Positions 1 through 64,000 of a stretch of DNA of 64,000 bases are shown piece by piece. The notes under the pieces are model-generated. The model was not told where the DNA came from, ran no database searches, and saw only the letters and a program-made list of their open reading frames with translations. The translations under genes were made by a program, and so were the position numbers. Source of the DNA: Candidatus Omnitrophota bacterium (GTDB taxonomy: Bacteria > Omnitrophota > Gorgyraeia > Gygaellales > Profunditerraquicolaceae); contig QZKH01000003.1 of assembly GCA_003598025.1 (NCBI GenBank), forward strand, positions 106,048-170,047, in the 5' to 3' direction. How positions within the stretch are numbered: the first letter of the stretch is position 1; each line of letters starts with the position of its first letter.

Positions 1-382
1 ATCGGAGGCCGATTACATAAAAGTCGTTACAGTCAGCGAATATCTTAAAATGTTTGAACCAAGTAACAATATAAAACGCCTATGCGCAGGTTCCTGGATA
101 TTTGGCAACTTTGATAAGTGGATGAATAACCGCCACAAGGTAAAAGCATGGGAGTACCTTGCTCTGGCAAGGGCAAAGCTGGAGGAAGCAAGGGGAAGTT
201 TAGATAAGGAAAAATTAGAGTTGGCTGCCAAACAAATTCACATAGCAGAAGGCTCTGACTGGTTCTGGTGGTATGGAGAGGATCCTACCGGAGACTTTGA
301 TAAAATGTTCCGCATGCATCTCTCAAATTTCTACCGCATCATAGGAAAAGACATCCCGGGGTATTTGGAGAGGGAAATATAA
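1..382 (+). CDS. C-terminal fragment of a glycoside hydrolase family 57-like alpha-glucan enzyme (5' end outside window)
   Basis: Open frame from position 2 with no stop, so the gene starts upstream. The 'SDWFWWYGEDP' segment resembles GH57 C-terminal regions. A CBM48-containing gene lies downstream. Confidence 0.35.
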   Translation, partial: SEADYIKVVTVSEYLKMFEPSNNIKRLCAGSWIFGNFDKWMNNRHKVKAWEYLALARAKLEEARGSLDKEKLELAAKQIHIAEGSDWFWWYGEDPTGDFDKMFRMHLSNFYRIIGKDIPGYLEREI

Positions 383-390
383 ATTAGTTC

Positions 391-470
391 ATTGTTCATA
401 GATCATAGTTCATAGATTTTGGCAGTTTCCATGAACCATGAACCTTCAACCATGAACTAATTGCATAACC
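391..470. repeat. imperfect long palindrome built from gttcatNg / cNatgaac octamer repeats (module A)
   Basis: tagttcattgttcatagatcatagttcatag ... catgaaccatgaaccttcaaccatgaacta; the two arms are near reverse complements. Confidence 0.7.
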
Positions 471-510
471 TCTTGACATTAAACGAGTTTTTTGCTATAA
501 AAGCATAAAC

Positions 511-1071
511 ATGGACAAGAAAGATATATACGAACATCTGGCTAAAATATATCTGGATGCCTCCTCGAAACGCAAGAAAAAGGACACCAGGTATATAAGG
601 TTTAAGGCGCTATTTTTTGTAAGTTTGTGCTTCGTTTTTATCCTGGGTACAACATTAATTGTGGGTGTCCTTAAGGAAAAACCGAATAAATCGGAACTGG
701 CGCTTCTGCTGTCCGTTGACGCCGCAAAAATAAATTTCAATTTCAATCCCGCCAAAAAAGAAACTTTTACAATTAATTTAAATAAGCTAAATTTGGGCAG
801 GTACAAGGCTGTCGCTTTTTCAGTTAAAAAAGCCACTTATGATAATAAGATATCCTTAAGAGTGGATCTCGGCAACAATTTTAATGAACGTTCGGAAGTA
901 TACCTGCGGGATATACCTCATAAATGGAAAGAGTATGTTCTAAATTTTTCTGAATTTAAAAGTATCAGTGATTGGTCGGAAATGAAGGACATCGCTTTTT
1001 CAGTTGAACAGTGGAACGCCGAAAAAGATTCAGGTGTTATATATATAGATAATATCAGGTTCTTACGCTAA
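511..1071 (+). CDS. hypothetical membrane-anchored protein with C-terminal beta-rich domain
   Basis: 186-aa ORF with an N-terminal hydrophobic helix (FFVSLCFVFILGTTLIVGVL). No clear family match. Confidence 0.45.
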   Translation: MDKKDIYEHLAKIYLDASSKRKKKDTRYIRFKALFFVSLCFVFILGTTLIVGVLKEKPNKSELALLLSVDAAKINFNFNPAKKETFTINLNKLNLGRYKAVAFSVKKATYDNKISLRVDLGNNFNERSEVYLRDIPHKWKEYVLNFSEFKSISDWSEMKDIAFSVEQWNAEKDSGVIYIDNIRFLR

Positions 1072-1092
1072 TAGCGCTTAAGAAAGGAGCAA

Positions 1093-2178
1093 TTGATGCG
1101 TATAATTTCCGTTACAAACCAGAAGGGCGGATGCGGCAAAACGACTTCATCAATTAATCTGGCAGCAAGCCTTGCGGCTAACAATAAGAAAGTATTGCTT
1201 ATAGATTTAGACCCTCAGGCTCATGCGACATTCGGCTTAAGCGTTAAGGCTGATCTTAATATTTATAACGTCCTTTCTAAGATGACGCATAGAAAAGCAA
1301 AGCTTGGCGATATAATCAATAAAATAGATGATAATTTTGACCTTGCGCCTTCAAGCATAGTTTTAAGCACGCTTGAGCAGGAGTTAGCCAGCGAAATCGG
1401 CAGGGAGTCGCGTCTTTTAGACACCTTAAATAATTTCCGCGCTGATTATGATTACGTGTTAATCGATTGCCCTCCCAACCTCGGGATTTTGACGATAAAT
1501 GCCATGCGTGCGGCAAATGAGGTGATCATACCGGTAGAGGCTTCAAGGTTTGCCTTAGAAGGCGTAAGCCAGCTTGTTGAAATAATAAACCTTATCAGAG
1601 ACAGGCTTGGGCACTCCATAGACTATCATGTATTGGTCACTAATTTTGACTCAAGGCTCAGGCATTCTTTTATGCTTCTTGATAAAATAAGGATAACTTT
1701 TAAAGACAAATTATTCAGCACCATGATACATGTTAATGTAAAGTTAAAGGAAGCCCAGAACAGCGGCGCGCATATTCTAAAATATGATAAATATTGCCGT
1801 GGAGCCAAAGATTATTACAGTCTTTCCCGCGAAGTTATCCTGCAGGAAAGGACTCCCGGGACGTTTACCCCCGTGCTTGAGAAGCGCATGAAAGAGATAC
1901 TTAAGAAAGAATTACCTAAGCTTACGGAGGTTGTATTTGCTTTTAGCGCACCTGAGGCTAAAAACGTCTATATCGCCGGAGACTTTAATGGCTGGGCAAC
2001 CGATGAGAAGGCGCGTATGCAGCTTAACGATGGCAAATGGACCAAGAGGGTAAGCCTTAAGCCAGGCTCTTACCATTACCGTTTTGTAGTTGACGGAAAA
2101 TGGGTAGAAGATTTTAATAATCCATTAAGAGAAGAGAATCCTTATGGTGAAATGGATTCTATAGTAAAGATCGCGTAA
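1093..2178 (+). CDS. ParA/Soj-like deviant Walker-A ATPase fused to C-terminal CBM48 (AMPK-beta type) glycogen-binding domain
   Basis: KGGCGKTT deviant Walker A, DLDPQAHAT, CPPNLGILTINAM. C-terminus 'VVFAFSAPEAKNVYIAGDFNGWA...YHYRFVVDGKWVEDFNNP' is typical CBM48/AMPK1_CBM. RBS aaggag lies upstream. Confidence 0.85.
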   Translation: MMRIISVTNQKGGCGKTTSSINLAASLAANNKKVLLIDLDPQAHATFGLSVKADLNIYNVLSKMTHRKAKLGDIINKIDDNFDLAPSSIVLSTLEQELASEIGRESRLLDTLNNFRADYDYVLIDCPPNLGILTINAMRAANEVIIPVEASRFALEGVSQLVEIINLIRDRLGHSIDYHVLVTNFDSRLRHSFMLLDKIRITFKDKLFSTMIHVNVKLKEAQNSGAHILKYDKYCRGAKDYYSLSREVILQERTPGTFTPVLEKRMKEILKKELPKLTEVVFAFSAPEAKNVYIAGDFNGWATDEKARMQLNDGKWTKRVSLKPGSYHYRFVVDGKWVEDFNNPLREENPYGEMDSIVKIA

Positions 2179-2179
2179 T

Positions 2180-2497
2180 ATGACAGAAGATAGAGAGATC
2201 AGAGAAGGCAAGATATACGCAATGGTTGGCTATTGGTTATTTCTTTGCATTTTGCCTCTTTTGCTTAAAAAAGATAATAAATTTGCCGTGCACCACGGTA
2301 AGCAGGGGCTGGTTTTATTTATTTTTATTGTTGCTGCATTTATTTTTTACGTAATACCAATTTTAGGCCCGCTACTTTATCGTTTGGCTTCAGTTGTATA
2401 TTTTATCTGTTTTCTCTGGGGCAGCATAGAGGCATTAAGAGGCAGATATTGCCGCATCCCTATAATAGCTGATATTGCTGATAAGATAATACTTTAA
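2180..2497 (+). CDS. small integral membrane protein (DUF4870-like)
   Basis: 105 aa with 2-3 TM helices and an HHGKQG motif. Confidence 0.5.
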   Translation: MTEDREIREGKIYAMVGYWLFLCILPLLLKKDNKFAVHHGKQGLVLFIFIVAAFIFYVIPILGPLLYRLASVVYFICFLWGSIEALRGRYCRIPIIADIADKIIL

Positions 2498-2504
2498 AGT
2501 AGCT

Positions 2505-2999
2505 ATGCAGACCTTAGAGGCATTAAAGACCAGGCGCAGTGTCAGGGTATTTAAGCCAAAACCGATTGATGCCGGCTCTATTGAAGCAATACTGGAGGCA
2601 GGAGGCAATGCCCCCACAGCCAGGAATGTGCAACCCTGGGAATTCATAGTTGTGACAAAGAAGGAAGTCCTGCATGATATAGCTTCTTTGGCTGAAAATG
2701 GCCGTTTTATCAAAGATTCTGCCTGTTGTATAGCGGTGTTCTGTGATAATACTAAATATTACCTGGAAGATGGTTGTTCTGCTACGGTCAACATTTTAAA
2801 TGCCGCCCATGAGTTAGGTATAGGCAGCTGCTGGGTCGCAGGGGATAAGAAACCGTATTGTGAGAGCATAAGGCAGATGCTTGGGTGCCCGGCGCACCTG
2901 AAACTGGTAAGCTTAATCGCTTTGGGCTATCCGCAAGAGGTTCCCGTTCCGCCTGGCAAGAGGCCCTTGAATGAAATTATTCATAAGGATAAATTCTAA
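2505..2999 (+). CDS. nitroreductase family protein
   Basis: N-terminal 'LKTRRSVRVFKPKPID...NAPTARNVQPWEFIVV' is a classic nitroreductase signature. Confidence 0.8.
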   Translation: MQTLEALKTRRSVRVFKPKPIDAGSIEAILEAGGNAPTARNVQPWEFIVVTKKEVLHDIASLAENGRFIKDSACCIAVFCDNTKYYLEDGCSATVNILNAAHELGIGSCWVAGDKKPYCESIRQMLGCPAHLKLVSLIALGYPQEVPVPPGKRPLNEIIHKDKF

Positions 3000-3017
3000 G
3001 ACAGGAGGTGGCTGGAT

Positions 3018-3425
3018 ATGGTATTAAAAAAGAAGAAAAAAAATACCCCAAGAAAGCTATCTAAGAAGAAGGTCGTTAAAAAGAAGCCGGTCAGGAAAAA
3101 GATAACAAAAAAGAAAGCATCAGCTAAAAAGCCGGTTAAGAGAACTGCCAAGGTAAAGAAACCTGTTACAAAGGTTGCTAAAGAAGAAATACTCGGAGTA
3201 GTAACGCACTATTTTCCTAAAGTAAGAGCGGCTGTAATCAAGCTTAAGGGCCTGCTTTCCGTAGGCGACAAAATTAGGATTAAAGGCCATACAACAGATT
3301 TTACTCAAGTAGTCAATTCTATTCAGATTGACCACGTTGTAGTTAACCAGGCTAAAAAAGGCGCAGAAATAGGCCTTTTGGTGAATTCTCGGGTCAGGCA
3401 GCATGACGCTGTAACTAAAGCTTAA
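3018..3425 (+). CDS. lysine-rich (histone H1-like) basic N-terminal tail fused to a small conserved beta-barrel-like domain
   Basis: The first 55 aa are about 50% Lys with KKP/KKPV repeats. The C-terminal 80 aa are non-repetitive. RBS aggaggtgg lies upstream. Confidence 0.55.
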   Translation: MVLKKKKKNTPRKLSKKKVVKKKPVRKKITKKKASAKKPVKRTAKVKKPVTKVAKEEILGVVTHYFPKVRAAVIKLKGLLSVGDKIRIKGHTTDFTQVVNSIQIDHVVVNQAKKGAEIGLLVNSRVRQHDAVTKA

Positions 3426-3442
3426 AACAGGAGGATTTTAAA

Positions 3443-3634
3443 ATGAGGCTTTCAGAAATTGAGAAAAAAGCACGAGATCTGGGCATGAAGGAGACATGGA
3501 GGTTTTCAAAGAAAGAGTTAATTAAGAATATTCAGAAAAGAGAAGGTAATTTTGATTGCTTCGGCACTGCTAAGGGGTTTTGTGACCAGTTAGGGTGTGT
3601 ATGGAGAAGCGACTGCGTAAAGCAAGCCATATAA
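3443..3634 (+). CDS. small hypothetical protein with Cys-rich C-terminus
   Basis: 63-aa ORF with RBS aggagg 7 nt upstream. CFG..C..LGC...C pattern. Confidence 0.4.
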   Translation: MRLSEIEKKARDLGMKETWRFSKKELIKNIQKREGNFDCFGTAKGFCDQLGCVWRSDCVKQAI

Positions 3635-3650
3635 GAAAGGTTAAATTTGA

Positions 3651-3836
3651 ATGAAATACAATTGCCAGATCTGCAACAGGGAAATAGATGATTTTGTAAG
3701 CGTCACGCACATAAAAGCAGAGGAATATCTCTTAGAACTTATACGTAAAGACCACCCTGAATGGAAAGAGAAAGATAAGACTTGCCATAAGTGCGTTGAG
3801 TATTACCGCAGGCTCGTAAAGGATGCGGAAATCTAA
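3651..3836 (+). CDS. small zinc-ribbon protein
   Basis: CQIC...CHKC pair of CxxC motifs. 61 aa. Confidence 0.4.
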   Translation: MKYNCQICNREIDDFVSVTHIKAEEYLLELIRKDHPEWKEKDKTCHKCVEYYRRLVKDAEI

Positions 3837-3854
3837 TCAAAACTGGGGGTTTAT

Positions 3855-4139
3855 ATGCTTAGCCAATTAGTAAGTTTACCTTTATTCCTCATGGCCTTGG
3901 GCGTAGGTTATATAGTCCTATATTTTGCCAAGAGGGAAGAAGGCAGGTCTAGAATCTTAGGATACTTTGTATCTGTTTTTATCATAGTATTAAGTGCTAT
4001 GATAATAATCATTAATACGTTTCTGGGCATAAAAGCCAATTGTGCAATGAGCTCATATATGGCCAGGCATAAGTTAATGATGAAGACAGGGCCTATGCAT
4101 CAGCAGCAAATGCCCATTGTAGCGCCAGCCAAGAAATAA
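3855..4139 (+). CDS. small membrane protein
   Basis: Two predicted TM helices; RBS gggggt upstream. Confidence 0.4.
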   Translation: MLSQLVSLPLFLMALGVGYIVLYFAKREEGRSRILGYFVSVFIIVLSAMIIIINTFLGIKANCAMSSYMARHKLMMKTGPMHQQQMPIVAPAKK

Positions 4140-4184
4140 AACACGTAAGCTCATCCAAATAGCCTCAAAAAGCTGATATTTTTA

Positions 4185-4230
4185 GCAACACTGTTTATTT
4201 AAGTAAACAGTGTTGCAAACCTTTTATTAT
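4185..4230 (+). terminator. intrinsic terminator-like hairpin
   Basis: Perfect 13-bp stem gcaacactgttta/taaacagtgttgc, followed by a T-rich tract (cttttattat) after the operon ending at 4139. Confidence 0.5.
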
Positions 4231-4411
4231 CAATATAATACAGCTAGGGTTTATAATTTATCAATATTACTAAGCTATTATGTATATTAATAGATCAAAT
4301 CGTATGCATAAGTAAAGCAGGCTAGTTATGAACCTCATGTTTAACCCCTTATAACTCTTTTAACTTCAATAAGTTAAAAATTAATAAAAAATAACACAAT
4401 TATGACAAATT

Positions 4412-4427
4412 TGGCATGATTAATGCT
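4412..4427 (+). promoter_or_regulatory. candidate sigma-54 (-24/-12) promoter upstream of the polysaccharide export operon
   Basis: TGGCATGATTAATGCT against consensus TGGCACGnnnnTTGCW. The GG and GC are correctly spaced. It lies about 110 nt upstream of the first gene of the operon. Confidence 0.35.
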
Positions 4428-4540
4428 GTTATATTATTATCATGACAAAATTGAATATACATAGACATACTAGGACATACATAGACAATATAGGTAAGAT
4501 TTCCACAGGTTTAATTTAATTAAAGACAGGGAGGTTTAAG

Positions 4541-4753
4541 TTGGGAAACGGCAGAATGACAATAACGGATGTAGCTGACAGGATAGGAGTAACCCCTAAA
4601 ACCATCATGCGCTGGGAAAGAGCAGGCAAAGTAAGCCGCTCAAAGCGGGACTGGCGAGGCTGGAGAGTCTATGATAAAGACGGGCTTAGGGAACTTAAAA
4701 AATTCAAGGACACGCTTTATATCGAGGAGGATGGAAATGGTAAAACTGAATAA
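4541..4753 (+). CDS. small MerR/excisionase-type HTH DNA-binding protein
   Basis: 'MTITDVADRIGVTPKTIMRWERAGKV' is a MerR-like HTH. TTG start follows RBS gggagg. Confidence 0.6.
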   Translation: MGNGRMTITDVADRIGVTPKTIMRWERAGKVSRSKRDWRGWRVYDKDGLRELKKFKDTLYIEEDGNGKTE

Positions 4754-5531
4754 GTTTATTCTATTGGTTTTGTTAGTGACTTTTGTTTCAAATGTGCAGG
4801 TCATGGCGGAAGATGAGGTCAAGGTTATTGAAAGCCAGCCTGCTGTAAGCTCAGCCGTAACTAGCCAGGTTGCAAACGTTTCTAAACAGCCTGCCTTAGT
4901 AATGGCTGAACCTGTTAGGCCCGGAGTCAGCTTTGACCCGGTTAAATACACTCTTGGCCCGGATGATGTTATTGAGATTACGGTAATGCGCCATCCGGAG
5001 TTCAGCGGTATCTATCCGGTCAATCTTGAAGGAAAAATCCAGTATAAATTTGTCGGGGATTTGGATGTCAAAGGCATGACTAAAGACGAGCTCGCCGCAA
5101 AGATTAAAGACGCAATTACTGCATATGTTATAAGCCCGGAAGTAAGCGTAACAATCCTGGAATTTAAGAGCAAGGTAATATATGTAGTAGGCGAAGTGGG
5201 ACGGCCCGGAAAATATTTTATGAGGTCTGAGTCTATACCGGTAAGAGAAGCAGTAGTTGAAGCTGGCCTTCCTACATTAGCAGCTGCTATGCGCAGATGC
5301 AGGCTCATTACTCCTGATGCAAAAGGGAGGGTTAAAACAAAGTCTGTGGATTTATATTCCATACTTTACGGCGGCAACCTTAAATACAATTATGACATGC
5401 GCCCGGGTGATGTGTTATACGTTCCGGCAACTGTTATGGCTAAAATAGTCAGGGTAATAAACCCTGTAACAGCGCCTATATCTTCACTTAACTCCGGAGA
5501 TAGTGCTGCAACTTCTTTGGCCACAAGATGA
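4737..5531 (+). CDS. wza: polysaccharide export outer-membrane protein (Wza / Poly_export + SLBB), PEP-CTERM locus type
   Basis: Signal peptide, then 'PDDVIEITVMRHPEFSGIYPVNLEGKIQY...GMTKDELAAKIKDA' Poly_export domain and an SLBB repeat. The ATG at 4737 follows RBS gaggagg; the track ORF begins at 4671. Confidence 0.85.
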   Translation: MVKLNKFILLVLLVTFVSNVQVMAEDEVKVIESQPAVSSAVTSQVANVSKQPALVMAEPVRPGVSFDPVKYTLGPDDVIEITVMRHPEFSGIYPVNLEGKIQYKFVGDLDVKGMTKDELAAKIKDAITAYVISPEVSVTILEFKSKVIYVVGEVGRPGKYFMRSESIPVREAVVEAGLPTLAAAMRRCRLITPDAKGRVKTKSVDLYSILYGGNLKYNYDMRPGDVLYVPATVMAKIVRVINPVTAPISSLNSGDSAATSLATR

Positions 5532-5549
5532 AGATAAGGAGAAATATAC

Positions 5550-6863
5550 ATGGATAATCAGGAAATAGCTAATTACCGTAACCCGGTTGAATACCTTAAG
5601 GTATTCTTTAGAAGAAGATGGTTGTTTGTAACCCCGGTATTTATCGGCCTTGTGCTGGGCATAGTCGCTTCTTTTATGATCCGGCCGACATATGAGTCTT
5701 CTACTGTAATACTTGTGGAAGAGGAGAAAATAATCAATCCTCTTATTCAGGGGCTGGCTGTATCAACCTCGGTTGCCCAGAGGATGCGCACCATAAAAGA
5801 GCAGATATTAAGCTGGAGCAGCCTGGTCTCTCTTACGAACAAGCTAAATTTAGCTAAGAACGTTGATTCCCAGGCAGGGTTTGAGGGCCTTATTATGAAT
5901 TTAAGAAAAAACATTGTCGTCACGATGCGCGGGCCTAACCTCATAAAAATATCTTATTATAATTCTAACCCTCAGAAAACCTTGGCAATCGCCAAAACCC
6001 TCACGGATGTTTTTATTGAAGAAAACATGCGTTCACAGAGCAAGGAAACGGATGTCGCTATTGATTTTATAAAAGACCAGCTTGAGGTTTATAAAAGGAA
6101 GATAAAAGAATCTGAAATAGGAAAATTAGAAGATGATTTGCGAAGCCTGCTGGTTGATTCTACTGAAGCGCATCCTATGGTAAAAGAATTAAGGCAAAGG
6201 ATCGCAATAGCAAAAAAAGAGCTTGAGGCAGGAGATTATAAAGTCTCTGATAAGGACCTGCCTATAGCAACCCCGGCTTACGAAGCGCTTAAACAGGAAC
6301 TTGATAAGATGACCGGTTCTGATATAGCTACCGCAGTTGCGCCTTTAGCATATTCTCCCGTGCAACAGACAAACCAGGTTTCTCCGGATTCGGTTTACAA
6401 GCTGTTAGTTATGGATAAGCTTGATTCAGCTTTGGGCAGGGACATGCGTGTTAATGAAAATATATATAATATGTTATTGCAGAAATTAGAGACAGCAAAG
6501 ATTACTAAACGCCTTGAAGCCTCCAAAGAAGGCACTCGTTATACAATAGTTGACCCTCCCAGGCTTCCGCTTAAACCTTCAAAGCCTAACAAATTGCTTG
6601 TTATATTCATAGGTATATTTTTGGGTGGTTTTCTAGGCACCGGCCTTGTATTTGGGAAAGAATTCTTAGACCAGTCTTTCCTTGATATTGATGATGCAAA
6701 AAATAATTTGGAATTGCCGGTCTTGGGGGCGATATCCAGGCTTACTACACAGGAAGAAATTGAGAAGGAGAAGCTAAAGCAGAAGAAATTTGTCACCATT
6801 GGCCTATCGGCAAGCGGAATATTGATTTTGATAGTTATGCTTATATCATTCTTCAGGAAATAA
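5550..6863 (+). CDS. polysaccharide chain-length determinant (Wzz/GumC family, PEP-CTERM locus subfamily)
   Basis: N-terminal 'RRRWLFVTPVFIGLVLGIV' TM region followed by a Wzz domain, a coiled-coil periplasmic region and a C-terminal TM. Confidence 0.8.
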   Translation: MDNQEIANYRNPVEYLKVFFRRRWLFVTPVFIGLVLGIVASFMIRPTYESSTVILVEEEKIINPLIQGLAVSTSVAQRMRTIKEQILSWSSLVSLTNKLNLAKNVDSQAGFEGLIMNLRKNIVVTMRGPNLIKISYYNSNPQKTLAIAKTLTDVFIEENMRSQSKETDVAIDFIKDQLEVYKRKIKESEIGKLEDDLRSLLVDSTEAHPMVKELRQRIAIAKKELEAGDYKVSDKDLPIATPAYEALKQELDKMTGSDIATAVAPLAYSPVQQTNQVSPDSVYKLLVMDKLDSALGRDMRVNENIYNMLLQKLETAKITKRLEASKEGTRYTIVDPPRLPLKPSKPNKLLVIFIGIFLGGFLGTGLVFGKEFLDQSFLDIDDAKNNLELPVLGAISRLTTQEEIEKEKLKQKKFVTIGLSASGILILIVMLISFFRK

Positions 6864-6887
6864 GCATAGGAAAGGAAGTATATTAAG

Positions 6888-7697
6888 ATGTACGAGAAGT
6901 TTTATGGATTTAACGAAAAGCCGTTTAACACTACACCTGATTCAAGGTATTTCTTCCCCAGCCCGAAACACACTGAGGCGCTTAACAGCCTTATCTACGC
7001 TATAAATGAGCGCAGGGGTTTTGTGGTCGTAACCGGAGAGATAGGCGTAGGAAAGACTACTGTCTGGCGCACTGTCTTAAGCAAGCTTGATGCTAATACT
7101 AAAGTAGCTACTATTACCAATACCCATCTTACCTGTAAAGAGCTTATTGCCCAGATACTTGATGAGCTTGAGGTTGATTATACTCCGGGCACGAAACAAA
7201 AGCTGCTTGCGCAGTTAAATCATTATCTTATACAGCAGCTGGAAAACGATATTAATGTTGTTTTGCTGATAGATGAAGCGCAGAATTTAAGCTTTACGGC
7301 TCTTGAGGAAGTAAGGATGCTTTCAAACTTAGAGACTGAAAGGGAAAAACTAATCCAGATAATACTTATAGGACAGCCTCAGTTAAAAGAAAAATTGAAT
7401 AATCCAAAATTAGAGCAATTTAAGCAGAGGATCGCCGTTTATTACCATATGTCAGGATTAAGCAAGCAGGAAACTGAAGATTATATCCTGCACAGGCTTA
7501 AAATAGCAAGCTCAAACGGCGCAGGTTTCTTTAGCCCTGAGGCATTAAATTCGATATATACCCATTCAAGAGGCATCCCGCGAATTATTAACCTTATGTG
7601 TGACAGCGCGCTGCTTTCAGGGTATGTTTATGACACAAAGCAGATTACGGATAAGATTGTTAGTGAAGTGGTTAAGGAGAGGGAACTAGTTATTTAA
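6888..7697 (+). CDS. ExeA/GspA-like AAA ATPase (PEP-CTERM locus putative secretion ATPase)
   Basis: 'FYGFNEKPFNTTPDSRYFFPSPKHTEAL...VVVTGEIGVGKTT' is an ExeA-type N-terminus with Walker A. Confidence 0.8.
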   Translation: MYEKFYGFNEKPFNTTPDSRYFFPSPKHTEALNSLIYAINERRGFVVVTGEIGVGKTTVWRTVLSKLDANTKVATITNTHLTCKELIAQILDELEVDYTPGTKQKLLAQLNHYLIQQLENDINVVLLIDEAQNLSFTALEEVRMLSNLETEREKLIQIILIGQPQLKEKLNNPKLEQFKQRIAVYYHMSGLSKQETEDYILHRLKIASSNGAGFFSPEALNSIYTHSRGIPRIINLMCDSALLSGYVYDTKQITDKIVSEVVKERELVI

Positions 7698-7855
7698 TCG
7701 TGAGCTATCAGCTGTCAGCTCTCAGCTCTCAGCAAGCTGTGGTCTGTTGTCCGTCGACTGTGGACTAGCGAGCTATTAGCAGTTACGCAATACTCTATAC
7801 GCTAAACGCTATACGCAATACGCCGTACGCATAACGCAATACGAAAACAAGGAGA
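7698..7855. repeat. mosaic low-complexity repeat element (modules B-G-C), ending in a 23-nt leader shared with 9147-9169
   Basis: cagctgtcagctctcagc; gtggtctgttgtccgtcgactgtggac; tacgcaatac/ctatacgctaaacgctatacgc runs. Confidence 0.8.
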
Positions 7856-7863
7856 CCAAAGAA

Positions 7864-8652
7864 ATGGGCAAAATCACCGAAGCATTAAAAAAAGCAGCGC
7901 AGGAACGCCTTGCCAGGATTGAAAAATTAGATAACCGGGAAGAGGTAAAATTTGAATTTATCGCAAAGAAACAGGTAGATTCCAAGATTGACCCCCGTAT
8001 TGTTACTTTCCATGACCCAAAATCATCGGTTTCAGAGCAATATAAAATGCTAAGGACAAACTTAGCTGCTTTAGGGACTAAAAAGCCGGTAAAGGTCATG
8101 ACTATTACGAGTTCCACTCATAGTGAAGGTAAGACCATAACAGCTATTAACCTTGCCATATCAATGGCGCACGATTTAAACAATAAGAATATCCTTCTTG
8201 TCGATGCAGATATGCGCAGGGCGCGTATTACGAGATATTTGGGTGTCGCTTCTGAGAGCGGGTTATCCGATATACTAAATGATGGCGCTAATATTGACCA
8301 GGCCTTGCTTAATATAGGTATAAATAACCTTACAATTTTACCTTCCGGTAAAATCCCCCATAACCCTGCTGAGCTTTTAGGCTCAGGGAAATTCAAGAAT
8401 CTTGTTGCAGCGCTTAAGAATAAATATGACTATGTGATTTTCGATACCCCGCCAATAATCTCTGTTACAGACGCAGGCATACTTGGAGCCCAGACTGATG
8501 GCGTTATTATGGTTATTCAGGCAAACAGGACTCAAAAGGGCGTAGTCAAGCATGCCGAAACCCTCCTGAGGCAGGCAGAGGCAAAGCTCCTTGGTTACAT
8601 TCTTACTAATATCCAGTACCACATCCCGGCGTACATATATAGATACCTATGA
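7864..8652 (+). CDS. BY-kinase (CpsD/CapB-type cytoplasmic tyrosine autokinase, PEP-CTERM locus)
   Basis: Walker A 'SSTHSEGKTITAINLA', Walker B 'ILLVDADMRR', and a Tyr-rich C-terminal tail 'YHIPAYIYRYL'. Confidence 0.8.
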   Translation: MGKITEALKKAAQERLARIEKLDNREEVKFEFIAKKQVDSKIDPRIVTFHDPKSSVSEQYKMLRTNLAALGTKKPVKVMTITSSTHSEGKTITAINLAISMAHDLNNKNILLVDADMRRARITRYLGVASESGLSDILNDGANIDQALLNIGINNLTILPSGKIPHNPAELLGSGKFKNLVAALKNKYDYVIFDTPPIISVTDAGILGAQTDGVIMVIQANRTQKGVVKHAETLLRQAEAKLLGYILTNIQYHIPAYIYRYL

Positions 8653-8706
8653 TGATTCGGACAGCGTATAGGGTATAGCGTATAGCGGATAGGGTATAGG
8701 TTAATT
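8650..8706. repeat. mosaic repeat, module C in reverse orientation (gcgtatag runs)
   Basis: cagcgtatagggtatagcgtatagcggatagggtatagg. Confidence 0.7.
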
Positions 8707-9066
8707 ATGAATGATAAAATAAGGACATTTAGAGATTTAAAGGTTTGGCAAAAAGGTATAGATCTAGTAAAGGAGATATATAGTATTTCTAATAGTTTTC
8801 CTAAGGAGGAGCAATTTGGATTAACTAACCAGATGAGAAGGGCTGCTGTTTCTATACCGGCAAATATTGCTGAAGGATTCAGGAGGGCGCACGCAAAAGA
8901 GCATAAGCAATTCTTGAACATAGCGCTAGGTTCATGCGCTGAATTAGAGACACATGTAATTATTGCTAGAGAATTAGGTTATATTGAAGAAGAGATACAT
9001 AATTATTTGCTTGAGATTTTGGATCATATTTGTGCAATGACAGTTAATCTTAGCAAGCGCATTTAA
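8707..9066 (+). CDS. four-helix-bundle protein (23S rRNA intervening-sequence protein family, TIGR02436-like)
   Basis: 'FRDLKVWQKGIDLVKEIY...FGLTNQMRRAAVSIPANIAEG' is characteristic of the family. Confidence 0.8.
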   Translation: MNDKIRTFRDLKVWQKGIDLVKEIYSISNSFPKEEQFGLTNQMRRAAVSIPANIAEGFRRAHAKEHKQFLNIALGSCAELETHVIIARELGYIEEEIHNYLLEILDHICAMTVNLSKRI

Positions 9067-9169
9067 CGCGTCTCAATACGCCGTACTCAATACGCAATAC
9101 TCTATACGCTAAACGCTATACGCCGTACGCTATACGCCGTACGCACAACGCAATACGAAAACAAGGAGA
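9060..9169. repeat. mosaic repeat (module C) ending in the shared 23-nt leader aacgcaatacgaaaacaaggaga
   Basis: caatacgc/ctatacgc/ccgtacgc heptamer-like runs. The last 23 nt are identical to 7833-7855. Confidence 0.8.
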
Positions 9170-9176
9170 TTAGACC

Positions 9177-10166
9177 ATGAATTTTTTAGTTACTGGGGGA
9201 GCGGGTTTCATTGGATCGCATATAGTAGCAAAATTGCTTAAAGATGGGCATTTTGTGAGAGTATTAGATAACTTTTTCTCAGGAAAGAGGGAAAATTTAT
9301 CTTTTGCCACAAATAATGAACAATCAACCATGAACTTTGAACTAATAGAAGGCGACATCAGGGACAAGGATACCTGCAAGAAAGCCTGTTCCGGAATGGA
9401 TTACGTACTTCATCAGGCAGCGCTTCGCTCTGTGCCTAAATCCATGAAAGACCCGCAAAGCTATAATGAAGTTAATATTAACGGCGTTCTTTTTATGCTC
9501 AAGGCAGCTGCAGAAGCAAAGGTAAAGCGTTTTGTATTTGCCTCTTCAAGCTCGGTATACGGAGATGTCGATAAATTCCCCCAAAAAGAGGATTTTCTTC
9601 CGCAACCGATCTCACCTTATGCTTTAAGCAAGCTTACCGGAGAGCATTACTGCCACATATTTTCAGAGCATTTTGGCCTTGAGACTGTTGCCTTAAGGTA
9701 TTTTAACGTATTTGGCCCGCGCCAGGCATTAGATGATGAATATGCTGTTGTTATACCGAAATTCATACACAGCATTTTAAATGATAAGAATCCGCCGATT
9801 TTTGGTACGGGGAAACAATCACGCGACTTCACTTTTATTGACAACGTTGTTCAGGCTAATATTCTTTCGGCTACCGCTCCTTTAAGTTGCGGGCTGTCAA
9901 CCGGAGATTGTGTTCCTATAGCCCACAGGGTTTTCAATGTAGCAAATGGTAAAGATCATTCTGTTTTGGAATTAGTTGAATCCTTAAACAAGATTATCGG
10001 CAAAAACATAAAGCCGGAATTTCTTCCTAAAAGAGCGGGGGATGTCTTTAGGACTTGCGCGGATATTTCAAGGATCAAGAATGATATAAAATTCCAGCCA
10101 AAGATAGGTTTTGAAGAAGGGTTGAAGATTACGGTGGAGTATTTTAAGGAGATTTATAAGAAATAA
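9177..10166 (+). CDS. NAD-dependent epimerase/dehydratase (UDP-sugar 4-epimerase, WbpP/GalE-like)
   Basis: GGAGFIGSH Rossmann motif, YALSK catalytic YxxxK, C-terminal epimerase fold. It carries an in-frame module-A insert at 9325-9348. Confidence 0.85.
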   Translation: MNFLVTGGAGFIGSHIVAKLLKDGHFVRVLDNFFSGKRENLSFATNNEQSTMNFELIEGDIRDKDTCKKACSGMDYVLHQAALRSVPKSMKDPQSYNEVNINGVLFMLKAAAEAKVKRFVFASSSSVYGDVDKFPQKEDFLPQPISPYALSKLTGEHYCHIFSEHFGLETVALRYFNVFGPRQALDDEYAVVIPKFIHSILNDKNPPIFGTGKQSRDFTFIDNVVQANILSATAPLSCGLSTGDCVPIAHRVFNVANGKDHSVLELVESLNKIIGKNIKPEFLPKRAGDVFRTCADISRIKNDIKFQPKIGFEEGLKITVEYFKEIYKK

Positions 10167-10335
10167 TGAGCTTTCAGTCGTCAGCTGTCAGCTTTCAGCT
10201 GTGGACCGAAAGCTGTAGCTTGCCGTGGTCCGTGGTCTGTCGACTATGGACTAGTTTAGCTTTCAGCTGATTTGTGAACCATGAACCATGAACCATGAAC
10301 TGATAGATACGCTATACGCAATACATTAATGGAGG
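10167..10335. repeat. mosaic repeat element (modules B-G-A-C)
   Basis: gctttcagtcgtcagctgtcagctttcagct; ccgtggtccgtggtctgtcgac; gtgaaccatgaaccatgaaccatgaac; acgctatacgcaatac. Confidence 0.8.
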
Positions 10336-10342
10336 TACAAGA

Positions 10343-10855
10343 ATGAGTAAAACAATAGATTTACTAAATCAAATATCAAAATCAAGATATACCCAAGGAT
10401 TATCTAAGGTTACCAATGAGCTAAAAATTGGTTCAGCCAGGAATAATATAGTTTCAAACAGGAAATCTCGTATTCCGCTTACTTGGATGTTAGGTATGGG
10501 AGTTGCTACAATCATCCTGCTTAATTTTATTTTCACCATGAAACTATTTTTTATCGTAAAGAATTATAGTTCAAATAGCGCTGAAGTCATTGTTAAACTT
10601 AATGAAATTGATAAAATCTCACAAAAGAATACTCAAAAACTTGAAAAATATTCTTCCGATGTTTCAAAAATCAGCTCAGTAATCGGAGTTGTAGATACCA
10701 AGATAAAAGATAGTAATTTGCGCATTGCCGAGCTTCAAAAACAGCTTGAATCCCAGAAATTCGCCATAGAGAACCTTACTAAAGCCAAGGATACATTGTT
10801 TAATAAGGTAAGTGAGCTTGAGGCAGGAACAACTAAGGCAAAAAACAGGAGATAA
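10343..10855 (+). CDS. membrane-anchored coiled-coil protein
   Basis: TM helix (WMLGMGVATIILLNFIFTM) followed by a predicted coiled coil. Confidence 0.45.
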   Translation: MSKTIDLLNQISKSRYTQGLSKVTNELKIGSARNNIVSNRKSRIPLTWMLGMGVATIILLNFIFTMKLFFIVKNYSSNSAEVIVKLNEIDKISQKNTQKLEKYSSDVSKISSVIGVVDTKIKDSNLRIAELQKQLESQKFAIENLTKAKDTLFNKVSELEAGTTKAKNRR

Positions 10856-10859
10856 TTTG

Positions 10860-11636
10860 ATGTTTGGTGATCTGATAAAATACCGTGATCTTTTATTTAT
10901 GCTAACCCTAAGAGACATTAAGATCAGGTATAAGCAGGCTGTTATGGGCTTCTTTTGGGCGATCTTTATGCCTATTATGGCTGTTTTAGCCGGCGTTTTG
11001 GTAAAAAAAGCCATAGCTGTGGTTTCAGGAAAGCCTATGGATTTTGCAGGGGTCATATCTATATCTGTTAAGGTCCTGCCATGGACATTCTTTATTAGCT
11101 CAATAAGATTTGCGGTCCAGAGCCTTGTCGGTAACGCCAACCTGGTTACAAAGGTCTATTTTCCCAAAGAAGTCTTACCCTTATCATCTACGATAGCCTG
11201 CCTGTTTGATTTCTTAATTGCCGGGCTTGCATTAAGCGTCATGCTTGTTTTTGTTAAAGTCGGGGTAAGCATTCATCTTTTCTGGCTTCCAGTGATTATA
11301 TTATTTCTCGTTTTATTTACTGCCGGGCTCAGTTTACTGCTGTCTTCGGCAAATCTTTTCTTTAGGGATGTTAAATACGTAGTAGAGGTTATACTCATGT
11401 TTGGTATATTCTTTACCCCGGTTTTTTACGAAGCAAGCATATTCGGCAAATGGAAGGCGCTATTACTATTAAATCCTGTGGGCAGCCTGCTTGAATCGAT
11501 TAATAAAGTAGTAGTCCTTCATCAAACGCCGGACGCACCATGGCTAATTTATGCTGGCGCTACCTCTTTGTTGACTTTCTTTATTGGTATGATGATATTC
11601 CAGAAAAACGAACCCTATTTTGCGGAAAACATATAA
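10860..11636 (+). CDS. wzm: ABC-2 type polysaccharide exporter permease (Wzm/TagG/KpsM-like)
   Basis: 'MFGDLIKYRDLLFMLTLRDIKIRYKQAVMGFFWAI' is a canonical ABC-2 N-terminus, followed by six TM helices. The ATG at 10860 follows RBS aggaga. Confidence 0.8.
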   Translation: MFGDLIKYRDLLFMLTLRDIKIRYKQAVMGFFWAIFMPIMAVLAGVLVKKAIAVVSGKPMDFAGVISISVKVLPWTFFISSIRFAVQSLVGNANLVTKVYFPKEVLPLSSTIACLFDFLIAGLALSVMLVFVKVGVSIHLFWLPVIILFLVLFTAGLSLLLSSANLFFRDVKYVVEVILMFGIFFTPVFYEASIFGKWKALLLLNPVGSLLESINKVVVLHQTPDAPWLIYAGATSLLTFFIGMMIFQKNEPYFAENI

Positions 11637-12853
11637 TGAAAAATGCAATAGAATTTAACAATATTTGGAAAAAATTTAAACGCGGTGAAAAATTTAACTC
11701 TTTGAGAGATGCTATTCCTAATTTCTTCAGGAAAAAGATAGAGCTTGAAGCAGGAGAGTTTTGGGCGCTTAAAGATGTAAGTTTTGAGATTGAGAAAGGA
11801 GAAGTGTTGGGGATAATCGGTCCTAATGGAGCGGGAAAAAGCACTATTTTGAAGCTGCTTTCAGGCATAATAATACCTAATAAAGGCACTATGTCCATAA
11901 ACGGGAGGTTAGCTGCTTTAATTGAGGTAGGTGCAGGTTTCCACAATGACTTAACCGGAAGAGAAAATATTTATTTAAATGGCACTATACTTGGCATGAC
12001 AAGAAAAGAGATTGATTCAAAATTTGACCGTATAGTTGAATTTTCAGGGTTAAGCGAGTTTATTGACACTCCGGTTAAAAGATATTCTTCAGGAATGTAT
12101 TCCAGGCTGGGGTTTTCTGTTGCAGCACATATGGACCCGGATATCCTGCTTGTTGATGAGGTGCTTTCAGTAGGAGATATGGCTTTTCAGGCAAGATGTG
12201 CTGAGAAGATGAGAGAGCTGTTGGGTTCAGGGGCAACCATTATTCTAATATCTCACAATTTGCCTTTAGTGCAGAATATGTGCAAAAAGGTAATTTTGCT
12301 GCATAAAGGCCAGATATTAAACGAAGGCCATACCAATGATGTAATCCCGCTTTATGAAAAGATAGTTTATAGCCAGAGAGAAGAAGAAGTAAAGAAAGAG
12401 GCATCTAAGCTTGATTATAAAGTAAAAGTCCGCGAGGATTCTCTTGTATCAATAGATGAAGTCGCTATCTATGACGGTGCGTCTAATAAGAAGGACATCT
12501 TTTCAATAAATGAACATATTAATTTACAGGTATTACTTGGAACCAAAAAGAAAATAGAAAGACCTGTAGTTTCTGTAGAGATTGTCCGCGCTGATGGAGT
12601 TATTTGCTGCGCAACTAACACCAAGCAGGACAAATTTGATTTAGGTAATATTGACGGTAAGAAAACAATAGAAATCGGCTTGGGAGATATAAATCTATTA
12701 CCCGGGGTATATGTTTTACGGTTAGCTGTATGGGATAAGGATATGCTGCATCCATTTTGTGTAAGAAAGCAGGATATCCTTAAGATAGAGGGCGCATCTC
12801 TGTCAGCTACTAAAGGGATATTTAACCTAAAGGTAAAATGGAAGTTGTATTAG
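11636..12853 (+). CDS. wzt: ABC transporter ATP-binding protein with C-terminal glycan-binding domain (Wzt/TagH-like)
   Basis: GPNGAGKST Walker A, LSGGM signature-like 'YSSGMYSRL', DEVLSVGD Walker B, and an extra 150-aa C-terminal domain. The ATG overlaps the wzm stop (taATG). Confidence 0.85.
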   Translation: MKNAIEFNNIWKKFKRGEKFNSLRDAIPNFFRKKIELEAGEFWALKDVSFEIEKGEVLGIIGPNGAGKSTILKLLSGIIIPNKGTMSINGRLAALIEVGAGFHNDLTGRENIYLNGTILGMTRKEIDSKFDRIVEFSGLSEFIDTPVKRYSSGMYSRLGFSVAAHMDPDILLVDEVLSVGDMAFQARCAEKMRELLGSGATIILISHNLPLVQNMCKKVILLHKGQILNEGHTNDVIPLYEKIVYSQREEEVKKEASKLDYKVKVREDSLVSIDEVAIYDGASNKKDIFSINEHINLQVLLGTKKKIERPVVSVEIVRADGVICCATNTKQDKFDLGNIDGKKTIEIGLGDINLLPGVYVLRLAVWDKDMLHPFCVRKQDILKIEGASLSATKGIFNLKVKWKLY

Positions 12854-12908
12854 TAAATGGTTATGGTTACGCTAATACTTCTTTAACATTGACTTTTAAC
12901 GGTGTTTT

Positions 12909-14753
12909 ATGAGTAGAATTTGTGGCGTAATATCATCAAATCTTATGGAGGAAACCAGTAGGTCTATTGTAAGCAGTATGAATAAGCTTATGCAACATGA
13001 AAGTTGGCATAGAATTGATGAATGGGTTAATCATTCAGTCGGATTGGGGCATATTAGTATAGAAGCAGTTAATGAGGAAATACAACCAATCTTTAATGAG
13101 GATCGGACTAAGGCAATAATATTTGCAGGGAAGATATTTGCCTACGAGGAAGATAAGAAATATTTGATTGATAGGGGACATAAATTTATTTATTTTGATA
13201 ATGACGCTGAATTTATTTTACACCTATATGAAGAATATGGAGTATCGAAATTTAGGATGTTAAATGGGATTTTTAGTTTTTTTATTTGGGATAATTTACG
13301 AAAAAAAGCAATTTTAGTTAATGATAGATACGGAATGAGGCCTATTTATTATATGAATGACAGAAATAAAAAGATTCTACTGTTTAGTTCTGAGCTAAAG
13401 GCTATATCAAAACAGCGTACCTTTGAGAAGAAGATCGATTGGGAAGCGTGGAATATATTTTTTAGGCTAGGTTTCTTAACAGGCGAAGACACATTTTATA
13501 AAAATATTAAAGTCCTTCCTAGTGGGTCGGTGCTTTATTTTTATGAGGATAATCTTAGCATCGAAAATTATTGGTCTTATAATGATATTTCTGTAGCTGC
13601 TAATCAGAATTTATCAACCTACATAGATGACGTAACCTTTTTGTTCAAACAATCAATGAAACGCAGATTACTACCGGAAAAGAAAATTGCTTTATTTCTT
13701 AGTGGAGGGCTTGATTCGCGTGGTATAGCCATAGAGTTAAAAAATAATAAAATACCATTTGAGACTTTTACTACAAGCAAATTTACTAGTCTCGATAGAG
13801 ATAAAAATCTCGCTAGTCTTATTGCTCAAAAGATGAATGTAAAGAATCATTTCCAGGAGTTACCGGATAGCTTTTTGGATGATATAGAATGGCGTAAAAA
13901 CTATTTACTTGATTACGAAAGTGATGAGCATGGTTGGATTTTGCCATTATTGAATCAGGTTCCTTTAGATTTCAAGATTAATTACGATGGGATAGCTCAA
14001 GATACTATTTGTGATTCTCTCTTATTTCGTGATGAAAATTATATATATCTGGACATGCTAGAGTCCAAAAAATACGAAGATTTTATATATTTCTGGGTAT
14101 ATCAAAAACAATTTAAATTTGTAAAATGGTCTAAAAATGACAATAATAATTTTAATTTTTTTTGCCCTAATATTAGAAAATTTTTCTCAGATGAAATATT
14201 CTTCGACAATCTTGAAAAGCATTTAATTAAGTATGAAGGTAGTCCAAATCAATTTATTTTTTTTCAATTGGATAATAGAACAAGAAGGGAAATTTCGTTA
14301 GCCCCATTCCAGTTAATAGTTAATAAATTAGAGAGTTTTTGCCCATATTTAGATAATGACTATTTTGAATATATTATTTCATTGCCACGTTTTACCAAGC
14401 GAAATCAAACATTAAGAAGCAAACTTATAAATGAATTAAATCCTAATTTTTGCGGGTATAATGAAAGCAATTATATTAGTAAATATAGCGATGTTTATAA
14501 AAAGAAATTAAAGTTTCTTGTTTCTATTGAAAAAACACTTCTCAAAAATAGTTTTTTTGATTTGAATAATTCTAATTTTCTTCTAAGAAAATTTTTATCG
14601 GATTACTTACTGATGAAGATGGGTTTGTTGATGGAAAGTATTGAAAAAGATTTGTATTTAAAAAGTAGCTTTAATTTAATTTTTCCACTTTATTTCTTTA
14701 ACAAATGGTTAGCTAATGAAGGGTTTGGTAAGGATGATATATTGATAAGCTAA
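12909..14753 (+). CDS. asparagine synthase (glutamine-hydrolysing)-like amidotransferase
   Basis: AsnB-like layout with an N-terminal Cys region 'SRICGVIS', a central 'LSGGLDSR' PP-loop and 614 aa. It lies in a very AT-rich cassette. Confidence 0.7.
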   Translation: MSRICGVISSNLMEETSRSIVSSMNKLMQHESWHRIDEWVNHSVGLGHISIEAVNEEIQPIFNEDRTKAIIFAGKIFAYEEDKKYLIDRGHKFIYFDNDAEFILHLYEEYGVSKFRMLNGIFSFFIWDNLRKKAILVNDRYGMRPIYYMNDRNKKILLFSSELKAISKQRTFEKKIDWEAWNIFFRLGFLTGEDTFYKNIKVLPSGSVLYFYEDNLSIENYWSYNDISVAANQNLSTYIDDVTFLFKQSMKRRLLPEKKIALFLSGGLDSRGIAIELKNNKIPFETFTTSKFTSLDRDKNLASLIAQKMNVKNHFQELPDSFLDDIEWRKNYLLDYESDEHGWILPLLNQVPLDFKINYDGIAQDTICDSLLFRDENYIYLDMLESKKYEDFIYFWVYQKQFKFVKWSKNDNNNFNFFCPNIRKFFSDEIFFDNLEKHLIKYEGSPNQFIFFQLDNRTRREISLAPFQLIVNKLESFCPYLDNDYFEYIISLPRFTKRNQTLRSKLINELNPNFCGYNESNYISKYSDVYKKKLKFLVSIEKTLLKNSFFDLNNSNFLLRKFLSDYLLMKMGLLMESIEKDLYLKSSFNLIFPLYFFNKWLANEGFGKDDILIS

Positions 14754-14798
14754 ACGCTAAATTAAAGTTGCTTATATTTATTACTTTACCTCTACTTT

Positions 14799-15698
14799 AT
14801 GAATTATTCATTTATTTCAATAGTTATTGCTGCTTTTAATGAAGAAGATAATATCCCTAGTCTGATTGATTCACTATTGGCTTTAGATTATCCTAAGAAG
14901 AATTTTGAGATAATTATTGTTGATAATAATTCAAAAGATAATACTTATAATATTTTATCTAAGTATCCTACTATAAAAACATTAAAACAAATAAAAAAGG
15001 GAAAACCAGCAGCTATTAATTTAGGGATATTATCATCAAATGGAGAAATTATAGCTAATACAGATGCAGACTGTATAGTTGATAAACACTGGTTGCTAAA
15101 TATTAACAAATCATTTGAGGATAAAGCTATAGGGATTGTCGCTGGTCCTATAAAGAAAGCATGTCCGAGAAACATGTTGGAGAAATCATATTCCTTACGT
15201 GACGAAGACTTTAAGGTGACTATGAATCTAATTAAATTTCAAGGAGGGGCTAATTTGAGTTTCCGAAGAGATGTTTTGAATATGGTGGGTTTCTTTGATG
15301 AAACATTACTAAGAGGGCAAGACCTAGAGATATGTGAGAGAGTGCAGCTAAAGACGTCTTATAAATTTAAATATTTTGATGATGTTATTGTTTACACTAG
15401 ATATCCACATACCATTAAAAGATTGCTTCAGACATCGATAGGAGATGCCTTTGGGAAAGAGTTACTAGATAAAATGAATAATAAAAGTCATAATATTGCA
15501 TTACACGTTATTAAATTATTCGAAGAGATTATATATTCAATTATTCAAATATTCGCTAAGTTTTTTAGTAAAAATAAAGAAAACAAAATCGAGAGCTATT
15601 ATAAAGATCTATATGAAATTATTCGATCCTTTGGGAGATTTTTTGGCCATTTGAGAGGTCACTATTATTTTTTAAAAAATATTTTTTTTAAAAATTAA
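14799..15698 (+). CDS. family 2 glycosyltransferase
   Basis: 'ISIVIAAFNEEDNIPSLIDSLLALDYP...EIIIVDNNSKDNT' GT2 signature and a DxD-type 'TDADC'. Confidence 0.75.
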   Translation: MNYSFISIVIAAFNEEDNIPSLIDSLLALDYPKKNFEIIIVDNNSKDNTYNILSKYPTIKTLKQIKKGKPAAINLGILSSNGEIIANTDADCIVDKHWLLNINKSFEDKAIGIVAGPIKKACPRNMLEKSYSLRDEDFKVTMNLIKFQGGANLSFRRDVLNMVGFFDETLLRGQDLEICERVQLKTSYKFKYFDDVIVYTRYPHTIKRLLQTSIGDAFGKELLDKMNNKSHNIALHVIKLFEEIIYSIIQIFAKFFSKNKENKIESYYKDLYEIIRSFGRFFGHLRGHYYFLKNIFFKN

Positions 15699-15706
15699 CG
15701 AATTCT

Positions 15707-16894
15707 ATGAATATATGTTTAGTTTCACGAGAATATCCTCCAGAGCAGGGTGGTGGTATATCTACATACATATATAATCTTGCGCATGGATTACAAGCTT
15801 TAGGTTACAAGGTATTTGTAGTATCCTCAACAGAAAATGAGAGTATTTCTTTTGAAGATAGGGGCGTTATTATATATAGAATTAAAAGGCCATATTTAAA
15901 ATTCCTAAGTTTCCTTGAAGATATTTTCCCTTTAAGAGCCTTTCTTTATAGCATTGATGTTGCGAAGAAAATAAGATATCTTGAGTTATCAGAGAATATT
16001 GACTTGATTGAATTTCAGAATTGGTATGCCGAAGGTTTTTGGTATTTGTTATTTAAACATACTCGCCCTGTTGTTATCCGATTGCATACACCATATTTTG
16101 AAATTTTACGAATAAAGAACCTTATTCCTAGGATAAAGGACAGGCTTATATGTTGGTTAGAAAAAACAGCTGTTAAAAAAAGTGATTTTATTACAACTTC
16201 TACTGTTTTCCATAAAACATTTATGTCTAATGAATATAATATAGAACCTGATAAGATAAAGGTGATACCTCTAGGTGTAGATGTTGAATCAAACGATGAA
16301 TCAAACGATGAATCAAACGATACGTATTTTAATCCTGGAGATGATAAATTTAATGTGTTATTTTTAGGAAGGCTTGAAAAGAGGAAAGGTATAGATGTGT
16401 TGTTAGAGGCGATACCTTATGTTATTGGGCAGAAGCAAGAGATTAATTTTTACCTTGTAGGTATAGATAAGAATGAATATTTTGAGAAAGAATTTAAGAA
16501 GAGATATTCTAATCGATATGAAAATAGTGTGCATTTTATTGGATATGTAGGTAAACCTCAAAAAGAAAACTTTCTTAGAAAGTGCGATTTATTCGTTGCT
16601 CCTTCTTTGTACGAATCGTTTGGTTTTGTTTATATCGAGGCAATGAGATATGGCAGACCTGTTATTGGTTGTAACGGTATTTCGGCCCAAGAGATTATCG
16701 AGCATAACAAGAGCGGTTTTTTGATTCCCCCTAACAATGTGGAAGCTCTTGCTAAAATAATACTTGAGTTATTCGATGATAAGGTTAAGAGGGAAAAGGT
16801 TGGAATGGAGGCACGTGCCAAAGTTAAGTTACAATATTCAAGAGAAAAAATGGCTGAAGCAACAGCCACTTTTTATACTTCTATATTCAAATGA
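15707..16894 (+). CDS. family 4 glycosyltransferase (GT4, Glycos_transf_1)
   Basis: C-terminal EX7E-type motif 'ESFGFVYIEAMRYGRPVIG'. It contains an (ESND)x3 tandem repeat. Confidence 0.8.
   Translation: MNICLVSREYPPEQGGGISTYIYNLAHGLQALGYKVFVVSSTENESISFEDRGVIIYRIKRPYLKFLSFLEDIFPLRAFLYSIDVAKKIRYLELSENIDLIEFQNWYAEGFWYLLFKHTRPVVIRLHTPYFEILRIKNLIPRIKDRLICWLEKTAVKKSDFITTSTVFHKTFMSNEYNIEPDKIKVIPLGVDVESNDESNDESNDTYFNPGDDKFNVLFLGRLEKRKGIDVLLEAIPYVIGQKQEINFYLVGIDKNEYFEKEFKKRYSNRYENSVHFIGYVGKPQKENFLRKCDLFVAPSLYESFGFVYIEAMRYGRPVIGCNGISAQEIIEHNKSGFLIPPNNVEALAKIILELFDDKVKREKVGMEARAKVKLQYSREKMAEATATFYTSIFK
16286..16321 (+). repeat. 12-nt tandem repeat x3 (gaatcaaacgat) encoding ESNDESNDESND inside the GT4 gene
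   Basis: perfect direct triplication visible in the sequence. Confidence 0.8.
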
Positions 16895-18987
16895 GAACAA
16901 GAACCCCCAAAATAAGTGTAATCATACCAACATATAATCGTGCTAATTATATTAGCGTTGCGATTCACAGCGTTTTGAACCAAACATATCATAACTGGGA
17001 GATAATCGTAATTGATGATGGGTCTAATGATTCAACAAAAGAAGTAATTCGTCCGTATTTAGATAATATTTCTTATTTTTATCAGAACAATCAAGGAGAA
17101 GCTTCTGCTAGAAATATCGGGATAAATAGATCTAAGGGAGAATTTATCGCTTTTTTAGATAGCGATGATTTGTGGCTCCCGGATAAACTAAAAATACAGA
17201 TCTCCAGATTAGAAAGTAATGATCAATTATCATTAACATATTGTCGCGCTAAGATGATTGACTCACATGGAATATTTATGGGTTATAAGCCTACTACCCC
17301 TGCATTATCCACACGAGATTTTCTTTATGGGGCGAGATTGCCTATGACTGTTTTGGTAAAAAGAAAAGTATTTGATGAAGTAGGTTTGTTTGATACTAAT
17401 ATTAAAGTCGGAGTTGATACAGATTTATGGTTACGATTAAGCATGGATCATAAAATTGATTATTTAGATGAACCGCTAGCAGTTATAAGAGCTCATAATG
17501 ACAATATTTCAATTGATAAAAAAAGTATGTATCTAGGATCAATAAACACATTGAATAAGTTAATTAGCAACAAAATTGTTAATAATTTTGATAAACGAGA
17601 GCTCAATAATCTACTTGCCAAACAATATTATCTCTTAGCACGCGAGTGTAATTATACATATAGGGAGAGAAAATCTGCATTTAGCTATTGTTTTTCTGCA
17701 TTAAACTTAAATCCAAGTGTAGGAAAAATGCTTATTAACAAAAAAGATGATAATTTGCTGAAATATAAGAAGTTGCTTAACCCGTATTTTTTCTTATTTT
17801 ATACATTCTTCACAAGATTGCTGAGTACTAATAAATTAATTAAACAATCAATAAATATTCTGTTTTATGATCCTTCTTCAGGATACGGTGGTTCTGGAAA
17901 GTCATTATCATTACTTATAAATAATCTTAATGAAATGAATTTCTCGTCATTTGTGTTAATAAAAAACTTTGGACCACAATTTACGAATATAAAAAATGCG
18001 AAGATTGTAAAAATAAAAAACACGCCTAATCCAAGACGACAGAATATAATCGCATTTTTTGGATACATTATTCCAGAAGCAATTAGGATTTTCTTTATTT
18101 TAAAGCTAAATAATATAAGAATTGTTCATGTTAACACAAATATACTTTCAGGGCTTGCCCCTATTATTGCTGCTCGAATAGCAGGCGTTCCCTGTATTTG
18201 TCATATTAGGCTATCGAGAAATTTAATTAAGAGAGAAATTTTATTTTCTTATTGGATTGATCATGTAATTGTACTTAATATTAATACTTTTAAGATGTAT
18301 CGAAAGTATTTCTTAGAAGAGAGAATTAGCCTTATTTATGATGGTCTAAGTATGGATAATGAGAATTTGAATAATACTAATGCTATAGCTAGATGCGAAT
18401 TCTGTTATAATTCCGAATTTTGTGTAGGAATTATTGGAAGAATTGTTGAAGGTAAAGGCCACAAGGAATTTATATTAATGGCTCAGAAAATATTAGAAAA
18501 AAACAAAGCTGTAAAATTCTTAATAGTAGGGGAACCAAAAGGAGATTATGAAGACTACTTTATTCAGGTGGTTAAACTGGTAAAAGAAAGAAATCTGTCC
18601 GATAAAGTTATATTTACTGGCTGGAGAAATGACATTAATAATATAATATCTGGCTTGGATGTTCTTGTTCAGGCTAGTACAACTTTTCCTGAAGGTTTTG
18701 GGTTAACTATAATTGAAGCTATGGCGATGGGTAAAGTAGTTGTAGCCACTAATATTCCTGGTCCGTCAGATATTATTGTTAATGGAGAAACAGGCTTTTT
18801 AGTCCCACCTGGTGATATTAACTTGATGGCGGATAAAATATTGTATCTTCTTTGTAATCCAGATGTCGCTAGAAAAATGGGTGAAGCTGGTAGAAATCGT
18901 GTAGAAAAATTTTTTGCTATAAAAAATACTGTTAAGAGTATTGAAGAAATTTATATGGGGGTATTATTAAGGAAGAGACAACGATGA
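16891..18987 (+). CDS. bifunctional glycosyltransferase (N-terminal GT2 + C-terminal GT4 domains)
   Basis: N-terminal 'ISVIIPTYNRANYISVAIHSVLNQTY...IIVIDDGSNDST' and 'DSDD'. The C-terminal GT4 motif is 'EGFGLTIIEAMAMGKVVVATNIPG'. Confidence 0.75.
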   Translation: MRTRTPKISVIIPTYNRANYISVAIHSVLNQTYHNWEIIVIDDGSNDSTKEVIRPYLDNISYFYQNNQGEASARNIGINRSKGEFIAFLDSDDLWLPDKLKIQISRLESNDQLSLTYCRAKMIDSHGIFMGYKPTTPALSTRDFLYGARLPMTVLVKRKVFDEVGLFDTNIKVGVDTDLWLRLSMDHKIDYLDEPLAVIRAHNDNISIDKKSMYLGSINTLNKLISNKIVNNFDKRELNNLLAKQYYLLARECNYTYRERKSAFSYCFSALNLNPSVGKMLINKKDDNLLKYKKLLNPYFFLFYTFFTRLLSTNKLIKQSINILFYDPSSGYGGSGKSLSLLINNLNEMNFSSFVLIKNFGPQFTNIKNAKIVKIKNTPNPRRQNIIAFFGYIIPEAIRIFFILKLNNIRIVHVNTNILSGLAPIIAARIAGVPCICHIRLSRNLIKREILFSYWIDHVIVLNINTFKMYRKYFLEERISLIYDGLSMDNENLNNTNAIARCEFCYNSEFCVGIIGRIVEGKGHKEFILMAQKILEKNKAVKFLIVGEPKGDYEDYFIQVVKLVKERNLSDKVIFTGWRNDINNIISGLDVLVQASTTFPEGFGLTIIEAMAMGKVVVATNIPGPSDIIVNGETGFLVPPGDINLMADKILYLLCNPDVARKMGEAGRNRVEKFFAIKNTVKSIEEIYMGVLLRKRQR

Positions 18988-20435
18988 ATAGATATAATGA
19001 TTCTAATAGACTTGGATTTTCTTGGGGCGATTTAAGAATGTTTTTGGCTTTTGTTTCAGTTGTTATTTTCTTTGGGATTATTGTACAAGCAGATTTTGAA
19101 ATACCCAGGGCTATACTTTATCCATTTTTTATTTTAGCTTTCTTTCTATTGCTTTCTAAAGGATTTAAAAAGCCAGAGATATGTATTTATGCATTAGTAA
19201 CATATGTGCCTTTCAGCAAAATTCTTGTTGGTGATTTTGGTGGGATGATGACCGCGTTAAACTTTACGAATATTTTGACTATTATAATGATTGTAACTTG
19301 GATTTTTGGTAATGTGTCGCAGAATAAGAAAGTTTATACACGTACATCGTTGGATATTCCGCTTTTAATTTTTATATTTTTTGGATGTTTCTCTTTAATT
19401 AAAGGCACGTTTTATTTTGGCGCCGATTACGCATTTAGTTTTATAACTCCTTTAAAAAGATGGCTCACTCCACTGTTTTTCTTTTTTATTGTTTTTAATA
19501 TAGTAAAAGACAAAAAAACAATAAAAAATATTATTTTGTTAATGATGGTAGTGTTGACAGTGGTTGCATTGATGGCTATAAAAGATTATATCGATGTTGG
19601 GAGTACAGCTAGCTTAGAGAAGTCGAGAATCGGTAGTATAGCACAACAACCAAATATCCTAGCTGCTTTCTTTGTGTATTATATGTTTCTTTTTGCTGGT
19701 TTTATGCTAATTTACTGGAACAATGTTAAGTTTTGGTTGCTTAGTTTTCCTTTTTTGCTTTGTTTTAGAGGTATGCAGGTCACTTTTTCTAGAGGAGGTT
19801 ATCTTGCTTTTGCTGCCGCAGCTTTAACAATAACTTTTTTCAAAAATAAGATTTTGTTTTTTATTATTGCTTTTCTTTTGATATTAACTGTCTTAAATCC
19901 AGCCTTTTTGCCAAGCGGAATAAAGTACAGAATCTCATCAACTTTCACTAAAGACCAGATATATTCTCCAACTCTTGAAGAGACTATAGATAAAAGTTCA
20001 GCTACTAGGATTGCCATATGGAAAGGTGGACTAGAAATGATAAAGGAGCATAAATGGTCTGGAGTTGGGTATGGAGTATTTCCTCATTTAATACCTTATT
20101 ATGCCCCTGAAGTTGGTAAAGTGGATGCTCACAATACATACATTTTGATTGCAGCAGAAATGGGAATTTTTGCTCTTTTAGTGTTTTTATTTATATTGGG
20201 AATAATATTCAAGAATACTTATAAATTATATCGACTCACAAGGGATAAGTTTTTTAAGGCCATATCGTTAGGCTTTCTAGGAAGCTTGGGTGGTGTTTTG
20301 GTTGCGAATATTTTCGGTGGAAGGCTTGACTCACAAGAAGTTAGTAGTTACTTTTGGATTTTAGCTGCTTTAATTTTTAGAGCACTATACATAGAAAAAC
20401 ATGATTATAATTCAAAGTTAAATCATGCGAAATAA
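18984..20435 (+). CDS. O-antigen ligase / Wzy-like polymerase family membrane protein
   Basis: About 11 predicted TM helices with a periplasmic loop region (Wzy_C-like) in the C-terminal third. Confidence 0.6.
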   Translation: MNRYNDSNRLGFSWGDLRMFLAFVSVVIFFGIIVQADFEIPRAILYPFFILAFFLLLSKGFKKPEICIYALVTYVPFSKILVGDFGGMMTALNFTNILTIIMIVTWIFGNVSQNKKVYTRTSLDIPLLIFIFFGCFSLIKGTFYFGADYAFSFITPLKRWLTPLFFFFIVFNIVKDKKTIKNIILLMMVVLTVVALMAIKDYIDVGSTASLEKSRIGSIAQQPNILAAFFVYYMFLFAGFMLIYWNNVKFWLLSFPFLLCFRGMQVTFSRGGYLAFAAAALTITFFKNKILFFIIAFLLILTVLNPAFLPSGIKYRISSTFTKDQIYSPTLEETIDKSSATRIAIWKGGLEMIKEHKWSGVGYGVFPHLIPYYAPEVGKVDAHNTYILIAAEMGIFALLVFLFILGIIFKNTYKLYRLTRDKFFKAISLGFLGSLGGVLVANIFGGRLDSQEVSSYFWILAALIFRALYIEKHDYNSKLNHAK

Positions 20436-22848
20436 CATTTTGATTATAGTAGATAATCTCGCAGCTGGTGGAGCCCAAAGGCAGATTATCGAATATTTAA
20501 AACTTGCTGATAAAAACATTTTTTATTTTAAAGTGGTAAACTTGGATTCAGATGTAACGATTCTGGAAAACGATATAAAACAAATAGGCCTCGAAGTCAT
20601 TAATATCCGTCATAAGGGCTTTTTTAACCTCTCAACTTTATTTAAATTATATAAGATTATAAAGTATGAAAAACCGGCAATCGTGCACACCTTTTTATTT
20701 ACCTCTGACCTATATGGCCGTATTGCAGCTAAATTAGCAGGAATACCTGTAATAATAAGCTCGGTTCGTAACATTGATAAGTGGCAGAAATGGCACCATA
20801 GGCTTGCAGACCGGATTTTGGCGAATGTTACGGATAAAATAACTATTAATGCAGAGTGTATCAGGCCTTATCTTGTGAATACAAAGAAACTCCCTAAAGA
20901 AAAAATTGTTACTATTTATAATGGTATAGATTTGAACAGGTTTGATAATTTAAGAGAGCCTAAGAGCATAAAAGCAGAACTGTGTATTTCGGATAAAGCT
21001 TTAATGGTCGGTATGGTTTCGCGTTTCTCAGAACAAAAGGATTATGATACTCTTCTAAAGGTAGCTCAGGAGATATCAAAAGAGCGGGAAGATGTATATT
21101 TTGTGTGTGTTGGGGATGGTAAATTAAAGCCGATACTCGATTCTCGATTCTCGATACGACCAAAGGGAGTCCTGAGCGAAGCCGAAGGACGCGATACTCG
21201 AAATATAAAGTTCACCGGCCTACGTTCCGACATCCCAGATTTGATTAACGCTATGGATATATGCGTATTATCCAGCCATTATGAGGGTTGTCCTAATGTT
21301 ATTTTGGAATACATGGCTTGCTCAAAACCGGTAATTGCTTCAAATGTTGGCGGATGCGCAGAATTAGTAGCAAATGGTAAGTCCGGTTTTATTGTGCCCC
21401 CAGGAGACATAAATTCCTTAAAAGACAAAATTGTTCTTCTGCTTGATGATAAAGAATTAAGGCTCAGAATGGGCAAAGAAGGCAGGGGGTTAGTTGAGGC
21501 TAAATTCATTTCGCAGAGAATGGTAAAAGAAACAGAAGGCTTATACAAACAATTATTGAACCCTAAAATCGCCTACATCCTTTCCCAATTCCCCGAAACT
21601 CACGAAACTTTCATATTAAGGGAGATAAAGGCACTTAAAGAGAAGGGCGTTGATGTTAAGATTATATCGCTAAAGAAGTGTAGGGACAGAGTTATACATG
21701 ATGAAGCTAAGGAATTTATAAAAGATACGATATATGCTGATGTTAGCGTATTGCGTATTGCGTGTAGCGTATTGAGCAAACCATTAAGATCCTTGGGTGC
21801 GTTGGGGTATGTTTTGAGGAGCTATTTCGGCAAGCCGTGGGAATTTGTTAAAGCGATGTATGTTTTGGCTGAATGCTTGAGTATTGCCCCGATGCTAAAA
21901 AAGATGCGCATAAAGCATATGCATAGCCACTGGGCAACCATGCCGACTACTGCTGCAGTTATCCTCAATAAATTAACGGGCATACCTTTCAGTTTTACTG
22001 CTCATGCCTGGGACCTGTTTATTGATTGCGACGGCTTGGAAGAGAAAATCAATAAGGCAAGGTTTGCTGTTACTTGTACCGGGTATAACAAGAATTTCAT
22101 GGGGTATTTTTGTAATAATGGCCAGGCGGATAAGGTGTATCTTAATTATCATGGATTGGATCTTAGTAAATATGTGGGGGGTCAGGGATTCAAGGAATCG
22201 AGGAATCAAGAGAGTAAATATGTGCGGGATCCACAGTCCGCAATACGCGATACTCAATACGCAATACGCACGACGCAATACGATAAGATATCTATTCTGG
22301 CAATTGGTAGGCTTGTAGAAACTAAAGGATTTGAGTATCTAATTGAGGCGTGTGGGATGTTGAAAGAAAGAGGGATTGATTTTGAGTGCTTTATTGTTGG
22401 ACAAGGACCATTAGAGAAGCGTTTAGCGTATAGCGTAGAGCGTATAGAGTTAAAAGATAAGATTAAATTCTTGGGATTGCAGACGCAGGAGCAGATAAAG
22501 AAGTTGTTTAGCGATGCAAGCGTATTAGTCCAGCCTTCGGTTATGGCCGGTAACGGCGATAGGGATGGCATTCCTAATGTGATTATAGAAGCTATGGCTT
22601 TGGGTGTTCCGGTTATTTCAACTAATTTTTCAGGTATACCAGAAGTAGTCATTGATAAAAAGACAGGTATTTTAGTCCAGGAGAAAGATAGTAATGAACT
22701 TGCCAACGCCATTGAGAACCTGCATAAGGATTGCTATTTGACGGATAAGATAATCAAAAATGCCAGGGAACATGTTGAGAAGAAGTTTAATATAGATACT
22801 AATGTTAGGGAGTTGATAGAGATATTTAGAAGTAATGGAGTATTATGA
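20425..22848 (+). CDS. tandem double GT4 glycosyltransferase carrying four in-frame repeat-module insertions
   Basis: Two Glycos_transf_1-type units, with GT4 motifs at 'EGCPNVILEYMACSKPVIAS' and 'GIPNVIIEAMALGVPVIST'. The inserts are at 21131-21200, 21745-21776, 22231-22287 and 22419-22449. Confidence 0.75.
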   Translation: MRNNILIIVDNLAAGGAQRQIIEYLKLADKNIFYFKVVNLDSDVTILENDIKQIGLEVINIRHKGFFNLSTLFKLYKIIKYEKPAIVHTFLFTSDLYGRIAAKLAGIPVIISSVRNIDKWQKWHHRLADRILANVTDKITINAECIRPYLVNTKKLPKEKIVTIYNGIDLNRFDNLREPKSIKAELCISDKALMVGMVSRFSEQKDYDTLLKVAQEISKEREDVYFVCVGDGKLKPILDSRFSIRPKGVLSEAEGRDTRNIKFTGLRSDIPDLINAMDICVLSSHYEGCPNVILEYMACSKPVIASNVGGCAELVANGKSGFIVPPGDINSLKDKIVLLLDDKELRLRMGKEGRGLVEAKFISQRMVKETEGLYKQLLNPKIAYILSQFPETHETFILREIKALKEKGVDVKIISLKKCRDRVIHDEAKEFIKDTIYADVSVLRIACSVLSKPLRSLGALGYVLRSYFGKPWEFVKAMYVLAECLSIAPMLKKMRIKHMHSHWATMPTTAAVILNKLTGIPFSFTAHAWDLFIDCDGLEEKINKARFAVTCTGYNKNFMGYFCNNGQADKVYLNYHGLDLSKYVGGQGFKESRNQESKYVRDPQSAIRDTQYAIRTTQYDKISILAIGRLVETKGFEYLIEACGMLKERGIDFECFIVGQGPLEKRLAYSVERIELKDKIKFLGLQTQEQIKKLFSDASVLVQPSVMAGNGDRDGIPNVIIEAMALGVPVISTNFSGIPEVVIDKKTGILVQEKDSNELANAIENLHKDCYLTDKIIKNAREHVEKKFNIDTNVRELIEIFRSNGVL
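21131..21200 (+). repeat. in-CDS insertion of repeat module F (ctcgattctcgattctcgatac...)
   Basis: Encodes DSRFSIRPKGVLSEAEGRDTR, which interrupts the conserved GDGxL...FTGxRxD GT4 segment. Compare the uninterrupted paralog at 24100-24190. Confidence 0.7.
21745..21776 (+). repeat. in-CDS insertion of repeat module C (gcgtattgcgtattgcgtgtagcgtattg)
   Basis: encodes SVLRIACSVLS. Confidence 0.6.
22231..22287 (+). repeat. in-CDS insertion of repeat modules D+C (ccacagtcc gcaatacgcgatactcaatacgcaatacgcacgacgcaatacg)
   Basis: encodes PQSAIRDTQYAIRTTQYD. Confidence 0.7.
22419..22449 (+). repeat. in-CDS copy of repeat module C (reverse complement of ctatacgctaaacgctatacgc)
   Basis: gcgtttagcgtatagcgtagagcgtatagag, encoding RLAYSVERIE. 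Confidence 0.6.
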
Positions 22849-22935
22849 GCTTTCAGCTATCAGTCGTCAGCTATCAGCAATGGATGATAAATCTGAGCTG
22901 TCAGCTTTCAGTTGTCAGATTTCATCTAAAGGAAG
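22849..22935. repeat. mosaic repeat (module B: agctNtcag runs)
   Basis: gagctttcagctatcagtcgtcagctatcagc ... gagctgtcagctttcagttgtcag. Confidence 0.75.
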
Positions 22936-22939
22936 ATAA

Positions 22940-23311
22940 ATGAAAGAGCAGAAGTTTAGAAAATTAGACGTTTGGAATAGGGCTATGGATTTTATTGGAG
23001 AGATTTATAAAGTTACTTCCAATTTCCCTTCAACAGAGATTTATGGTCTAAGCGCACAATTAAGAAGAGCCGCGATATCAATTTCATTGAATATAGCTGA
23101 AGGTAGTGGTTCTGGCTCTGATCCCGAATTTAACAGATTTCTAAATATTTCGTTAAGGTCAGCATACGAAGTTATGTGTGGCATTGAGGTAGCTTGTAAG
23201 TTGGATTATTGTGATAAAACCATCGCTGAGAAGTTATTAAATGAATGCGATGAACTTTCGGCAATGATAACTGGACTGAAAAGAAAGTTAATCGGTTCTT
23301 CACACAGCTGA
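22940..23311 (+). CDS. four-helix-bundle protein (23S rRNA IVS protein family), second copy
   Basis: 'FRKLDVWNRAMDFIGEIY...GLSAQLRRAAISISLNIAEG'. Confidence 0.8.
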   Translation: MKEQKFRKLDVWNRAMDFIGEIYKVTSNFPSTEIYGLSAQLRRAAISISLNIAEGSGSGSDPEFNRFLNISLRSAYEVMCGIEVACKLDYCDKTIAEKLLNECDELSAMITGLKRKLIGSSHS

Positions 23312-23340
23312 AAGCTGAAGACTGATGACTGATAGCTAAT
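23312..23340. repeat. short module-B repeat remnant
   Basis: gaaagctgaagactgatgactgatagct. Confidence 0.5.
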
Positions 23341-23341
23341 A

Positions 23342-24526
23342 ATGAAACTAAATGTGCTATATATAATTTGGAGTTTAGGCCTTGGTGGCGCAGAGCGGGT
23401 GGTTATTAACCTGGCTAAAGGGCTTGATAGGGATAAATTTAAGTCGATAGTCTGCTGCCTTAATTCTAAGGGCAAATTTGCAGATGAGCTTGAGAAAGAA
23501 GGTATCAGGGTAATAGAATTAAAAAAGAGATGGAAATTTGACTTTAGTGTCATAAAAAAGCTCATTGAAATAATAAAAGAGAATAAAATAAATATTGTGC
23601 ACACACATCTATGGGGTGCGAATTTCTGGGGAAGATTAGCAGCACAAAAGGCAAGTGTGCCTGTGATAATATCCACAGAGCATAATTCTGATACCTGGAA
23701 GACCCCGCTGCATTTTGTCATAGACAGGTATTTAGCAGCTAAGACAGACAGGATAATCGCGGTATCAAAGAGTGTCAAAGAGTTTTATGTTAAGAATGTG
23801 GGGATCCCTTCTGGGAAAATAGAGGTGATTTATAATGGCATAAGTATATCAGAGCACAGATCACAGATCACAGAGCACAGTAAATCACATTCCGTCCACA
23901 GTCCACAGTCCACAGTCCACAGTCAGGATAACTATATTCGTAAACAATTGGCTATCAGTCCTGATGAGACAGTAATAGCTATGATTGGTAGATTGGTGCC
24001 GCAGAAGGGGCATAAGGATTTCTTGTTAGCCTTAAAGGTCCTTACCGGATGCGGATTTAAGGTCAAAGGTTTAATTGTCGGCAGCGGCCCTCAAGAAATG
24101 TATTTGAAACAGGTGTGTGATAACCTTGCCCTTAATGGAAATGTTATTTTTACCGGTGTAAGGAGCGATATCCCGGAACTGTTTAAGGCAATAGATATGA
24201 TTGCTCTTCCTTCAACAAGGGAAGGTTTTCCTATGATTATATTAGAGGCTATGTCTGCAGGAGTACCTGTGGTTGCTTCAAGCGTTGGAGGGGTCCCTGA
24301 AGTTATAACTAACGGTTTTAACGGGCTTTTAGTTGAGCCTGAGAACCATACTGAGTTAAAAGCTGCTTTCGCTAAGTTAATCCATGATGAGCGGTTATCT
24401 AATAGCCTAATAGATAACGCTCGCGCTACAGTAGCAAAAGAATTTAATTTGAGGAATATGATCGATAGCACACAGGGGCTATATGAAAAGATTTATGAAA
24501 GCAAATTGCCTAAGGCGGATAAATGA
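23342..24526 (+). CDS. family 4 glycosyltransferase with in-frame repeat insertion
   Basis: 'GGAERVVINLAKGL' GT4 N-terminus; 'EGFPMIILEAMSAGVPVVAS' EX7E motif. Confidence 0.8.
   Translation: MKLNVLYIIWSLGLGGAERVVINLAKGLDRDKFKSIVCCLNSKGKFADELEKEGIRVIELKKRWKFDFSVIKKLIEIIKENKINIVHTHLWGANFWGRLAAQKASVPVIISTEHNSDTWKTPLHFVIDRYLAAKTDRIIAVSKSVKEFYVKNVGIPSGKIEVIYNGISISEHRSQITEHSKSHSVHSPQSTVHSQDNYIRKQLAISPDETVIAMIGRLVPQKGHKDFLLALKVLTGCGFKVKGLIVGSGPQEMYLKQVCDNLALNGNVIFTGVRSDIPELFKAIDMIALPSTREGFPMIILEAMSAGVPVVASSVGGVPEVITNGFNGLLVEPENHTELKAAFAKLIHDERLSNSLIDNARATVAKEFNLRNMIDSTQGLYEKIYESKLPKADK
23860..23927 (+). repeat. in-CDS insertion: cacagatcacagatcacagagcacagtaaat...gtccacagtccacagtccacagtccacagtc
   Basis: Encodes SEHRSQITEHSKSHSVHSPQSTVHSQ. 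The unit gtccaca is repeated 4x, and the same composite recurs at 27771-27894. Confidence 0.8.
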
Positions 24527-27500
24527 AGAATAAACGCTTAAATATAGCTTTTGTCTTAATCTTTGTCGCAGGTATACTCTTTGCCGGTTTATCTTACGCT
24601 GTGCTTACAAAAACAAAGCCCCTAATAAATAAGATAAAATCAAAAGTCAAAGAGCGTGTTATTGCCAATATCCCAAAGGCAAAAGATCCTCTTGTTATAT
24701 GCGATTTTGAAAACAGCGCGGATTTAGACAAATGGAATGCATCCAAAGCGAGCGTTGAGATATCAGAAGAGCATCCTACTTCCGGAAAGTACTCGGCAAA
24801 GCTTACTTATGAGCCTTCGGGCGATTCCTCATCTGTCAGGATAGAGAAATATTTTGAAAAAGACAGGCGTATTGTAAATTGGTCAGGGTATGAGGCGCTT
24901 GTTTTTGATATTTATAATCCTAATAAGAACGCTGAGAGAATGATCCTTCAGGTGCGGGATAATAGCGGCGGCAAGGTTAAAATTGACCTGCATTTAAGGC
25001 CAAATGCAAATAATAGAATCGAGGTTGATATTAGAAGCCTTTGGGATAAATTAAACCCGTCTAAGATTGACCAGTTAAACCTGTTTTTATGGGGCAATAA
25101 GTCGGTAAAGGCATTTTATTTGGATAGTGTCATGCTTCTTCCCGCGGCAGCATTGGAGAAAGTCGCAAAAAGCATATCAGACGACGAATTTATTCCAAAA
25201 GAAGGCGAGCAAGTTTACGCTTTGGGCGATTACCTGGAGTTTAATAAAGCCAGATGGGGCAGCTGTGAAGACGGGGTATCTGTGCCTATATATATCAACA
25301 ATTTTACTACGGCTAAGCTTAACTCAACGGTTGTCCGCGGAGGCGTGCCTTTTGGAAGAGGGCAGTTAAACAGCCTTGATAAGCTTATGCTAAATGACGG
25401 GGCGGGAAATAATATTGAATTCCAGGCTCAAATTGTGTCAAAGTGGCCTGATGGCAGTATTAAGTGGGCATTGATCTCTTTTAAACCTGAAGTTGATGCC
25501 GCAACTATTAAAAAATACAACTTAGTTTATTCAAATGCAATAAGCAGGAAGAAACAGGAATCAGCTTTAAAAGTAGATGAAGGCTTAAAAAATATTGCGA
25601 TAAATACCGGAAAAATCAAGCTGGTAATACCCAAAAGCGGATTCTATCTTTATGATAAACTTTGGCTGGATAAGAATAATGATAAGAAATTTGATGATAG
25701 CGAGATCGTTTCATCAAAAGCGAGCCTTGTGCTTGAGCGCGACGGCAAGAAATACTACAGCCATTTGGATAAAAATTATAGGCTTACCGTTGAAAAATCC
25801 GGGCCTCTTGAGGCTTGCATAAAGGCAGAGGGATGGTTTGTTGCTGATAACGGAAAGAAGTATTGCAAATTCATTGTCAGGATACATGCCTATGAATTAA
25901 GCGGAGAAATAAAACTCCAGCATACCTTTGTCTATACCGGATACCCGGAAAATAAATATCATTACCTATACAAAGGCAAACGCCTTCCAAGGAATGAAAC
26001 CATAGATGCGGTTTATATTGAGCTTCCCGTAAAGATAGATGGGGATAAAGCTGTAACTTTTGCCGCTGACGATAAAATTATGCAGTCAGCTTTTGGCGGA
26101 GCCATCAGTTTCTTACAGCTTAAACCGGACAGTTATACAGTAACAGGTTCTGGTAAGCCGATTGGCAGCGGAAACAGGCTTGAAGGATGGCTTGATTTGA
26201 GCAGTGATGGCTATGGGGTATCAATTGGAGTAAAAGATTTTTGGCAGCAATTCCCTAAGGGGTTTTCTGTAGATAAAGAAGCGGGTAAGTTAAAAATCGA
26301 TCTCTGGCCTAAAGAAGCAGGCAAACTTGACTTAAAAACTACTCAAAAAGCCTATGGCCCGGACGCAGTCGCACGGGGCAGCGCCTTTGGCCTGGCTAAG
26401 ACGCATGACCTGGCATTTAATTTTCATAACGGAAATTATGAAGTTGGCGAGGTTAAGAATAAAATACGGAGCTTATTAAGCGATGTTGTTATAACTTCAG
26501 ATCCTATATGGGTATCAGATACCAGGGTTTTAGGGAGAATATGGCCGTATGACACGCGTTTTAAATCAGCAGAGAGTTTCTTGAGCAAGCTTTTTGACTG
26601 GGGCAGCAGGCAGGTCGATAAATTTAGCTGGTATGGGATGATAGATTTCGGCGATACTCTATCCTGGTATAGGAAGGAAGCGTACGATAAATCTTATGAT
26701 GACTGGGGCTGGCATCCCGAAGGAAGGCATGGCTGGTTTAATTGTGAGGGAGTTGGCACGCATGCCGGAGCATTAATACAGTTTTTACGGACAGGCAATT
26801 ACAAATATTATATTTTTGGCAAAAACCTCTCGCGCCACATTATGGACATTGATACCTGCCACTATAATACGGTGGCAAATGATAGCAGGCTTAGAGGCAG
26901 GATACCCGAAGATTACAGTCGCCCAGGCTCCATGCACAGGCATAACGCTGACCACTGGGGAGGAAGGAACGAAGAAACTTCGCATACAAATGTTTACGGC
27001 CTGGTTTTGTATTATTATCTTACGGGGAATGAGAGAGCAAGAGATGTTATTGACGAGGTTGGAAGTTTCTTTCTCAAAGAACATATGACATATTTCGGCC
27101 ATCCCGATATTTCACCTCAGCGCTCCATTGCAAATGTTATTTGGGGTGATGTTGTATTATATGAGCTTACAGGAGAAAAAAAATATAAGGAACAGGCAGA
27201 TAAGCTGGTGAATTTATTCTTTAGAGGCCAGAAATACAACGGAGCCTGGCCTGAAAATTATAACCCTGTACGCAAACGCTGGGAAGGCAAACCACATCTT
27301 AGTTTTATGAGCCAATATACCATACCGGCATTAATAAATTATCATATGATTACCGGTAATAAAGCTATTGCCGGTTGTATTATTAATGCTACTGATTTTC
27401 TTATTGAGAGCGACGAGTACGGCGCTATATTAGATGCGCTTAGCTATAGCTATTGGCTGACCGGAGATAAAAAATACAAAGATACATTGAATAAAAAGCT

Positions 27501-27654
27501 TGATTACACGGTAAGGCACCAGAAGGCAAGCACTGACCCGTTATTTGACGGCATGATTTACCAAAAAGCATATTATGCAAGGGTAATGGAATATTTGTAC
27601 AACTTACCGTTTGCTTTTGAGGGATTGGCACAAGATGAAAAAACCGGAAAATAA
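24523..27654 (+). CDS. large exported/membrane-anchored protein of the polysaccharide locus (candidate glycan-modifying enzyme; family not recognised)
   Basis: 1043 aa. N-terminal signal anchor 'IAFVLIFVAGILFAGL', then a beta-rich region and a Trp/His-rich C-terminal region. Confidence 0.45.
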   Translation: MKNKRLNIAFVLIFVAGILFAGLSYAVLTKTKPLINKIKSKVKERVIANIPKAKDPLVICDFENSADLDKWNASKASVEISEEHPTSGKYSAKLTYEPSGDSSSVRIEKYFEKDRRIVNWSGYEALVFDIYNPNKNAERMILQVRDNSGGKVKIDLHLRPNANNRIEVDIRSLWDKLNPSKIDQLNLFLWGNKSVKAFYLDSVMLLPAAALEKVAKSISDDEFIPKEGEQVYALGDYLEFNKARWGSCEDGVSVPIYINNFTTAKLNSTVVRGGVPFGRGQLNSLDKLMLNDGAGNNIEFQAQIVSKWPDGSIKWALISFKPEVDAATIKKYNLVYSNAISRKKQESALKVDEGLKNIAINTGKIKLVIPKSGFYLYDKLWLDKNNDKKFDDSEIVSSKASLVLERDGKKYYSHLDKNYRLTVEKSGPLEACIKAEGWFVADNGKKYCKFIVRIHAYELSGEIKLQHTFVYTGYPENKYHYLYKGKRLPRNETIDAVYIELPVKIDGDKAVTFAADDKIMQSAFGGAISFLQLKPDSYTVTGSGKPIGSGNRLEGWLDLSSDGYGVSIGVKDFWQQFPKGFSVDKEAGKLKIDLWPKEAGKLDLKTTQKAYGPDAVARGSAFGLAKTHDLAFNFHNGNYEVGEVKNKIRSLLSDVVITSDPIWVSDTRVLGRIWPYDTRFKSAESFLSKLFDWGSRQVDKFSWYGMIDFGDTLSWYRKEAYDKSYDDWGWHPEGRHGWFNCEGVGTHAGALIQFLRTGNYKYYIFGKNLSRHIMDIDTCHYNTVANDSRLRGRIPEDYSRPGSMHRHNADHWGGRNEETSHTNVYGLVLYYYLTGNERARDVIDEVGSFFLKEHMTYFGHPDISPQRSIANVIWGDVVLYELTGEKKYKEQADKLVNLFFRGQKYNGAWPENYNPVRKRWEGKPHLSFMSQYTIPALINYHMITGNKAIAGCIINATDFLIESDEYGAILDALSYSYWLTGDKKYKDTLNKKLDYTVRHQKASTDPLFDGMIYQKAYYARVMEYLYNLPFAFEGLAQDEKTGK

Positions 27655-28459
27655 GAAAAAGTCTATACTAATGTACCACTCTGTGGGTTTTCCTGTTTTG
27701 GGGGATCCGGGTAACGGACTGTATTGTGTAAGTAAGGAGAATTTCAGGGAACAGATGCAATACATTACACAGGTCACAAAGACACAAAGTCACAAGGTCA
27801 CAGAACACAGTAAATTTGATGAAGTCCACAGTCCACAGTCTACAGTCCACGGTAAATTGGATGCTGTGGTCCGTCGACCGTCGACCGTCGACTGCTTAAT
27901 AACCTTTGACGACGGGGATGTGACGAATTTTACACAGGCTTATCCGGTATTAAAAGAACTGGGATTAACTGCGTATTTCTTTATATTAGCCGGCAAGATC
28001 GGCTCATCGGGCTATATGAGCTGGGGACAGATAAAAGAAATGCATGATAATGGCATGATTATCGGTTCGCATGGCATGACACATAGGATAATGCCCGCAC
28101 TATCCGATAAAGACATCAGGTATGAAATAAACACTTCAAAGGAATTCATTGAAGGCAAGCTTAAAACAAAGATTTATTATTTTTCGATACCGCGCGGATT
28201 CTATAATAAGAAAATATTGGGGATGCTGAAAAAAGCAGGATATAAAGGGGTTTTTACATCAGACTCCGGCAGGATAAATGATTATGAATTCGGCAGGATA
28301 GCGATCAGGAGCAATTGGGGGATAGGCCAGTTTAAAAAAGTATTGGAACGCGGGCCAAGCGTAAAAGATAAGCTTGAAGGAAGGCTTCGTAAGTCAGCGA
28401 TCAATTTGATAGGCATAAACAATTACGATAAATTAAGGATGGGATTGCTAAAGAAATGA
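27635..28459 (+). CDS. polysaccharide deacetylase (NodB homology domain) with N-terminal in-frame repeat insertion
   Basis: 'ITFDDGDVTNFTQAYPVLKELGLTAYFF...GSHGMTH' NodB motifs. ATG at 27635 after RBS gaggga; alternative TTG at 27611. Confidence 0.8.
   Translation: MKKPENKKKSILMYHSVGFPVLGDPGNGLYCVSKENFREQMQYITQVTKTQSHKVTEHSKFDEVHSPQSTVHGKLDAVVRRPSTVDCLITFDDGDVTNFTQAYPVLKELGLTAYFFILAGKIGSSGYMSWGQIKEMHDNGMIIGSHGMTHRIMPALSDKDIRYEINTSKEFIEGKLKTKIYYFSIPRGFYNKKILGMLKKAGYKGVFTSDSGRINDYEFGRIAIRSNWGIGQFKKVLERGPSVKDKLEGRLRKSAINLIGINNYDKLRMGLLKK
27771..27894 (+). repeat. in-CDS composite repeat insertion (modules H-D-G)
   Basis: gtcacaaagacacaaagtcacaagg, cacagtaaat, gtccacagtccacagtc, gtggtccgtcgaccgtcgaccgtcgac. 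Encodes QVTKTQSHKVTEHSKFDEVHSPQSTVHGKLDAVVRRPSTVD. Confidence 0.8.
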
Positions 28460-29229
28460 AGATATTATTCTGGGTTTCACTGTTGGTAATAATTTATGTT
28501 TATCTCGGGTATCCGTTATTGGCGTACCTGTTTTCGCTGCTTTATAAAAAACCATTAGCCGCAAAATATGTTTATCCGACGGTATCTATCTTGATTTCGG
28601 TCCATAATGAGGAGATAAATATCCGGAATAAGATTAATTCTTTGATGGAACTTGATTATCCGCAGGATAGATTAGAGATTATTTTCGGGTCGGATGGGAG
28701 TACGGATGGCACCGAAGAAATAATAAAACGAGATATTGAGGCCACAAGGCCACAAGGTCACAAGGTCACATTAGTAAGGCAGGAGAAGAGGCTGGGGAAG
28801 CCGAGCATGCTGAATAAGCTGGTAAAAGAAGCCAAAGGAGAAATCCTTGTCTTTACCGATGCCAGGCAGAGGTTGGACAATAATGCCTTAAAAGAGCTGG
28901 TCAAGCATTTTGCCGACGGAAAAGTTGGCTCGGTCAGTTCAGAGTTGATTTATGAGGATGAATCGCCGGAAAATAAGTCTTCAGGCGGAATTAACCTTTA
29001 TTGGGAATATGAAAAGTTTATCCGTAAAAGTGAATCACGCATGGGCTCTATGCTTGGGGCGACAGGCGCTCTCTATGCGATAAGAAGCAAGCTCTTCCCG
29101 GGGCTGCCTGAGGATATGATATTGGATGATGTTTATATCCCCATGAAAATTGTTGAAAAGGGCTATCGTGCGGTATTTGACTCTAAGGCCAAGATTTATG
29201 ATAAGGTATTCAGCGCGACCCGAAGATAG
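28456..29229 (+). CDS. family 2 glycosyltransferase, catalytic portion (apparently truncated by a frameshift near 29200-29245)
   Basis: 'YPTVSILISVHNEEINIRNKINSL' GT2 N-terminus, 'DAR' region, then a stop after ...FSATRR. Confidence 0.6.
   Translation: MKILFWVSLLVIIYVYLGYPLLAYLFSLLYKKPLAAKYVYPTVSILISVHNEEINIRNKINSLMELDYPQDRLEIIFGSDGSTDGTEEIIKRDIEATRPQGHKVTLVRQEKRLGKPSMLNKLVKEAKGEILVFTDARQRLDNNALKELVKHFADGKVGSVSSELIYEDESPENKSSGGINLYWEYEKFIRKSESRMGSMLGATGALYAIRSKLFPGLPEDMILDDVYIPMKIVEKGYRAVFDSKAKIYDKVFSATRR
28741..28770 (+). repeat. in-CDS insertion of module E (gccacaaggccacaaggtcacaaggtcaca)
   Basis: encodes ATRPQGHKVT. Confidence 0.7.
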
Positions 29230-29243
29230 AATTTTCCAGAAGG

Positions 29244-29624
29244 GTGCGCACACTGGCAGGGAATTTCCAGTTATTTTATTACCTCAAAGAGTTATTTAAT
29301 CCATTCAGGGGCAAAATATCCTGGCAGTTTTTTTCACATAAATTTTTAAGGCTGATTATTCCGCTATTCCTGGCACTGCTATTATTATCCAGCGCCTTTT
29401 TATTTAACGAGCCGTTTTATAGATTATTTTTATTTTCTCAGGAGGCGTTTTATATCTTTGCTATACTCGGTAAATATTCAAAGCGCCGCAATAAAATTTT
29501 CGATGTTCCGTATATGTTCTGTATTATGAATTATGCTGCGGTAATCGGTTTTTACCGTTTCTTAAACAATAAACAGGGGGTCCTATGGGAAAAGGCAGCA
29601 ACTTTGGATTTACGCAAAGCTTAA
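29244..29624 (+). CDS. C-terminal membrane segment of the GT2 (probable continuation of 28456-29229 in another frame)
   Basis: GTG-initiated 126-aa ORF. The upstream in-frame translation reads ...EFSRRVRTLAGNFQ, resembling the GT2 QxxRW/...GNxQ region, followed by TM helices. Confidence 0.4.
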   Translation: MRTLAGNFQLFYYLKELFNPFRGKISWQFFSHKFLRLIIPLFLALLLLSSAFLFNEPFYRLFLFSQEAFYIFAILGKYSKRRNKIFDVPYMFCIMNYAAVIGFYRFLNNKQGVLWEKAATLDLRKA

Positions 29625-30433
29625 ATAAAGAATCTGTTATCAGGCTGGCTGTAATTGCCGGGTTGATTATTATTTCGTATATTCCGACTTTAATCTGGAT
29701 GGTCGAAAGATGGACGGCAAAGGATACGTATTATAGCCATGGTTTTCTTGTGCCTTTTATCAGTTTATACTTGGTTTGGCAGAAAAGGCCTGTTTTGTCA
29801 AAGATAAAGCCTCAGCCGCTGGCAAAAGGCTGGATTGTTTTTGCCGCAGGTACGCTTATCCACATTATCAGCGCTTTATGGAGGGTTTATTTTACTTCGG
29901 GTTTCTCCATTTTGCTTGTCATATCCGGGCTGATACTTATTTTCTTAGGCAAAGAGTTCCTTAAAAAACTTATTTTCCCCGTATTATTCCTGATATTTAT
30001 GATACCTCTGCCGTTGGTTGCAATTGCTAATTTAAGTTTTAAATTGAAGATTTTAGCTGCGCAGCTCTCGACGGTAATCATCAATAAGTTAGGTGTGCCG
30101 GCGATAAGGGATGGAAGCGTAATAAAAACAATGAATTCCTATATAATTGTCGAGGACCCTTGCTCAGGGATAAGGTCGTTGATCGCGCTTATCGCATTGG
30201 GCGCGCTTATGGCTTATAACAGCAGCCTGCCGGTCATCAAAAAATATATCTTATTTGTTTCCGCGGTCCCCGTTGCTATCGCCGGAAATGTTATCAGGAT
30301 AGTCGCGCTTTCGCTTGCCAGCGAGATGTACGGCTCAAAATTAGCCGCAGGTTTGTTTCATACAGTTATGGGCGTAGTGGTTTTTGTATTCGCGTTTTTT
30401 GCATTACTCTTAATAGGGAAGGTGCTGGAATGA
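29585..30433 (+). CDS. xrt: exosortase (XrtA-like, PEP-CTERM-specific transpeptidase)
   Basis: Eight TM helices. 'YYSHGFLVPFISLYLVW' N-terminal motif, active-site 'DPCSGIRSL' Cys, conserved Arg/Asn region 'AGNVIRIVAL'. Confidence 0.8.
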   Translation: MGKGSNFGFTQSLNKESVIRLAVIAGLIIISYIPTLIWMVERWTAKDTYYSHGFLVPFISLYLVWQKRPVLSKIKPQPLAKGWIVFAAGTLIHIISALWRVYFTSGFSILLVISGLILIFLGKEFLKKLIFPVLFLIFMIPLPLVAIANLSFKLKILAAQLSTVIINKLGVPAIRDGSVIKTMNSYIIVEDPCSGIRSLIALIALGALMAYNSSLPVIKKYILFVSAVPVAIAGNVIRIVALSLASEMYGSKLAAGLFHTVMGVVVFVFAFFALLLIGKVLE

Positions 30434-31050
30434 AAAATAAAACATTTTATATTGCTGCGGCCGTTTTGTTATTTACGTCGGTAGTCTGCATCGTGTCATA
30501 TTTCCCATCGAGTTTTGACAAATCTGAGGATGCGAAAGTCGCAACTTTTCCGAAAGAAATCAACGGATGGGTTGCGCGTGACCTTGAAATATCCGAGCGC
30601 GATTATAAGATACTTGAAACGAGGAATCTTTTTGTCAGGGAATATACAAATGCTGCGCAGGAGAAGGTGTATTTTTATTTTATTTATTCTCTTGATAACC
30701 GAAAGGTCAGCCATCCTCCGGAGATTTGTTATATGGGCAGCGGAGTAACTGTTGTTGATAAATCAACAGTTCAACTGACAGATAAAATAAAAGCCGTAAA
30801 GTTAATAATTGAAAAAGCAGACCATCGTCAGTTGGTTGCTTATTGGTTTCAGGCAGGCGCCTTTAATACACATAAATATTTACTACAGCAATTAAGGGTT
30901 GTTTTGAATAGGGCTGTGGGGAAACAGACACCGAATGCGCTCATAAGGCTTTCGGCTGATTTTACTCCCGGGCAGGAGGGGAAAGCTTTAAATACATTAA
31001 AAGCCTTTACTCGTGATATTGAGCCTTCAGTTAGTAACTTTTTTAAATAA
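30430..31050 (+). CDS. epsI: EpsI family protein (exosortase-associated)
   Basis: Signal anchor; 'SHPPEICYMGSG' hallmark HxPExCY motif. The ATG overlaps the exosortase stop (ATGA). Confidence 0.8.
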   Translation: MKNKTFYIAAAVLLFTSVVCIVSYFPSSFDKSEDAKVATFPKEINGWVARDLEISERDYKILETRNLFVREYTNAAQEKVYFYFIYSLDNRKVSHPPEICYMGSGVTVVDKSTVQLTDKIKAVKLIIEKADHRQLVAYWFQAGAFNTHKYLLQQLRVVLNRAVGKQTPNALIRLSADFTPGQEGKALNTLKAFTRDIEPSVSNFFK

Positions 31051-31276
31051 ATTGTTGAAAATAATATACTCTTCGGGCTTATCTATCCCTTTGATAATCA
31101 AGTAGTTAAATACATGCGCTAAGCACGGCATTATTATGTTGCAGGATGTAAACATAGCCTTATATTTGCACATTTATTAGGCAATGGTTAGCAGAAGGCA
31201 AGGTTGGGATATCATCATAACTCCTTATAATGCATATATATAAAAATTTTAAAAAAGTTTTTAATTTTTCTGTTTA

Positions 31277-31292
31277 TGGCATGAATCTTGCT
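31277..31292 (+). promoter_or_regulatory. candidate sigma-54 (-24/-12) promoter for the sugar-transferase/PEP-CTERM operon
   Basis: TGGCATGAATCTTGCT matches consensus TGGCACGnnnnTTGCW at 15/16 positions. It lies about 80 nt upstream of the ATG at 31374. Confidence 0.45.
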
Positions 31293-31373
31293 ATAAATAT
31301 ATATACTAGGTAAGATTTTGTAGGGTAATACCCTCCAACACCCATCTCGGTTGTCCCTAGTACTTAAAATCTG

Positions 31374-32249
31374 ATGAAAGCGAAAAATAAAAACAAAATT
31401 TCAAAATTCAGCCTGTTGGCGGCGATCCTGTTTATTTCCGGCATGTTGTTGGCATTTGAGCCGGTTTTCAGCATAAAAAATATTTTTGCAGTGACTTATG
31501 TTGAGCATCCATCTATCGTTGAAGATTCAAGCCTGAATAGCGGTTACTCTGCACAAGAACCTAACCAGCGAACCCCCAATAAAGCCCGCGCGCCTGAACC
31601 AAGCAGTATGTTTTTGCTTTTAAGCGGCCTGACCGGCATGCTTGTCAGGTTTGCAAGAAAGAGTTATGAACGTTTTAAGAGGCTTGCTGATATCATCTTA
31701 GCTTTTGTGGCTGCTGTGTTTGCTTTGCCTGTTATGGCTTTTGCAGCCCTGTTGATAAAATTGACTTCATCCGGGCCGTTTATCTACAGGCAGGATAGGG
31801 TAGGCAAGGGCGGGCAAATATTCCGTATTTATAAATTAAGGACAATGTATGTTAACGCTGAAAAAGGCACAGGCGCCGTGTGGGCAAGAAAAAATGACCC
31901 CAGGATTACGCCTGTCGGAAAGCTTCTCAGGAAAACTCATATTGATGAAGTCCCGCAGTTAATCAATGTCCTAAAAGGAGAGATGAGTATTGTAGGGCCG
32001 CGCCCTGAAAGGCCAGAGTTGGTAAGGGAATTAAAAACCTTAATCGTTGATTACGAAAAAAGGCTCTCCGTTAAGCCTGGTATCACGGGTTTGGCGCAGG
32101 TTTGGCATAAATATGACGAGACTTTAGAAGACGTTAAAAAGAAAATTAAAATTGATTTGTTATACATCAAGAGAATGTGCCTTGCCGCTGATTTAAGAAT
32201 AATGGCAGGGACAGTGCTTGTGATGTTAACAGGAAAAGGAGCAAGGTAA
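31374..32249 (+). CDS. undecaprenyl-phosphate sugar phosphotransferase (Bac_transf family) with N-terminal extension containing a PEP-CTERM-like motif
   Basis: Catalytic 'PFIYRQDRVGKGGQIFRIYKLRTM...IDEVPQLINVLKGEMSIVGPRPERPE'. The N-terminal 100 aa contain a signal-like helix plus 'APEPSSMFLLLSGLTGMLVRFARK'. Confidence 0.85.
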   Translation: MKAKNKNKISKFSLLAAILFISGMLLAFEPVFSIKNIFAVTYVEHPSIVEDSSLNSGYSAQEPNQRTPNKARAPEPSSMFLLLSGLTGMLVRFARKSYERFKRLADIILAFVAAVFALPVMAFAALLIKLTSSGPFIYRQDRVGKGGQIFRIYKLRTMYVNAEKGTGAVWARKNDPRITPVGKLLRKTHIDEVPQLINVLKGEMSIVGPRPERPELVRELKTLIVDYEKRLSVKPGITGLAQVWHKYDETLEDVKKKIKIDLLYIKRMCLAADLRIMAGTVLVMLTGKGAR

Positions 32250-32250
32250 A

Positions 32251-32886
32251 ATGAAAAAATTAATATTTGTATTTGTCTTATTGATTTCACTCTTTATTTT
32301 TAATCAGGCTGATGCTTCTCTTTGGCTTGATGCTACACCTTCAATTTATATTAACAGCAATCCTGACCCGTGGTTTACGGATAGCTGGATAACCGGCCCG
32401 GGTGATTTTACTCTCAGGATTACAAACACTTTTACTCAAGATGATATTGAGGATGTTTATCTCGTTATCGCTTTGAAAGAAAGCACAAAAGATGGGTTAT
32501 CTATTGATATAGACGGAGACGGGCTTGATGATAGTGATTTTGATACTTCCGGAGATCATCCGTATATCACGGATTCGCACGGAGTTTTCGGCGACGATAC
32601 ATATTTCTATGATTATTATATCGGGAACCTTGCCGCAGAAGAGTATATTGAATTTGATATATCAATAGAAACAGAGGGTTCTCCTATCGTGCATTTTGAC
32701 GCATACGGTTATAAAGTGAAGAATAACGGCGATCTTTTATTGGTGGATAATCCCAATTCCCATGATGTAACCTGGGATCCTCCGTTGTATATTGAATTGA
32801 CCAATACCGTACCTGAACCGGCAACATTATCATTGCTTGGCTTAGGCATGATGGGTTTGCTTTTCTCAAGAAGGCGTAAATGCTAA
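32251..32886 (+). CDS. PEP-CTERM sorting-domain protein 1
   Basis: Signal peptide; C-terminal 'VPEPATLSLLGLGMMGLLFSRRRKC'. Confidence 0.85.
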   Translation: MKKLIFVFVLLISLFIFNQADASLWLDATPSIYINSNPDPWFTDSWITGPGDFTLRITNTFTQDDIEDVYLVIALKESTKDGLSIDIDGDGLDDSDFDTSGDHPYITDSHGVFGDDTYFYDYYIGNLAAEEYIEFDISIETEGSPIVHFDAYGYKVKNNGDLLLVDNPNSHDVTWDPPLYIELTNTVPEPATLSLLGLGMMGLLFSRRRKC

Positions 32887-33584
32887 AGTTAATAAGTATA
32901 GTTTTAGCTATTCTGGTATTGACGATCGCGATAAGCGCGGATATTTACGCTTATACGGTTACTTATCTTGACCCTTATTCCAGCGCAACCACGCTTTACA
33001 GCGCAGCAGGGGACAGGATAGGCAATATAGCGTTTGAATTATATAAAGTTGACGTAACAAAAGCAGGAAACAATCTTACCTTTGATATCTATTCAAATTA
33101 CTCTTCTTCAGGATATTCTGTAGGTTCATGGCATACAATGCCTGCTGACCTGGCGCTGGATGTAAATAATGACGGGACATATGACTATGGTGTGGCATTC
33201 CGTAATCACGACGGCTTAATACAAGGTAAGCTTTATTCAGTTTCGGATTGGTACATTTCAGGCTATGACCGGCCGGGTAATGGTTTCATCTGGCATCACG
33301 GAGAATTAGTCAGTATAAAGGATATTGATGCCGAACTTGGCGATGCTGCAGTTACCTGGAATGATTTAGGCGGCAGCAACCCGCATTACAAAATAAGCAC
33401 AGTTATTGATATGAATGATTTCTTACCTAACGGTTACAGCGGAGATTTAGGTTTTTTCTATGGCGGTGCAACATGCGCCAATGATTACATAGGCGGGATA
33501 TTTTCAATAACAACCCCTGAGCCTGCATCGTTATCTTTGTTCGGCTTAGGATTACTCGGTTTAATAATACGCAGGAAGAAATAG
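32880..33584 (+). CDS. PEP-CTERM sorting-domain protein 2
   Basis: Signal peptide; C-terminal 'TPEPASLSLFGLGLLGLIIRRKK'. Confidence 0.85.
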   Translation: MLKLISIVLAILVLTIAISADIYAYTVTYLDPYSSATTLYSAAGDRIGNIAFELYKVDVTKAGNNLTFDIYSNYSSSGYSVGSWHTMPADLALDVNNDGTYDYGVAFRNHDGLIQGKLYSVSDWYISGYDRPGNGFIWHHGELVSIKDIDAELGDAAVTWNDLGGSNPHYKISTVIDMNDFLPNGYSGDLGFFYGGATCANDYIGGIFSITTPEPASLSLFGLGLLGLIIRRKK

Positions 33585-33597
33585 GAAAGGAGAGGAT

Positions 33598-34206
33598 ATG
33601 TTTCGGGTCAAGTTATTGGTTGCGGTTATGTGTATTTCTTTATTGTCTTTTATCAGCGCGCACGCAGCGTTAATAAACGGAGGTTTTGAAACAGGCGACC
33701 TTTCTGGATGGTCAAATAATTCCGGCATTTTGGCAGCTACAGTTAATTCGTATTCAGGAGACATTGCATATTCTCCCGTGGAAGGTGATTATTTTTTAAA
33801 GCTTACAAGCGGATTGGGCACAGGTGCCTATTCAATAGTGAACCAGTCTTTGAGTTTGCAGCAGGGTGCTAAACTTTCCGGCTGGGCTGCTTTTGATGCA
33901 GGTGACTACCTGCCTTACAATGATGATGCATACGTAAAAATCGGTAACTCTACTGTATGGAGCAGGGATATTTCCCAGGTTGGTAATTATGGATATACAA
34001 ATTGGCAGCAATGGAATTGGGAAGCGCCAACAGCCGGGAGCTATACGCTGGAATTTGGTGTACGCAATGTCGGAGATAATGGGCTTAGCAGTTTAGCTTT
34101 ATTTGATGCCAATTTTTTGGCGACCTCTGCTGTGCCTGAGCCGGCAACAATGTCTTTGTTCGGCTTAGGATTGTTAGGCTTAGGTCTTATTAAAAGGAAG
34201 AAATAG
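33598..34206 (+). CDS. PEP-CTERM sorting-domain protein 3
   Basis: Signal peptide; C-terminal 'VPEPATMSLFGLGLLGLGLIKRKK'; RBS ggaaaggagagg upstream. Confidence 0.85.
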   Translation: MFRVKLLVAVMCISLLSFISAHAALINGGFETGDLSGWSNNSGILAATVNSYSGDIAYSPVEGDYFLKLTSGLGTGAYSIVNQSLSLQQGAKLSGWAAFDAGDYLPYNDDAYVKIGNSTVWSRDISQVGNYGYTNWQQWNWEAPTAGSYTLEFGVRNVGDNGLSSLALFDANFLATSAVPEPATMSLFGLGLLGLGLIKRKK

Positions 34207-34228
34207 ATTTAAATATATTAAGAAGGAG

Positions 34229-34894
34229 GTGAAACAAATGAAGAAGTTGCTATTTTTAACTGCAGCGTTAATATTGGGAGTAAGCGTAGTTTCTTACGCA
34301 GCATTGATAGACCTTGGTATGGCAACAGGTTCTGGAGAACTAAAGATGTTTGAAATCTACAATGCTATGTATAGTACTGGTTTTACCAATAATGATCAGC
34401 TTGAAGCTCTTGAAGTTGATCTGGCTATAGGCGGCGGAAAATACAAGTCAAATTCCGGGACTGTCGGGCTGGTGGCAAGGTATGCAAGCGCACCGGTTAC
34501 TTTAAGATATTACGACAGCGGCGGTGACCATGATTTGGATCCAGCCTTAGTTAATCTTGCAGGTGGAAGTGCGCTATATGCTCCTCCCGTAATTACGTTT
34601 TACACAGTTACAGGGACTGAAGAATTCGGAATGTGGGGGTTGACTTCAGCCGGAAAGTTTTACTCCGAGAAGTCATTAAATGCTGACGGAAAATATCATT
34701 TTCTGGTTTTAAGCACTCCGGATCCGAAGAAATTCTTGATAGGGTTTGAAGACAGGTCAGCCGGTGCAGACTGGGATTATAATGACTTTGTTTTTGAGAC
34801 TTATAACATATTCGCAACTCCCGAGCCTACAAGTATGTTGTTATTAGGGATGGGCGCTTTAGGATTGTTAGGTTTAAAGAGAAAAAAGGCCTAA
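34229..34894 (+). CDS. PEP-CTERM sorting-domain protein 4
   Basis: Signal peptide; C-terminal 'TPEPTSMLLLGMGALGLLGLKRKKA'; RBS aaggaggtg upstream. Confidence 0.85.
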   Translation: MKQMKKLLFLTAALILGVSVVSYAALIDLGMATGSGELKMFEIYNAMYSTGFTNNDQLEALEVDLAIGGGKYKSNSGTVGLVARYASAPVTLRYYDSGGDHDLDPALVNLAGGSALYAPPVITFYTVTGTEEFGMWGLTSAGKFYSEKSLNADGKYHFLVLSTPDPKKFLIGFEDRSAGADWDYNDFVFETYNIFATPEPTSMLLLGMGALGLLGLKRKKA

Positions 34895-34962
34895 GTTTTT
34901 TCTTTACCGATAATTCTATAAATGCCCCCTTATAGGTGTGCATTTTCGAAAATGTAAAAATA

Positions 34963-34996
34963 AGGGGGTAAATCGTAAGGTTTACCCCTTTTATTT
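34963..34996 (+). terminator. intrinsic terminator
   Basis: ggggtaaa-tcgtaagg-tttacccc hairpin followed by TTTTATTT. Confidence 0.55.
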
Positions 34997-35012
34997 AACT
35001 CTAAAGGAAAAT

Positions 35013-35285
35013 ATGAGATTAAGCAAGAAATTAACAACCTTATCTCTAATGTCTTTTGTCGCTGGTTGTGGAGGGAGCGATGGAGGGGGAGGTTTATTGA
35101 GCTCTATTTTTGGCGGCAGCTCTGCCGGAGCATCAGCTGGTGTTTTAGATTCCGGAGTTGTTGATGGAGCCTCTTTAGCCCTGACCCATAATCCCGAACC
35201 CAGCAGCCTACTCTTACTCTCAAGCGGTCTCCTTGGAATGGCTGTTTATGCCAGGGCAAAGGCTTGGAAAAAAGGTAAGAAATAA
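35013..35285 (+). CDS. mini PEP-CTERM lipoprotein (Gly/Ser-rich)
   Basis: Lipobox 'LMSFVAGCGG', Gly/Ser-rich middle, C-terminal 'NPEPSSLLLLSSGLLGMAVYARAKAWKKGKK'. ATG at 35013 after RBS aaggaaa. Confidence 0.7.
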   Translation: MRLSKKLTTLSLMSFVAGCGGSDGGGGLLSSIFGGSSAGASAGVLDSGVVDGASLALTHNPEPSSLLLLSSGLLGMAVYARAKAWKKGKK

Positions 35286-35330
35286 TCCCGCGTTTTTACC
35301 TAACTCTTAGAAAAATAAGATTTTTTGTCC

Positions 35331-35359
35331 TTGACAAAAAGCCGTCAGAAGGTTATACT
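35331..35359 (+). promoter_or_regulatory. sigma-70-type promoter (TTGACA-17-TATACT)
   Basis: TTGACA at 35331-35336, a 17-nt spacer, then TATACT at 35354-35359. Confidence 0.5.
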
Positions 35360-35402
35360 ATACTACCTCTCTTTGAGGTTCTTGATTAACCCCCAAAAAA
35401 TA

Positions 35403-36281
35403 ATGAACTCAAAGGAAAACGGTATAAAACCAGTAATAAAAGTATATAAAACGCTTTTTTCCACCCTAAAAGAGCATCGTCAGCTCATTCTGCCCTTTAT
35501 TTATTTCGCTTATTTTGAACTAGCAGCCTTAATTTTCATCTTTATTATACCCAGAGACCCCTTTGTCAGGGTTTTCGGGCCATGGGTGAGGACCTTTTGG
35601 GGCGAAGCTTTTCTGCATTATCCGGCTAATTTCTTCCTGATGCCCAAACTTGTTTCGCTATCAAGGATGTTTTTATCAATATTTATCGGTTCATTGGTAA
35701 GCGGGACTGTTGTGCTTTCGGTTTTAGAGGCAATAGGTAATAAGAGATCATATCTTAAGCAATCTTTTAAATCCGCATCAAAGAATTACATCTCGCTTTT
35801 TTTTATTGTTTTTGTGATAACGCTTTCTTTTTATTTTCTTACCAAGCTTCTAACCATAGGCCTGATTAAATATTTTGCAGGCGGCCATACTAAACTTTTA
35901 TTTATAGGCACAAGAGCTTGGCTTGGGCCGATATTATCAATAATAAGTTTTCTCATCGCCTTGTTTATACAGTCAGGTTTTGCCTATGCTATACCTTTCC
36001 TTCTTATAGAGAAAAAGAAGATCATTCCTTCCGTAATATCTTCATTCAAATTATTTAAAAAGAAGTTTTTCGCGACCTTGCTCCTTGTCGGTTTGCCGAT
36101 GGTTATTTACGGCCCGGTTATCGTGCTTAATTACAATACAAAATTCCTGGTCTTTAATGTTTTCCCTGAATTCATACTGCTTGTTTCTCTCTTAGGTATA
36201 GCCATAGCGACTCTCTTAATCGACCCATTGGTAACAATCGGGACTACTATTTTGTTTTTATCTGATAAGGACAAAAAATGA
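35403..36281 (+). CDS. polytopic membrane protein of unknown function
   Basis: About 8 TM helices. The start at 35403 was chosen because it is downstream of the promoter at 35331. Confidence 0.5.
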   Translation: MNSKENGIKPVIKVYKTLFSTLKEHRQLILPFIYFAYFELAALIFIFIIPRDPFVRVFGPWVRTFWGEAFLHYPANFFLMPKLVSLSRMFLSIFIGSLVSGTVVLSVLEAIGNKRSYLKQSFKSASKNYISLFFIVFVITLSFYFLTKLLTIGLIKYFAGGHTKLLFIGTRAWLGPILSIISFLIALFIQSGFAYAIPFLLIEKKKIIPSVISSFKLFKKKFFATLLLVGLPMVIYGPVIVLNYNTKFLVFNVFPEFILLVSLLGIAIATLLIDPLVTIGTTILFLSDKDKK

Positions 36282-37132
36282 AAAATAGAATATTATTGAT
36301 ATTGGCTTTAGCTTTTGTGGTTCTGGGTTGTTCGGATAGGTACGCTATAGAGAAACGTTACTGGGGTTTGCAGAAGCAGGCAGGGGATATATTTGGCAAT
36401 CCGCATTCAACTCCCCCAAGGCAGATTGAGCAGGTAGTCAAGAAGTTTAATGGATTCGCAAATAAATATCCCGGTACTAACCTTGCTATTGATGCCGACT
36501 TTACTATTGCCAGGCTTTATGCGGCAAAAGAGGATTTTGACAAGGCAAGAGAACAACTAAGCGCTATAATGAAAAAATACAGCAACAGCCCGGTAATCGT
36601 TTCCGAGGCGATGGCTTTATACGGGAATTCATATGAAATGGAGAATAAGTGGGGCCTGGCTGTCAATGAATATAAGAAGGTTTACGAAAAATACCCTTAT
36701 TCACGCGCCGGATTTGAGCTTCCTATTTATATTGCCAGGCATTATAAGGCAAAATTCCAGCCTGAGAGCATGAATGAAGCGTATATGGAGGCAGTAGCGC
36801 ATTATAAAACGCTTATACAGGATAATACCGACCCCAGAATCGCTATTAATGCGTATTTCCTTATGACCAACTGTTATATGGAATTAAAGGATTGGAATGC
36901 GGTAGTTTCTGCTTATGACTCTATAATAAAGAATTATAAAGATAATCCAAAGGCGCAATCTGCAGTAGAGACAGCAACTTTAAACAAGGCTTTGATATAC
37001 GCGACTCAACTGAAGAATCTCCCCAAAGCAAAAGAAATCCTGGCCGAGTTTACCAAGCGTTACCCCAGGAGCAGGCTTATCAAGGTTGCAAATAATTTAC
37101 TGAAAGAAATCGAGAAGAATGCCGCAAAGTAA
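36278..37132 (+). CDS. TPR-repeat lipoprotein
   Basis: Lipobox 'FVVLGCSD', followed by several Ala/Tyr-rich TPR-like helical repeats. Confidence 0.6.
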   Translation: MKNRILLILALAFVVLGCSDRYAIEKRYWGLQKQAGDIFGNPHSTPPRQIEQVVKKFNGFANKYPGTNLAIDADFTIARLYAAKEDFDKAREQLSAIMKKYSNSPVIVSEAMALYGNSYEMENKWGLAVNEYKKVYEKYPYSRAGFELPIYIARHYKAKFQPESMNEAYMEAVAHYKTLIQDNTDPRIAINAYFLMTNCYMELKDWNAVVSAYDSIIKNYKDNPKAQSAVETATLNKALIYATQLKNLPKAKEILAEFTKRYPRSRLIKVANNLLKEIEKNAAK

Positions 37133-38327
37133 TCAAATCTTAAATTCATCCCTGGATTTAAAGTTCAAGAGTTTCCTTGAAGAGGTGCTCAAGGATGTTA
37201 TGTATGCTCTTTCTGCTGAATGCGGCTCCCTTTTTATTTTTGATGCCGGGCATAAGGAGCTTATCCTTGATTCTTTCCTGAATTCATGCAACCTTCGTAT
37301 TAAAGGTCTTAAGAAAAGGGTAGGTGAGGGTGTTTCAGGAAAGGTCGCAGATATCAATAAGCCGGTGCTGGTCAAGAACATCAAAGCAGACGCGCGCTTT
37401 AGAAGCAATGGGTACAAGCATTATAAGACAGCGTCATTTATGTCAATACCGATAATAACTTCCAAAGGTTTGATCGGCCTGATAAATATTGCCGATAAAT
37501 CGAATAAAGAGCCATTCAGCGAGAGTGATCTTAAATTTGCCGTAGCAATAGTAAAATATGCAGTCATGCTTCTTGAGGCAAGCGATAGCTGCAGTGAATT
37601 AAAGTCCGAGAAAGAATGTTTAGGCAAAGAAAAAGAACTGCTTACTAAATACGCCTCTGTAGGCAAGCTTGCTGCGGGAGTTGTGCATGAAATCAATAAT
37701 CCCCTTGACGGGATAATCAGGTTCACAAATATCCTTATTGAGCAGATAGAGAACAATTCAGTAAGCAAGGAATACCTTTTAGAAGTAAAGAATGGTTTAA
37801 GCCGTATAGCTAAAATTACAAAATCATTATACGAATTTTCACATATCGTCAACGTAGATTCATTAAAGACAAGAGAATATGTTTATTTAAATGATATGCT
37901 GGATGAGCCTCTAAAAGTTTACGCTGAGAAAATCATGAACGGCAATATCCAGATAAAGAAGAAATTCAATGCCGGTTCCATTAAAGTGGTTGATTTCGGT
38001 TTGCAGCACGTTTTTTCTAATCTAATAAAGAATGCCCTGGATTCAATTCAGGCAGTCGGAATAATAGAGATTTCTACTGAGCTGCATAATGATACCGTCA
38101 AGATCGGTTTTAAAGATTCAGGTACCGGTATCCCTTCCGAAATATTGGGGCATATTTTTGAGCCTTTTTTTACCACTAAACCTGTCGGTAAAGGTACGGG
38201 CCTGGGGCTGTCGATCTGCAGGGAGATTATAAATAAATATGAAGGAAAGATCGATGTATCCAGCGCTGTCGGAGACGGCTCAAATTTTACCGTTACAATA
38301 AACAGAAAATACACCAAGAATGCATAA
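37119..38327 (+). CDS. GAF-domain sensor histidine kinase (HisKA + HATPase_c)
   Basis: N-terminal GAF, H-box 'AAGVVHEINNPL', N/G-boxes 'GFKDSGTGIP...KGTGLGLSI'. Confidence 0.8.
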   Translation: MPQSNQILNSSLDLKFKSFLEEVLKDVMYALSAECGSLFIFDAGHKELILDSFLNSCNLRIKGLKKRVGEGVSGKVADINKPVLVKNIKADARFRSNGYKHYKTASFMSIPIITSKGLIGLINIADKSNKEPFSESDLKFAVAIVKYAVMLLEASDSCSELKSEKECLGKEKELLTKYASVGKLAAGVVHEINNPLDGIIRFTNILIEQIENNSVSKEYLLEVKNGLSRIAKITKSLYEFSHIVNVDSLKTREYVYLNDMLDEPLKVYAEKIMNGNIQIKKKFNAGSIKVVDFGLQHVFSNLIKNALDSIQAVGIIEISTELHNDTVKIGFKDSGTGIPSEILGHIFEPFFTTKPVGKGTGLGLSICREIINKYEGKIDVSSAVGDGSNFTVTINRKYTKNA

Positions 38328-39726
38328 TAATCACGGGCATATACTTATTATTGATGATGAGCCTTTGGTTAGACGTTCTCTTTCTGAGATGCTTACGGTC
38401 TCAGGCTATGCAGTGAGTACTGCCTGCAACGGCAGTGAGGCGCTGAACCTTTTAAAAGATTATACGGTTGATATCATAATATCTGATATGAAGATGCCGG
38501 AGATGGATGGGATGCAGTTATTAAAGAGCTTAAAGAGCTTAAGATACGATGCCGCAGTTATCCTGATGACCGGATATGGGACTATTGACGGGGCAGTGGA
38601 GGCGATGAGGCACGGCGCATATGATTACGTAACCAAACCGATAGTTGACAGCGAGATAAAAATAATTATCAAGCGCTATCTTGACCAGTGCAGGATCAAA
38701 GAAGAAAACTTAAGGCTTAAAGAGCAATTATCAGTTAAAGAGCGCGAGGTCTTTCTTGATATAGTAGGTAAAGACGAAAAGATGCAAAAAATCTATAATC
38801 TTATAGAAGCAGTATCTAATACCAGGGCCACTGTTTTGATACACGGAGAAAGCGGCACCGGTAAAAGGCTGATTGCGCATGCCATACATAATTGTACCAC
38901 CCAGGAGAAAAAGAAGCCTTTCGTTGAGGTAAGCTGTGGGGCGCTTACCGATACTCTACTTGAGAGTGAATTATTCGGGCATGTAAAAGGGGCGTTCACC
39001 GGGGCCATAAAAGATAAAATGGGTCGTTTTGAGCTGGCAGACGGCGGCACTATTTTTCTGGATGAGATAGACGCTTTTTCCCCTGTGCTTCAGGTCAAGT
39101 TATTGCGCGTGTTGCAAGAAGGAGACTTAGAAAGGGTAGGGGATAATAAGACAATAAAAGTGGATGTAAGGATAATAGCTGCTACGAATCAGAGCCTGGA
39201 ACAATTAATCGAACAGGGCAAATTCAGGAAGGACCTGTATTACCGCTTAAACATAATTTCTATAGAAGTGCCTCCGCTAAGGCTGCGTAAGTTAGATATA
39301 CCGCTTTTGGTCAAGACTTTCATAAGCAAGCATTCAAAGAGTATAAATAAAAAAATAGACGACATATCTGATAAAGCATTGTCTTTATTGATTGAATATA
39401 GCTGGCCGGGGAATATCAGGGAGCTTGAAAATGTCATTGAGAGGACGATCATACTGTGTAAGGGTCCGGTTATAAGTCACCACGACCTGCCGGATTTCCT
39501 GCAAAAACAAAAATTCTCAAGCGAATCAGCGGCTGTAGATAAGAGCGGCTGCCTGAAGCTTAAAGATGCGTTAATAGCCCCTGAAAAAGAATTAATAATT
39601 AATACCTTAAATACGGTAAACTGGAACAGGACCGAGGCAGCAAAAGCGTTGGGTATTAATCGGACTACTCTTTATAAAAAGATGGGCAAACTTGGTTTAC
39701 TCAAGAATAATGGCAGAGAACAATAA
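38320..39726 (+). CDS. sigma-54-dependent response regulator (NtrC family; PrsR-like PEP-CTERM-box regulator candidate)
   Basis: REC domain with 'IIISDMKMP', AAA+ 'GESGTGKRL', GAFTGA, and a C-terminal Fis-type HTH 'NWNRTEAAKALGINRTTLYKKM'. Confidence 0.9.
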   Translation: MHNNHGHILIIDDEPLVRRSLSEMLTVSGYAVSTACNGSEALNLLKDYTVDIIISDMKMPEMDGMQLLKSLKSLRYDAAVILMTGYGTIDGAVEAMRHGAYDYVTKPIVDSEIKIIIKRYLDQCRIKEENLRLKEQLSVKEREVFLDIVGKDEKMQKIYNLIEAVSNTRATVLIHGESGTGKRLIAHAIHNCTTQEKKKPFVEVSCGALTDTLLESELFGHVKGAFTGAIKDKMGRFELADGGTIFLDEIDAFSPVLQVKLLRVLQEGDLERVGDNKTIKVDVRIIAATNQSLEQLIEQGKFRKDLYYRLNIISIEVPPLRLRKLDIPLLVKTFISKHSKSINKKIDDISDKALSLLIEYSWPGNIRELENVIERTIILCKGPVISHHDLPDFLQKQKFSSESAAVDKSGCLKLKDALIAPEKELIINTLNTVNWNRTEAAKALGINRTTLYKKMGKLGLLKNNGREQ

Positions 39727-40705
39727 CCCCAGATGGCATAGGCTGTCGTTTGAAGACCTCATAAATCTAAAGGAGTGGCAGGTAATACAGGATAATTTTT
39801 CGGCTATTACAAATGTAACGATTCGCACTCTTGATGTTAATGGTAAACCGTTAACTACCCCCAGTTCAGAGCCCCGCCTTTGCAGGGAATTAATAAAAGA
39901 CATAAAAATAAAAGATGAAATATGCGGATTGTGCCTACCGAGTTTCCTTGGCGGAAAGGCACATGTTGATAAAAACCTTACTTTCTTATGCAGGGCAGAT
40001 TTGCGAAATTTTATTGCCCCGTTGCGTATTGATGGCAAAGTAGTCGGATATGTGCTTGTAGGCCCGCTTGTTTTGGTTATGCGCAAGCCCAAAGATGAAT
40101 ACCGCAAAGTTGCCGAAGAGCTTAATATTGAATTTGAGAAATTCTGGAATGCATTTATTGAAATCAAAGTTACATCATTCTTTGCGGCGCAGTCCATGAT
40201 TGAAGTAATAAAGAACGTGGCAGAATACAGCTTGAATCTGTCATACGAGAAATTCAAGAATGAAGCGCTTTCTGTAAATCCCTTAAGGTCGCCTAATCTG
40301 CTTGATGCTTTACTTGAAGTCGCTTCTCAGGTAAGTCAGGCAGATATTGGTTCTGTGATGATGCTTAATGCTGATACTAACGAATTCACTATAGAGGCTG
40401 CTAAAGGCCTTTCTGAAGATGTTGTAAGAAAAACAAGGGTCAGCCTTGGGCATGGTATATCCGGTATTGTCGCTGAAAGCGGCAAGCCGCTTGTAATTGA
40501 TGATAAGATTCAAAATGACAGGTTAAGAGGTTTGTTACAGCGCCCGCAGCTTGGTTCTTCTATGATTATACCCATTAAGAGCAGGGAGAAGGTGCAGGGC
40601 GTTATGAATTTAGCTGCTTTTAGGGATTCAGGGGTCAGGTTTGACATGGATAAGGCAAATTTAGTCAAAAACCTGATAGATCTTGCCACGATAGCTATAA
40701 ATTAG
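39710..40705 (+). CDS. GAF domain-containing protein (N-terminal Cys-containing sensory region + C-terminal GAF)
   Basis: The C-terminal 150 aa have a GAF-like pattern 'VMMLNADTNEFTIEAAKGLSED...GHGISGIVAESGKPLVIDD'. Confidence 0.55.
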   Translation: MAENNNPRWHRLSFEDLINLKEWQVIQDNFSAITNVTIRTLDVNGKPLTTPSSEPRLCRELIKDIKIKDEICGLCLPSFLGGKAHVDKNLTFLCRADLRNFIAPLRIDGKVVGYVLVGPLVLVMRKPKDEYRKVAEELNIEFEKFWNAFIEIKVTSFFAAQSMIEVIKNVAEYSLNLSYEKFKNEALSVNPLRSPNLLDALLEVASQVSQADIGSVMMLNADTNEFTIEAAKGLSEDVVRKTRVSLGHGISGIVAESGKPLVIDDKIQNDRLRGLLQRPQLGSSMIIPIKSREKVQGVMNLAAFRDSGVRFDMDKANLVKNLIDLATIAIN

Positions 40706-40815
40706 TTCACAGTTCATAGAGATAGATAAAGTATCTAGAATCGAGCATCTAGAATCTAGGATCGAGTCAACGCTGACGGCTGACAGCTGATGACTGAAAG
40801 CTTAATCGTAGAATG
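40706..40815. repeat. mosaic repeat element, reverse orientation (modules A-I-F-B)
   Basis: agttcacagttcatag; gagatagataaagtatctaga; atcgagcatctagaatctaggatcgag; gctgacggctgacagctgatgactgaaagct. Confidence 0.8.
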
Positions 40816-40828
40816 ATAGGGAAGGGGG

Positions 40829-42166
40829 CTAGCGTTTCCTTCTAAATACCGTAGAAAGTATCTTTAAGTCCTGCCTGTATTTTGTTACAGTCCTCCTGGA
40901 TACCTTTATATTGGAATTTTTATGGATAAGCTCAGCAATCTGCTTGTCGCTTAATGGGTGGGATTTATCCTCAATATCAATACAATCTTTAATTAATTTT
41001 TTTGCCTGGTTGCATGAGACTGACTGGCCATTGGTATCAAAGACTTTGCTTGGGAAAAAATCTTTGATTGCAACCATTGACCAGGGTGTTTTTACATATT
41101 TGTTCATTATGGCCCGGCAGACAGTAGTTTCGTGCATATTGATTCTTTGCGCCACTTCTTTAAATGTAAGCGGTTTTAGCAGAGAAAATTCTTCATTTTT
41201 TATAGCCTCGCATTGAATATCTGCTATTACTTCCAAAATCAGCTTTAATGTCGATTTTCTCTTTGAGATAGCCCTGAGTATATCATTAGCGGCTTTAATC
41301 TTTTCGGTTATGAATTTTCTTAAATTAGGGTCAAGGCTTTTATCCTTAAGCATTGCTTTGTATTCTTTGTTTATATCAATTTTAGGCAGGCTTTCATCAT
41401 TTATTATTACCTCTATATCATCACTATGAATTTCGATTCTTGCATCCGGCCTGATCCTTTGATCTTCTTCTGTGGAATAGTTTCTTCCGGGTTTAGGGTC
41501 AAGCCTAAGGATTTTATGCGCAAGTTCTTCAATTAAACCAGGGTCCTGATTCAGGTCTTTTGCGATTACTTTAAAATTCTTTTTTGCTACGTTATCCAGG
41601 TGTTTTTCAACAATTTCTCTTAGTATAGGATTTGTATCGCTATTTTGGTCAAGCTGTATAAGAAGGCACTCTTTCACAGAGCGCGCTCCCACGCCAGCAG
41701 GCTCAAATTCGTGTATTATCTTTAAGATGCGCTCAACAGTCCCGGCAGGGACAGCGCAGGAGGAGGCTATCTCATCAAAGCTGGCTTTTAGGTAGCCGTT
41801 TTCATCAATATTGCCTATGATTTCTTCACCAATCCTGAAGTCACCATCATCAGAAACAAATATCCCTAATTGCCTAAGCAGGCAATCCTGCAAGGAGGTT
41901 TTCTTAGTGACAGATTCAAGCTGGAATTTGACGTCTTCATCAGTAAATTTTTTAAGCGATAGGGGAGAGGCTGGCCGGAAACCCTTGGCTAAAGATCCGC
42001 CAGAGGCGCTATAAGAAGGCTTTTCTTCAAGGGCAGGATTTGATTCCAGCTCCTTTTCAATAAGGCCTTCAATTTCGCTCAGGGGCAGCGCTAAAACGTT
42101 TAAAGAATTGGAAAGCGCTGGTACCAATAATCTGCGTAATTCTGTGCGTTGTTTTGTTTGCATCAT
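40829..42166 (-). CDS. rpoN: RNA polymerase sigma-54 factor
   Basis: C-terminal RpoN box 'RRTVTKYR', HTH, and a Gln/Leu-rich N-terminus. The start was set at the MMQTKQ... ATG pair; the track ORF extends to 42229. Confidence 0.9.
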   Translation of the reverse strand: MMQTKQRTELRRLLVPALSNSLNVLALPLSEIEGLIEKELESNPALEEKPSYSASGGSLAKGFRPASPLSLKKFTDEDVKFQLESVTKKTSLQDCLLRQLGIFVSDDGDFRIGEEIIGNIDENGYLKASFDEIASSCAVPAGTVERILKIIHEFEPAGVGARSVKECLLIQLDQNSDTNPILREIVEKHLDNVAKKNFKVIAKDLNQDPGLIEELAHKILRLDPKPGRNYSTEEDQRIRPDARIEIHSDDIEVIINDESLPKIDINKEYKAMLKDKSLDPNLRKFITEKIKAANDILRAISKRKSTLKLILEVIADIQCEAIKNEEFSLLKPLTFKEVAQRINMHETTVCRAIMNKYVKTPWSMVAIKDFFPSKVFDTNGQSVSCNQAKKLIKDCIDIEDKSHPLSDKQIAELIHKNSNIKVSRRTVTKYRQDLKILSTVFRRKR

Positions 42167-42215
42167 AGCATGATAAGTATAACATATTAATACAAAATAC
42201 TTCAATTTAAATTGC

Positions 42216-42244
42216 CTTGACAAGCACAAAATCGGGCAATATAA
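42216..42244 (+). promoter_or_regulatory. consensus sigma-70 promoter TTGACA-17-TATAAT
   Basis: TTGACA at 42216-42221, a 17-nt spacer, then TATAAT at 42239-42244, about 90 nt upstream of the DUF134 gene. Confidence 0.55.
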
Positions 42245-42332
42245 TTAAGACTAATGAGTATATACTCATAATAACATGGGCGTTAAAAGTAAGTAAGTTT
42301 GAGTAAAATACTGGTAAAAGCAAGTAAATCTA

Positions 42333-42692
42333 ATGAAACCTAAAGGCAGGCCAAAGAAATACCGGATTATACGACAGGATCCAAGGATATCCCAATTTAG
42401 CCCCAGAGGCAAGCCTGGGAGGCCTGATGAAGTATGCCTTACTATGGATGAATTTGAGGCTATAAGGCTTTCTGACAGGCTTAATAAGCCGCAAAAAGAG
42501 GCTGCCCAGTCAATGAAGGTTTCCCAGCAGACATTCAGCCGTATCTTGAGAAAGGCCCGGATAAAGATAGCAGATAGTATTACTAACGGCAAAATCATAA
42601 AAATACAAGGCGGGTTCTACGCGCTTGTTTCTAATAAGAAAAATACCTCCAGCCAGCTTCAGGAATCCCAGGAAATTAATAAATTAACTTGA
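42333..42692 (+). CDS. DUF134/UPF0251 family putative DNA-binding protein
   Basis: 'KPKGRPKKYRIIRQDPRISQFSPRG...LTMDEFEAIRLSDRLNKPQKEAAQSMKVSQQTFSRIL' matches the DUF134 pattern. Confidence 0.7.
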   Translation: MKPKGRPKKYRIIRQDPRISQFSPRGKPGRPDEVCLTMDEFEAIRLSDRLNKPQKEAAQSMKVSQQTFSRILRKARIKIADSITNGKIIKIQGGFYALVSNKKNTSSQLQESQEINKLT

Positions 42693-42973
42693 AAAGTGGG
42701 CCGCAAGGAATGGTCTTAATAACCAAAAAAGCCTTAAATTGCCTTATATATTAACTTCCTATAATATATCTTATGTTAACTTTAGCATATTGCGTAAATG
42801 CTGTAACTATGTTTAGGCGCAAATAGTTATAATAATATTGTTTTTCATGTGGATAACCGATTTTCCTTTTACTCATGTTTACTTTATCTTTTTTACTCTG
42901 ACATCCAGATACGTATCTTTTGCAGGATCTTAATTATCCTTATTTCCTCTTACTTAGTCTTATTTAGATTACA

Positions 42974-44122
42974 TTAGGCCATTTTCCTTGTCTTTATTAC
43001 TATTGCCGGGTATATTGAACCTTCGCCATAGCGGTTGTTTATATTATCTAATGTCTCTAAGAGGTCTCCCCTCTTTTTCTGCTCAATAAGTAAAGGGGGG
43101 TATAATTTAATTTTTAGGTTGCTGCAGCTTACCCCAATAGCCCTTATTTTTGGCCTTTTTAGGCCTGTTTTAGCCAGTATTTTCAGGGTATTTGAGTAGA
43201 TCTCGTAACCATCATCAGTCTCCTGGGTAATGGTATTTTGGGCGCAAAAATTGCCCATTTGCGGGCCGTTAAGCCAAAGCTTTATGGTGTTAGAAACCAA
43301 GTTTTGGCTCCTTAGCCTTTCTGATACCATCTCTGAAAGCAGCCTTAACCAGGCCTTGATAAACCCCATGGTTTCTGATGTCCTGGGAAATGTGTAAGAA
43401 TGGCTTATTGATTTGGGTTTTTCTTCTTCGTTTGTTGACTCAAGGTGTTCGGTTGCATGTAAAGATGCATATAAATTCAGGCCGTATTTACCCAGCGTTT
43501 CTTTAAGGAATCTGGCTGTTTTTTGGTGCAGGTCAAGGCATGTCTTTATGCCCAAGGTTGTAAAAAGAAGCTCTGTTTTTGGGCCTACTCCTGCGATTTT
43601 AGCAACCGGAGTCTTACCTAATACTTCTCTTAAGTTTGTTTCTGTAAGCAGGCATATTCCGTTTGGTTTGTTTATTTTAGAAGCTAGTTTTGCTAGTAAG
43701 GAATTCTTCGCTATGCCTATTGAAGCGGTTATGTTAAAGTTTGCATATATTCTTGCCTGAATATCTTTTGCCAGTTCAAGGGGCGCATTTTCCTGGCCTA
43801 TATCTAAACGGAATTCATCAATTGAAGCGTAAGCAGCCTCAAGGCTGTAGTCTTTAAGCATCCCGTAGATCTGTTGCGAGGTCCAGATATATTTACCCTG
43901 ATCAGCTGCCACAAATTCTGCTTTTGGGCATATCTGAAATGCATCTTTGGTAGGCATTCCGGAGTGTATGCCAAGGGCTTTGGCTTCATAGCTTGCAGCG
44001 CAGACTACGGTATATAATTTATTGCCTCTTGAGCCTACTATTAGCGGTTTGCCTTTTAGCCTTGGGTTGATTGCTTGCTCAATAGATGCAAAAAACGCAT
44101 CCATATCGATGTGGAGAATCAT
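42974..44122 (-). CDS. dinB: DNA polymerase IV (Y-family)
   Basis: 'MILHIDMDAFFASIEQ...KPLIVGS' canonical DinB N-terminus; 'SIDEFRLD' catalytic region. Confidence 0.9.
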   Translation of the reverse strand: MILHIDMDAFFASIEQAINPRLKGKPLIVGSRGNKLYTVVCAASYEAKALGIHSGMPTKDAFQICPKAEFVAADQGKYIWTSQQIYGMLKDYSLEAAYASIDEFRLDIGQENAPLELAKDIQARIYANFNITASIGIAKNSLLAKLASKINKPNGICLLTETNLREVLGKTPVAKIAGVGPKTELLFTTLGIKTCLDLHQKTARFLKETLGKYGLNLYASLHATEHLESTNEEEKPKSISHSYTFPRTSETMGFIKAWLRLLSEMVSERLRSQNLVSNTIKLWLNGPQMGNFCAQNTITQETDDGYEIYSNTLKILAKTGLKRPKIRAIGVSCSNLKIKLYPPLLIEQKKRGDLLETLDNINNRYGEGSIYPAIVIKTRKMA

Positions 44123-44215
44123 GGATTAGTTCATTGTTGATAGTTCATTGTTCATAGTGCATTGTTAATGGGTATGGAGTTTTCTATGAACCAAGAACCA
44201 TGAACTATGAACAGG
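44123..44215. repeat. module-A imperfect palindrome (gttcat... / ...atgaac arms)
   Basis: tagttcattgttgatagttcattgttcatag ... ctatgaaccaagaaccatgaactatgaac. Confidence 0.7.
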
Positions 44216-44219
44216 CCTA

Positions 44220-44540
44220 TTATTCTATTACTTTTTCTAACCTCCATCCCAACGTTGTATTATTGAAAGAGATTTGATATAGGTTAGCTTGTGTGCTTAT
44301 GGAGAATTTTATTATTATCTCTTTGCCTTGGCGTTCCTGCCAGTTATAGGTTATTTTCTTAATTTTATAACTTTTATTTTTCCAAATAAAAATCCGTGGT
44401 ATCAGCTTTGCGCCTTTAAACCAGGCAAGGACCTGTATTTTTTCGTTTAGAATATCCGGTTCTTCCTGGTGTTCTGCTGATGTTTCGGGAATATGCCTGT
44501 CCCACCGGGCTTTTGGATTAAAGCTTTGTTGTAGAGCCAT
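44220..44540 (-). CDS. hypothetical protein between lexA and dinB
   Basis: 106-aa ORF co-oriented with and tightly spaced between the SOS genes. No family recognised. Confidence 0.45.
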   Translation of the reverse strand: MALQQSFNPKARWDRHIPETSAEHQEEPDILNEKIQVLAWFKGAKLIPRIFIWKNKSYKIKKITYNWQERQGKEIIIKFSISTQANLYQISFNNTTLGWRLEKVIE

Positions 44541-44555
44541 ATTAGTATTGTGTAT

Positions 44556-44700
44556 CTAGTATATATTAGTTCATGGTTCATAGTTCATGGAGATAGATAA
44601 AGTATCTAGCCACAAGGTCACAAGGTCACAAATATTGCGTTATGCGTATTGCGTACGGCGTATCGAGAATCTAGTATTAAGAATCTAGGATCAAGGATTG
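44556..44700. repeat. mosaic repeat element, reverse orientation (modules A-I-E-C-F)
   Basis: ttagttcatggttcatagttcatgg; agatagataaagtatctag; ccacaaggtcacaaggtcacaa; attgcgttatgcgtattgcgtacggcgta; tcgagaatctagtattaagaatctagg. Confidence 0.85.
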
Positions 44701-44711
44701 AATATCTTTGT

Positions 44712-45323
44712 TCACCGATATTTCCTTAGTAAGCTGATTAGCTTGCCAATTACGCTGAAATTCTTGCGGATTGGCTGATAGTTTACATTAGCCGGCTCAA
44801 GATAAATATGGCTGCCTGTATTCTTGAATATCTTTAGTGTTACCTCATTATTATCAAGTAATGCTGCGATTATATCATTGTTATGCGCAAGCGGTTGTTT
44901 TTTGATGATAGCAATGTCATCTTCAAGTATGCCGGCATCAACCATGCTGTCGCCTTTGACTTTTAAGGCAAACACATCATTATAACTAAGCCTTCCTAAG
45001 TATAAGTCATAAGGGTCAACGTATCCCTGGATATCTTCATAAGCTAAGCTGGGGCTTCCTGCGGCAATCGTGCCTATAATCGGTATCTTATTAATGTTGC
45101 TTTTTGCCAGGTCTATATGGCGGGATTTGTAACTGGCGCGTTTTAAATAGCCTTTATTTTGCAATGCGTTCAAATAGTCACGTACTGTACCGGTTGAGCT
45201 AAACCCGAATTCAGCCGCGATCTCCCTTATTGTCGGAGGAATATTTTGTTCCTCTATCCTGTTTTTTATAAACTCCAGCACTTTCTGTTGTTTTGTAGTT
45301 AAGTCATTCGTTAGCATTGTCAA
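44712..45323 (-). CDS. lexA: LexA repressor (S24 peptidase)
   Basis: N-terminal winged HTH 'LTTKQQKVLEFI...PTIREIAAEFGFSSTGTV', cleavage-site-like AG, Ser/Lys dyad region 'VKGDSMVDAGI...K'. Confidence 0.9.
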   Translation of the reverse strand: MTMLTNDLTTKQQKVLEFIKNRIEEQNIPPTIREIAAEFGFSSTGTVRDYLNALQNKGYLKRASYKSRHIDLAKSNINKIPIIGTIAAGSPSLAYEDIQGYVDPYDLYLGRLSYNDVFALKVKGDSMVDAGILEDDIAIIKKQPLAHNNDIIAALLDNNEVTLKIFKNTGSHIYLEPANVNYQPIRKNFSVIGKLISLLRKYR

Positions 45324-45329
45324 CCTCCT

Positions 45330-45420
45330 TAATCAGCTATTAGCTTTCAGTCGTCAGCTGTCAGCTATGATCTATCAACCCTGTCTACCGGCAGGCAGCC
45401 ATGAACTACAAACCAATCTA
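45330..45420. repeat. mosaic repeat (modules B, J, A)
   Basis: cagctattagctttcagtcgtcagctgtcagct; ctgtctaccggcaggcag; ccatgaactacaaacc. Confidence 0.7.
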
Positions 45421-45445
45421 TACCACACATTTGTGTGGATGTCAA
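45417..45445 (-). promoter_or_regulatory. lexA promoter (TTGACA-17-TATAGA, read on the minus strand) with a 16-bp palindromic candidate LexA operator in the spacer
   Basis: The minus strand reads TTGACA tccacacaaatgtgtgg TATAGA. The palindrome CCACACAtt/aaTGTGTGG lies at 45423-45438, about 95 nt upstream of the lexA ATG. Confidence 0.5.
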
Positions 45446-45454
45446 GCCTTTTAG

Positions 45455-45527
45455 GTCCGTTTCTCCCGCTGACCATAGAGTTGCCCCCGCTGGGGGCACT
45501 TCTGTGATGAGTGGGAGAAACGGACCT
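45455..45527. other. 73-nt structured element: 14-bp outer inverted repeat enclosing a GC hairpin
   Basis: ggtccgtttctccc ... gcccccgctgggggc ... gggagaaacggacc. Lies between the methyltransferase stop and the lexA promoter. Confidence 0.35.
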
Positions 45528-45537
45528 CCCCTGCTGA

Positions 45538-46218
45538 TTAATAACAGTGGGTGCAGATGAAGATAAATTGAAAGGCGGTTAGCTTGGTTAGGATATTTAG
45601 CCTGTGGCCAAGGCCTGTGGGGATAATTTTAATTATTTTACATCCGGATTGCTCTATCATCCGTATTGCGGTTTTCATGGTAAAGAACCTAAGGTGCTGG
45701 CTGTGCATTATACCATTATCGTAGTCAAAATTTCCGAATAAATGCCTTAATCTGTATTCTATTCTGGCTATGTTCGGTATAGAAATTATTATTTTGCCTT
45801 TATTTTTAAGGTTCTCTTTGATAAATTTATTCAGCACCCTGGAGGGCTCGGGTAAGTGCTCTAGTATATCCACAAATAGTATCTGATCGTATTTGAAGCC
45901 AGGTAATGAAAAAGTATTGCTCGATAGGTCTATTCTATAGGTATTTCTGTAGCCGTTCTCTTTAGCTTTGCTAAGCAGACATTCTTCTATATCTATTCCG
46001 TCTACGACACAGTTTTTGTTTTTGATAAGCCATTTACCTATATAACCGGAATTACACCCTACATCAAGTACGGCTGTATCTGTGGGCATAAGCCCAAGAA
46101 TGATGCTATGCGGGCTGTGAGGATCGGTGTTAAAAGTATGAGTCTCAATGTTTTTTATCAAAATATCCTTATTGTAAGCCCATGAACCATGAACCATGAA
46201 CCATGAACCATGAACCAT
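45538..46218 (-). CDS. class I SAM-dependent methyltransferase; N-terminus encoded by module-A repeats
   Basis: 'VLDVGCNSGYIGKWL' motif I and 'ILFVDILEH' motif II-like. The N-terminus 'MVHGSWFMVHGSW' is translated from (catgaacc)n. The true start is uncertain. Confidence 0.7.
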   Translation of the reverse strand: MVHGSWFMVHGSWAYNKDILIKNIETHTFNTDPHSPHSIILGLMPTDTAVLDVGCNSGYIGKWLIKNKNCVVDGIDIEECLLSKAKENGYRNTYRIDLSSNTFSLPGFKYDQILFVDILEHLPEPSRVLNKFIKENLKNKGKIIISIPNIARIEYRLRHLFGNFDYDNGIMHSQHLRFFTMKTAIRMIEQSGCKIIKIIPTGLGHRLNILTKLTAFQFIFICTHCY

Positions 46219-46225
46219 GAACCAT
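46176..46225. repeat. tandem octamer repeat (catgaacc)x6
   Basis: ccatgaaccatgaaccatgaaccatgaaccatgaaccatgaac. Confidence 0.9.
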
Positions 46226-46243
46226 GAACAAACCTACTCTTAC

Positions 46244-46486
46244 TTACTTTTTGTATATATACCCTTTATTATTCTCTTCTATCTTCTTTTGGATTTGTTC
46301 TTTTGTGTATTTTGCTTTATTAGGGTTCTTGATGACTTTGGCTTTCGGGCAAGTCACTTCAATCCTGGCTCCTTTGCATTTCTTTGAAGACTTTTGTTTG
46401 TTTTTTGCCAATACGATATCGTTTGTATTTAGGATGAATAGAAAAGAAAAAAACATAATCAAAACAAAATTAATTTTCCGCATCAA
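46244..46486 (-). CDS. small secreted lysine-rich protein (hypothetical)
   Basis: Signal peptide 'KINFVLIMFFSFLFILNTNDIVLA', co-oriented with neighbouring genes. The overlapping + strand ORF 46224-46499 is the less likely alternative. Confidence 0.35.
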   Translation of the reverse strand: MMRKINFVLIMFFSFLFILNTNDIVLAKNKQKSSKKCKGARIEVTCPKAKVIKNPNKAKYTKEQIQKKIEENNKGYIYKK

Positions 46487-47288
46487 TTCTCCTTTTTAAT
46501 TTATTATTCATTATTTGGCTAACAGTCAGGTTATTCTTGCCCTGAGGGTCATTTTCACTGATAAATTTAAACCATTCTTCAATAACCCCGGGATTCTCAT
46601 CAAAATTAAAAACATGAGTTACTACTCCAAAGACTTGATCACCTTTAAAGGCGTTATAGATCTTTTTTAATTTTACCAGGTTAATTTTGCCTCCTAAGAA
46701 TCCGTATCCTAAGGTATAGACCGTTGTTCCCTTTATAATGCTTTTTACTGGCGCGCTTACCGCATTATTTGCTACAAAGCCTTCTGTCCTATAAGGCACC
46801 CCCTGTACCCAGTCATTAATATCCGGGTTACCAAGCGTATTGATTTTTAAAGGGTAAGCAAGCCGGTTTAATATATCAGCATAATCTTGCATGGTGCCTT
46901 TGAATCTTGGATCGTTAAATTTGTTTTTATCATCACTATAGCCATCCCAAGTATACTTATGCGTTGCCGGATGGTGGTGTCCTGCAATTTCGTGGCCATT
47001 GTTTTGCCAGGAACGCAAACGTGATAATTTTTGTTTATCTGATAATATCATGTTTGCCCATTGAGGAGTAAATTCAATGGTTAATTTTATCTTATAAGTA
47101 TCAGCAAGTTGTACAAACGAACACAAAGTCTCAAACATCCTGTTAAATGCTGTTGTCGGCTCGCAGTGCACTGCGAAGAAATGCAAGGGGATACTTTTGG
47201 TTTCTTTTGCCGCAAGGACTTTAACAGGGTAAATTAAGATTAACGCAAATACCAGTGTGTAAATAATTGGTTTAAGGTATGTTTTCAT
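46470..47288 (-). CDS. secreted protein, possible carbohydrate esterase/deacetylase-like fold
   Basis: Signal peptide; His-rich 'HFFAVHCEP...GHEIAGHHHP' putative metal-binding residues. Confidence 0.45.
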   Translation of the reverse strand: MKTYLKPIIYTLVFALILIYPVKVLAAKETKSIPLHFFAVHCEPTTAFNRMFETLCSFVQLADTYKIKLTIEFTPQWANMILSDKQKLSRLRSWQNNGHEIAGHHHPATHKYTWDGYSDDKNKFNDPRFKGTMQDYADILNRLAYPLKINTLGNPDINDWVQGVPYRTEGFVANNAVSAPVKSIIKGTTVYTLGYGFLGGKINLVKLKKIYNAFKGDQVFGVVTHVFNFDENPGVIEEWFKFISENDPQGKNNLTVSQIMNNKLKRRIDAEN

Positions 47289-47499
47289 TATTATCAGCTT
47301 TCAGTCATCAGCGTTCAGCAAGCTGTGGTCTGTGGACCGTGGTCTGTAAACTAATAGATGCTCGATTCTAGATACTAGATTCTCGATACGCCGTACGCAA
47401 TACGCATAACGCAATATTTGTGTCTTTGTGACTTTGTGTCTTTGTGACCAGATACTTTATCTATTTCTATGAACTATGAACCATCAGCTATGAACTAAC
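47289..47499. repeat. most complete mosaic repeat element (module order B-G-F-C-H-I-A)
   Basis: cagctttcagtcatcagcgttcagc | gtggtctgtggaccgtggtctgt | gctcgattctagatactagattctcgatac | gccgtacgcaatacgcataacgcaata | ttgtgtctttgtgactttgtgtctttgtgac | cagatactttatctatttc | tatgaactatgaaccatcagctatgaac. Confidence 0.9.
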
Positions 47500-47916
47500 C
47501 TACTCCCCTATTATCTTTATTAATACCCTTTTCTTTCTTTTTCCGTCAAACTCCCCATAAAATGCCTGTTCCCAGGGGCCAAAATCGAGTTTCCCTTTGG
47601 TTACCGCAATGACTATCTCTCTACCCATAATTGTTCTTTTTAAATGGGCATCGGCATTATCTTCACCTGTCAGGTTATGATTATATCTGGATGGATCATG
47701 AGGAGCAAGCTTCTCAAGCCATGAGGAAAAATCTTTGTGCAGGCCCTCTTCATCGTCATTAATAAATACGCTTGAAGTGATATGCATTGCGTTGACAAGG
47801 CAAAAGCCTTCCTGAATTTTACTTTTTTTAAGGGCAGATTCTATTTGGGGAGTGATATTTATGAATGCGATGCGTTCAGGAGTATTAAACAAAAGATGCT
47901 CACTGTAGCTTTTCAT
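47500..47916 (-). CDS. YjbQ/UPF0047 family protein (secondary thiamine-phosphate synthase-like)
   Basis: '[15 protein letters not shown]...[15 protein letters not shown]...[19 protein letters not shown]' matches the YjbQ family. Confidence 0.8.
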
Positions 47917-48538
47917 CTTCAGGGGGCGTTTCTTTTTTATGATGTTTAGGGTTTATTATTCCTCCGGAAATAATAAGCTGCATAGCATCTTTTATAGATA
48001 TGTCCGTGTTCACGACTTCGGCTCTAGGGATTAATGCATAGAACCCGGATGTAGGGTTAGGAGAAAACGGTATATAGATACCTATTAAATCAGGGCCGAT
48101 TTTATTATCCGCTTCATCCATGCCATCGTTTGTAATAAATCCAATCATCCATGTGCCTTTTTTCGGGTATTCGACCAAAACGGTCTTCTTAAACTTCTCC
48201 TTCTTGGAGGAGAACATGAATTCAGTGATCATTTTTATTGCAGGATAAATCTGGTTGATTAGCGGGAACCTTTTTATTATTCTTCCGAAAGCGCGGATAA
48301 AAAGCTTGCCTATAAATATTTTGCTTAAGAAGCCAGCGAACGTTACGATTGCAATAAATATAAGTATGCCCAATCCGGGTATATATATTCCGAAGGTATT
48401 ATTTAAATAGTTGCTTATATATTTACCGGTAGTATTATCAATGAAATGGAATAAAGCCAGAATTATATAAATGGTTAAAAATAGCGGAAGAGTTATTAAA
48501 AGGCCTGCGAAGAAGTAGTTCTTTATCCTTTTTAGCAT
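47900..48538 (-). CDS. DUF502 family membrane protein
   Basis: '[34 protein letters not shown]' is a typical DUF502 N-terminus. Confidence 0.65.
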
Positions 48539-48548
48539 AGTTTAAACT

Positions 48549-49523
48549 TTAGCCAAGTATATGCCTGGCCATACTGATCACGTCTTTAATATACTTTATG
48601 TTATTAGGTATGTAGCAGCCTGCTATATCGAAATGCCCCCCTCCCCCATATTTCTCGGCAATTGAGGCTATATTCAGCCTGCCTTTTGAGCGCAGGCTAA
48701 CGCGCAGGTGCTTTTTGTTTTTCTCACGGAACAAAATCGCGATTTCGACTTCCTGTATTGAGCGGATCTCATCGGCGACAGTATCTACGTCTTCATCGCT
48801 GCCGTCAACCATCTCAAAATCTTTCTTCCTGATTATTGACCATGCAAGGCTGCCGTTTTTAAGGAACTTGCATCTTTTCATGCATATGCCGCTTAATATT
48901 ACTGATTGGCGGGTCCGTGACCAATAAACTGTTTCGGCTAATTTATGGAAATCTACGTTTTTCTTTATGAGGTCAGTACAAATCTCAAAAGTAAGGGGTT
49001 TTACCGTAGGCAGCCTGAAGGAATTGGTTTCTACGATTATGGAAGTAAGCAAGTTGTGGGCGATATCTTTGGTGATTCCTACTCTTAATTTTTTGAGCAG
49101 CTGGTATATTAATTCTCCTACGGCGGCGGATTTTTTATCAATAAGCGCAATTGTCCCAAATGGGCGCCTGAATTCATGATGGTCAATCTCAAGGACTTCT
49201 TTTGCCGACCTAAAACTTCGCCCATATGTTTTTCCTAATATTTCTTTATTGCTGCAGTCTACCGCAATCGCCAAATCAGGCTGTTCGTTTATTTTATTTT
49301 TAATACGCGATGCCCCGGGCAATGAACGGTAACGCTTGGGGACGCCATCAGAGCTAATGAGATGGACTTTTTTACCAAGCTTCTCTATCCCTAAACCCAG
49401 GGCCAGAAGAGAGCCTATTGAGTCTCCATCCGGGTTAATATGGCTGGCTATAGCAATATTACTCGACCTTAAGATCGCGTCTTTTACTCTTCTGTAATCT
49501 GTTATTACGTTAAAGCTAGTCAT
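48549..49523 (-). CDS. nrnA: DHH/DHHA1 phosphoesterase (NrnA-type bifunctional oligoribonuclease / pAp phosphatase)
   Basis: 'IASHINPDGDSIGS', 'DHH' motif, C-terminal 'GGGGH' DHHA1. Confidence 0.85.
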   Translation of the reverse strand: MTSFNVITDYRRVKDAILRSSNIAIASHINPDGDSIGSLLALGLGIEKLGKKVHLISSDGVPKRYRSLPGASRIKNKINEQPDLAIAVDCSNKEILGKTYGRSFRSAKEVLEIDHHEFRRPFGTIALIDKKSAAVGELIYQLLKKLRVGITKDIAHNLLTSIIVETNSFRLPTVKPLTFEICTDLIKKNVDFHKLAETVYWSRTRQSVILSGICMKRCKFLKNGSLAWSIIRKKDFEMVDGSDEDVDTVADEIRSIQEVEIAILFREKNKKHLRVSLRSKGRLNIASIAEKYGGGGHFDIAGCYIPNNIKYIKDVISMARHILG

Positions 49524-49626
49524 GATCTTATTTTAGTCTAATAAACTATTTTTTTCAATTAAAATATAGGGGTATAAAATTGCAGGGTTTAGGGCTTGTC
49601 TATCAGGAAACAACGAGAACAAAAAA

Positions 49627-49662
49627 AGAGCTGCCTGTTTTATAATCAGGCAGCTCTTTTTT
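49627..49662 (-). terminator. bidirectional intrinsic terminator
   Basis: gagctgcctg / caggcagctc 10-bp stem flanked by an A-run and a T-run, downstream of the TRL gene. Confidence 0.6.
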
Positions 49663-49673
49663 CCTAATACAGA

Positions 49674-49997
49674 TTAATCCCCGTATACGGTTGTCGTATA
49701 CTCTCCGTAAACACCTAGGATATTCTTTGCGTCGTAATCAACATATTTTATCTTGGTGATCCTGCCATTTGCCATAGCCGCCTTGATACTGGCATCACCT
49801 GTGGCTACCAATCCTAATATTGATGTAGCTTTGGAAGTACCGACCTTGCTGTACGAACCAACGTCAACACCTGTAGCAACAGGAGCTTTTACCTCGGTAT
49901 AAAGTATACCAGTGGGTAAAACGCTGGCGCAGCCAGCCAACAATGAGGCTGAAAATATTACTACTACCATAATTATCAACCCTTTTTTCATATGCAC
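49674..49997 (-). CDS. TRL-like family lipoprotein
   Basis: Lipobox 'LLAGCAS'; 'SILGLVATGDASIKAAMANGRITKIKYVDYDAKNILGVYGEYTTTVYGD' matches the TRL domain. Confidence 0.65.
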   Translation of the reverse strand: MHMKKGLIIMVVVIFSASLLAGCASVLPTGILYTEVKAPVATGVDVGSYSKVGTSKATSILGLVATGDASIKAAMANGRITKIKYVDYDAKNILGVYGEYTTTVYGD

Positions 49998-50044
49998 CTC
50001 CTTCCTATTAATTCTAATACAAAAAACTTAAAATAAAAGCATTT

Positions 50045-50563
50045 TTATATATTTTTTCCCGCTTTTTTTTGTGTTAAATAACGGTTTAATTTTAGTATTA
50101 TGAGAGTAATAAAATAGGTTATAATGCCAAGGGCCAATGCCATTATAAGATAGCCTATTACTACAGGTATGGCTATTTTTATAATGGACATCTTAAACAA
50201 ATCTGCTAAATGGAAAGTCTTTAGAAAATAGACCCAGTCATAATAAATATTTTCCCATTGTAATCCGAGAAGTGCCGCCCCGACTTTTATGGAGAGAATA
50301 AAAGTTAAAAGGCTTAACCATGTATTGGTAAGCAGTACTCCTAACAGTGCGCTTGCGCGGTTTGCCCTTAAGATAACTGCAATAAAAATAGCAGTTAACG
50401 GGCCTATGGTCGGTGTTAACCCGGCAAACACCCCTATTCCCAGCCCAAGGGCGATTTTTTCCGGCGAATCATTTATTTTAAATATTTTACTATATAATGC
50501 CTGCCATAGATCCAGTAAGCTTCTTTTTTCTTTGCTCTTGTTATTTTGATTGTCCATTATCAA
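50045..50563 (-). CDS. DUF2062 family membrane protein
   Basis: 'IALGLGIGVFAGLTPTIGPLTAIFIAVILRANRASALLGVLLTN'. Confidence 0.6.
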   Translation of the reverse strand: MIMDNQNNKSKEKRSLLDLWQALYSKIFKINDSPEKIALGLGIGVFAGLTPTIGPLTAIFIAVILRANRASALLGVLLTNTWLSLLTFILSIKVGAALLGLQWENIYYDWVYFLKTFHLADLFKMSIIKIAIPVVIGYLIMALALGIITYFITLIILKLNRYLTQKKAGKNI

Positions 50564-51509
50564 TTGACTCTATGTTTGTTCCCAGGAATTCTTGGCTACT
50601 TGAGTTTTCCTGGATCCAGCCATTATGTAATCCGTATTTATGCATGATCTCTTCTGCGTATACATATTCTTCTGGGCTGAGGCCTTTTGACAATTCTACA
50701 TATTCATTTGCTTTATAGCAAGGAGTATATTGGCTCATGAGGCTTACAAATAATTCAGAGGACACATCTTTACTTATAAAACGCATGACTTCTTCGGTGC
50801 CGGATATGTTGTCCGGAAGAACAAGGTGCCTTACGATTACCCCTTTTTTTATTATTCCTGCTGAATCTAATTCTACGTTTCCTACTTGCCTGAACATCTC
50901 CTTAAGCGATTCCCTGTTATAATGAGTATAATTTCTTGCGTTGGAATATTTCGATGCTTGGGAATCATCTCCGTAACGCATATCGGTTAAGTAAATATCA
51001 ATAATTCCGTCGAGCAATTCTATCATCTCAGGTAACTCATATCCGCTGGTATTATAGATTATAGGGATATTCAGGCCGTTATCTACCGCTATATTTAAGG
51101 CCATAAGGATTTGGGGCATTACATGAGTCGGGGTCACAAGATTTATGTTGTGGCAGCCAAGTGTCTGTAATTTTAACATAAACTCGGCAAGATCCCCGGG
51201 CGTAACAGGTTTACCGCTTTCATTTTGGCTGAATTTATAATTTTGGCAATATACACATTGTAAGTTACATCGGGAAAAAAATACTGTCCCTGAGCCTCTA
51301 TCGCCTGATATGGGAGGCTCTTCGCCGTAATGAGGCAGATAGCTATGGACTAATGCCGATAATCCGGTTTTACAGAAGCCCTTCTGATCCTTGCATCTGT
51401 TAACTTTGCATATACGCGGACAAATTGAGCATGATCCTAACAACCGGTAAGCATGCCGGCAAGCTTTGTCTATTAAAGATTTCTTATCTAAGTTTTTATG
51501 CTTAAACAT
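50541..51509 (-). CDS. radical SAM enzyme (AmmeMemoRadiSam-system-like)
   Basis: CNLQCVYCQN CxxxCxxC cluster, plus an N-terminal Cys-rich 'CSICPRICKVNRCKDQKGFCK' typical of this subfamily. Confidence 0.75.
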   Translation of the reverse strand: MFKHKNLDKKSLIDKACRHAYRLLGSCSICPRICKVNRCKDQKGFCKTGLSALVHSYLPHYGEEPPISGDRGSGTVFFSRCNLQCVYCQNYKFSQNESGKPVTPGDLAEFMLKLQTLGCHNINLVTPTHVMPQILMALNIAVDNGLNIPIIYNTSGYELPEMIELLDGIIDIYLTDMRYGDDSQASKYSNARNYTHYNRESLKEMFRQVGNVELDSAGIIKKGVIVRHLVLPDNISGTEEVMRFISKDVSSELFVSLMSQYTPCYKANEYVELSKGLSPEEYVYAEEIMHKYGLHNGWIQENSSSQEFLGTNIESIDNGQSK

Positions 51510-52026
51510 AAGATTGGCCGGATAAAATACTTCTCATGTCTTTAAATATTTGAGCATATTCAGTTGTCCTGTAATCAGGGTAAGTCCATGGCAATGGCAT
51601 GAATGTCTTATTGATATATTGCAGGGTTAATTCTGCGAAAATGCCTTTATCCAGATATATCCGGTGGCTGAAGTCTTTAGTTGAGGCCAGGATCACTTTT
51701 GCCAGGGTAAGATATCCAGGGTCTACATTAACTCTTCTTTTACCCAGGGTAGAGAATTTATGTTCAATTTTATTTGTCAGTATTTTTATTTTTGCCAGCT
51801 CGTTCGGTTTTATCAACCTTTTAAAACTAAAGAATACTCTTAAAAGCCCATCACCCATCTCTTCCTCGTAGTAATCCGTATAATCAAATTTAAGGGCAGA
51901 GCTTGCATAATCGATTTTACCGAATTTGGAAATTAATATTTTGCGAAGGCAGTCAAAGTCGTTGACATTTTTGTAAAGAATACCAGTAAACATTTTTACC
52001 GGATTCGCTGGCGCAGTCTTGCCCAT
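51502..52026 (-). CDS. hypothetical protein (possibly DUF4416)
   Basis: 174-aa ORF overlapping the radical SAM gene start; the family assignment is weak. Confidence 0.35.
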   Translation of the reverse strand: MGKTAPANPVKMFTGILYKNVNDFDCLRKILISKFGKIDYASSALKFDYTDYYEEEMGDGLLRVFFSFKRLIKPNELAKIKILTNKIEHKFSTLGKRRVNVDPGYLTLAKVILASTKDFSHRIYLDKGIFAELTLQYINKTFMPLPWTYPDYRTTEYAQIFKDMRSILSGQSYV

Positions 52027-52046
52027 TTGACAATTAGAAGGTTTGG

Positions 52047-52409
52047 TTATGAAGGGTTTGAATAGAAATGGCTTAGGTACTCTGAAATCTTTTTCTTCTG
52101 CTCATCTTTTATGTCATTGAAGAAAATAGCGATTTTAAAACCGCCATTAGTGTCGTCTTCTGTCCTGACTATAACCCCGGTGCATTTAAGAGGAGCATTC
52201 TTCTTAAGCCGTTTATTTCCTGGGGGCAGGGATATATCTACGGCCACTTTAGTAAATGGAGGGATATATTTATCAACGTGGCAATATGCGCCTATACAGC
52301 TTACGTTTTCAGTACTGGTAGCAAAATCATAACCGTTTGCAATGACTCTAAACGGTAATGTTGCCGTAACGCGCGGGTATTGCCTTCTTTCTTTGCCTGT
52401 TTTATTCAT
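52047..52409 (-). CDS. PilZ domain protein
   Basis: 'RRQYPRV' RxxxR motif and a 'D/NxSxxG'-like 'ENVSCIGAY'. Confidence 0.6.
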   Translation of the reverse strand: MNKTGKERRQYPRVTATLPFRVIANGYDFATSTENVSCIGAYCHVDKYIPPFTKVAVDISLPPGNKRLKKNAPLKCTGVIVRTEDDTNGGFKIAIFFNDIKDEQKKKISEYLSHFYSNPS

Positions 52410-52591
52410 TATTCAGCTTTATTGCCTTTTTCTTTTGATTTCGCTAAATACTTTTTCCAGCATTTCTTTGTGCAGTAATATTTTCCGTCGCGGTAATAAC
52501 GCCTTATTTTTTTAATCGGTTTTCCGCAGCCTAAACAGTTAGTTTGTTTTTCAACTGCGGGCGCTTCCTGGGTATTTGCTTCTGCTGCCAT
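52409..52591 (-). CDS. small zinc-ribbon protein
   Basis: CLGCGK...C..KC pattern; 60 aa, Lys-rich. Confidence 0.4.
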   Translation of the reverse strand: MAAEANTQEAPAVEKQTNCLGCGKPIKKIRRYYRDGKYYCTKKCWKKYLAKSKEKGNKAE

Positions 52592-52607
52592 TTCTTTTAC
52601 CTTTCTT

Positions 52608-52952
52608 TTAAGCTATAACTGTTTCTAGTTGTATGAAATCCTTGATAAAATTCCTTTGTTTTAATTCTATTTCCTGAAATTCCACCCCTACGTTGTAATT
52701 ATTTGAATGTGGTATAGGGTTAGACCAGGCAACTCTTCCTACCGGATTGATCGCGCTTGATAATATCCTGGTCTCCAGCATTAGGTTCGAAGAAGGCGCA
52801 ATAAACCTGTCGCTTAAAAAGCGTATGCCCCCCGCGCTTATATCTTTTAAAGTTGCAGTATAAATGCGGGGAGAACCTCTTATTGCGAATTTCAAGGGAG
52901 CATTAAGATCAATGCGAGGAAATTGCCTCTTATTAATTTTAACAGTCTCCAT
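52608..52952 (-). CDS. PilZ domain protein
   Basis: 'KRQFPRIDL' RxxxR and 'DISAGGIRF' DxSxGG motifs. The start was set at METVKIN. Confidence 0.6.
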   Translation of the reverse strand: METVKINKRQFPRIDLNAPLKFAIRGSPRIYTATLKDISAGGIRFLSDRFIAPSSNLMLETRILSSAINPVGRVAWSNPIPHSNNYNVGVEFQEIELKQRNFIKDFIQLETVIA

Positions 52953-53006
52953 TTTTATGTTTGGAGGAACCGTGGCTTTTCCTCTTATTAAGCAAAAATA
53001 TATCAT

Positions 53007-53144
53007 ATAAGTGATGGTATGTCAATAGTTTAGTTCATTGTTCATGGTTCAGAGTTCATAGACATACAGCTGTGCTATGAACCTTGAACTATCAACCTTG
53101 AACTAAACCTGATTTACTTTTTTTTAATTTCTGCTATAATTACA
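53007..53144. repeat. module-A imperfect palindrome
   Basis: tagttcattgttcatggttcagagttcatag ... ctatgaaccttgaactatcaaccttgaact. Confidence 0.75.
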
Positions 53145-53156
53145 TTGAGGTGTAAA

Positions 53157-53978
53157 ATGTATTGTGAATTTTATAATCTGAAAGAGCTCCCTTTCAATGT
53201 AACATCGGACCCTTCTTTTTTCTTCCTGAGCTCAAAGCATAAAGAGGCCCTCTCTCACCTTCTGTACGGAGTTTCTCAGCGTAAAGGTATAATGGTTGTG
53301 ACTGGCGAAATTGGCACAGGCAAGACTACTCTTTGCAGGTATTTTCTTAACCAGCTGATGAATAATGTAAAGACAGCTTTAATATTAAATCCTTATTTCT
53401 CTCAAATGCAGCTTCTGGAAGCCATACTTAAAGATTTTGGTGTTAACCCGCGCGGCAGGACAAAGTTTTCTATGATCTGGGAATTAAATGATTTTTTAAT
53501 CAAAGAATCTGAATCCGGCAATAACGTTGTCTTAATAATCGATGAGGCGCAGAATTTAAAACCTCAGGCCCTTGAGCAGATCCGCCTTCTATCTAATCTT
53601 GAGACAGAAAAAGACAAATTGCTTCAGATTATATTAGTCGGACAGCCCGAATTAAATGATAAGCTTGAGCTTTATAATTTAAGGCAGCTGCAGCAAAGGA
53701 TCGTTGTCAGGTATCATATCAAGCCTTTAGATAAAGATGAAGTCGGAAGTTATATTGAGCATAGGCTGAAACTTTGCGGCGATCAACATAAGGTTAGCTT
53801 TAATGAAGACGCAATCAAGCATATCACTGATTTTTCTGCAGGTACCCCCCGTCTTATAAATATACTATGTGACCGTGCTCTGCTTGCCGGATTTGCTTCT
53901 GAATCATACATGATTGATGAAGGTATTATAAAAAGATGCGTAGATGAACTGGACAAATACTTCAAAGCTTACAGATAA
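53157..53978 (+). CDS. ExeA/GspA-like AAA ATPase, second paralog
   Basis: 'FYNLKELPFNVTSDPSFFFLSSKHKEAL...VVTGEIGTGKTT' is about 50% identical in pattern to 6888-7697. Confidence 0.8.
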   Translation: MYCEFYNLKELPFNVTSDPSFFFLSSKHKEALSHLLYGVSQRKGIMVVTGEIGTGKTTLCRYFLNQLMNNVKTALILNPYFSQMQLLEAILKDFGVNPRGRTKFSMIWELNDFLIKESESGNNVVLIIDEAQNLKPQALEQIRLLSNLETEKDKLLQIILVGQPELNDKLELYNLRQLQQRIVVRYHIKPLDKDEVGSYIEHRLKLCGDQHKVSFNEDAIKHITDFSAGTPRLINILCDRALLAGFASESYMIDEGIIKRCVDELDKYFKAYR

Positions 53979-54535
53979 TGAGCATAATCTATGACGCTTT
54001 AAAAAAACTTGAAGGTAGAAGGGTCAGGCCTAAAAAAGACCCTCTTGCTGATATCTCTGCCGATAAGCTTACTGCAAATCAAACCGAAAATAAAGAGCAA
54101 AAGAAAAAGAACTTTAAGCTTAAAAGTGCGGCGATATATATCTTTGTGGTTATTTTCGGGTTCATTTCAGCAAAGCTGATATTCAATTATTTTCCTTCGT
54201 TCTGGAATAATTATGGCAGGAGCAAGCCAAAGGAACGCATTGAATTGATTAATGTTACCGCAACGGATGCAGCCAAGCCTGCACAGCAAATCTTGCCTAA
54301 AGATACCGCACCATCCACTATTGCCGGCCAGCAGAAACGATACGAAAAAGCCCCCGAGTTAGAATTAAACGGCATATTTTATTCAGAAGACGAAAGTTAC
54401 GCGCTGGTAAATAACCAGATCGTTAAGGCCGGAGATAATATCGACGGTGTTGATATTGTGGAGATAAACGAGAATAATGTTAAGGTGAGGTTCGGCGACA
54501 GGGATTTGATTCTCGATAATACCAAGACAAAGTAA
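53978..54535 (+). CDS. GspB-like membrane protein (partner of ExeA-type ATPase)
   Basis: 'MSIIYDALKKLE' GspB-type N-terminus and a single TM 'IYIFVVIFGFISAKLIF'. Start codon overlaps the upstream ATPase stop (ATGA). Confidence 0.5.
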   Translation: MSIIYDALKKLEGRRVRPKKDPLADISADKLTANQTENKEQKKKNFKLKSAAIYIFVVIFGFISAKLIFNYFPSFWNNYGRSKPKERIELINVTATDAAKPAQQILPKDTAPSTIAGQQKRYEKAPELELNGIFYSEDESYALVNNQIVKAGDNIDGVDIVEINENNVKVRFGDRDLILDNTKTK

Positions 54536-54550
54536 GGCTCTTCGGCTAAA

Positions 54551-55636
54551 TCAGTTTATTTGTTTTATCGCTTCTTTTATCAAAGCTAACCCGATATTTT
54601 TTACTACCACAGCTTTACCGATCCCCTTTATTAAAACAAACCGGTTTGTTTTACCCGAGAATTTCTTGTCGCTGTAGTGGGCTTTTATAATGCGGCTGGA
54701 AGGTACATTCTTAAGTTTCAGAGGAAGACCCGCTTTTCTTATTACAGATCTGATGGATTCAAATAACCCCTTACTTATAAAGCCTTTTTTATAGCTTATA
54801 TAACTTGAAGCTATCATACCCATTGCTACGGCTTCTCCATGGTTGTATTTTTTGAATTTGGATGCCGTTTCAATTGCATGCCCAATAGTATGGCCAAAAT
54901 TAAGGATAGTGCGTATGCCTTTTTCTTCTCTCTCGTCCTGTCCGACAATCTCTGCTTTTATTTTACTGCAACGAGATACCATGAATTCCAACGCTCCGGT
55001 ATCAAGGCGTTTTATATTAGAGGCATTGCTGTTTATATAGTTAAAAAGCGCCTTATCTTTTATGATAGAATATTTTATGATTTCAGATAAGCCGCTTTTG
55101 ACCTGTCTGCTTGTAAGTGATTTAAGGAATTTTATGTCGCTTAATACAAGCCGGGGCTGGTAAAATGCACCTACGAGATTCTTCCCCGATGTTAAATCTA
55201 CAGCTGTCTTACCGCCGATACTTGAATCTACTTGCGCAAGCAGGGTTGTAGGGACCTGAATATAGGGAATACCCCGTTTATAAATAGATGCGGCAAAACC
55301 GCTGACGTCTCCTATTACCCCGCCTCCCAAGGCTATTAAAAATGGTTTTCGTTTGATCCCGAATTTAGCAAGCCCAGCTATTATATTAGAAGCTATTTTT
55401 ATGGATTTGCTTTCTTCTGAATCCGGAATAAGCTTAAAGTCAAAATTAATCCCGCCCCTTTTTAAATTAGCCGCAATAGTTTTTCCGTAGAGCTTTTTTA
55501 CGCGCCTGTTAGTTATTATGTAGGCGTCTGTTCCTATGCCAAGTGTTTTTATCAGCCGTGACAGATAATTAATGGCACCTTTCCCGATTACAACTTTATA
55601 AGAGTGCTTATTGAGTTTTACGCCTACAATTTTCAT
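54551..55636 (-). CDS. aroB: 3-dehydroquinate synthase
   Basis: 'LIALGGGVIGDVSGFAASIYKRGIPYIQVPTTLLAQVDSSIGGKTAVD' and 'HTIGHAIE' motifs. The start was set at MKIVGV. Confidence 0.9.
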   Translation of the reverse strand: MKIVGVKLNKHSYKVVIGKGAINYLSRLIKTLGIGTDAYIITNRRVKKLYGKTIAANLKRGGINFDFKLIPDSEESKSIKIASNIIAGLAKFGIKRKPFLIALGGGVIGDVSGFAASIYKRGIPYIQVPTTLLAQVDSSIGGKTAVDLTSGKNLVGAFYQPRLVLSDIKFLKSLTSRQVKSGLSEIIKYSIIKDKALFNYINSNASNIKRLDTGALEFMVSRCSKIKAEIVGQDEREEKGIRTILNFGHTIGHAIETASKFKKYNHGEAVAMGMIASSYISYKKGFISKGLFESIRSVIRKAGLPLKLKNVPSSRIIKAHYSDKKFSGKTNRFVLIKGIGKAVVVKNIGLALIKEAIKQIN

Positions 55637-56250
55637 CAGATCCCTATTCCGAGAAGCCCGAGAACAAGATAAACAACAGGCCAGACCAGTATATTTAGTA
55701 TACCCATCCAAATAAGGGCAATTATAATTATAAAACCGAAAGGCTCGATTTGCGCATATTTTTCCGATAGCTGGTTGGGCAGTAATCCCATTATTATCCT
55801 TGAACCGTCCAAAGGAGGTATGGGTATAAGATTGAATATTCCCAGGACGACATTAATCAGGACGAACTGGCTGATTATAATGCTTAAAATATCGGGCATT
55901 GGCAGCAGCTTAAGTATAAAACTAAACAAAAAAGCCAATAGCAGGTTTGATAACGGCCCGCTTGCACCTACCCAAATAATATCTCTTTTAGGGTTACGCA
56001 GGGCCATAAAATTTATAGGTACAGGTTTGGCTGCGCCAAATACAAACCTCCCCTGAGTAGATATGAAAAGCATTAATGGCAGAAGGATCGTGCCGATAGG
56101 ATCTATGTGGGCAAGAGGGTTAAGCGTAAGCCTGCCGGAATATTTTGCAGTAGGGTCTCCCAGCTTATAAGCAACCCATCCATGAGAAAATTCATGGATA
56201 GTCATCGCAGGTATTAATATTGCAAAAGAAATCAGGAAAGTTAACAGCAT
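55636..56250 (-). CDS. M50 family site-2 protease-like membrane metalloprotease
   Basis: 'HEFSHG' HExxH in a TM helix and 'LNLIPIPPLDG' LDG motif. Confidence 0.75.
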   Translation of the reverse strand: MLLTFLISFAILIPAMTIHEFSHGWVAYKLGDPTAKYSGRLTLNPLAHIDPIGTILLPLMLFISTQGRFVFGAAKPVPINFMALRNPKRDIIWVGASGPLSNLLLAFLFSFILKLLPMPDILSIIISQFVLINVVLGIFNLIPIPPLDGSRIIMGLLPNQLSEKYAQIEPFGFIIIIALIWMGILNILVWPVVYLVLGLLGIGI

Positions 56251-57098
56251 TATTCCAGTATTTTTAAGTTTTTAATTTCTATTACTTTGTATTTAGGGTA
56301 AGCTATCAGATTACCTGTGACTTCTACCTTGCGGCCTATGACCGCATCCAGTGTTTTTTTATCGCCATGTAAATAATACGTGCCTTCTTTATTGATGAGC
56401 CTGTGTGTCCCTTTGCGATTAAAAAATCTGCCGCATGGTTTGATAATACCTTCAATGGTAGAAATAGTTGAGGCGGAGTTATTTTGTTGGATACCAGCAG
56501 CCAATTCAGTAATTGTATCTTTTTTGGCTATCTGACTGGTTGTTGGTTTTACGGGGGCTGTCGCGGCCTGGCCAATAAATTTTTTTACAAATTTTTTATG
56601 TATCCAGCCGTAGCATTCCGCAGTCGGCTTTATGGAGTACCATTGGCCTTTGTCCTGTGTTATTTTTACGACTTCGTTCTGGTTGATCCTCCCTATAACA
56701 GCGGAATCCACCGTAGGTTTAAGCCTGATATTTACGTTATTCCCTAAAACCCTGCCCGTCTTTACTTTTGCATCGCCAAAAGATATGTTTGATGACGGGC
56801 TGATTTTATCTTCGGGAAGAGGCTCAATAAGTTCCTTGCTGACATACAGCAGTATCTCGGAATCTTCGGGTAGTTTGATTTTATACCAGTCGTAGGCTTC
56901 CCTTATAACTTCTACTAATTGACCATTGTTTAGTTTTCCGATTATTTCAGAACTTGCTGTGGAATCTGCGCGTACATTTACATCATTGCCTTTTATCTGT
57001 CCGGTAAACGAAGGTAATTTCTCCGCAAAACCGAATGAACAGGCCAGTTCCATCGCCAGTATCAAAGTAAGGAGCTTACTTAAACGGCTTATGCGCAT
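56250..57098 (-). CDS. secreted protein with two bacterial SH3 domains
   Basis: Signal peptide; 'NVNVRADSTASSEIIGKLNNGQLVEV' and 'NVNIRLKPTVDSAVIGRINQNEVVKI'. Confidence 0.6.
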   Translation of the reverse strand: MRISRLSKLLTLILAMELACSFGFAEKLPSFTGQIKGNDVNVRADSTASSEIIGKLNNGQLVEVIREAYDWYKIKLPEDSEILLYVSKELIEPLPEDKISPSSNISFGDAKVKTGRVLGNNVNIRLKPTVDSAVIGRINQNEVVKITQDKGQWYSIKPTAECYGWIHKKFVKKFIGQAATAPVKPTTSQIAKKDTITELAAGIQQNNSASTISTIEGIIKPCGRFFNRKGTHRLINKEGTYYLHGDKKTLDAVIGRKVEVTGNLIAYPKYKVIEIKNLKILE

Positions 57099-57101
57099 TT
57101 A

Positions 57102-57416
57102 TTATTTCTGGGTTTTTGAAGCTGCAGCTTTAGGTGCAGTTTTGGATGCAGCGCCTTGTGCTTTTTCAGCCGGGGCTGCGGCTGCTGCGCCGGCTGGAGC
57201 AGCTCCGCCTGCAGCGGCTTCCGCGCCTTCAGCTTTCTCCGCCTTCTCTTTCTTGATCTTGATCTTTAGGGTCTTGATTTTAGGCAGGCCGAATATCTCC
57301 TGGCCCTCTTTCCACTGATCTTTTTCAAGCATGATTTTAAGGCGTTCTGAGCGCTTTAATACGGATCTTTGTTTTTTGATTCCTCCGGTTGAACCGAGTG
57401 ATGGATGAATTGACAT
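57102..57416 (-). CDS. small basic protein with Ala/Lys-rich C-terminal tail
   Basis: 104 aa; 'AEKAEGAEAAAGGAAPAGAAAAAPAEKA' low-complexity tail. Confidence 0.4.
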   Translation of the reverse strand: MSIHPSLGSTGGIKKQRSVLKRSERLKIMLEKDQWKEGQEIFGLPKIKTLKIKIKKEKAEKAEGAEAAAGGAAPAGAAAAAPAEKAQGAASKTAPKAAASKTQK

Positions 57417-57421
57417 ATTTC

Positions 57422-58000
57422 TTATAACCTCCTTATAAAACAGTCTGTATATTGTTTTTGTAGTTTTGAAAGTTCAGTTTTTGCGTTTTCTTTGGTTGTA
57501 AAACTGCCGATAAACACAACCGTATATTTACCTTTTGATTGAATGACCGGTGTATGGCCGTTTTTTCTCAGCCTTTCCGCTTCCTTTTTTGCCGCGGAGC
57601 TGTTTGTAAAACTAGCCACTTGTATAGTATAAATGCCTTCCTGGATAACTGGCTGTTGCTTTGTTTCGGCATTTTGCAATTTAACTGGCGTGTCTGTTTT
57701 TACAGAAGAAGCTATTTCTCGAGCCGGACTCTTAACCTGCTTTTCCGGGGCTAAAATTGATTCTGCTTTCTGTATATCGGCCCTCTGTTCTGTATCTATG
57801 CCTGAAGCCGCAATATTCCTGCCGTGCATGACTCCTAAGCCATATGCTGTTATTGCAACGGTCATAAAAACAATTATTAATATAATGTTTTTCTCATATC
57901 CTCGGATATAACTCATAAACGGCCTTCTTGTGTTTTTATGGTTAATAGTTTCTTCGGATTGGGAGAAAAAATCTAATTGTGAATTGTCGTTTGTATCCAT
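57422..58000 (-). CDS. SPOR domain protein (membrane-anchored)
   Basis: N-terminal TM helix; C-terminal 'YTIQVASFTNSSAAKKEAERLRKNGHTPVI...YTVVFIGSFTTKENAKTE' SPOR fold pattern. Confidence 0.65.
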   Translation of the reverse strand: MDTNDNSQLDFFSQSEETINHKNTRRPFMSYIRGYEKNIILIIVFMTVAITAYGLGVMHGRNIAASGIDTEQRADIQKAESILAPEKQVKSPAREIASSVKTDTPVKLQNAETKQQPVIQEGIYTIQVASFTNSSAAKKEAERLRKNGHTPVIQSKGKYTVVFIGSFTTKENAKTELSKLQKQYTDCFIRRL

Positions 58001-58004
58001 TAAA

Positions 58005-58204
58005 GAATATTAATAAAGACTAAAATTAATTCATAGTTCAGGGTTCATTGTTCATGGGTTTTGCATACCTATCAACCACGAACCATGAAACTAGTTTTTT
58101 TGTGATTTTGCCTGCCTACCGGTAGGCAGGTGTCGTGTGTCTTTGTGACTAGATACTTTATCTATCTCTATGAACCATTAACTATGAACCATGAACTAAT
58201 ATTA
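58005..58204. repeat. mosaic repeat element (A-palindrome, J, H, I, A)
   Basis: ttcatagttcagggttcattgttcatgg...cgaaccatgaaac; cctgcctaccggtaggcagg (perfect 20-bp palindrome); gtgtctttgtgac; tagatactttatctatctc; tatgaaccattaactatgaaccatgaac. Confidence 0.85.
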
Positions 58205-59278
58205 CTATATCGTGTTTTTACTGTCGTGCAAGTATTTTCTTGCGTTCAATCTTTTAGCTACTTTCAGGAAAGATTCTACTACTTTGGGATCGAATTGAGT
58301 ACCGCTTTTTTTCTTTATTTCCTTTATTGCTTCGTTTATATTCATTCTTTCCCTGTATGGCCTGCCATATACCATTGCTTCAAAAGCATCGGCAACAGCC
58401 ATTATCCTTGCCCCGATCGGGATTTGCCCTTTCTTTAATCTTGAAGGGTACCCAGTGCCGTTATATTTTTCATGGTGGTGCATTATTATAGCAATTACCG
58501 GTTTTAGTATCAGCATCGGCCGCAATATCTGCGCTCCCTTGATGGGGTGTTTCTGTATTATCCCGTATTCTTTAGCAGTAAGTTTTGATGTTTTAGCCAG
58601 TATTTCCGGAGGCGTATCTATTTTGCCTGCATCGTGAAGAAGGCTTGCGTATTTCAGGCTCTCGATTTGTTTCTGGTCAAGATGCATTTGGTGGCCGATG
58701 GAAGTTACCAGCCTGCTGAAATAAGGAGAATGAGTATACTCCTGCGGTATTCTGGTGTCAAGCAGTGTAACGAGAGATTTGATGCTTCCAAGCACGACTT
58801 TCTGGTGCTCTTCATATAGCTGAAGGTTCCTTATTCCGATCACCGATTGTTCTGCTAAAGTAATAAGTATTTCAAAATCAGAATGGATGAATGGCGGTTT
58901 GTTGTTGTTCCTTTTTGTTTCAATAAAACCGATTATATCGTCAGATATCATCGGCACAATGAGCTGCCTCTCTTTTTGTATTGCAGACAGGTTCTTTATG
59001 ATCTTTTTTTCAAAAGATGAGATTATCCTCGTTTTTTTATTAAAAATTGATTTTGTTTTGCCTTTTATTATGCATCGGAAATTAGCATTAGTCCCGGAGG
59101 CGTCTAATAATATGATCTGGCAAAAATCCGCACTATATAGCTGGCATATTAGCTTAGTGAGACGGACTATTAAGTCATTAAGCATATATGTAGAGTTTAC
59201 CAGCCGGTATACGCTATGTATGGAAGATATGAGCAGCTTATACTTTTTCGTAGGGGTCAAATAACTTCTTATATTCAT
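58205..59278 (-). CDS. HD-GYP domain c-di-GMP phosphodiesterase with N-terminal GAF-like domain
   Basis: 'LLHDAGK' HD and 'HHEKYNGTGYP' HD-GYP signature. Confidence 0.85.
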   Translation of the reverse strand: MNIRSYLTPTKKYKLLISSIHSVYRLVNSTYMLNDLIVRLTKLICQLYSADFCQIILLDASGTNANFRCIIKGKTKSIFNKKTRIISSFEKKIIKNLSAIQKERQLIVPMISDDIIGFIETKRNNNKPPFIHSDFEILITLAEQSVIGIRNLQLYEEHQKVVLGSIKSLVTLLDTRIPQEYTHSPYFSRLVTSIGHQMHLDQKQIESLKYASLLHDAGKIDTPPEILAKTSKLTAKEYGIIQKHPIKGAQILRPMLILKPVIAIIMHHHEKYNGTGYPSRLKKGQIPIGARIMAVADAFEAMVYGRPYRERMNINEAIKEIKKKSGTQFDPKVVESFLKVAKRLNARKYLHDSKNTI

Positions 59279-60389
59279 CTAATGCGTACCTGTCCGTCAT
59301 ACCGGCTATGTAATCGCATACCGCGCGTTCTATACCATCTTCTTCAGCATGCTTAATGGTAACCGGTGGTAATTGTTGAGGTTGATTTATGTAGATTCTG
59401 TAAAGCTCCTCGATAAAACGTTTAGCCTTACTAGACATCCTGTTTACGCGATAATTCTTATAAAGCCTCTCAACAAGGATTCCCCTCAGGGGTTTCCTGA
59501 AAGCAACCATATCCCTGCTGAAAGCAACAATCTTTTCTTTGGTATTTTTTGCCTCAAAAGGAGATCTGGGCCTTATATTATCAAGCCTTCGTTTTGTTTC
59601 TTTTATAAGATCAGTTACCTGGATGTCAATTAATGACCTTATAGCCAGGTATTTCTTCTTATCTTCGTCTATTTTACCATATTTTCTTAAGATTTCTATA
59701 CTTATCTTATGCCATAATTTGGAAGTTTTTAAGTCCCCTTCCCGGAGCAGCCCTGAAGTGAGCCCGTCATCAATGTCATGGTTGTCATAGGCTATTTCAT
59801 CGGCAATATCAACAACTTGGGTTTCAAGCGTCGGGTTGGTGTCAGAGGAGAATTCATCTAAAGCTGTGGAATGATCAAAAGCTGTGGAATGCCTGACTAT
59901 CCCTTCCCTGAGTTCCCAGGTGAGATTTAATCCCGGAAAATTTACATAACGCTCCTCAAGTTTGTCTACTACCCTTAAACCCTGCAGGTTATGATTAAAA
60001 CCTCCAAAGTTTACCATTAATTCATTTAAAGCGTCTTCTCCTGCATGGCCGAACGGTGTATGCCCTAAATCATGCGCCAGCGCTATAGCTTCTACTAAGT
60101 CGCTGTTTAAGCCAAGAGCCTGTGCGATAGTTCGAGCGATTTGGGCGACTTCTAATGTATGAGTAAGCCTTGTGCGGTAGTAATCCCCTTCATGGTTGAC
60201 GAACACCTGTGTTTTGTATTCCAGCCTTCTGAATGCGGCAGAATGAATTATCCTATCTCTATCCCTTTGATAGGCAGACCTGTATGCATGCTCTTTTTCA
60301 GGGTATGCCCTGCCTTTGCTTTTATAGCTTTTCATGGCGTAAGGTGCCAAGAGTTTATCTTCTATTGAGCGTATATTAACCGTTCTCAT
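59238..60389 (-). CDS. dgt: dGTP triphosphohydrolase-like HD-domain protein
   Basis: 'RDRDRIIHSAAFRRLEYKTQVF...RTRLTHTLEVAQIAR' is the canonical dGTPase N-terminus. Confidence 0.85.
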   Translation of the reverse strand: MRTVNIRSIEDKLLAPYAMKSYKSKGRAYPEKEHAYRSAYQRDRDRIIHSAAFRRLEYKTQVFVNHEGDYYRTRLTHTLEVAQIARTIAQALGLNSDLVEAIALAHDLGHTPFGHAGEDALNELMVNFGGFNHNLQGLRVVDKLEERYVNFPGLNLTWELREGIVRHSTAFDHSTALDEFSSDTNPTLETQVVDIADEIAYDNHDIDDGLTSGLLREGDLKTSKLWHKISIEILRKYGKIDEDKKKYLAIRSLIDIQVTDLIKETKRRLDNIRPRSPFEAKNTKEKIVAFSRDMVAFRKPLRGILVERLYKNYRVNRMSSKAKRFIEELYRIYINQPQQLPPVTIKHAEEDGIERAVCDYIAGMTDRYALDEYKKLFDPYEKV

Positions 60390-60855
60390 CTTTCAATAAT
60401 TTATGAAGCTCACTTAAAGACTGTGAAATCACTTTTGTGCCTGCGATAATAGGCATGAAGTTTGTGTCGCCTTTCCATCTTGGGACAATGTGCACGTGGA
60501 TATGGGCAGGTATTCCTGCTCCTGATGCACCAAGGATATTTATCCCGATATTGTATCCGTCCGGTTTTAGCACTTTGTCGAGTAACTTTATAGCCCTGTT
60601 AACTGCTTCAAAAAGCTGGCCGGATTCAGATTTTGAGAGTTTATCAAGTCTGTTGACGTGCCTTAACGGAAAGACCATAATATGGCCGTTATTGTATGGG
60701 TATATATTAAGCATGGCTGCGGCATGCTTCATCCTGAAGATGAGATAATCAGCTTTTGAGGACTTTACGGCTTTACAAAAAATGCACTTTTTGCCTTTCT
60801 TATGCCTGATATATTTCAATCTCCACGGTGCCCATAATAATTCTCTTTTTGTCAT
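60376..60855 (-). CDS. HIT family hydrolase
   Basis: 'PAHIHVHIVPR' histidine triad. Confidence 0.8.
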   Translation of the reverse strand: MTKRELLWAPWRLKYIRHKKGKKCIFCKAVKSSKADYLIFRMKHAAAMLNIYPYNNGHIMVFPLRHVNRLDKLSKSESGQLFEAVNRAIKLLDKVLKPDGYNIGINILGASGAGIPAHIHVHIVPRWKGDTNFMPIIAGTKVISQSLSELHKLLKDENG

Positions 60856-61340
60856 AATTTTATTATTTTAGCTTTTATGTGGTCGTTAATTTCAATTATA
60901 CCGTAAGAATTATAACGTGCAAAAACTTTATCTGTAGGCGAGCCTGGATTAAAAAATATAACCCCTCCCCTTTCTTCATTTACGGCATTATGAGAATGGC
61001 CAAATATTACCATATTAACATTGTCAAATTTAAATTCTTTCTGCAGGTTTTCAATAAGGCTGGCGGGGCTGCCATAGCCGTGCATCAGGCCGATTCTAAA
61101 ATTACCAACAGTGATAATTTCTTTTTTCGGGATATTGATACATTCACTGTCGCTGTCCATGTTGCCGCAGACAACCTTTACATTAGCACAATATTTCTTA
61201 AGCTCATCAATTACGCTGAAATTTACCAAATCGCCTGCGTGGATGACCATGTCCACGCCTTTAAAGGCATCAAGAACCTGCTGAGGCAGGCGGTCTGCCC
61301 TGTCGGGAATATGGGTATCTGAAATAACCCCGATTTTCAT
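60852..61340 (-). CDS. YfcE-like metallophosphoesterase
   Basis: 'MKIGVISDTHIP', 'GDLV', 'GHSH' phosphoesterase motifs. Confidence 0.8.
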   Translation of the reverse strand: MKIGVISDTHIPDRADRLPQQVLDAFKGVDMVIHAGDLVNFSVIDELKKYCANVKVVCGNMDSDSECINIPKKEIITVGNFRIGLMHGYGSPASLIENLQKEFKFDNVNMVIFGHSHNAVNEERGGVIFFNPGSPTDKVFARYNSYGIIEINDHIKAKIIKL

Positions 61341-61341
61341 T

Positions 61342-62934
61342 TTATGCAGTTACCCTCGGTTTGTAAAATAAATCAAAAATATAATTTAAATGATTAATAT
61401 CCCAAGTAAGAACCTTTTCTTCCAGGGCCCTGAGCCTTGCGTTAGAATCGACGTCTCTTAAAGTGACGATTATTTTTCTTTGCAGTTTATTACGGAATTT
61501 TTTGCACTCTTTTGAAAATTCAGCGATATCTTCTTCTGTCAGGGCGTCCTGTTTAAAAGCCACAACCCAGATTCCTTCGTAAGACCTGCCGATAAGCCCG
61601 TTTCTTATCCCCCTAATATTAAGTTCCAGGGGTTTTATTTCCTTAAAACGGTCAAGCCGTATTTTTTTTGTTTCTATCTGCACCATCTCATCTTCGAAAA
61701 GATGCAATAACTCAGACACTCGCTCGGGTATTGACTTCTTTGTGTTCTTGACAAAATCATCAATCATGCATTTAATATTATTAATGAATACTTCTCTTTG
61801 GTTTTTTGCATCAAAAGTAAGCGAAGATATTTTTCCCTGGTAAACATATTTCAGCCAAAAGTTGAATACCCTGTCGTTTATTGTCAGAAAATCCCCGCTG
61901 CGGGTAATAACATCAAATTCAACGAGATAATCAATCCTGGCTAAAATTTCCTTACGTTGCTTATGAAGAAGATGTGCGATATCTTTGATTTTATTATGCC
62001 CTGATGATATGGTGTGTAGTATCGAGATGTATTGCTGGCAGTTGTCAGTATCAATAAAGCGTTTAAGGTAGTTACTGAATTTCTGATTAAGGATACCTGA
62101 TGGCTGGAATAGGAAATCTTCAAGGATTTTAATGATATCCTCATGAGCGGAATTCTTTATGGCGCTGGATAAAACATCCAAATAAAATGGGTACCCTCCG
62201 GTGAAGTGCACAATGAAGTCACGTATTGATTTATTGATTTTATAATCATTAAGCTTTTTCTCAAGGTAAATATCGCTGGATAAAGCGTCAAATGGCTCGA
62301 CCGTGATTGTCTCAAAATTTCCAAAAAGGAGCGATAAGTTATTTGAGATGATCTTTTTAGCGCGGAATTTAGAGGAACTGATTATTATATGCATCGTATT
62401 CTTATTTGTAACAAGGAGCTTGGTCCATTCTTTATACAGGTTTCTTATGCCGACATTTTCCAGGTTATGGAATTCGTCAAATATAAAGATGGTCTTTTTG
62501 CCGGACTCTTCATAAATTGACTCTGCCAGCGATAAGAGGTCAAAAAATAGATTATTTTTTTTGCTGCGTTTTAATGAAGAGAGTATATAGTCGGCCTTGT
62601 TAACAGTTTTTGGTATAAATTGACGTGATTTATTCAGCAGAAAATCCAAATCTTCCTTGAGTTCCAACCCGCTATTTGACATAAAGTTATAGAGCAGCAC
62701 GCCTATAAATCTGCGGATGAGCGAGTTGAATGGTTCCGGCCTTATTTCAAGATATGCTGTTATAATTTTAGGGTCAGAGTAGATGTTAAGAAGTTTAAAT
62801 ATGATAAAGGTTTTACCTATCGCCTCATCGCCAATAATAGCTATATTCTGTCTGTAGCCGTCTTTAAATGCAGTGATTCTTTTTAAAAGCGCCTGAATTT
62901 GTGTATCTCTGTCAAAAATATCGCCTTTGTTCAT
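61342..62934 (-). CDS. AAA-type ATP-binding protein (Arch_ATPase/DUF234-like)
   Basis: Walker A 'GDEAIGKT', Walker B 'IFIFDEFH', long C-terminal helical region. Confidence 0.65.
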   Translation of the reverse strand: MNKGDIFDRDTQIQALLKRITAFKDGYRQNIAIIGDEAIGKTFIIFKLLNIYSDPKIITAYLEIRPEPFNSLIRRFIGVLLYNFMSNSGLELKEDLDFLLNKSRQFIPKTVNKADYILSSLKRSKKNNLFFDLLSLAESIYEESGKKTIFIFDEFHNLENVGIRNLYKEWTKLLVTNKNTMHIIISSSKFRAKKIISNNLSLLFGNFETITVEPFDALSSDIYLEKKLNDYKINKSIRDFIVHFTGGYPFYLDVLSSAIKNSAHEDIIKILEDFLFQPSGILNQKFSNYLKRFIDTDNCQQYISILHTISSGHNKIKDIAHLLHKQRKEILARIDYLVEFDVITRSGDFLTINDRVFNFWLKYVYQGKISSLTFDAKNQREVFINNIKCMIDDFVKNTKKSIPERVSELLHLFEDEMVQIETKKIRLDRFKEIKPLELNIRGIRNGLIGRSYEGIWVVAFKQDALTEEDIAEFSKECKKFRNKLQRKIIVTLRDVDSNARLRALEEKVLTWDINHLNYIFDLFYKPRVTA

Positions 62935-63599
62935 GGTAGAAAATAATAAGGGTTTTGAGGTATAGAGTTCTTTCTTATTTCAAAGTGTAGGTACTCCTTT
63001 TTTCCTCTTTTTGATTTACCGGCCTTTGCAATAAGCGTGCCTCTTGTGATGTTGTCACCCAGCTTTACGAAAACCTTTGAATTTCTTGAATATACTGTAA
63101 GCAAACCGTCACCGTGGTCAATAATCAGGGTTTTTCCGAATGATTCCAGTTTATCAGAATAAAAAACAACCCTTCCTCCTCTTGAGGCAATGACATCCCC
63201 GTTATAGTAGGGTTCGATATTAAGCCCTTTATTAATAACATTGTCGTAAGTTGCACCAAATGTGGATATGACTTTTCCTTTTATTGGCCAGATAAAATCT
63301 TCATCAGAAGAAACGCTTGAGACTGTTTTTCTTCCGGATGCCCGGGGAATAAATATAAGCTGGTTGACTTCAATTTTAGTTACATCTGAAATACGGTTAA
63401 ACTTTATAATTTCATCCAAATCTACACCGTAAGTTTTTGATATACGCCACAATGTCTGACCCTTTTCAACCTTATGGTAAGTACCAGGTACTCCGGCAGG
63501 AGGCTTTAGTGGAGTCATGACCGGCGCCGTAGCACACCCCGATAATATAAGAACAGTTACGATAATACTTAAGATTGAAGCCAGTTTAGTAGTATTCAT
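62931..63599 (-). CDS. LysM + M23 peptidoglycan endopeptidase lipoprotein
   Basis: Lipobox 'ILSGCAT', LysM 'YHKVEKGQTLWRISKTYGVDLDEI', M23 'HGDGLLTVYSRNS...YLHFEIR'. Confidence 0.85.
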   Translation of the reverse strand: MNTTKLASILSIIVTVLILSGCATAPVMTPLKPPAGVPGTYHKVEKGQTLWRISKTYGVDLDEIIKFNRISDVTKIEVNQLIFIPRASGRKTVSSVSSDEDFIWPIKGKVISTFGATYDNVINKGLNIEPYYNGDVIASRGGRVVFYSDKLESFGKTLIIDHGDGLLTVYSRNSKVFVKLGDNITRGTLIAKAGKSKRGKKEYLHFEIRKNSIPQNPYYFLP

Positions 63600-63618
63600 A
63601 AGTAAACTCTAATATTTA

Positions 63619-63689
63619 AGCGGGCGAAGGGAATTGAACCCTCCTATCCAGCTTGGGAAGCTGGTGTTCTACCGATGAACTACGCCCGC
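63619..63689 (-). tRNA. tRNA-Gly (anticodon CCC)
   Basis: The reverse complement folds as GCGGGCG acceptor, GTTCAATCC T-loop region and an anticodon loop TTCCCAA. Discriminator is U; CCA is not encoded. Confidence 0.85.
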
Positions 63690-63782
63690 AGATCCTTCAT
63701 CTATAAGCATAGGATTAAATTCGCAGACGGCCGAACGGCCTACCCTTTATGTCGTTACTCCATAAAGTGTCTGCTCATTTAA

Positions 63783-63803
63783 ACTACGCCCGCAGATCCT
63801 TCT
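63783..63803. repeat. 21-bp direct repeat of the tRNA-Gly 5' end plus flank (aactacgcccgcagatccttc), first copy at 63677-63697
   Basis: Exact duplication of 12 nt of the tRNA 5' end plus 9 nt of flank, 85 bp away. Confidence 0.7.
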
Positions 63804-63809
63804 TCCTTT

Positions 63810-64000
63810 TTACACATGCTCATCAATAAGCTTTATAGAGCAATATTCACCGCACATTGTGCAGACTTCTTTATCACTAGGTTTAGATGCCTGCCTGTAA
63901 GCTTTTGCTTTGTCAGGATCAATAGCAAGCTCTATCTGGCGTTTCCAATCGCGGTTTCTTCTTGCTAAAGACATTTCTTTATCCCAGTTAAGGGCAGATT
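63810..64000 (-). CDS. thiC: phosphomethylpyrimidine synthase ThiC, C-terminal fragment (5' end outside window)
   Basis: Reverse translation '...ALNWDKEMSLARRNRDWKRQIELAIDPDKAKAYRQ...EVCTMCGEYCSIKLIDEHV*' matches the ThiC C-terminal CxxC region. Confidence 0.75.
   Translation of the reverse strand, partial: SALNWDKEMSLARRNRDWKRQIELAIDPDKAKAYRQASKPSDKEVCTMCGEYCSIKLIDEHV

Follow-up and report, generated by a model that had tools for sequence, protein, structure and literature searches.

What occupies the spacer of the lexA promoter in this Omnitrophota bacterium, and is it the operator of LexA itself? The window, by which we mean the whole 64-kb stretch of DNA that was analyzed (38.5% GC), carries lexA, a small ORF and a dinB-like gene on its minus strand, preceded by a compact promoter that reads directly, on the minus strand from 45445 to 45417, as TTGACA-t-CCACACAaaTGTGTGG-TATAGA. 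The promoter elements and genes are as follows.

45440..45445, minus strand: -35 hexamer TTGACA, 6/6 match to consensus
45439, minus strand: spacer base t, between the -35 and the dyad
45423..45438, read on the minus strand: candidate LexA operator CCACACAAATGTGTGG, a 7+2+7 dyad
45417..45422, minus strand: -10 hexamer TATAGA, 4/6 match to consensus; its TA is invariant directly after the box in orthologues
44712-45317, minus strand: lexA, 201 aa, with Pfam domains Peptidase_S24 (PF00717) and LexA_DNA_bind (PF01726)
44220-44540, minus strand: 106-aa DUF6504 protein, the DUF6504 match being weak for this copy
42974-44122, minus strand: dinB-like Y-family polymerase, 382 aa, with IMS and IMS_C domains

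The initial annotation had described a sigma-70-type promoter with a 17-nt spacer and an extended TG, and this layout is seen on the minus strand, albeit with a weak -10. The 17-nt spacer between the -35 and the -10 is filled by the dyad, and the TGn of the extended -10 is the final TGG of the dyad (45425-45423). Because TATAGA has no T at position 6, a consensus promoter scan misses the window lexA promoter and did not list it. Orthologous promoters have TATTAT, TAAAGT, TAGTAT, TAATAT, TATAGT or TATAAT at the same place. The inverted repeat proposed for the spacer is present, with arms at 45423-45429 and 45432-45438 that are 7 nt each, 100% complementary and 2 nt apart, but it is not the perfect 16-bp palindrome that had been claimed: the AA at its center is not self-complementary, which makes it a 7+2+7 dyad with symmetry at 14/16 positions. 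It is best parsed as C-CACAC-N4-GTGTG-G, and its span of 16 bp falls in the 14-20 bp range suited to a LexA dimer. The window has a single exact copy of the box. A 7-bp inverted repeat alone is common there (40 have perfect 7-bp arms separated by 0-4 nt, the loop being 2 nt in 12), and the case for the dyad therefore rests on comparison with other loci.

For this comparison, lexA loci were drawn from collections of genomes and metagenomes, together with contigs encoding close homologues. The scan of genome contigs with a single LexA protein yielded 13 loci, 6 of them close, and the metagenome scan with a LexA alignment gave mostly distant LexAs among the matches listed. Among LexAs sharing 48-100% identity with the window LexA, 17/17 readable lexA promoters have the box, two of them with a single mismatch; one of the 17 promoters precedes an NYN-domain ORF upstream of lexA. 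The orthologous unit consists of TTGACA (so placed in nearly all), 1-2 nt, CCACACAAATGTGTGG and then TA. Across 19 non-identical sites, conservation is 1.5-2 bits at all 16 positions of the box, compared with 0.1-0.5 in the flanks. Exact copies of CCACAC-N4-GTGTGG number 17 in 338,098 bp of non-redundant Omnitrophota-type DNA, where 0.008 would be expected and where 200 shuffles gave a mean of 0.005. All 17 are situated in promoter spacers, 14 before lexA, one before NYN-lexA and two before dinB, and none was found in the 338,098 bp outside these promoters. A search of viral contigs for the box plus TA returned 0 matches. Two box-like sites, one with 1 mismatch inside the dinB coding sequence of L099 and another at 2523 within an ORF of L052, were taken as chance.

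The position of the start codon is also characteristic. The ATG is found 12-13 nt past the box, and 6-7 nt past the -10, in 12/19 Omnitrophota-type sites (L002, L004, L005, L006, L014, L015, L016, L017, L024, L096, L097 for dinB, and L101). This spacing suggests leaderless transcripts, and the lexA and dinB mRNAs of the short-leader lineages are probably leaderless. Leaders of 28-130 nt are found in the window, L001, L094, L097 (for lexA), L099 and L102. The AAAT center of the box is asymmetric and keeps one orientation relative to transcription at all sites.

In the light of these comparisons, the dyad at 45423-45438 is very probably the Omnitrophota LexA operator, through which LexA would repress lexA, the DUF6504 (ImuB-C-like) gene and dinB. 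The annotation had suggested both a lineage-specific LexA operator and a geometry typical of auto-repressed lexA genes. Both suggestions held: the box is located within the -35/-10 spacer in the window as in every one of the orthologous lexA promoters, as would be expected of autorepression, and the lineage-specific operator is further favored by the two dinB promoters, by the lack of any box where lexA is missing, and by co-variation of the box with the LexA recognition helix. Counting against a LexA operator are the unlinked dinB genes of L099 and L104, which have no box, the weak -10 in the window, and the one-way AAAT center. The last of these is not required by a symmetric dimer, and may instead be due to shared descent of the promoter module.

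Could the conserved 30-bp unit simply be an inherited strong-promoter module, with a spacer kept by geometry or descent and with no repressor? The single orientation of the AAAT center and the extended -10 TG supplied by the box would both suit such a module, and the lexA promoter could have been copied to give the two separate dinB promoters. Promoter spacers are normally free of sequence constraint, yet here all 16 positions of the box are near 2 bits while the -10 is allowed to vary. Moreover, the dyad symmetry survives changes of sequence, being retained in the ACACAC...GTGTGT arms of L050 and around the other centers of L016, L019 and L063. The unit is found at no promoter but those of lexA and dinB in 338 kb, and it is gone where lexA is absent. 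A promoter module without a repressor is in our view a very unlikely explanation of the dyad.

If the dyad is a LexA operator, the protein should be a competent repressor, and its DNA-binding domain should differ in step with the box. The window LexA, which has the same sequence as the protein P0001 of a Candidatus Omnitrophota MAG, scores 175.2 bits against the TIGR00498 equivalog (cutoff 110.95) and has both the N-terminal LexA wHTH and the C-terminal S24 peptidase. Its Ala86-Gly87, Ser124 and Lys162 align with A84-G85, S119 and K156 of the E. coli protein, and the cleavage site and Ser/Lys dyad are near-invariant in 95 sequences. Judged by these residues and domains, the window LexA is a canonical, self-cleaving repressor.

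Among the matches listed, which comprise 93 lexA loci, the promoter dyad classes track the LexA clade. CACAC-N4-GTGTG is associated with close relatives of the window LexA, and the same box class precedes more distant lexA genes in a Verrucomicrobiia MAG (L019) and in a Planctomycetota/Desulfobacterales MAG with lexA-dinB. Most lexA genes whose products share 32-40% identity with the window LexA have CGAAC-N4-GTTCG upstream. The recognition helix of the CACAC class is S-T-G-T/S-V/A-R-D-Y/H-L (STGTVRDY in the window LexA), and that of the CGAAC class is S-S/T-S-T-V-H-x-H-L (SSSTVHxH), as in B. subtilis. Since the type of box follows the recognition helix of LexA, the Omnitrophota box is best regarded as derived from the Gram-positive/cyanobacterial 5-N4-5 box, with two positions changed per half-site.

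Further 5-N4-5 variants were encountered among the collected loci. CTAAC-N4-GTTAG occurs with helix SVFDHL in L018 and L053, CAAAC-N4-GTTTG in L036, L055, L069, L084 and L091, and CACACATTAGTTTG or CAAACGGCTGTTTG with helix SSCTVQRHL in the Armatimonadota-type pair L052 and L093. Together the variants resemble a graded series from CGAAC to CACAC. An unassigned metagenome contig, L050 (5779-11447), has the variant box ACACACATTTGTGTGT followed by lexA, DUF72, a Y-family polymerase and dnaE2, a different mutagenesis cassette with the same class of box.

How does the Omnitrophota box compare with the LexA boxes that have been catalogued? The closest is the Gram-positive (Cheo) box CGAAC-N4-GTTCG, described alongside the cyanobacterial RGTAC-N3-DGTWCB (PMC3091678). 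The Gram-positive and Omnitrophota boxes have in common a 14-bp 5-N4-5 core with an unchanged outer C/G and inner AC-N4-GT, an overlap with promoters of lexA and of genes for translesion polymerases, and a canonical wHTH-S24 LexA. They differ at half-site positions 2 and 3 (CGAAC to CACAC), in one further conserved base pair on each side of the Omnitrophota box (CCACAC...GTGTGG), and in the recognition helix, STGTVRDY as opposed to SSSTVHxH. The best match of the box to the consensus arms GAAC/GTTC has 4/10 mismatches (L001, with the same core), and no CTGT-N8-ACAG site is present at the window lexA promoter. The half-site thus does stand outside the two classic motifs, as had been annotated, but it is not unrelated to GAAC-N4-GTTC, because C..AC-N4-GT..G is preserved.

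The E. coli SOS box, CTGT-N8-ACAG (PMC8565304), likewise forms a 16-bp dyad in the lexA promoter, and E. coli shares with the proposed Omnitrophota system the logic of autoregulation and RecA-triggered self-cleavage; the half-site and the pattern of conserved positions are different. Other LexA motifs include TTAC-N3-GTAA, GGTT-N10-AACC and GTTC-N7-GTTC (PMC8565304), and the motifs of Bacteroidetes and Balneolaeota (PMC8565304, PMC7739468) all differ from the Omnitrophota box. The 16-mer, the box motif, LexA in Omnitrophica/Omnitrophota and DUF6504 were also sought by name in the literature searched, with nothing relevant found. Two further lineages are near or within the PVC/FCB groups and have 14-bp dyads with an N4 center, like the Omnitrophota box: Verrucomicrobia, where the LexA box is reportedly TGTTC-N4-GAACA, and Fibrobacter, where it is said to be TGCNC-N4-GTGCA. 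The Fibrobacter box shares C-N4-G with that of Omnitrophota, and CAC...GTG when N is A, although its arms otherwise differ. The Verrucomicrobia arms differ in sequence too, and their half-sites are inverted; the Verrucomicrobiia MAG L019 has the CCACAC type instead. The comparison with catalogued classes that the annotation had called for therefore came out in favor of a distinct sequence, all described motifs differing from CCACAC-N4-GTGTGG, and the box is a probable LexA-box variant without a match in the literature searched.

Sites away from lexA provide a further view of the box. In L097, dinB is separated from lexA and its small ORF by an inserted type II secretion cluster; lexA retains its own box, and dinB has the promoter TTGACAT-CCACACAAATGTGTGG-TATATC 12 nt before its ATG. 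In L102, dinB is split from lexA by a 41-aa ORF and a terminator-like hairpin, and its box is exact and followed by TATAAT. The unlinked dinB genes of L099 and L104 have no box, so that it is absent in 2/4 unlinked cases. Two loci, L105 and L106, have DUF6504-dinB (and DUF134) with neither lexA at the locus nor a box, which suggests that lexA has been lost or relocated in some Omnitrophota lineages. A tblastn search of the collected DNA found recA only in loci that are not of the CACAC class. The predicted regulon supported here consists of lexA, its operon partners and dinB only.

The same loci allow another alternative to be weighed, in which the dyad is the operator of a different nearby regulator, such as the HTH-like DUF134 protein or the DUF6504 protein. 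The DUF134 gene adjoins dinB in the window and in L096, L097, L099, L101, L102 and L104-L106, and the DUF6504 gene is always in the operon. However, L104, L105 and L106 have both DUF134 and DUF6504 genes and no box, while L019, L050 and L063 have a box with neither of these genes nearby, leaving lexA as the sole gene common to all box-bearing loci. The class of box follows the recognition helix of LexA, and the predicted structure of the DUF6504 protein is all-beta with no recognizable DNA-binding fold. Control by either of these proteins instead of LexA is very unlikely.

As a side observation, L105 (9578-11146) and L106 (9674-11155) preserve the usual neighborhood, with DUF2062 upstream and DUF134 downstream, and an unrelated ORF of 146-169 aa encoding a membrane or secreted protein replaces lexA. 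In the window the DUF134 gene (42333-42692, plus strand) is convergent to dinB, and rpoN, which is often found beyond it, is at 40829-42229 on the minus strand. The DUF134 synteny holds in the loci named above irrespective of lexA or the box.

Two conspicuous elements flank the promoter on either side, and the following features are concerned.

45318..45416, minus strand: lexA leader, ~95 nt, a lineage-specific insertion outside the operator
45333-45366, minus strand: five tandem heptads in the lexA leader, found by repeat detection
45324-45330, minus strand: strong Shine-Dalgarno AAGGAGG of lexA, read from the sequence
45453..45527, minus strand: very stable hairpin, located after the methyltransferase stop codon and before the lexA -35

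Is one of these the true control element of lexA, either the leader tandem repeat (45333-45377) or the hairpin, with the palindrome being incidental? Both are prominent and adjacent to the promoter, but neither is conserved, and most orthologues have no leader. The heptads were rejected as a rival operator because they are not conserved in orthologues and belong to a genome-wide intergenic feature, period-7 arrays, of which there are 38 in the 64 kb. The hairpin is an imperfect inverted repeat with 36-nt arms that abuts the lexA -35; its RNA fold has an energy of -54.6 kcal/mol (z = -8.8) and no U-tract. It matches no Rfam family and has no second copy in the window, and, being unique there, it was rejected as a dispersed element. 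In orthologous loci an ordinary hairpin with a T-run, the terminator of the upstream gene, occupies this position, and the window hairpin is probably a transcriptional insulator or a terminator without a U-tract. Control of lexA by the leader repeat or hairpin is accordingly a highly improbable explanation. Least probable of all, to the point of being negligible, is that the palindrome is a functionless chance inverted repeat: frequent as such repeats are in the window, chance does not account for 17 exact orthologous and paralogous copies at the same promoter position where 0.008 are expected.

What, then, would the LexA operator control? The genes behind it had been annotated as a minimal SOS mutagenesis cassette, co-oriented and closely spaced. 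They are co-oriented, all being on the minus strand, but with intergenic gaps of 171 nt (lexA to the 106-aa ORF) and 97 nt (106-aa ORF to dinB) they are not especially tight; neither gap contains a box or a terminator-like site on the minus strand. That they form a small SOS mutagenesis cassette agrees with the gene order of a published operon, lexA-imuB-C-polY ('GeoPolY-like'), which is found in delta-proteobacteria (Geobacter sulfurreducens), Deferribacteres and Planctomycetes (Timinskas and Venclovas 2019, PMC6511836). The Geobacter sulfurreducens operon is described as autoregulated, damage-inducible and expressed as one transcript (Jara et al. 2003 as cited in PMC6511836). Like it, the window cassette consists of lexA, a gene for a small beta-rich protein and a gene for a Y-family polymerase on one strand. 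The differences are that Omnitrophota are not among the hosts in PMC6511836, that the Geobacter LexA box is GGTT-N10-AACC (PMC8565304) and not CCACAC-N4-GTGTGG, and that the small protein of Omnitrophota has an extra disordered N-terminal tail with FNPKARWDR. Since the window operon matches the published cassette, it is a cassette of a known kind, for which Omnitrophota is a new host.

The small protein belongs to a family of ~280 proteins, of which the members with a named source are Omnitrophota hypothetical proteins, and DUF6504 is matched by 33/34 members. In every Omnitrophota locus with dinB its gene is directly 3' of lexA, and it also follows lexA in L007 (a Geobacteraceae MAG), L018, L032, L053 and L091. 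The AlphaFold model of the 106-aa protein has a seven-strand all-beta core (residues 33-105, pLDDT 82-91), for which no solved structural relative and no recognizable DNA-binding fold were found. The DUF6504 membership, the all-beta model and the lack of a solved relative agree with the published description of ImuB-C (PMC6511836), and by this analogy the protein is probably a standalone ImuB-C-like accessory subunit. The best NCBIfam matches of the polymerase are Pol IV models, below the equivalog cutoffs. Its translation contains the HIDMDAFFAS and SIDEF motifs, and the dinB-like translesion polymerase is apparently catalytically active.

The disordered N-terminal tail of the Omnitrophota DUF6504 proteins contains an invariant FNPKARWDR (window residues 7-15), with the general form F-x-P-x-x-R-W-D-R, that is absent from the shorter lexA-adjacent homologues in L007, L018, L032 and L053. 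This tail may be a short linear docking motif.

How might the operator work? A LexA dimer bound to the dyad would fill the spacer between TTGACA and the -10 and cover the TG of the extended -10, keeping RNA polymerase off the promoter, and lexA, the DUF6504 gene and dinB, which are presumably co-transcribed in this organism, would be repressed together. After DNA damage, RecA on single-stranded DNA would trigger self-cleavage of LexA between Ala86 and Gly87 through Ser124 and Lys162. Cleavage of LexA would free the promoter and the translesion polymerase would be made. We infer LexA binding, repression by occlusion and RecA-dependent induction from the sequences compared here.

A broader possibility, which we put forward tentatively as one that may well prove wrong, is that SOS in Omnitrophota and scattered PVC-related bacteria is a self-contained module made up of a compact promoter-operator unit, lexA, an ImuB-C-like subunit and a translesion polymerase. 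No other gene, recA included, would then be under LexA control, and CCACAC-N4-GTGTGG/STGTVRDY would represent an additional LexA class. In such a module the promoter-operator unit may often give a leaderless mRNA, and its operator may double as the extended -10. Such a restricted regulon is reminiscent of Geobacter, in which LexA is reported not to bind the recA promoter. LexA is unusual among bacterial regulators in the many changes that its binding motif has undergone. New classes have each served to trace the co-evolution of repressor, operator and regulon, and 17 specificity classes had been counted by 2021 (PMC8565304). If the Omnitrophota class is real, CGAAC/SSSTVHxH and CACAC/STGTVRDY would form a clean natural pair for the LexA recognition code, and the related helix and box variants would lend themselves to tests in which a few residues are exchanged. 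No SOS data were found in the literature searched for Omnitrophota, a phylum that is large and uncultivated; once its box is known, a simple scan would be enough to predict the SOS regulon in any of its MAGs. The lexA-imuB-C-polY mutagenesis cassette would also have a wider known range. These points should be useful to SOS specialists and for annotation of Omnitrophota genomes; the regulatory logic is that of textbook SOS autoregulation and not a new system.

The period-7 arrays deserve a separate description. They comprise 4-12 copies of many different units, the commonest being GTTCATG/CCATGAA, CAATACG and AGCTGTC, and 25/38 are outside long ORFs, though only ~16% of the window is outside. 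Examples are found at 385-457, 7703-7848, 9074-9157, 22239-22282, 23850-23924, 44127-44212, 44569-44695, 45333-45366 (the lexA leader), 46180-46229, 47323-47497 and 58030-58198. Arrays of opposite sense flank each other and could pair. L097 and L099 contain fewer such arrays, and in other Omnitrophota loci they are rare; we take them to be similar to STRR, the heptameric repeats of heterocystous cyanobacteria. At 46180-46229, an array of CCATGAA in seven perfect copies runs across the start predicted for the methyltransferase ORF (45538-46218, minus strand), giving it the odd N-terminus MVHGSWFMVHGSW. The Pfam domains of the methyltransferase begin at about residue 37, and its true start is probably further downstream.

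Follow-up and report, generated by a model that had tools for sequence, protein, structure and literature searches.

The dispersed mosaic repeats of this Omnitrophota chromosome are STRR-like arrays whose tandem units measure 7 nt or, in some cases, 8 nt, and the same unit families form complementary arms around small genes of the PF05635 family. The window (the whole 64-kb stretch of DNA analyzed) contains ~25 intergenic and coding tracts of this kind built from a few unit families, A (TGAACYA), B (TCAGCNN), C (ACGCNNT), and H (TTGTGAC), plus G and F. Our explanation is that STRR-like heptamer arrays and the arms of selfish PF05635 cassettes belong together, and that the mosaic tract at 47289–47499 (the focal tract) is a composite of arms lacking the ORF. 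The chances that this explanation is correct in its entirety are judged to be about even.

Heptamer arrays in the window

Among the genes of the window are rpoN, one for a sigma-54 activator, and a polysaccharide locus of the exosortase/PEP-CTERM type, and the RpoN is 100% identical to a protein from an Omnitrophota MAG. A cyanobacterial origin, which the heptamers had suggested at first, was rejected on the strength of sigma-54 and its activator, this RpoN identity, and the absence of HIP1. At a strict threshold, the window holds 20 arrays of period 7, which total 756 nt, and 4 of period 8; strict arrays with periods of 3–6 or 9–11 were absent. No strict arrays were found in shuffles of the window, which were Markov-resampled with the dinucleotide content approximately kept. 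Unrelated loci totaling 768 kb contain 12 strict arrays, which makes the window ~20-fold denser. Arrays cover 12.9% of the intergenic bases in the window compared to 0.98% of the coding bases, and the detector used for this comparison located an array in 13 of its 30 intergenic regions. The region at 22849–22939 escapes that detector, and its arrays were found by TRF and a module parse. Scans of the window for promoters and terminators gave counts equal to those in shuffles. The window has no rRNA, and Rfam at the gathering score returned only a tRNA. Mechanical ORF calling reads straight through the heptamer arrays. A phage or prophage, prompted by the dense same-strand genes, was rejected: there was no megablast match among 50,697 phage records, and the gene content is housekeeping and polysaccharide synthesis.

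The original prediction described ten intergenic regions assembled from a shared set of low-complexity modules. All ten proved to be intergenic repeats (from the ORF map) with a tandem period of 7, in some cases 8 (from TRF and the module parse), above shuffles. The shared set is real, but its modules are tandem heptamers and octamers rather than arbitrary blocks. The count of at least ten was sound for the regions listed but passed over ~15 further heptamer tracts, including 383–510, 8653–8706, 23304–23341, 44123–44219, 46177–46233, and in-frame arrays in four polysaccharide genes. The contrast that had been drawn with simple-sequence repeats does not hold: simple-sequence arrays of heptamers, known as STRRs or long SSRs, are what the tracts are.

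The tracts could be plain long simple-sequence repeats that arose by polymerase slippage in situ, for which many bacteria favor heptamers, drifted neutrally, and were homogenized by ectopic recombination. The proximity of arrays to PF05635 genes would then be incidental, because both accumulate in dispensable spacers. Several observations suit slippage: the arrays are imperfect, they run either with or against transcription, their copies differ by insertions or deletions the size of a unit, and (ATGAACY)n arrays were found in contigs with G+C from 0.29 to 0.65. Slippage is also in line with the finding of Mrazek et al. 2007, according to PMC4679880, that heptamers are the commonest class of long SSRs.

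PF05635 cassettes with complementary arms

Two genes of the PF05635/TIGR02436 four-helix-bundle family, named "23S rRNA intervening-sequence protein" (IVP genes), are present in the window, each enclosed by two arrays.

8653–8706, plus strand: upstream arm of IVP1, reverse-complement C units (GCGTATA/GGGTATA)
8707–9066, plus strand: IVP1, PF05635/TIGR02436 four-helix-bundle gene (Pfam E 1e-41; NCBIfam TIGR02436; PDB 2gsc, E 1.5e-22)
9067–9176, plus strand: downstream arm of IVP1, 12 C units ending in AACGCAATACGAAAACAAGGAGA, followed by the next start codon
22849–22939, plus strand: upstream arm of IVP2, two blocks of B units (TCAGCNN)
22940–23311, plus strand: IVP2, second PF05635 four-helix-bundle gene (Pfam E 4e-36), between two GT4 glycosyltransferase genes
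23304–23341, plus strand: downstream arm of IVP2, reverse-complement B units (GCTGANN), reaching the ATG of the next gene

IVP1 is located in a polysaccharide operon between a BY-kinase ATPase gene (AAA_31) and an epimerase gene. Its upstream arm is predicted to pair with 9100–9137 in both the MFE and the centroid fold (z −3.3), and its flank-duplex z is −5.5. IVP2 is 39% identical to IVP1. Its two arms are likewise predicted to pair with each other in the MFE and centroid folds (z −3.1; flank-duplex z −3.7), and its B-gene-b layout (lowercase denotes reverse-complement units) recurs in the metagenome locus L199. Only 4 of the ~25 array tracts in the window flank an IVP gene. A tblastn search with 120 IVP homologues found no IVP remnant at any solitary array in the window, and no PF05635 ORF or remnant in the focal tract. 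The lack of a nearby IVP gene or remnant at most arrays in the window is a further point in favor of slippage.

Three Omnitrophota loci (L228, L230, and L234) were fetched by protein identity alone. Complementary arms of 3–5 heptamer or octamer units are present at all seven of their IVP genes, the arms include the C and H families of the window, and 10 of the 15 arrays in these loci lie ≤40 nt from an IVP gene. A small plasmid sample (Nostoc, Anabaena, Geminocystis, Picosynechococcus, Leptolyngbya, and Riemerella) extends the association to three phyla: most of 14 plasmid four-helix-bundle genes lie between two heptamer arrays, which are inverted in the usual case. The exceptions are direct rather than inverted arrays at the four-helix-bundle genes of Pseudanabaena and Oscillatoria, non-complementary arrays in PCC 7120 and Stanieria, and no arrays in Calothrix 7716. 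The flank-duplex z of IVP genes has a median of −3.28, with 13 of 23 at ≤−3. The 40 neighboring genes used as controls, some of which share arms with nearby cassettes, have a median of −0.22, with 4 of 40 at ≤−3 (Mann-Whitney p 9e-6). No IVP matches were found in the 768 kb background. Among 120 loci fetched solely for the A array, 3 have the layout a-IVP-A and 20 carry a-A hairpins with a gap ≤150 nt.

Arm type co-varies with ORF clade. The five IVPs with ACGC-type arms are 63–72% identical to each other and 30–48% identical to the remaining IVPs, and they occupy five different slots in four genomes. Within the same operon, the IVP gene lies between GNVR and AAA_22 in L230, between AAA_22 and AAA_31 in L234, and between AAA_31 and the epimerase in the window. 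Cassette sites elsewhere include CRISPR-cas, RNR, and conjugation operons. The higher conservation of IVPs (61–77%) compared to RpoN (56%) was considered as a sign of horizontal transfer and discarded, as other window proteins reach 70% with the same relatives. Slippage in situ fails to predict either complementary arms around one gene family or an arm type that follows the ORF clade. No published case linking STRRs to PF05635 cassettes was found in the literature searched.

The focal tract and its copies

The focal tract fills an entire spacer and has a partner in inverted orientation.

47289–47499, plus strand: focal mosaic tract, occupying the whole spacer between 46470–47288 and 47500–47916 (both minus strand)
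47294–47320: B units (TCAGCNN)
47321–47347: G units (CTGTGGT)
47355–47389: F units (TCTAGAT/TCTCGAT)
47386–47416: C units (ACGCNNT)
47417–47448: H units, 8-mer (TTTGTGWC)
47450–47467: 18-mer core I
47467–47497: A units (TGAACYA)
44541–44711, minus strand: inverted paralogous copy of the focal F-C-H-I-A segment, homologous part 44573–44692

The lag-7 match fraction of the focal tract is 0.51 compared to 0.21–0.25 at other lags. The prediction that 44556–44700 is its reverse complement was borne out: the alignment of 44573–44692 with 47357–47484 spans 128 nt, is 86% identical, and contains one gap, of 8 nt (one unit). The two copies bracket three minus-strand genes, namely lexA, one for a methyltransferase, and one that is DUF2334-like. 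The RNA duplex predicted between them has an energy of −176.8 kcal/mol compared to −42 ± 4.5 in shuffles. The focal tract by itself has no excess RNA structure (z −1.05).

The conserved 18-mer core I was upheld, with 4 occurrences in the window at ≤1 mismatch compared to 0.17 expected. The core and its flanking bases, CTAGATACTTTATCTATCTCTATGAAC, lie between H or F units and A units in all 4 copies. A search of 185,579 species representatives returned 103 single matches to the 18-mer in unrelated AT-rich taxa, about the number due to chance, and the exact 18-mer is absent from every cyanobacterial species representative. A 24-mer of the core plus A had 0 matches in JGI metagenomes. The 20-bp palindrome J, listed among the modules, has one exact copy in the window; the second copy carries 3 mismatches.

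The remaining solitary tracts in the window are mosaics or hairpins.

383–510, unstranded: ORF-less a/A hairpin, 382–416 with 428–462 (fold z −5.1)
7698–7863, plus strand: solitary mosaic B-G-C with a Shine-Dalgarno, in the slot between AAA_22 and AAA_31
10167–10342, plus strand: solitary mosaic B-G-(B)-A-C
40706–40828, minus strand: mosaic B-F-I-A in minus-strand reading, between the convergent PocR/GAF and rpoN genes
44123–44219, unstranded: ORF-less a/A hairpin between dinB and a 106-aa gene (fold z −3.65)
45324–45420, plus strand: B units, degenerate palindrome J (45380–45399), and one A unit, upstream of lexA
46177–46233, plus strand: perfect (CCATGAA)x7 array (TRF 100% matches) overlapping the 5' end of the annotated methyltransferase ORF
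53007–53144, unstranded: ORF-less hairpin of reverse A (53028–53061), a 13-nt loop, and forward A (53075–53108)
58001–58204, plus strand: reverse A (58027–58057), spacer, J (58111–58130), H-like units, core I (58151–58168), and forward A (58168–58198), the outer A arms inverted

The hairpin at 53007–53144 has a predicted RNA fold of −38 kcal/mol (z −7.5 to −7.8 on either strand). The proposed module order B<G<F<C<H<I<A is followed at 47294, 44569 (reverse complement), 40705 (reverse complement), 7708, and 58111, but it is broken at 10174, the sole exception, where A precedes C. Paralogy among the copied segments, and not a grammar, accounts for part of the agreement in order. The B-G part of 7698–7863 is 82% identical to focal 47292–47347 over 56 nt, and 7784–7855 is 89% identical to the IVP1 downstream arm at 9067–9176 over 79 nt with one 7-nt gap. 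The slot that holds this mosaic in the window holds a complete IVP cassette in L234. Paralogous composites of 128, 79, 64, and 53 nt were copied between loci at 85–89% identity, and they differ by 7- or 8-nt indels. These data support the prediction of a nonrandom dispersed mosaic family. The description "mobile or recombinogenic" is also fair, since composites were copied and, in other genomes, arm types reach different intergenic slots together with the small gene.

Slippage in situ fails to predict that the same ordered variant units occur at two loci (~50 nt identical) or that one 53-nt composite occurs in two unrelated genes (below). We give plain simple-sequence repeats a modest chance of being the correct explanation.

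The arrays could instead be regulatory, acting as protein-binding sites or unstructured leaders that tune downstream transcription or translation. Such a role has been suggested in two earlier cases, the Beggiatoaceae TAACTGA repeats and, in Nostoc, the heptamers that precede recF and recO (PMC4679880; bioRxiv 10.1101/2022.06.06.494920). In the window, arrays adjoin start codons, and two C arrays end in an identical ribosome-binding segment, AAAACAAGGAGA. The direct arrays of the mosaics have no more RNA structure than shuffles (z −1 to +1.35). This property is compatible with unstructured leaders, and it means that these arrays alone cannot serve as stems. Against regulation, the same composite occurs opposite ways round relative to same-strand genes (44541–44711 and 47289–47499), and other arrays follow stop codons, separate convergent genes, or fall within coding sequence. 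Many unrelated unit sequences are in use, and no candidate binding protein was identified. A regulatory origin is quite improbable.

Kinship with REP/BIME and MITE elements, as originally predicted, is not supported. A REP/BIME (REPIN)- or MITE-type element would be moved in trans by a transposase encoded elsewhere. Points in favor of such an element are the dispersed mosaics, among them inverted A-array pairs that form hairpins, and the slot of 40706–40828, which in relatives contains either a plain 82-nt spacer or a Y1 transposase gene (PF01797) with its own inverted repeats. These repeats are not heptamer arrays. There is no transposase or RAYT among the ~70 ORFs of the window, and the Rfam comparison gave no family match at the gathering score in the window or at E≤1 in 44000–47600. 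The ends of the focal tract lack a terminal inverted repeat (the longest exact inverted match is 5 nt) and a 3–10-nt flanking target-site duplication, and the homology between copies stops raggedly, without fixed ends. We consider this origin very unlikely.

In-frame arrays in polysaccharide genes

Seven or eight in-frame arrays are located in four polysaccharide genes that encode three glycosyltransferases and a deacetylase.

21128–22450, plus strand: five short in-frame arrays (F, c, a further one, C, and c) at 21128–21159, 21742–21772, 22182–22211, 22239–22278, and 22416–22450 in an 807-aa double GT4 ORF
23848–23928, plus strand: 81-nt in-frame array of 27 codons in the interdomain linker of the GT4 at 23342–24526
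27771–27896, plus strand: 126-nt in-frame array of 42 codons (h, g, and G units) in the polysaccharide deacetylase, before the catalytic domain
28736–28773, plus strand: in-frame 8-mer array (AGGCCACA) in a GT2 gene

These arrays add 7–42 residues to real enzymes. The array at 23848–23928 is homologous to the one in the deacetylase gene (53 nt, 85% identity to 27798–27850). The PDB alignment of the GT4 passes the array region with no clean gap, and that of the deacetylase begins downstream of the array. The alignments are suggestive at most that the coding arrays may be insertions in these proteins.

Arrays in and upstream of surface-polysaccharide genes raise the idea of contingency loci, in which these genes would phase-vary on and off by one 7-nt unit, as with the heptanucleotide repeats of Haemophilus hmw1A. 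Precedents are reportedly given in PMC8262952 and PMC12721329, and perfect runs of GTCCACA (x4.4), CCGTCGA (x3.1), and CCATGAA (x7.1) occur. Against this idea, runs of identical units are only 3–4 long, so slippage rates would be low, and most arrays are intergenic and adjoin housekeeping genes; phase variation is hardly probable as their role.

Comparison with known repeats and intervening sequences

STRR heptamer arrays were reportedly described by Mazel et al. in 1990 in heterocystous cyanobacteria. The canonical units are CCCCAGT (STRR1), TTGGTCA (STRR2), and CAACAGT (STRR3). Small dispersed repeats embedded in heptamer arrays of Nostoc punctiforme are said to have been described by Elhai et al. 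in 2008 (Genome Res 18:1484). SDR1–8 of this organism are eight families of 21–27-nt nonrepetitive elements. The window arrays resemble STRRs in consisting of tandem heptamers whose unit changes along the run and in preferring intergenic regions, and they resemble the SDR arrangement in having a short nonrepetitive element, here the 18–21-nt core I, embedded in heptamer runs. The cyanobacterial plasmid arrays flank the same four-helix-bundle gene family. The host is different, an Omnitrophota bacterium with sigma-54 and not a heterocystous cyanobacterium, and STRR1–3 units in tandem and HIP1 are absent from the window.

Heptamers of TAACTGA and mixed sequence occupy intergenic regions in Beggiatoaceae, Cyanobacteria, and Bacteroidetes (MacGregor 2015, PMC4679880). 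There too, sets of short direct heptamers fill spacers, adjoin start codons, and in some cases lie within ORFs; near-identical assemblages occur at several loci (Elizabethkingia); and the patchy phylogenetic distribution suggests horizontal spread (PMC4679880). The units in the window are different, and tandem TAACTGA is absent from it. Both orientations are common in the window, and inverted pairs are frequent, whereas they are rare in the MacGregor set (one in BOGUAY; PMC4679880). The role proposed by MacGregor is control of translation, and four-helix-bundle genes are not considered there (PMC4679880).

REP, BIME, and REPIN sequences are also short intergenic repeats in mosaics whose inverted pairs form hairpins (Bertels & Rainey 2011, PMC3116915), and, as with the arrays here, they may serve as mRNA 3' stabilizers or terminators (PMC3116915). 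The arms described here consist of tandem heptamers, in place of a single palindromic unit of ~35 nt, and the protein associated with them is not a RAYT, which the window lacks, but a four-helix bundle with no known catalytic activity.

The closest architecture is that of 23S rRNA intervening sequences (IVS) with an S23p ORF, known from Leptospira and Coxiella burnetii (Warrier et al. 2016, PMC4990558). S23p-type intervening sequences are also treated by Ralph & McClelland 1993, as far as cited in PMC4990558. The Coxiella IVS combines an S23p ORF with a 28-bp terminal inverted stem that is cut by RNase III in vitro, and 2–3 tandem heptamers (GACAGAT) precede the ORF in a number that varies by strain (PMC4990558). 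The window cassettes at 8707–9066 and 22940–23311 share the ORF family (PF05635/TIGR02436), termini that are complementary and fold into a long predicted stem around the ORF, and tandem heptamers of variable number in the arm upstream of the ORF. Both are regarded as selfish and are patchy in position among genomes. The differences are that the window cassettes lie between protein-coding cistrons and not in helix 25 or 45 of 23S rRNA, that whole arms consist of 3–12 heptamers with a unit that varies by copy, and that many ORF-less and single-arm derivatives exist. Excision by RNase III was shown for Coxiella only; the cassettes here are known from their sequence and predicted folds.

Proposed origin and its implications

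A cassette consists of an arm, (SD), a ~120-aa PF05635/TIGR02436 four-helix-bundle ORF (S23p, Avd-like), and a second arm, and it occupies the spacer between two cistrons of an operon. The A, B, C, H, G, and F families, as reverse-complementary pairs, supply both arms. In the proposed mechanism, the arms, which are predicted to pair, form a 25–45-bp stem around the ORF in the transcript. If the 23S rRNA intervening sequences with an ORF of this family are a guide, RNase III may cut the stem, and flanking genes would therefore suffer little harm. Replication slippage would add or remove whole arm units, and point mutation would make the units drift. Arms and composites may then have spread to other spacers, and in frame to tolerant protein linkers, either by cassette movement or by homology-driven recombination. 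No enzyme able to move the cassette was identified. Solitary mosaics, the focal tract included, would derive from cassette arms. The focal 211-nt tract would be an ORF-less composite of a B-G block and an F-C-H-I-A block. Its inverted copy lies 2.7 kb from it, and pairing of the two could give a duplex of 120 bp that encloses a three-gene segment. As no ORF remnant is present at the solitary arrays, it is the unit families and the architecture that point to a cassette origin of the focal tract.

A wider reading is that heptamer arrays generally, in cyanobacteria, Bacteroidota, Beggiatoaceae, and Omnitrophota, are the arms or debris of one IVS-like cassette class. Its bundle protein would help to copy or move the cassette, for example with a reverse transcriptase. 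Avd works with a reverse transcriptase in diversity-generating retroelements. Spacers would have been colonized in addition to rRNA because the heptamer stems are removed by RNase III. We regard this wider reading as unlikely. If true, it would explain the 35-year-old puzzle of the origin and patchy distribution of heptamer repeats.

Tandem heptamer arrays have been a tool for fingerprinting cyanobacteria since 1990 and were later noted in Bacteroidetes and giant sulfur bacteria. With this window their range takes in Omnitrophota, and their unit families are connected with the paired arms that PF05635 cassettes have in three phyla, in an architecture like that of the ORF-bearing 23S IVS. The PF05635 family has tens of copies in many genomes and is related to the diversity-generating retroelement protein Avd. 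If the link holds genome-wide, heptamer arrays would gain a source, the arms of selfish cassettes diversified by slippage, and a testable logic in which stems removed by RNase III permit insertion inside operons. A large orphan protein family would gain a genomic context. The link to PF05635 cassettes may explain where heptamer repeats originate.

Tandem arrays in the focal tract and the window

Read in a 7-base register, the focal tract is a chain of short tandem arrays. Its lag-7 base match is 51%, compared to 21–25% at lags 5, 6, and 8–10.

Table. Composition of the focal tract (47289–47499)
B: TCAGCNN, x4
G: CTGTGGT-like, x3–4
F: TCTAGAT/TCTCGAT, x5
C: ACGCNNT, x4
H: octamer TTTGTGWC, x4
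I: non-repetitive core, 18–21 nt
A: TGAACYA, x4

The original prediction listed ten intergenic mosaic tracts, and this observation was confirmed: the ORF map places every one of them between genes, and the other nine share the tandem-array build of the focal tract. A strict detector found 20 period-7 and 4 period-8 arrays in the whole window, none at periods 3–6 or 9–11, and none in shuffled sequence; only 12 such arrays occur in 768 kb of unrelated background loci. Arrays cover 12.9% of intergenic bases compared to 0.98% of coding bases. Seven or eight short in-frame arrays within four polysaccharide-synthesis genes had been overlooked, as had these tracts:
383–510
8653–8706
23304–23341
44123–44219
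46177–46233

In the 807-residue ORF at 20425–22848, two GT4 glycosyltransferase modules are fused, and its five short in-frame heptamer arrays are placed at linkers or surface helices of the GT4 fold. The methyltransferase ORF overlaps at its 5' end with a perfect (CCATGAA)x7 array (46180–46229); because each unit has ATG on both strands, the array offers a start codon in frame whatever its copy number. The GT4 gene at 15707–16894 contains a perfect 12-nt repeat, TGAATCAAACGA x3.1 (16285–16321, in frame, four codons per unit), unrelated to the heptamer families. At 13000–21000 the polysaccharide cluster drops in G+C (24–33% versus about 40%); this stretch, with its asparagine synthase-like, GT2, GT4, and Wzy genes, has the look of a variable region exchanged horizontally.

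Kinship between copies

The predicted inverted copy of the focal tract is real. Positions 47357–47484 and 44573–44692 are reverse complements with 86% identity over 128 nt, including about 50 identical nt in a row with the same ordered variant C units, and their sole gap is 8 nt, one H unit. Three further pairs are 7784–7855 and 9091–9169 (89% over 79 nt, one 7-nt gap, and an identical terminal ribosome-binding segment, AAAACAAGGAGA), 47435–47498 and 58136–58199 (87.5% over 64 nt), and the focal B-G block and 7706–7761 (82% over 56 nt). A GT4 glycosyltransferase gene and a polysaccharide deacetylase gene have a 53-nt composite in common within their coding sequences (85% identity). High-identity copies with unit-sized gaps indicate that composites are copied between sites and change by whole units. 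The proposed module order was found at five loci and fails at 10167–10342; a good part of the common order reflects the paralogy of the copies.

Four-helix-bundle genes bracketed by inverted arrays

Two small paralogous ORFs, 8707–9066 and 22940–23311 (39% mutual identity), are members of PF05635/TIGR02436, the family of the four-helix-bundle "23S rRNA intervening-sequence protein". They are weakly Avd-like, and the closest solved structure is 2gsc. Inverted arrays bracket each gene: reverse-C units lie upstream and C units downstream of 8707–9066, and B units lie upstream and reverse-B units downstream of 22940–23311. MFE and centroid folds of the ~500-nt transcripts both join the two arms of each cassette (arm-ORF-arm) in a stem.

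Homologues turned up by accident among 120 metagenome loci retrieved solely for containing (ATGAACY)4. The gene lies between reverse-A and forward-A arrays in L136, L167, and L218 and between B and reverse-B arrays in L199, and was not found in the 768 kb background. An ORF-less a-A hairpin is present at 20 of the 120 loci. L166 and L200, also retrieved with the A-array pattern, contain AAACCCT (TTTAGGG-type telomere) repeats; such contigs are probably eukaryotic, so not every (ATGAACY)n match is bacterial.

The unbiased test used homologues retrieved by protein identity alone. Each of the seven genes in the Omnitrophota loci L228, L230, and L234 carries 3–5 tandem heptamers or octamers on each side, the two sides being reverse complements, and 10 of the 15 arrays in these loci lie within 40 nt of such a gene.

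Table. Arm pairs in L228, L230, and L234
TGCGNAA/ACGCATT
GTCACAAA/TTGTGACC
GTAACNA/GTTACNA
AGTAGCN/NGCTACT
GAGTATT/CAATACN
CGCGTAT/CGCGATA

A tblastn search of 72,556 plasmids located the gene mainly in Nostoc, Calothrix, Anabaena and their relatives, and in Riemerella, all taxa known for heptamer repeats. Most genes at the 14 plasmid loci have heptamer arrays on both flanks, usually inverted (N. edaphicum GGGAGTA/TCCCTAC; Nostoc C052 GGGAACA/TGTTCCC; Riemerella GGTTCAA/TTGAACC); the arrays are direct in two, non-complementary in two, and absent in one. Plasmid cassettes sit between cas6 and cas4, between cas10 and cmr3, and between two RNR subunit genes. Loci with armed genes inside CRISPR-cas operons or between ribonucleotide reductase genes are L240 (Anabaena sp. 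90), L247 (Pseudanabaena), L248 (Picosynechococcus), and L243 (Nostoc edaphicum).

For the predicted duplex between the two 110-nt flanks, median z is -3.28 for 23 four-helix-bundle genes compared to -0.22 for 40 neighbouring genes (Mann-Whitney p = 9e-6). Arm type tracks protein clade: the five genes with ACGC-type arms are 63–72% identical to each other and 30–48% identical to the rest, yet each is in a different slot, across four genomes in all. One operon conserved in three genomes has the gene in a different spacer each time, and the spacer that holds it in L234 is the one with a solitary B-G-C mosaic in the window.

RNA structure and the lexA neighbourhood

Inverted A-array pairs give strong predicted hairpins (z -3.7 to -7.8):
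382–462
44135–44213
53028–53108
58030–58188, outer arms

Direct mosaics, including the focal tract, are no more structured than shuffles (z -1.05 to +1.35). The focal tract and its inverted copy are predicted to pair over ~120 bp (-177 kcal/mol versus -42 for shuffles), and they enclose three same-strand genes: lexA, the methyltransferase gene, and a DUF2334-like one.

Between lexA and dinB, a 106-residue gene (44220–44540, weak DUF6504 match) is bracketed by inverted A arrays with a flank duplex z of -4.8, which suggests that arms can enclose cargo besides the four-helix-bundle gene. A long imperfect hairpin at 45453–45527 (36-nt arms, 83% complementary, 3-nt loop) directly 3' of the methyltransferase stop codon is not heptamer-built and matched nothing in Rfam, even with the threshold relaxed to E<=1. 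A candidate LexA operator is the perfect 16-nt palindrome CCACACATTTGTGTGG at 45423–45438, ~100 nt upstream of the lexA start in the lexA/imuA-like/dinB gene row; its half-site is similar to TTTGTGWC, the H unit.

Host, relatives, and element class

A cyanobacterial origin was rejected. Besides RpoN and a sigma-54 activator, the window has an exosortase/PEP-CTERM polysaccharide locus, and its RpoN matches a Candidatus Omnitrophota MAG protein at full identity (next best match, 56%). The window has no HIP1, tandem STRR1–3 units, or TAACTGA tandems. In relatives that keep the synteny and whose RpoN is 55–56% identical, the spacers are ordinary and no 21 kb holds more than one heptamer hairpin, thus the heptamer expansion is lineage-specific. 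In 21 kb of the relative L104, the lone heptamer feature (16540–16594) is likewise an inverted pair, CATGTCGCAGGTC ... GACCTGCGAC, whose H-like TGTGACC units make a hairpin between genes. Species representatives yield the core 18-mer only as single matches at chance level, and core plus A has no match in JGI metagenomes.

The proposal that the repeats form a class which is dispersed, recombines, and is probably mobile finds partial support, but its REP/BIME/MITE label is not supported. The Rfam scan matched only tRNA-Gly, the focal tract has neither a terminal inverted repeat nor a target duplication, and the ~70 window ORFs include no transposase, integrase, or reverse transcriptase. L104, L105, and L106 carry a Y1 (PF01797) transposase gene between rpoN and the PocR/GAF gene (for example L104 11328–11999), flanked by the inverted repeat AAGGGGACGTTTCTATTTT / AAAATAGAAACGTCCCCTT, in the slot of the window heptamer array 40706–40828. 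The G+C-rich palindrome CCTGCC-N-GGCAGG(TGT) occurs in the window (58111–58130 and 45380–45399), in L104 (~3020–3045; 56% RpoN identity), and in L122, an unrelated A-array contig (5657–5676), and may be a separate small REP-like element of the lineage.

Origin of the arrays

Beyond the periodicity, paralogy, unit-sized indels, arm-ORF association, arm-clade co-variation, and predicted pairing that we observe, the leading reading, about as likely as not, is that the arrays represent arms of selfish, IVS-like cassettes and the ORF-less and single-arm derivatives of these. By analogy, RNase III would remove the arm stem from the transcript, so that an operon could tolerate the insertion. The focal tract and the other solitary mosaics would derive from cassette arms by recombination and slippage. 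Three points count against the cassette-arm reading: only 4 of ~25 window tracts flank a four-helix-bundle gene, no ORF remnants were found at the remaining tracts, and we know of no mobilising enzyme for the cassettes. The main rival, which we consider rather unlikely, is that these are ordinary heptamer microsatellites born by slippage and their nearness to four-helix-bundle genes is incidental; for the focal tract it may hold.

Cyanobacterial heptamer arrays are already known as STRRs. TAACTGA and mixed heptamers are known in Beggiatoaceae, Cyanobacteria, and Bacteroidetes (PMC4679880). In Coxiella burnetii, the intervening sequence of the 23S rRNA contains an ORF of the PF05635 family. Inverted repeats at its ends make up a 28-bp stem, RNase III cuts it out in vitro, and two or three tandem GACAGAT heptamers, their number varying by strain, lie ahead of the ORF (PMC4990558). 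The window and plasmid cassettes have the same parts (ORF, inverted arms, and heptamers) but lie between protein-coding cistrons rather than in 23S rRNA. No genome-wide link between heptamer arrays and PF05635 genes was found in the literature searched. STRR-like heptamer arrays and S23p intervening sequences are known in kind; new are the Omnitrophota genome and the arrays as arms of intercistronic four-helix-bundle cassettes.
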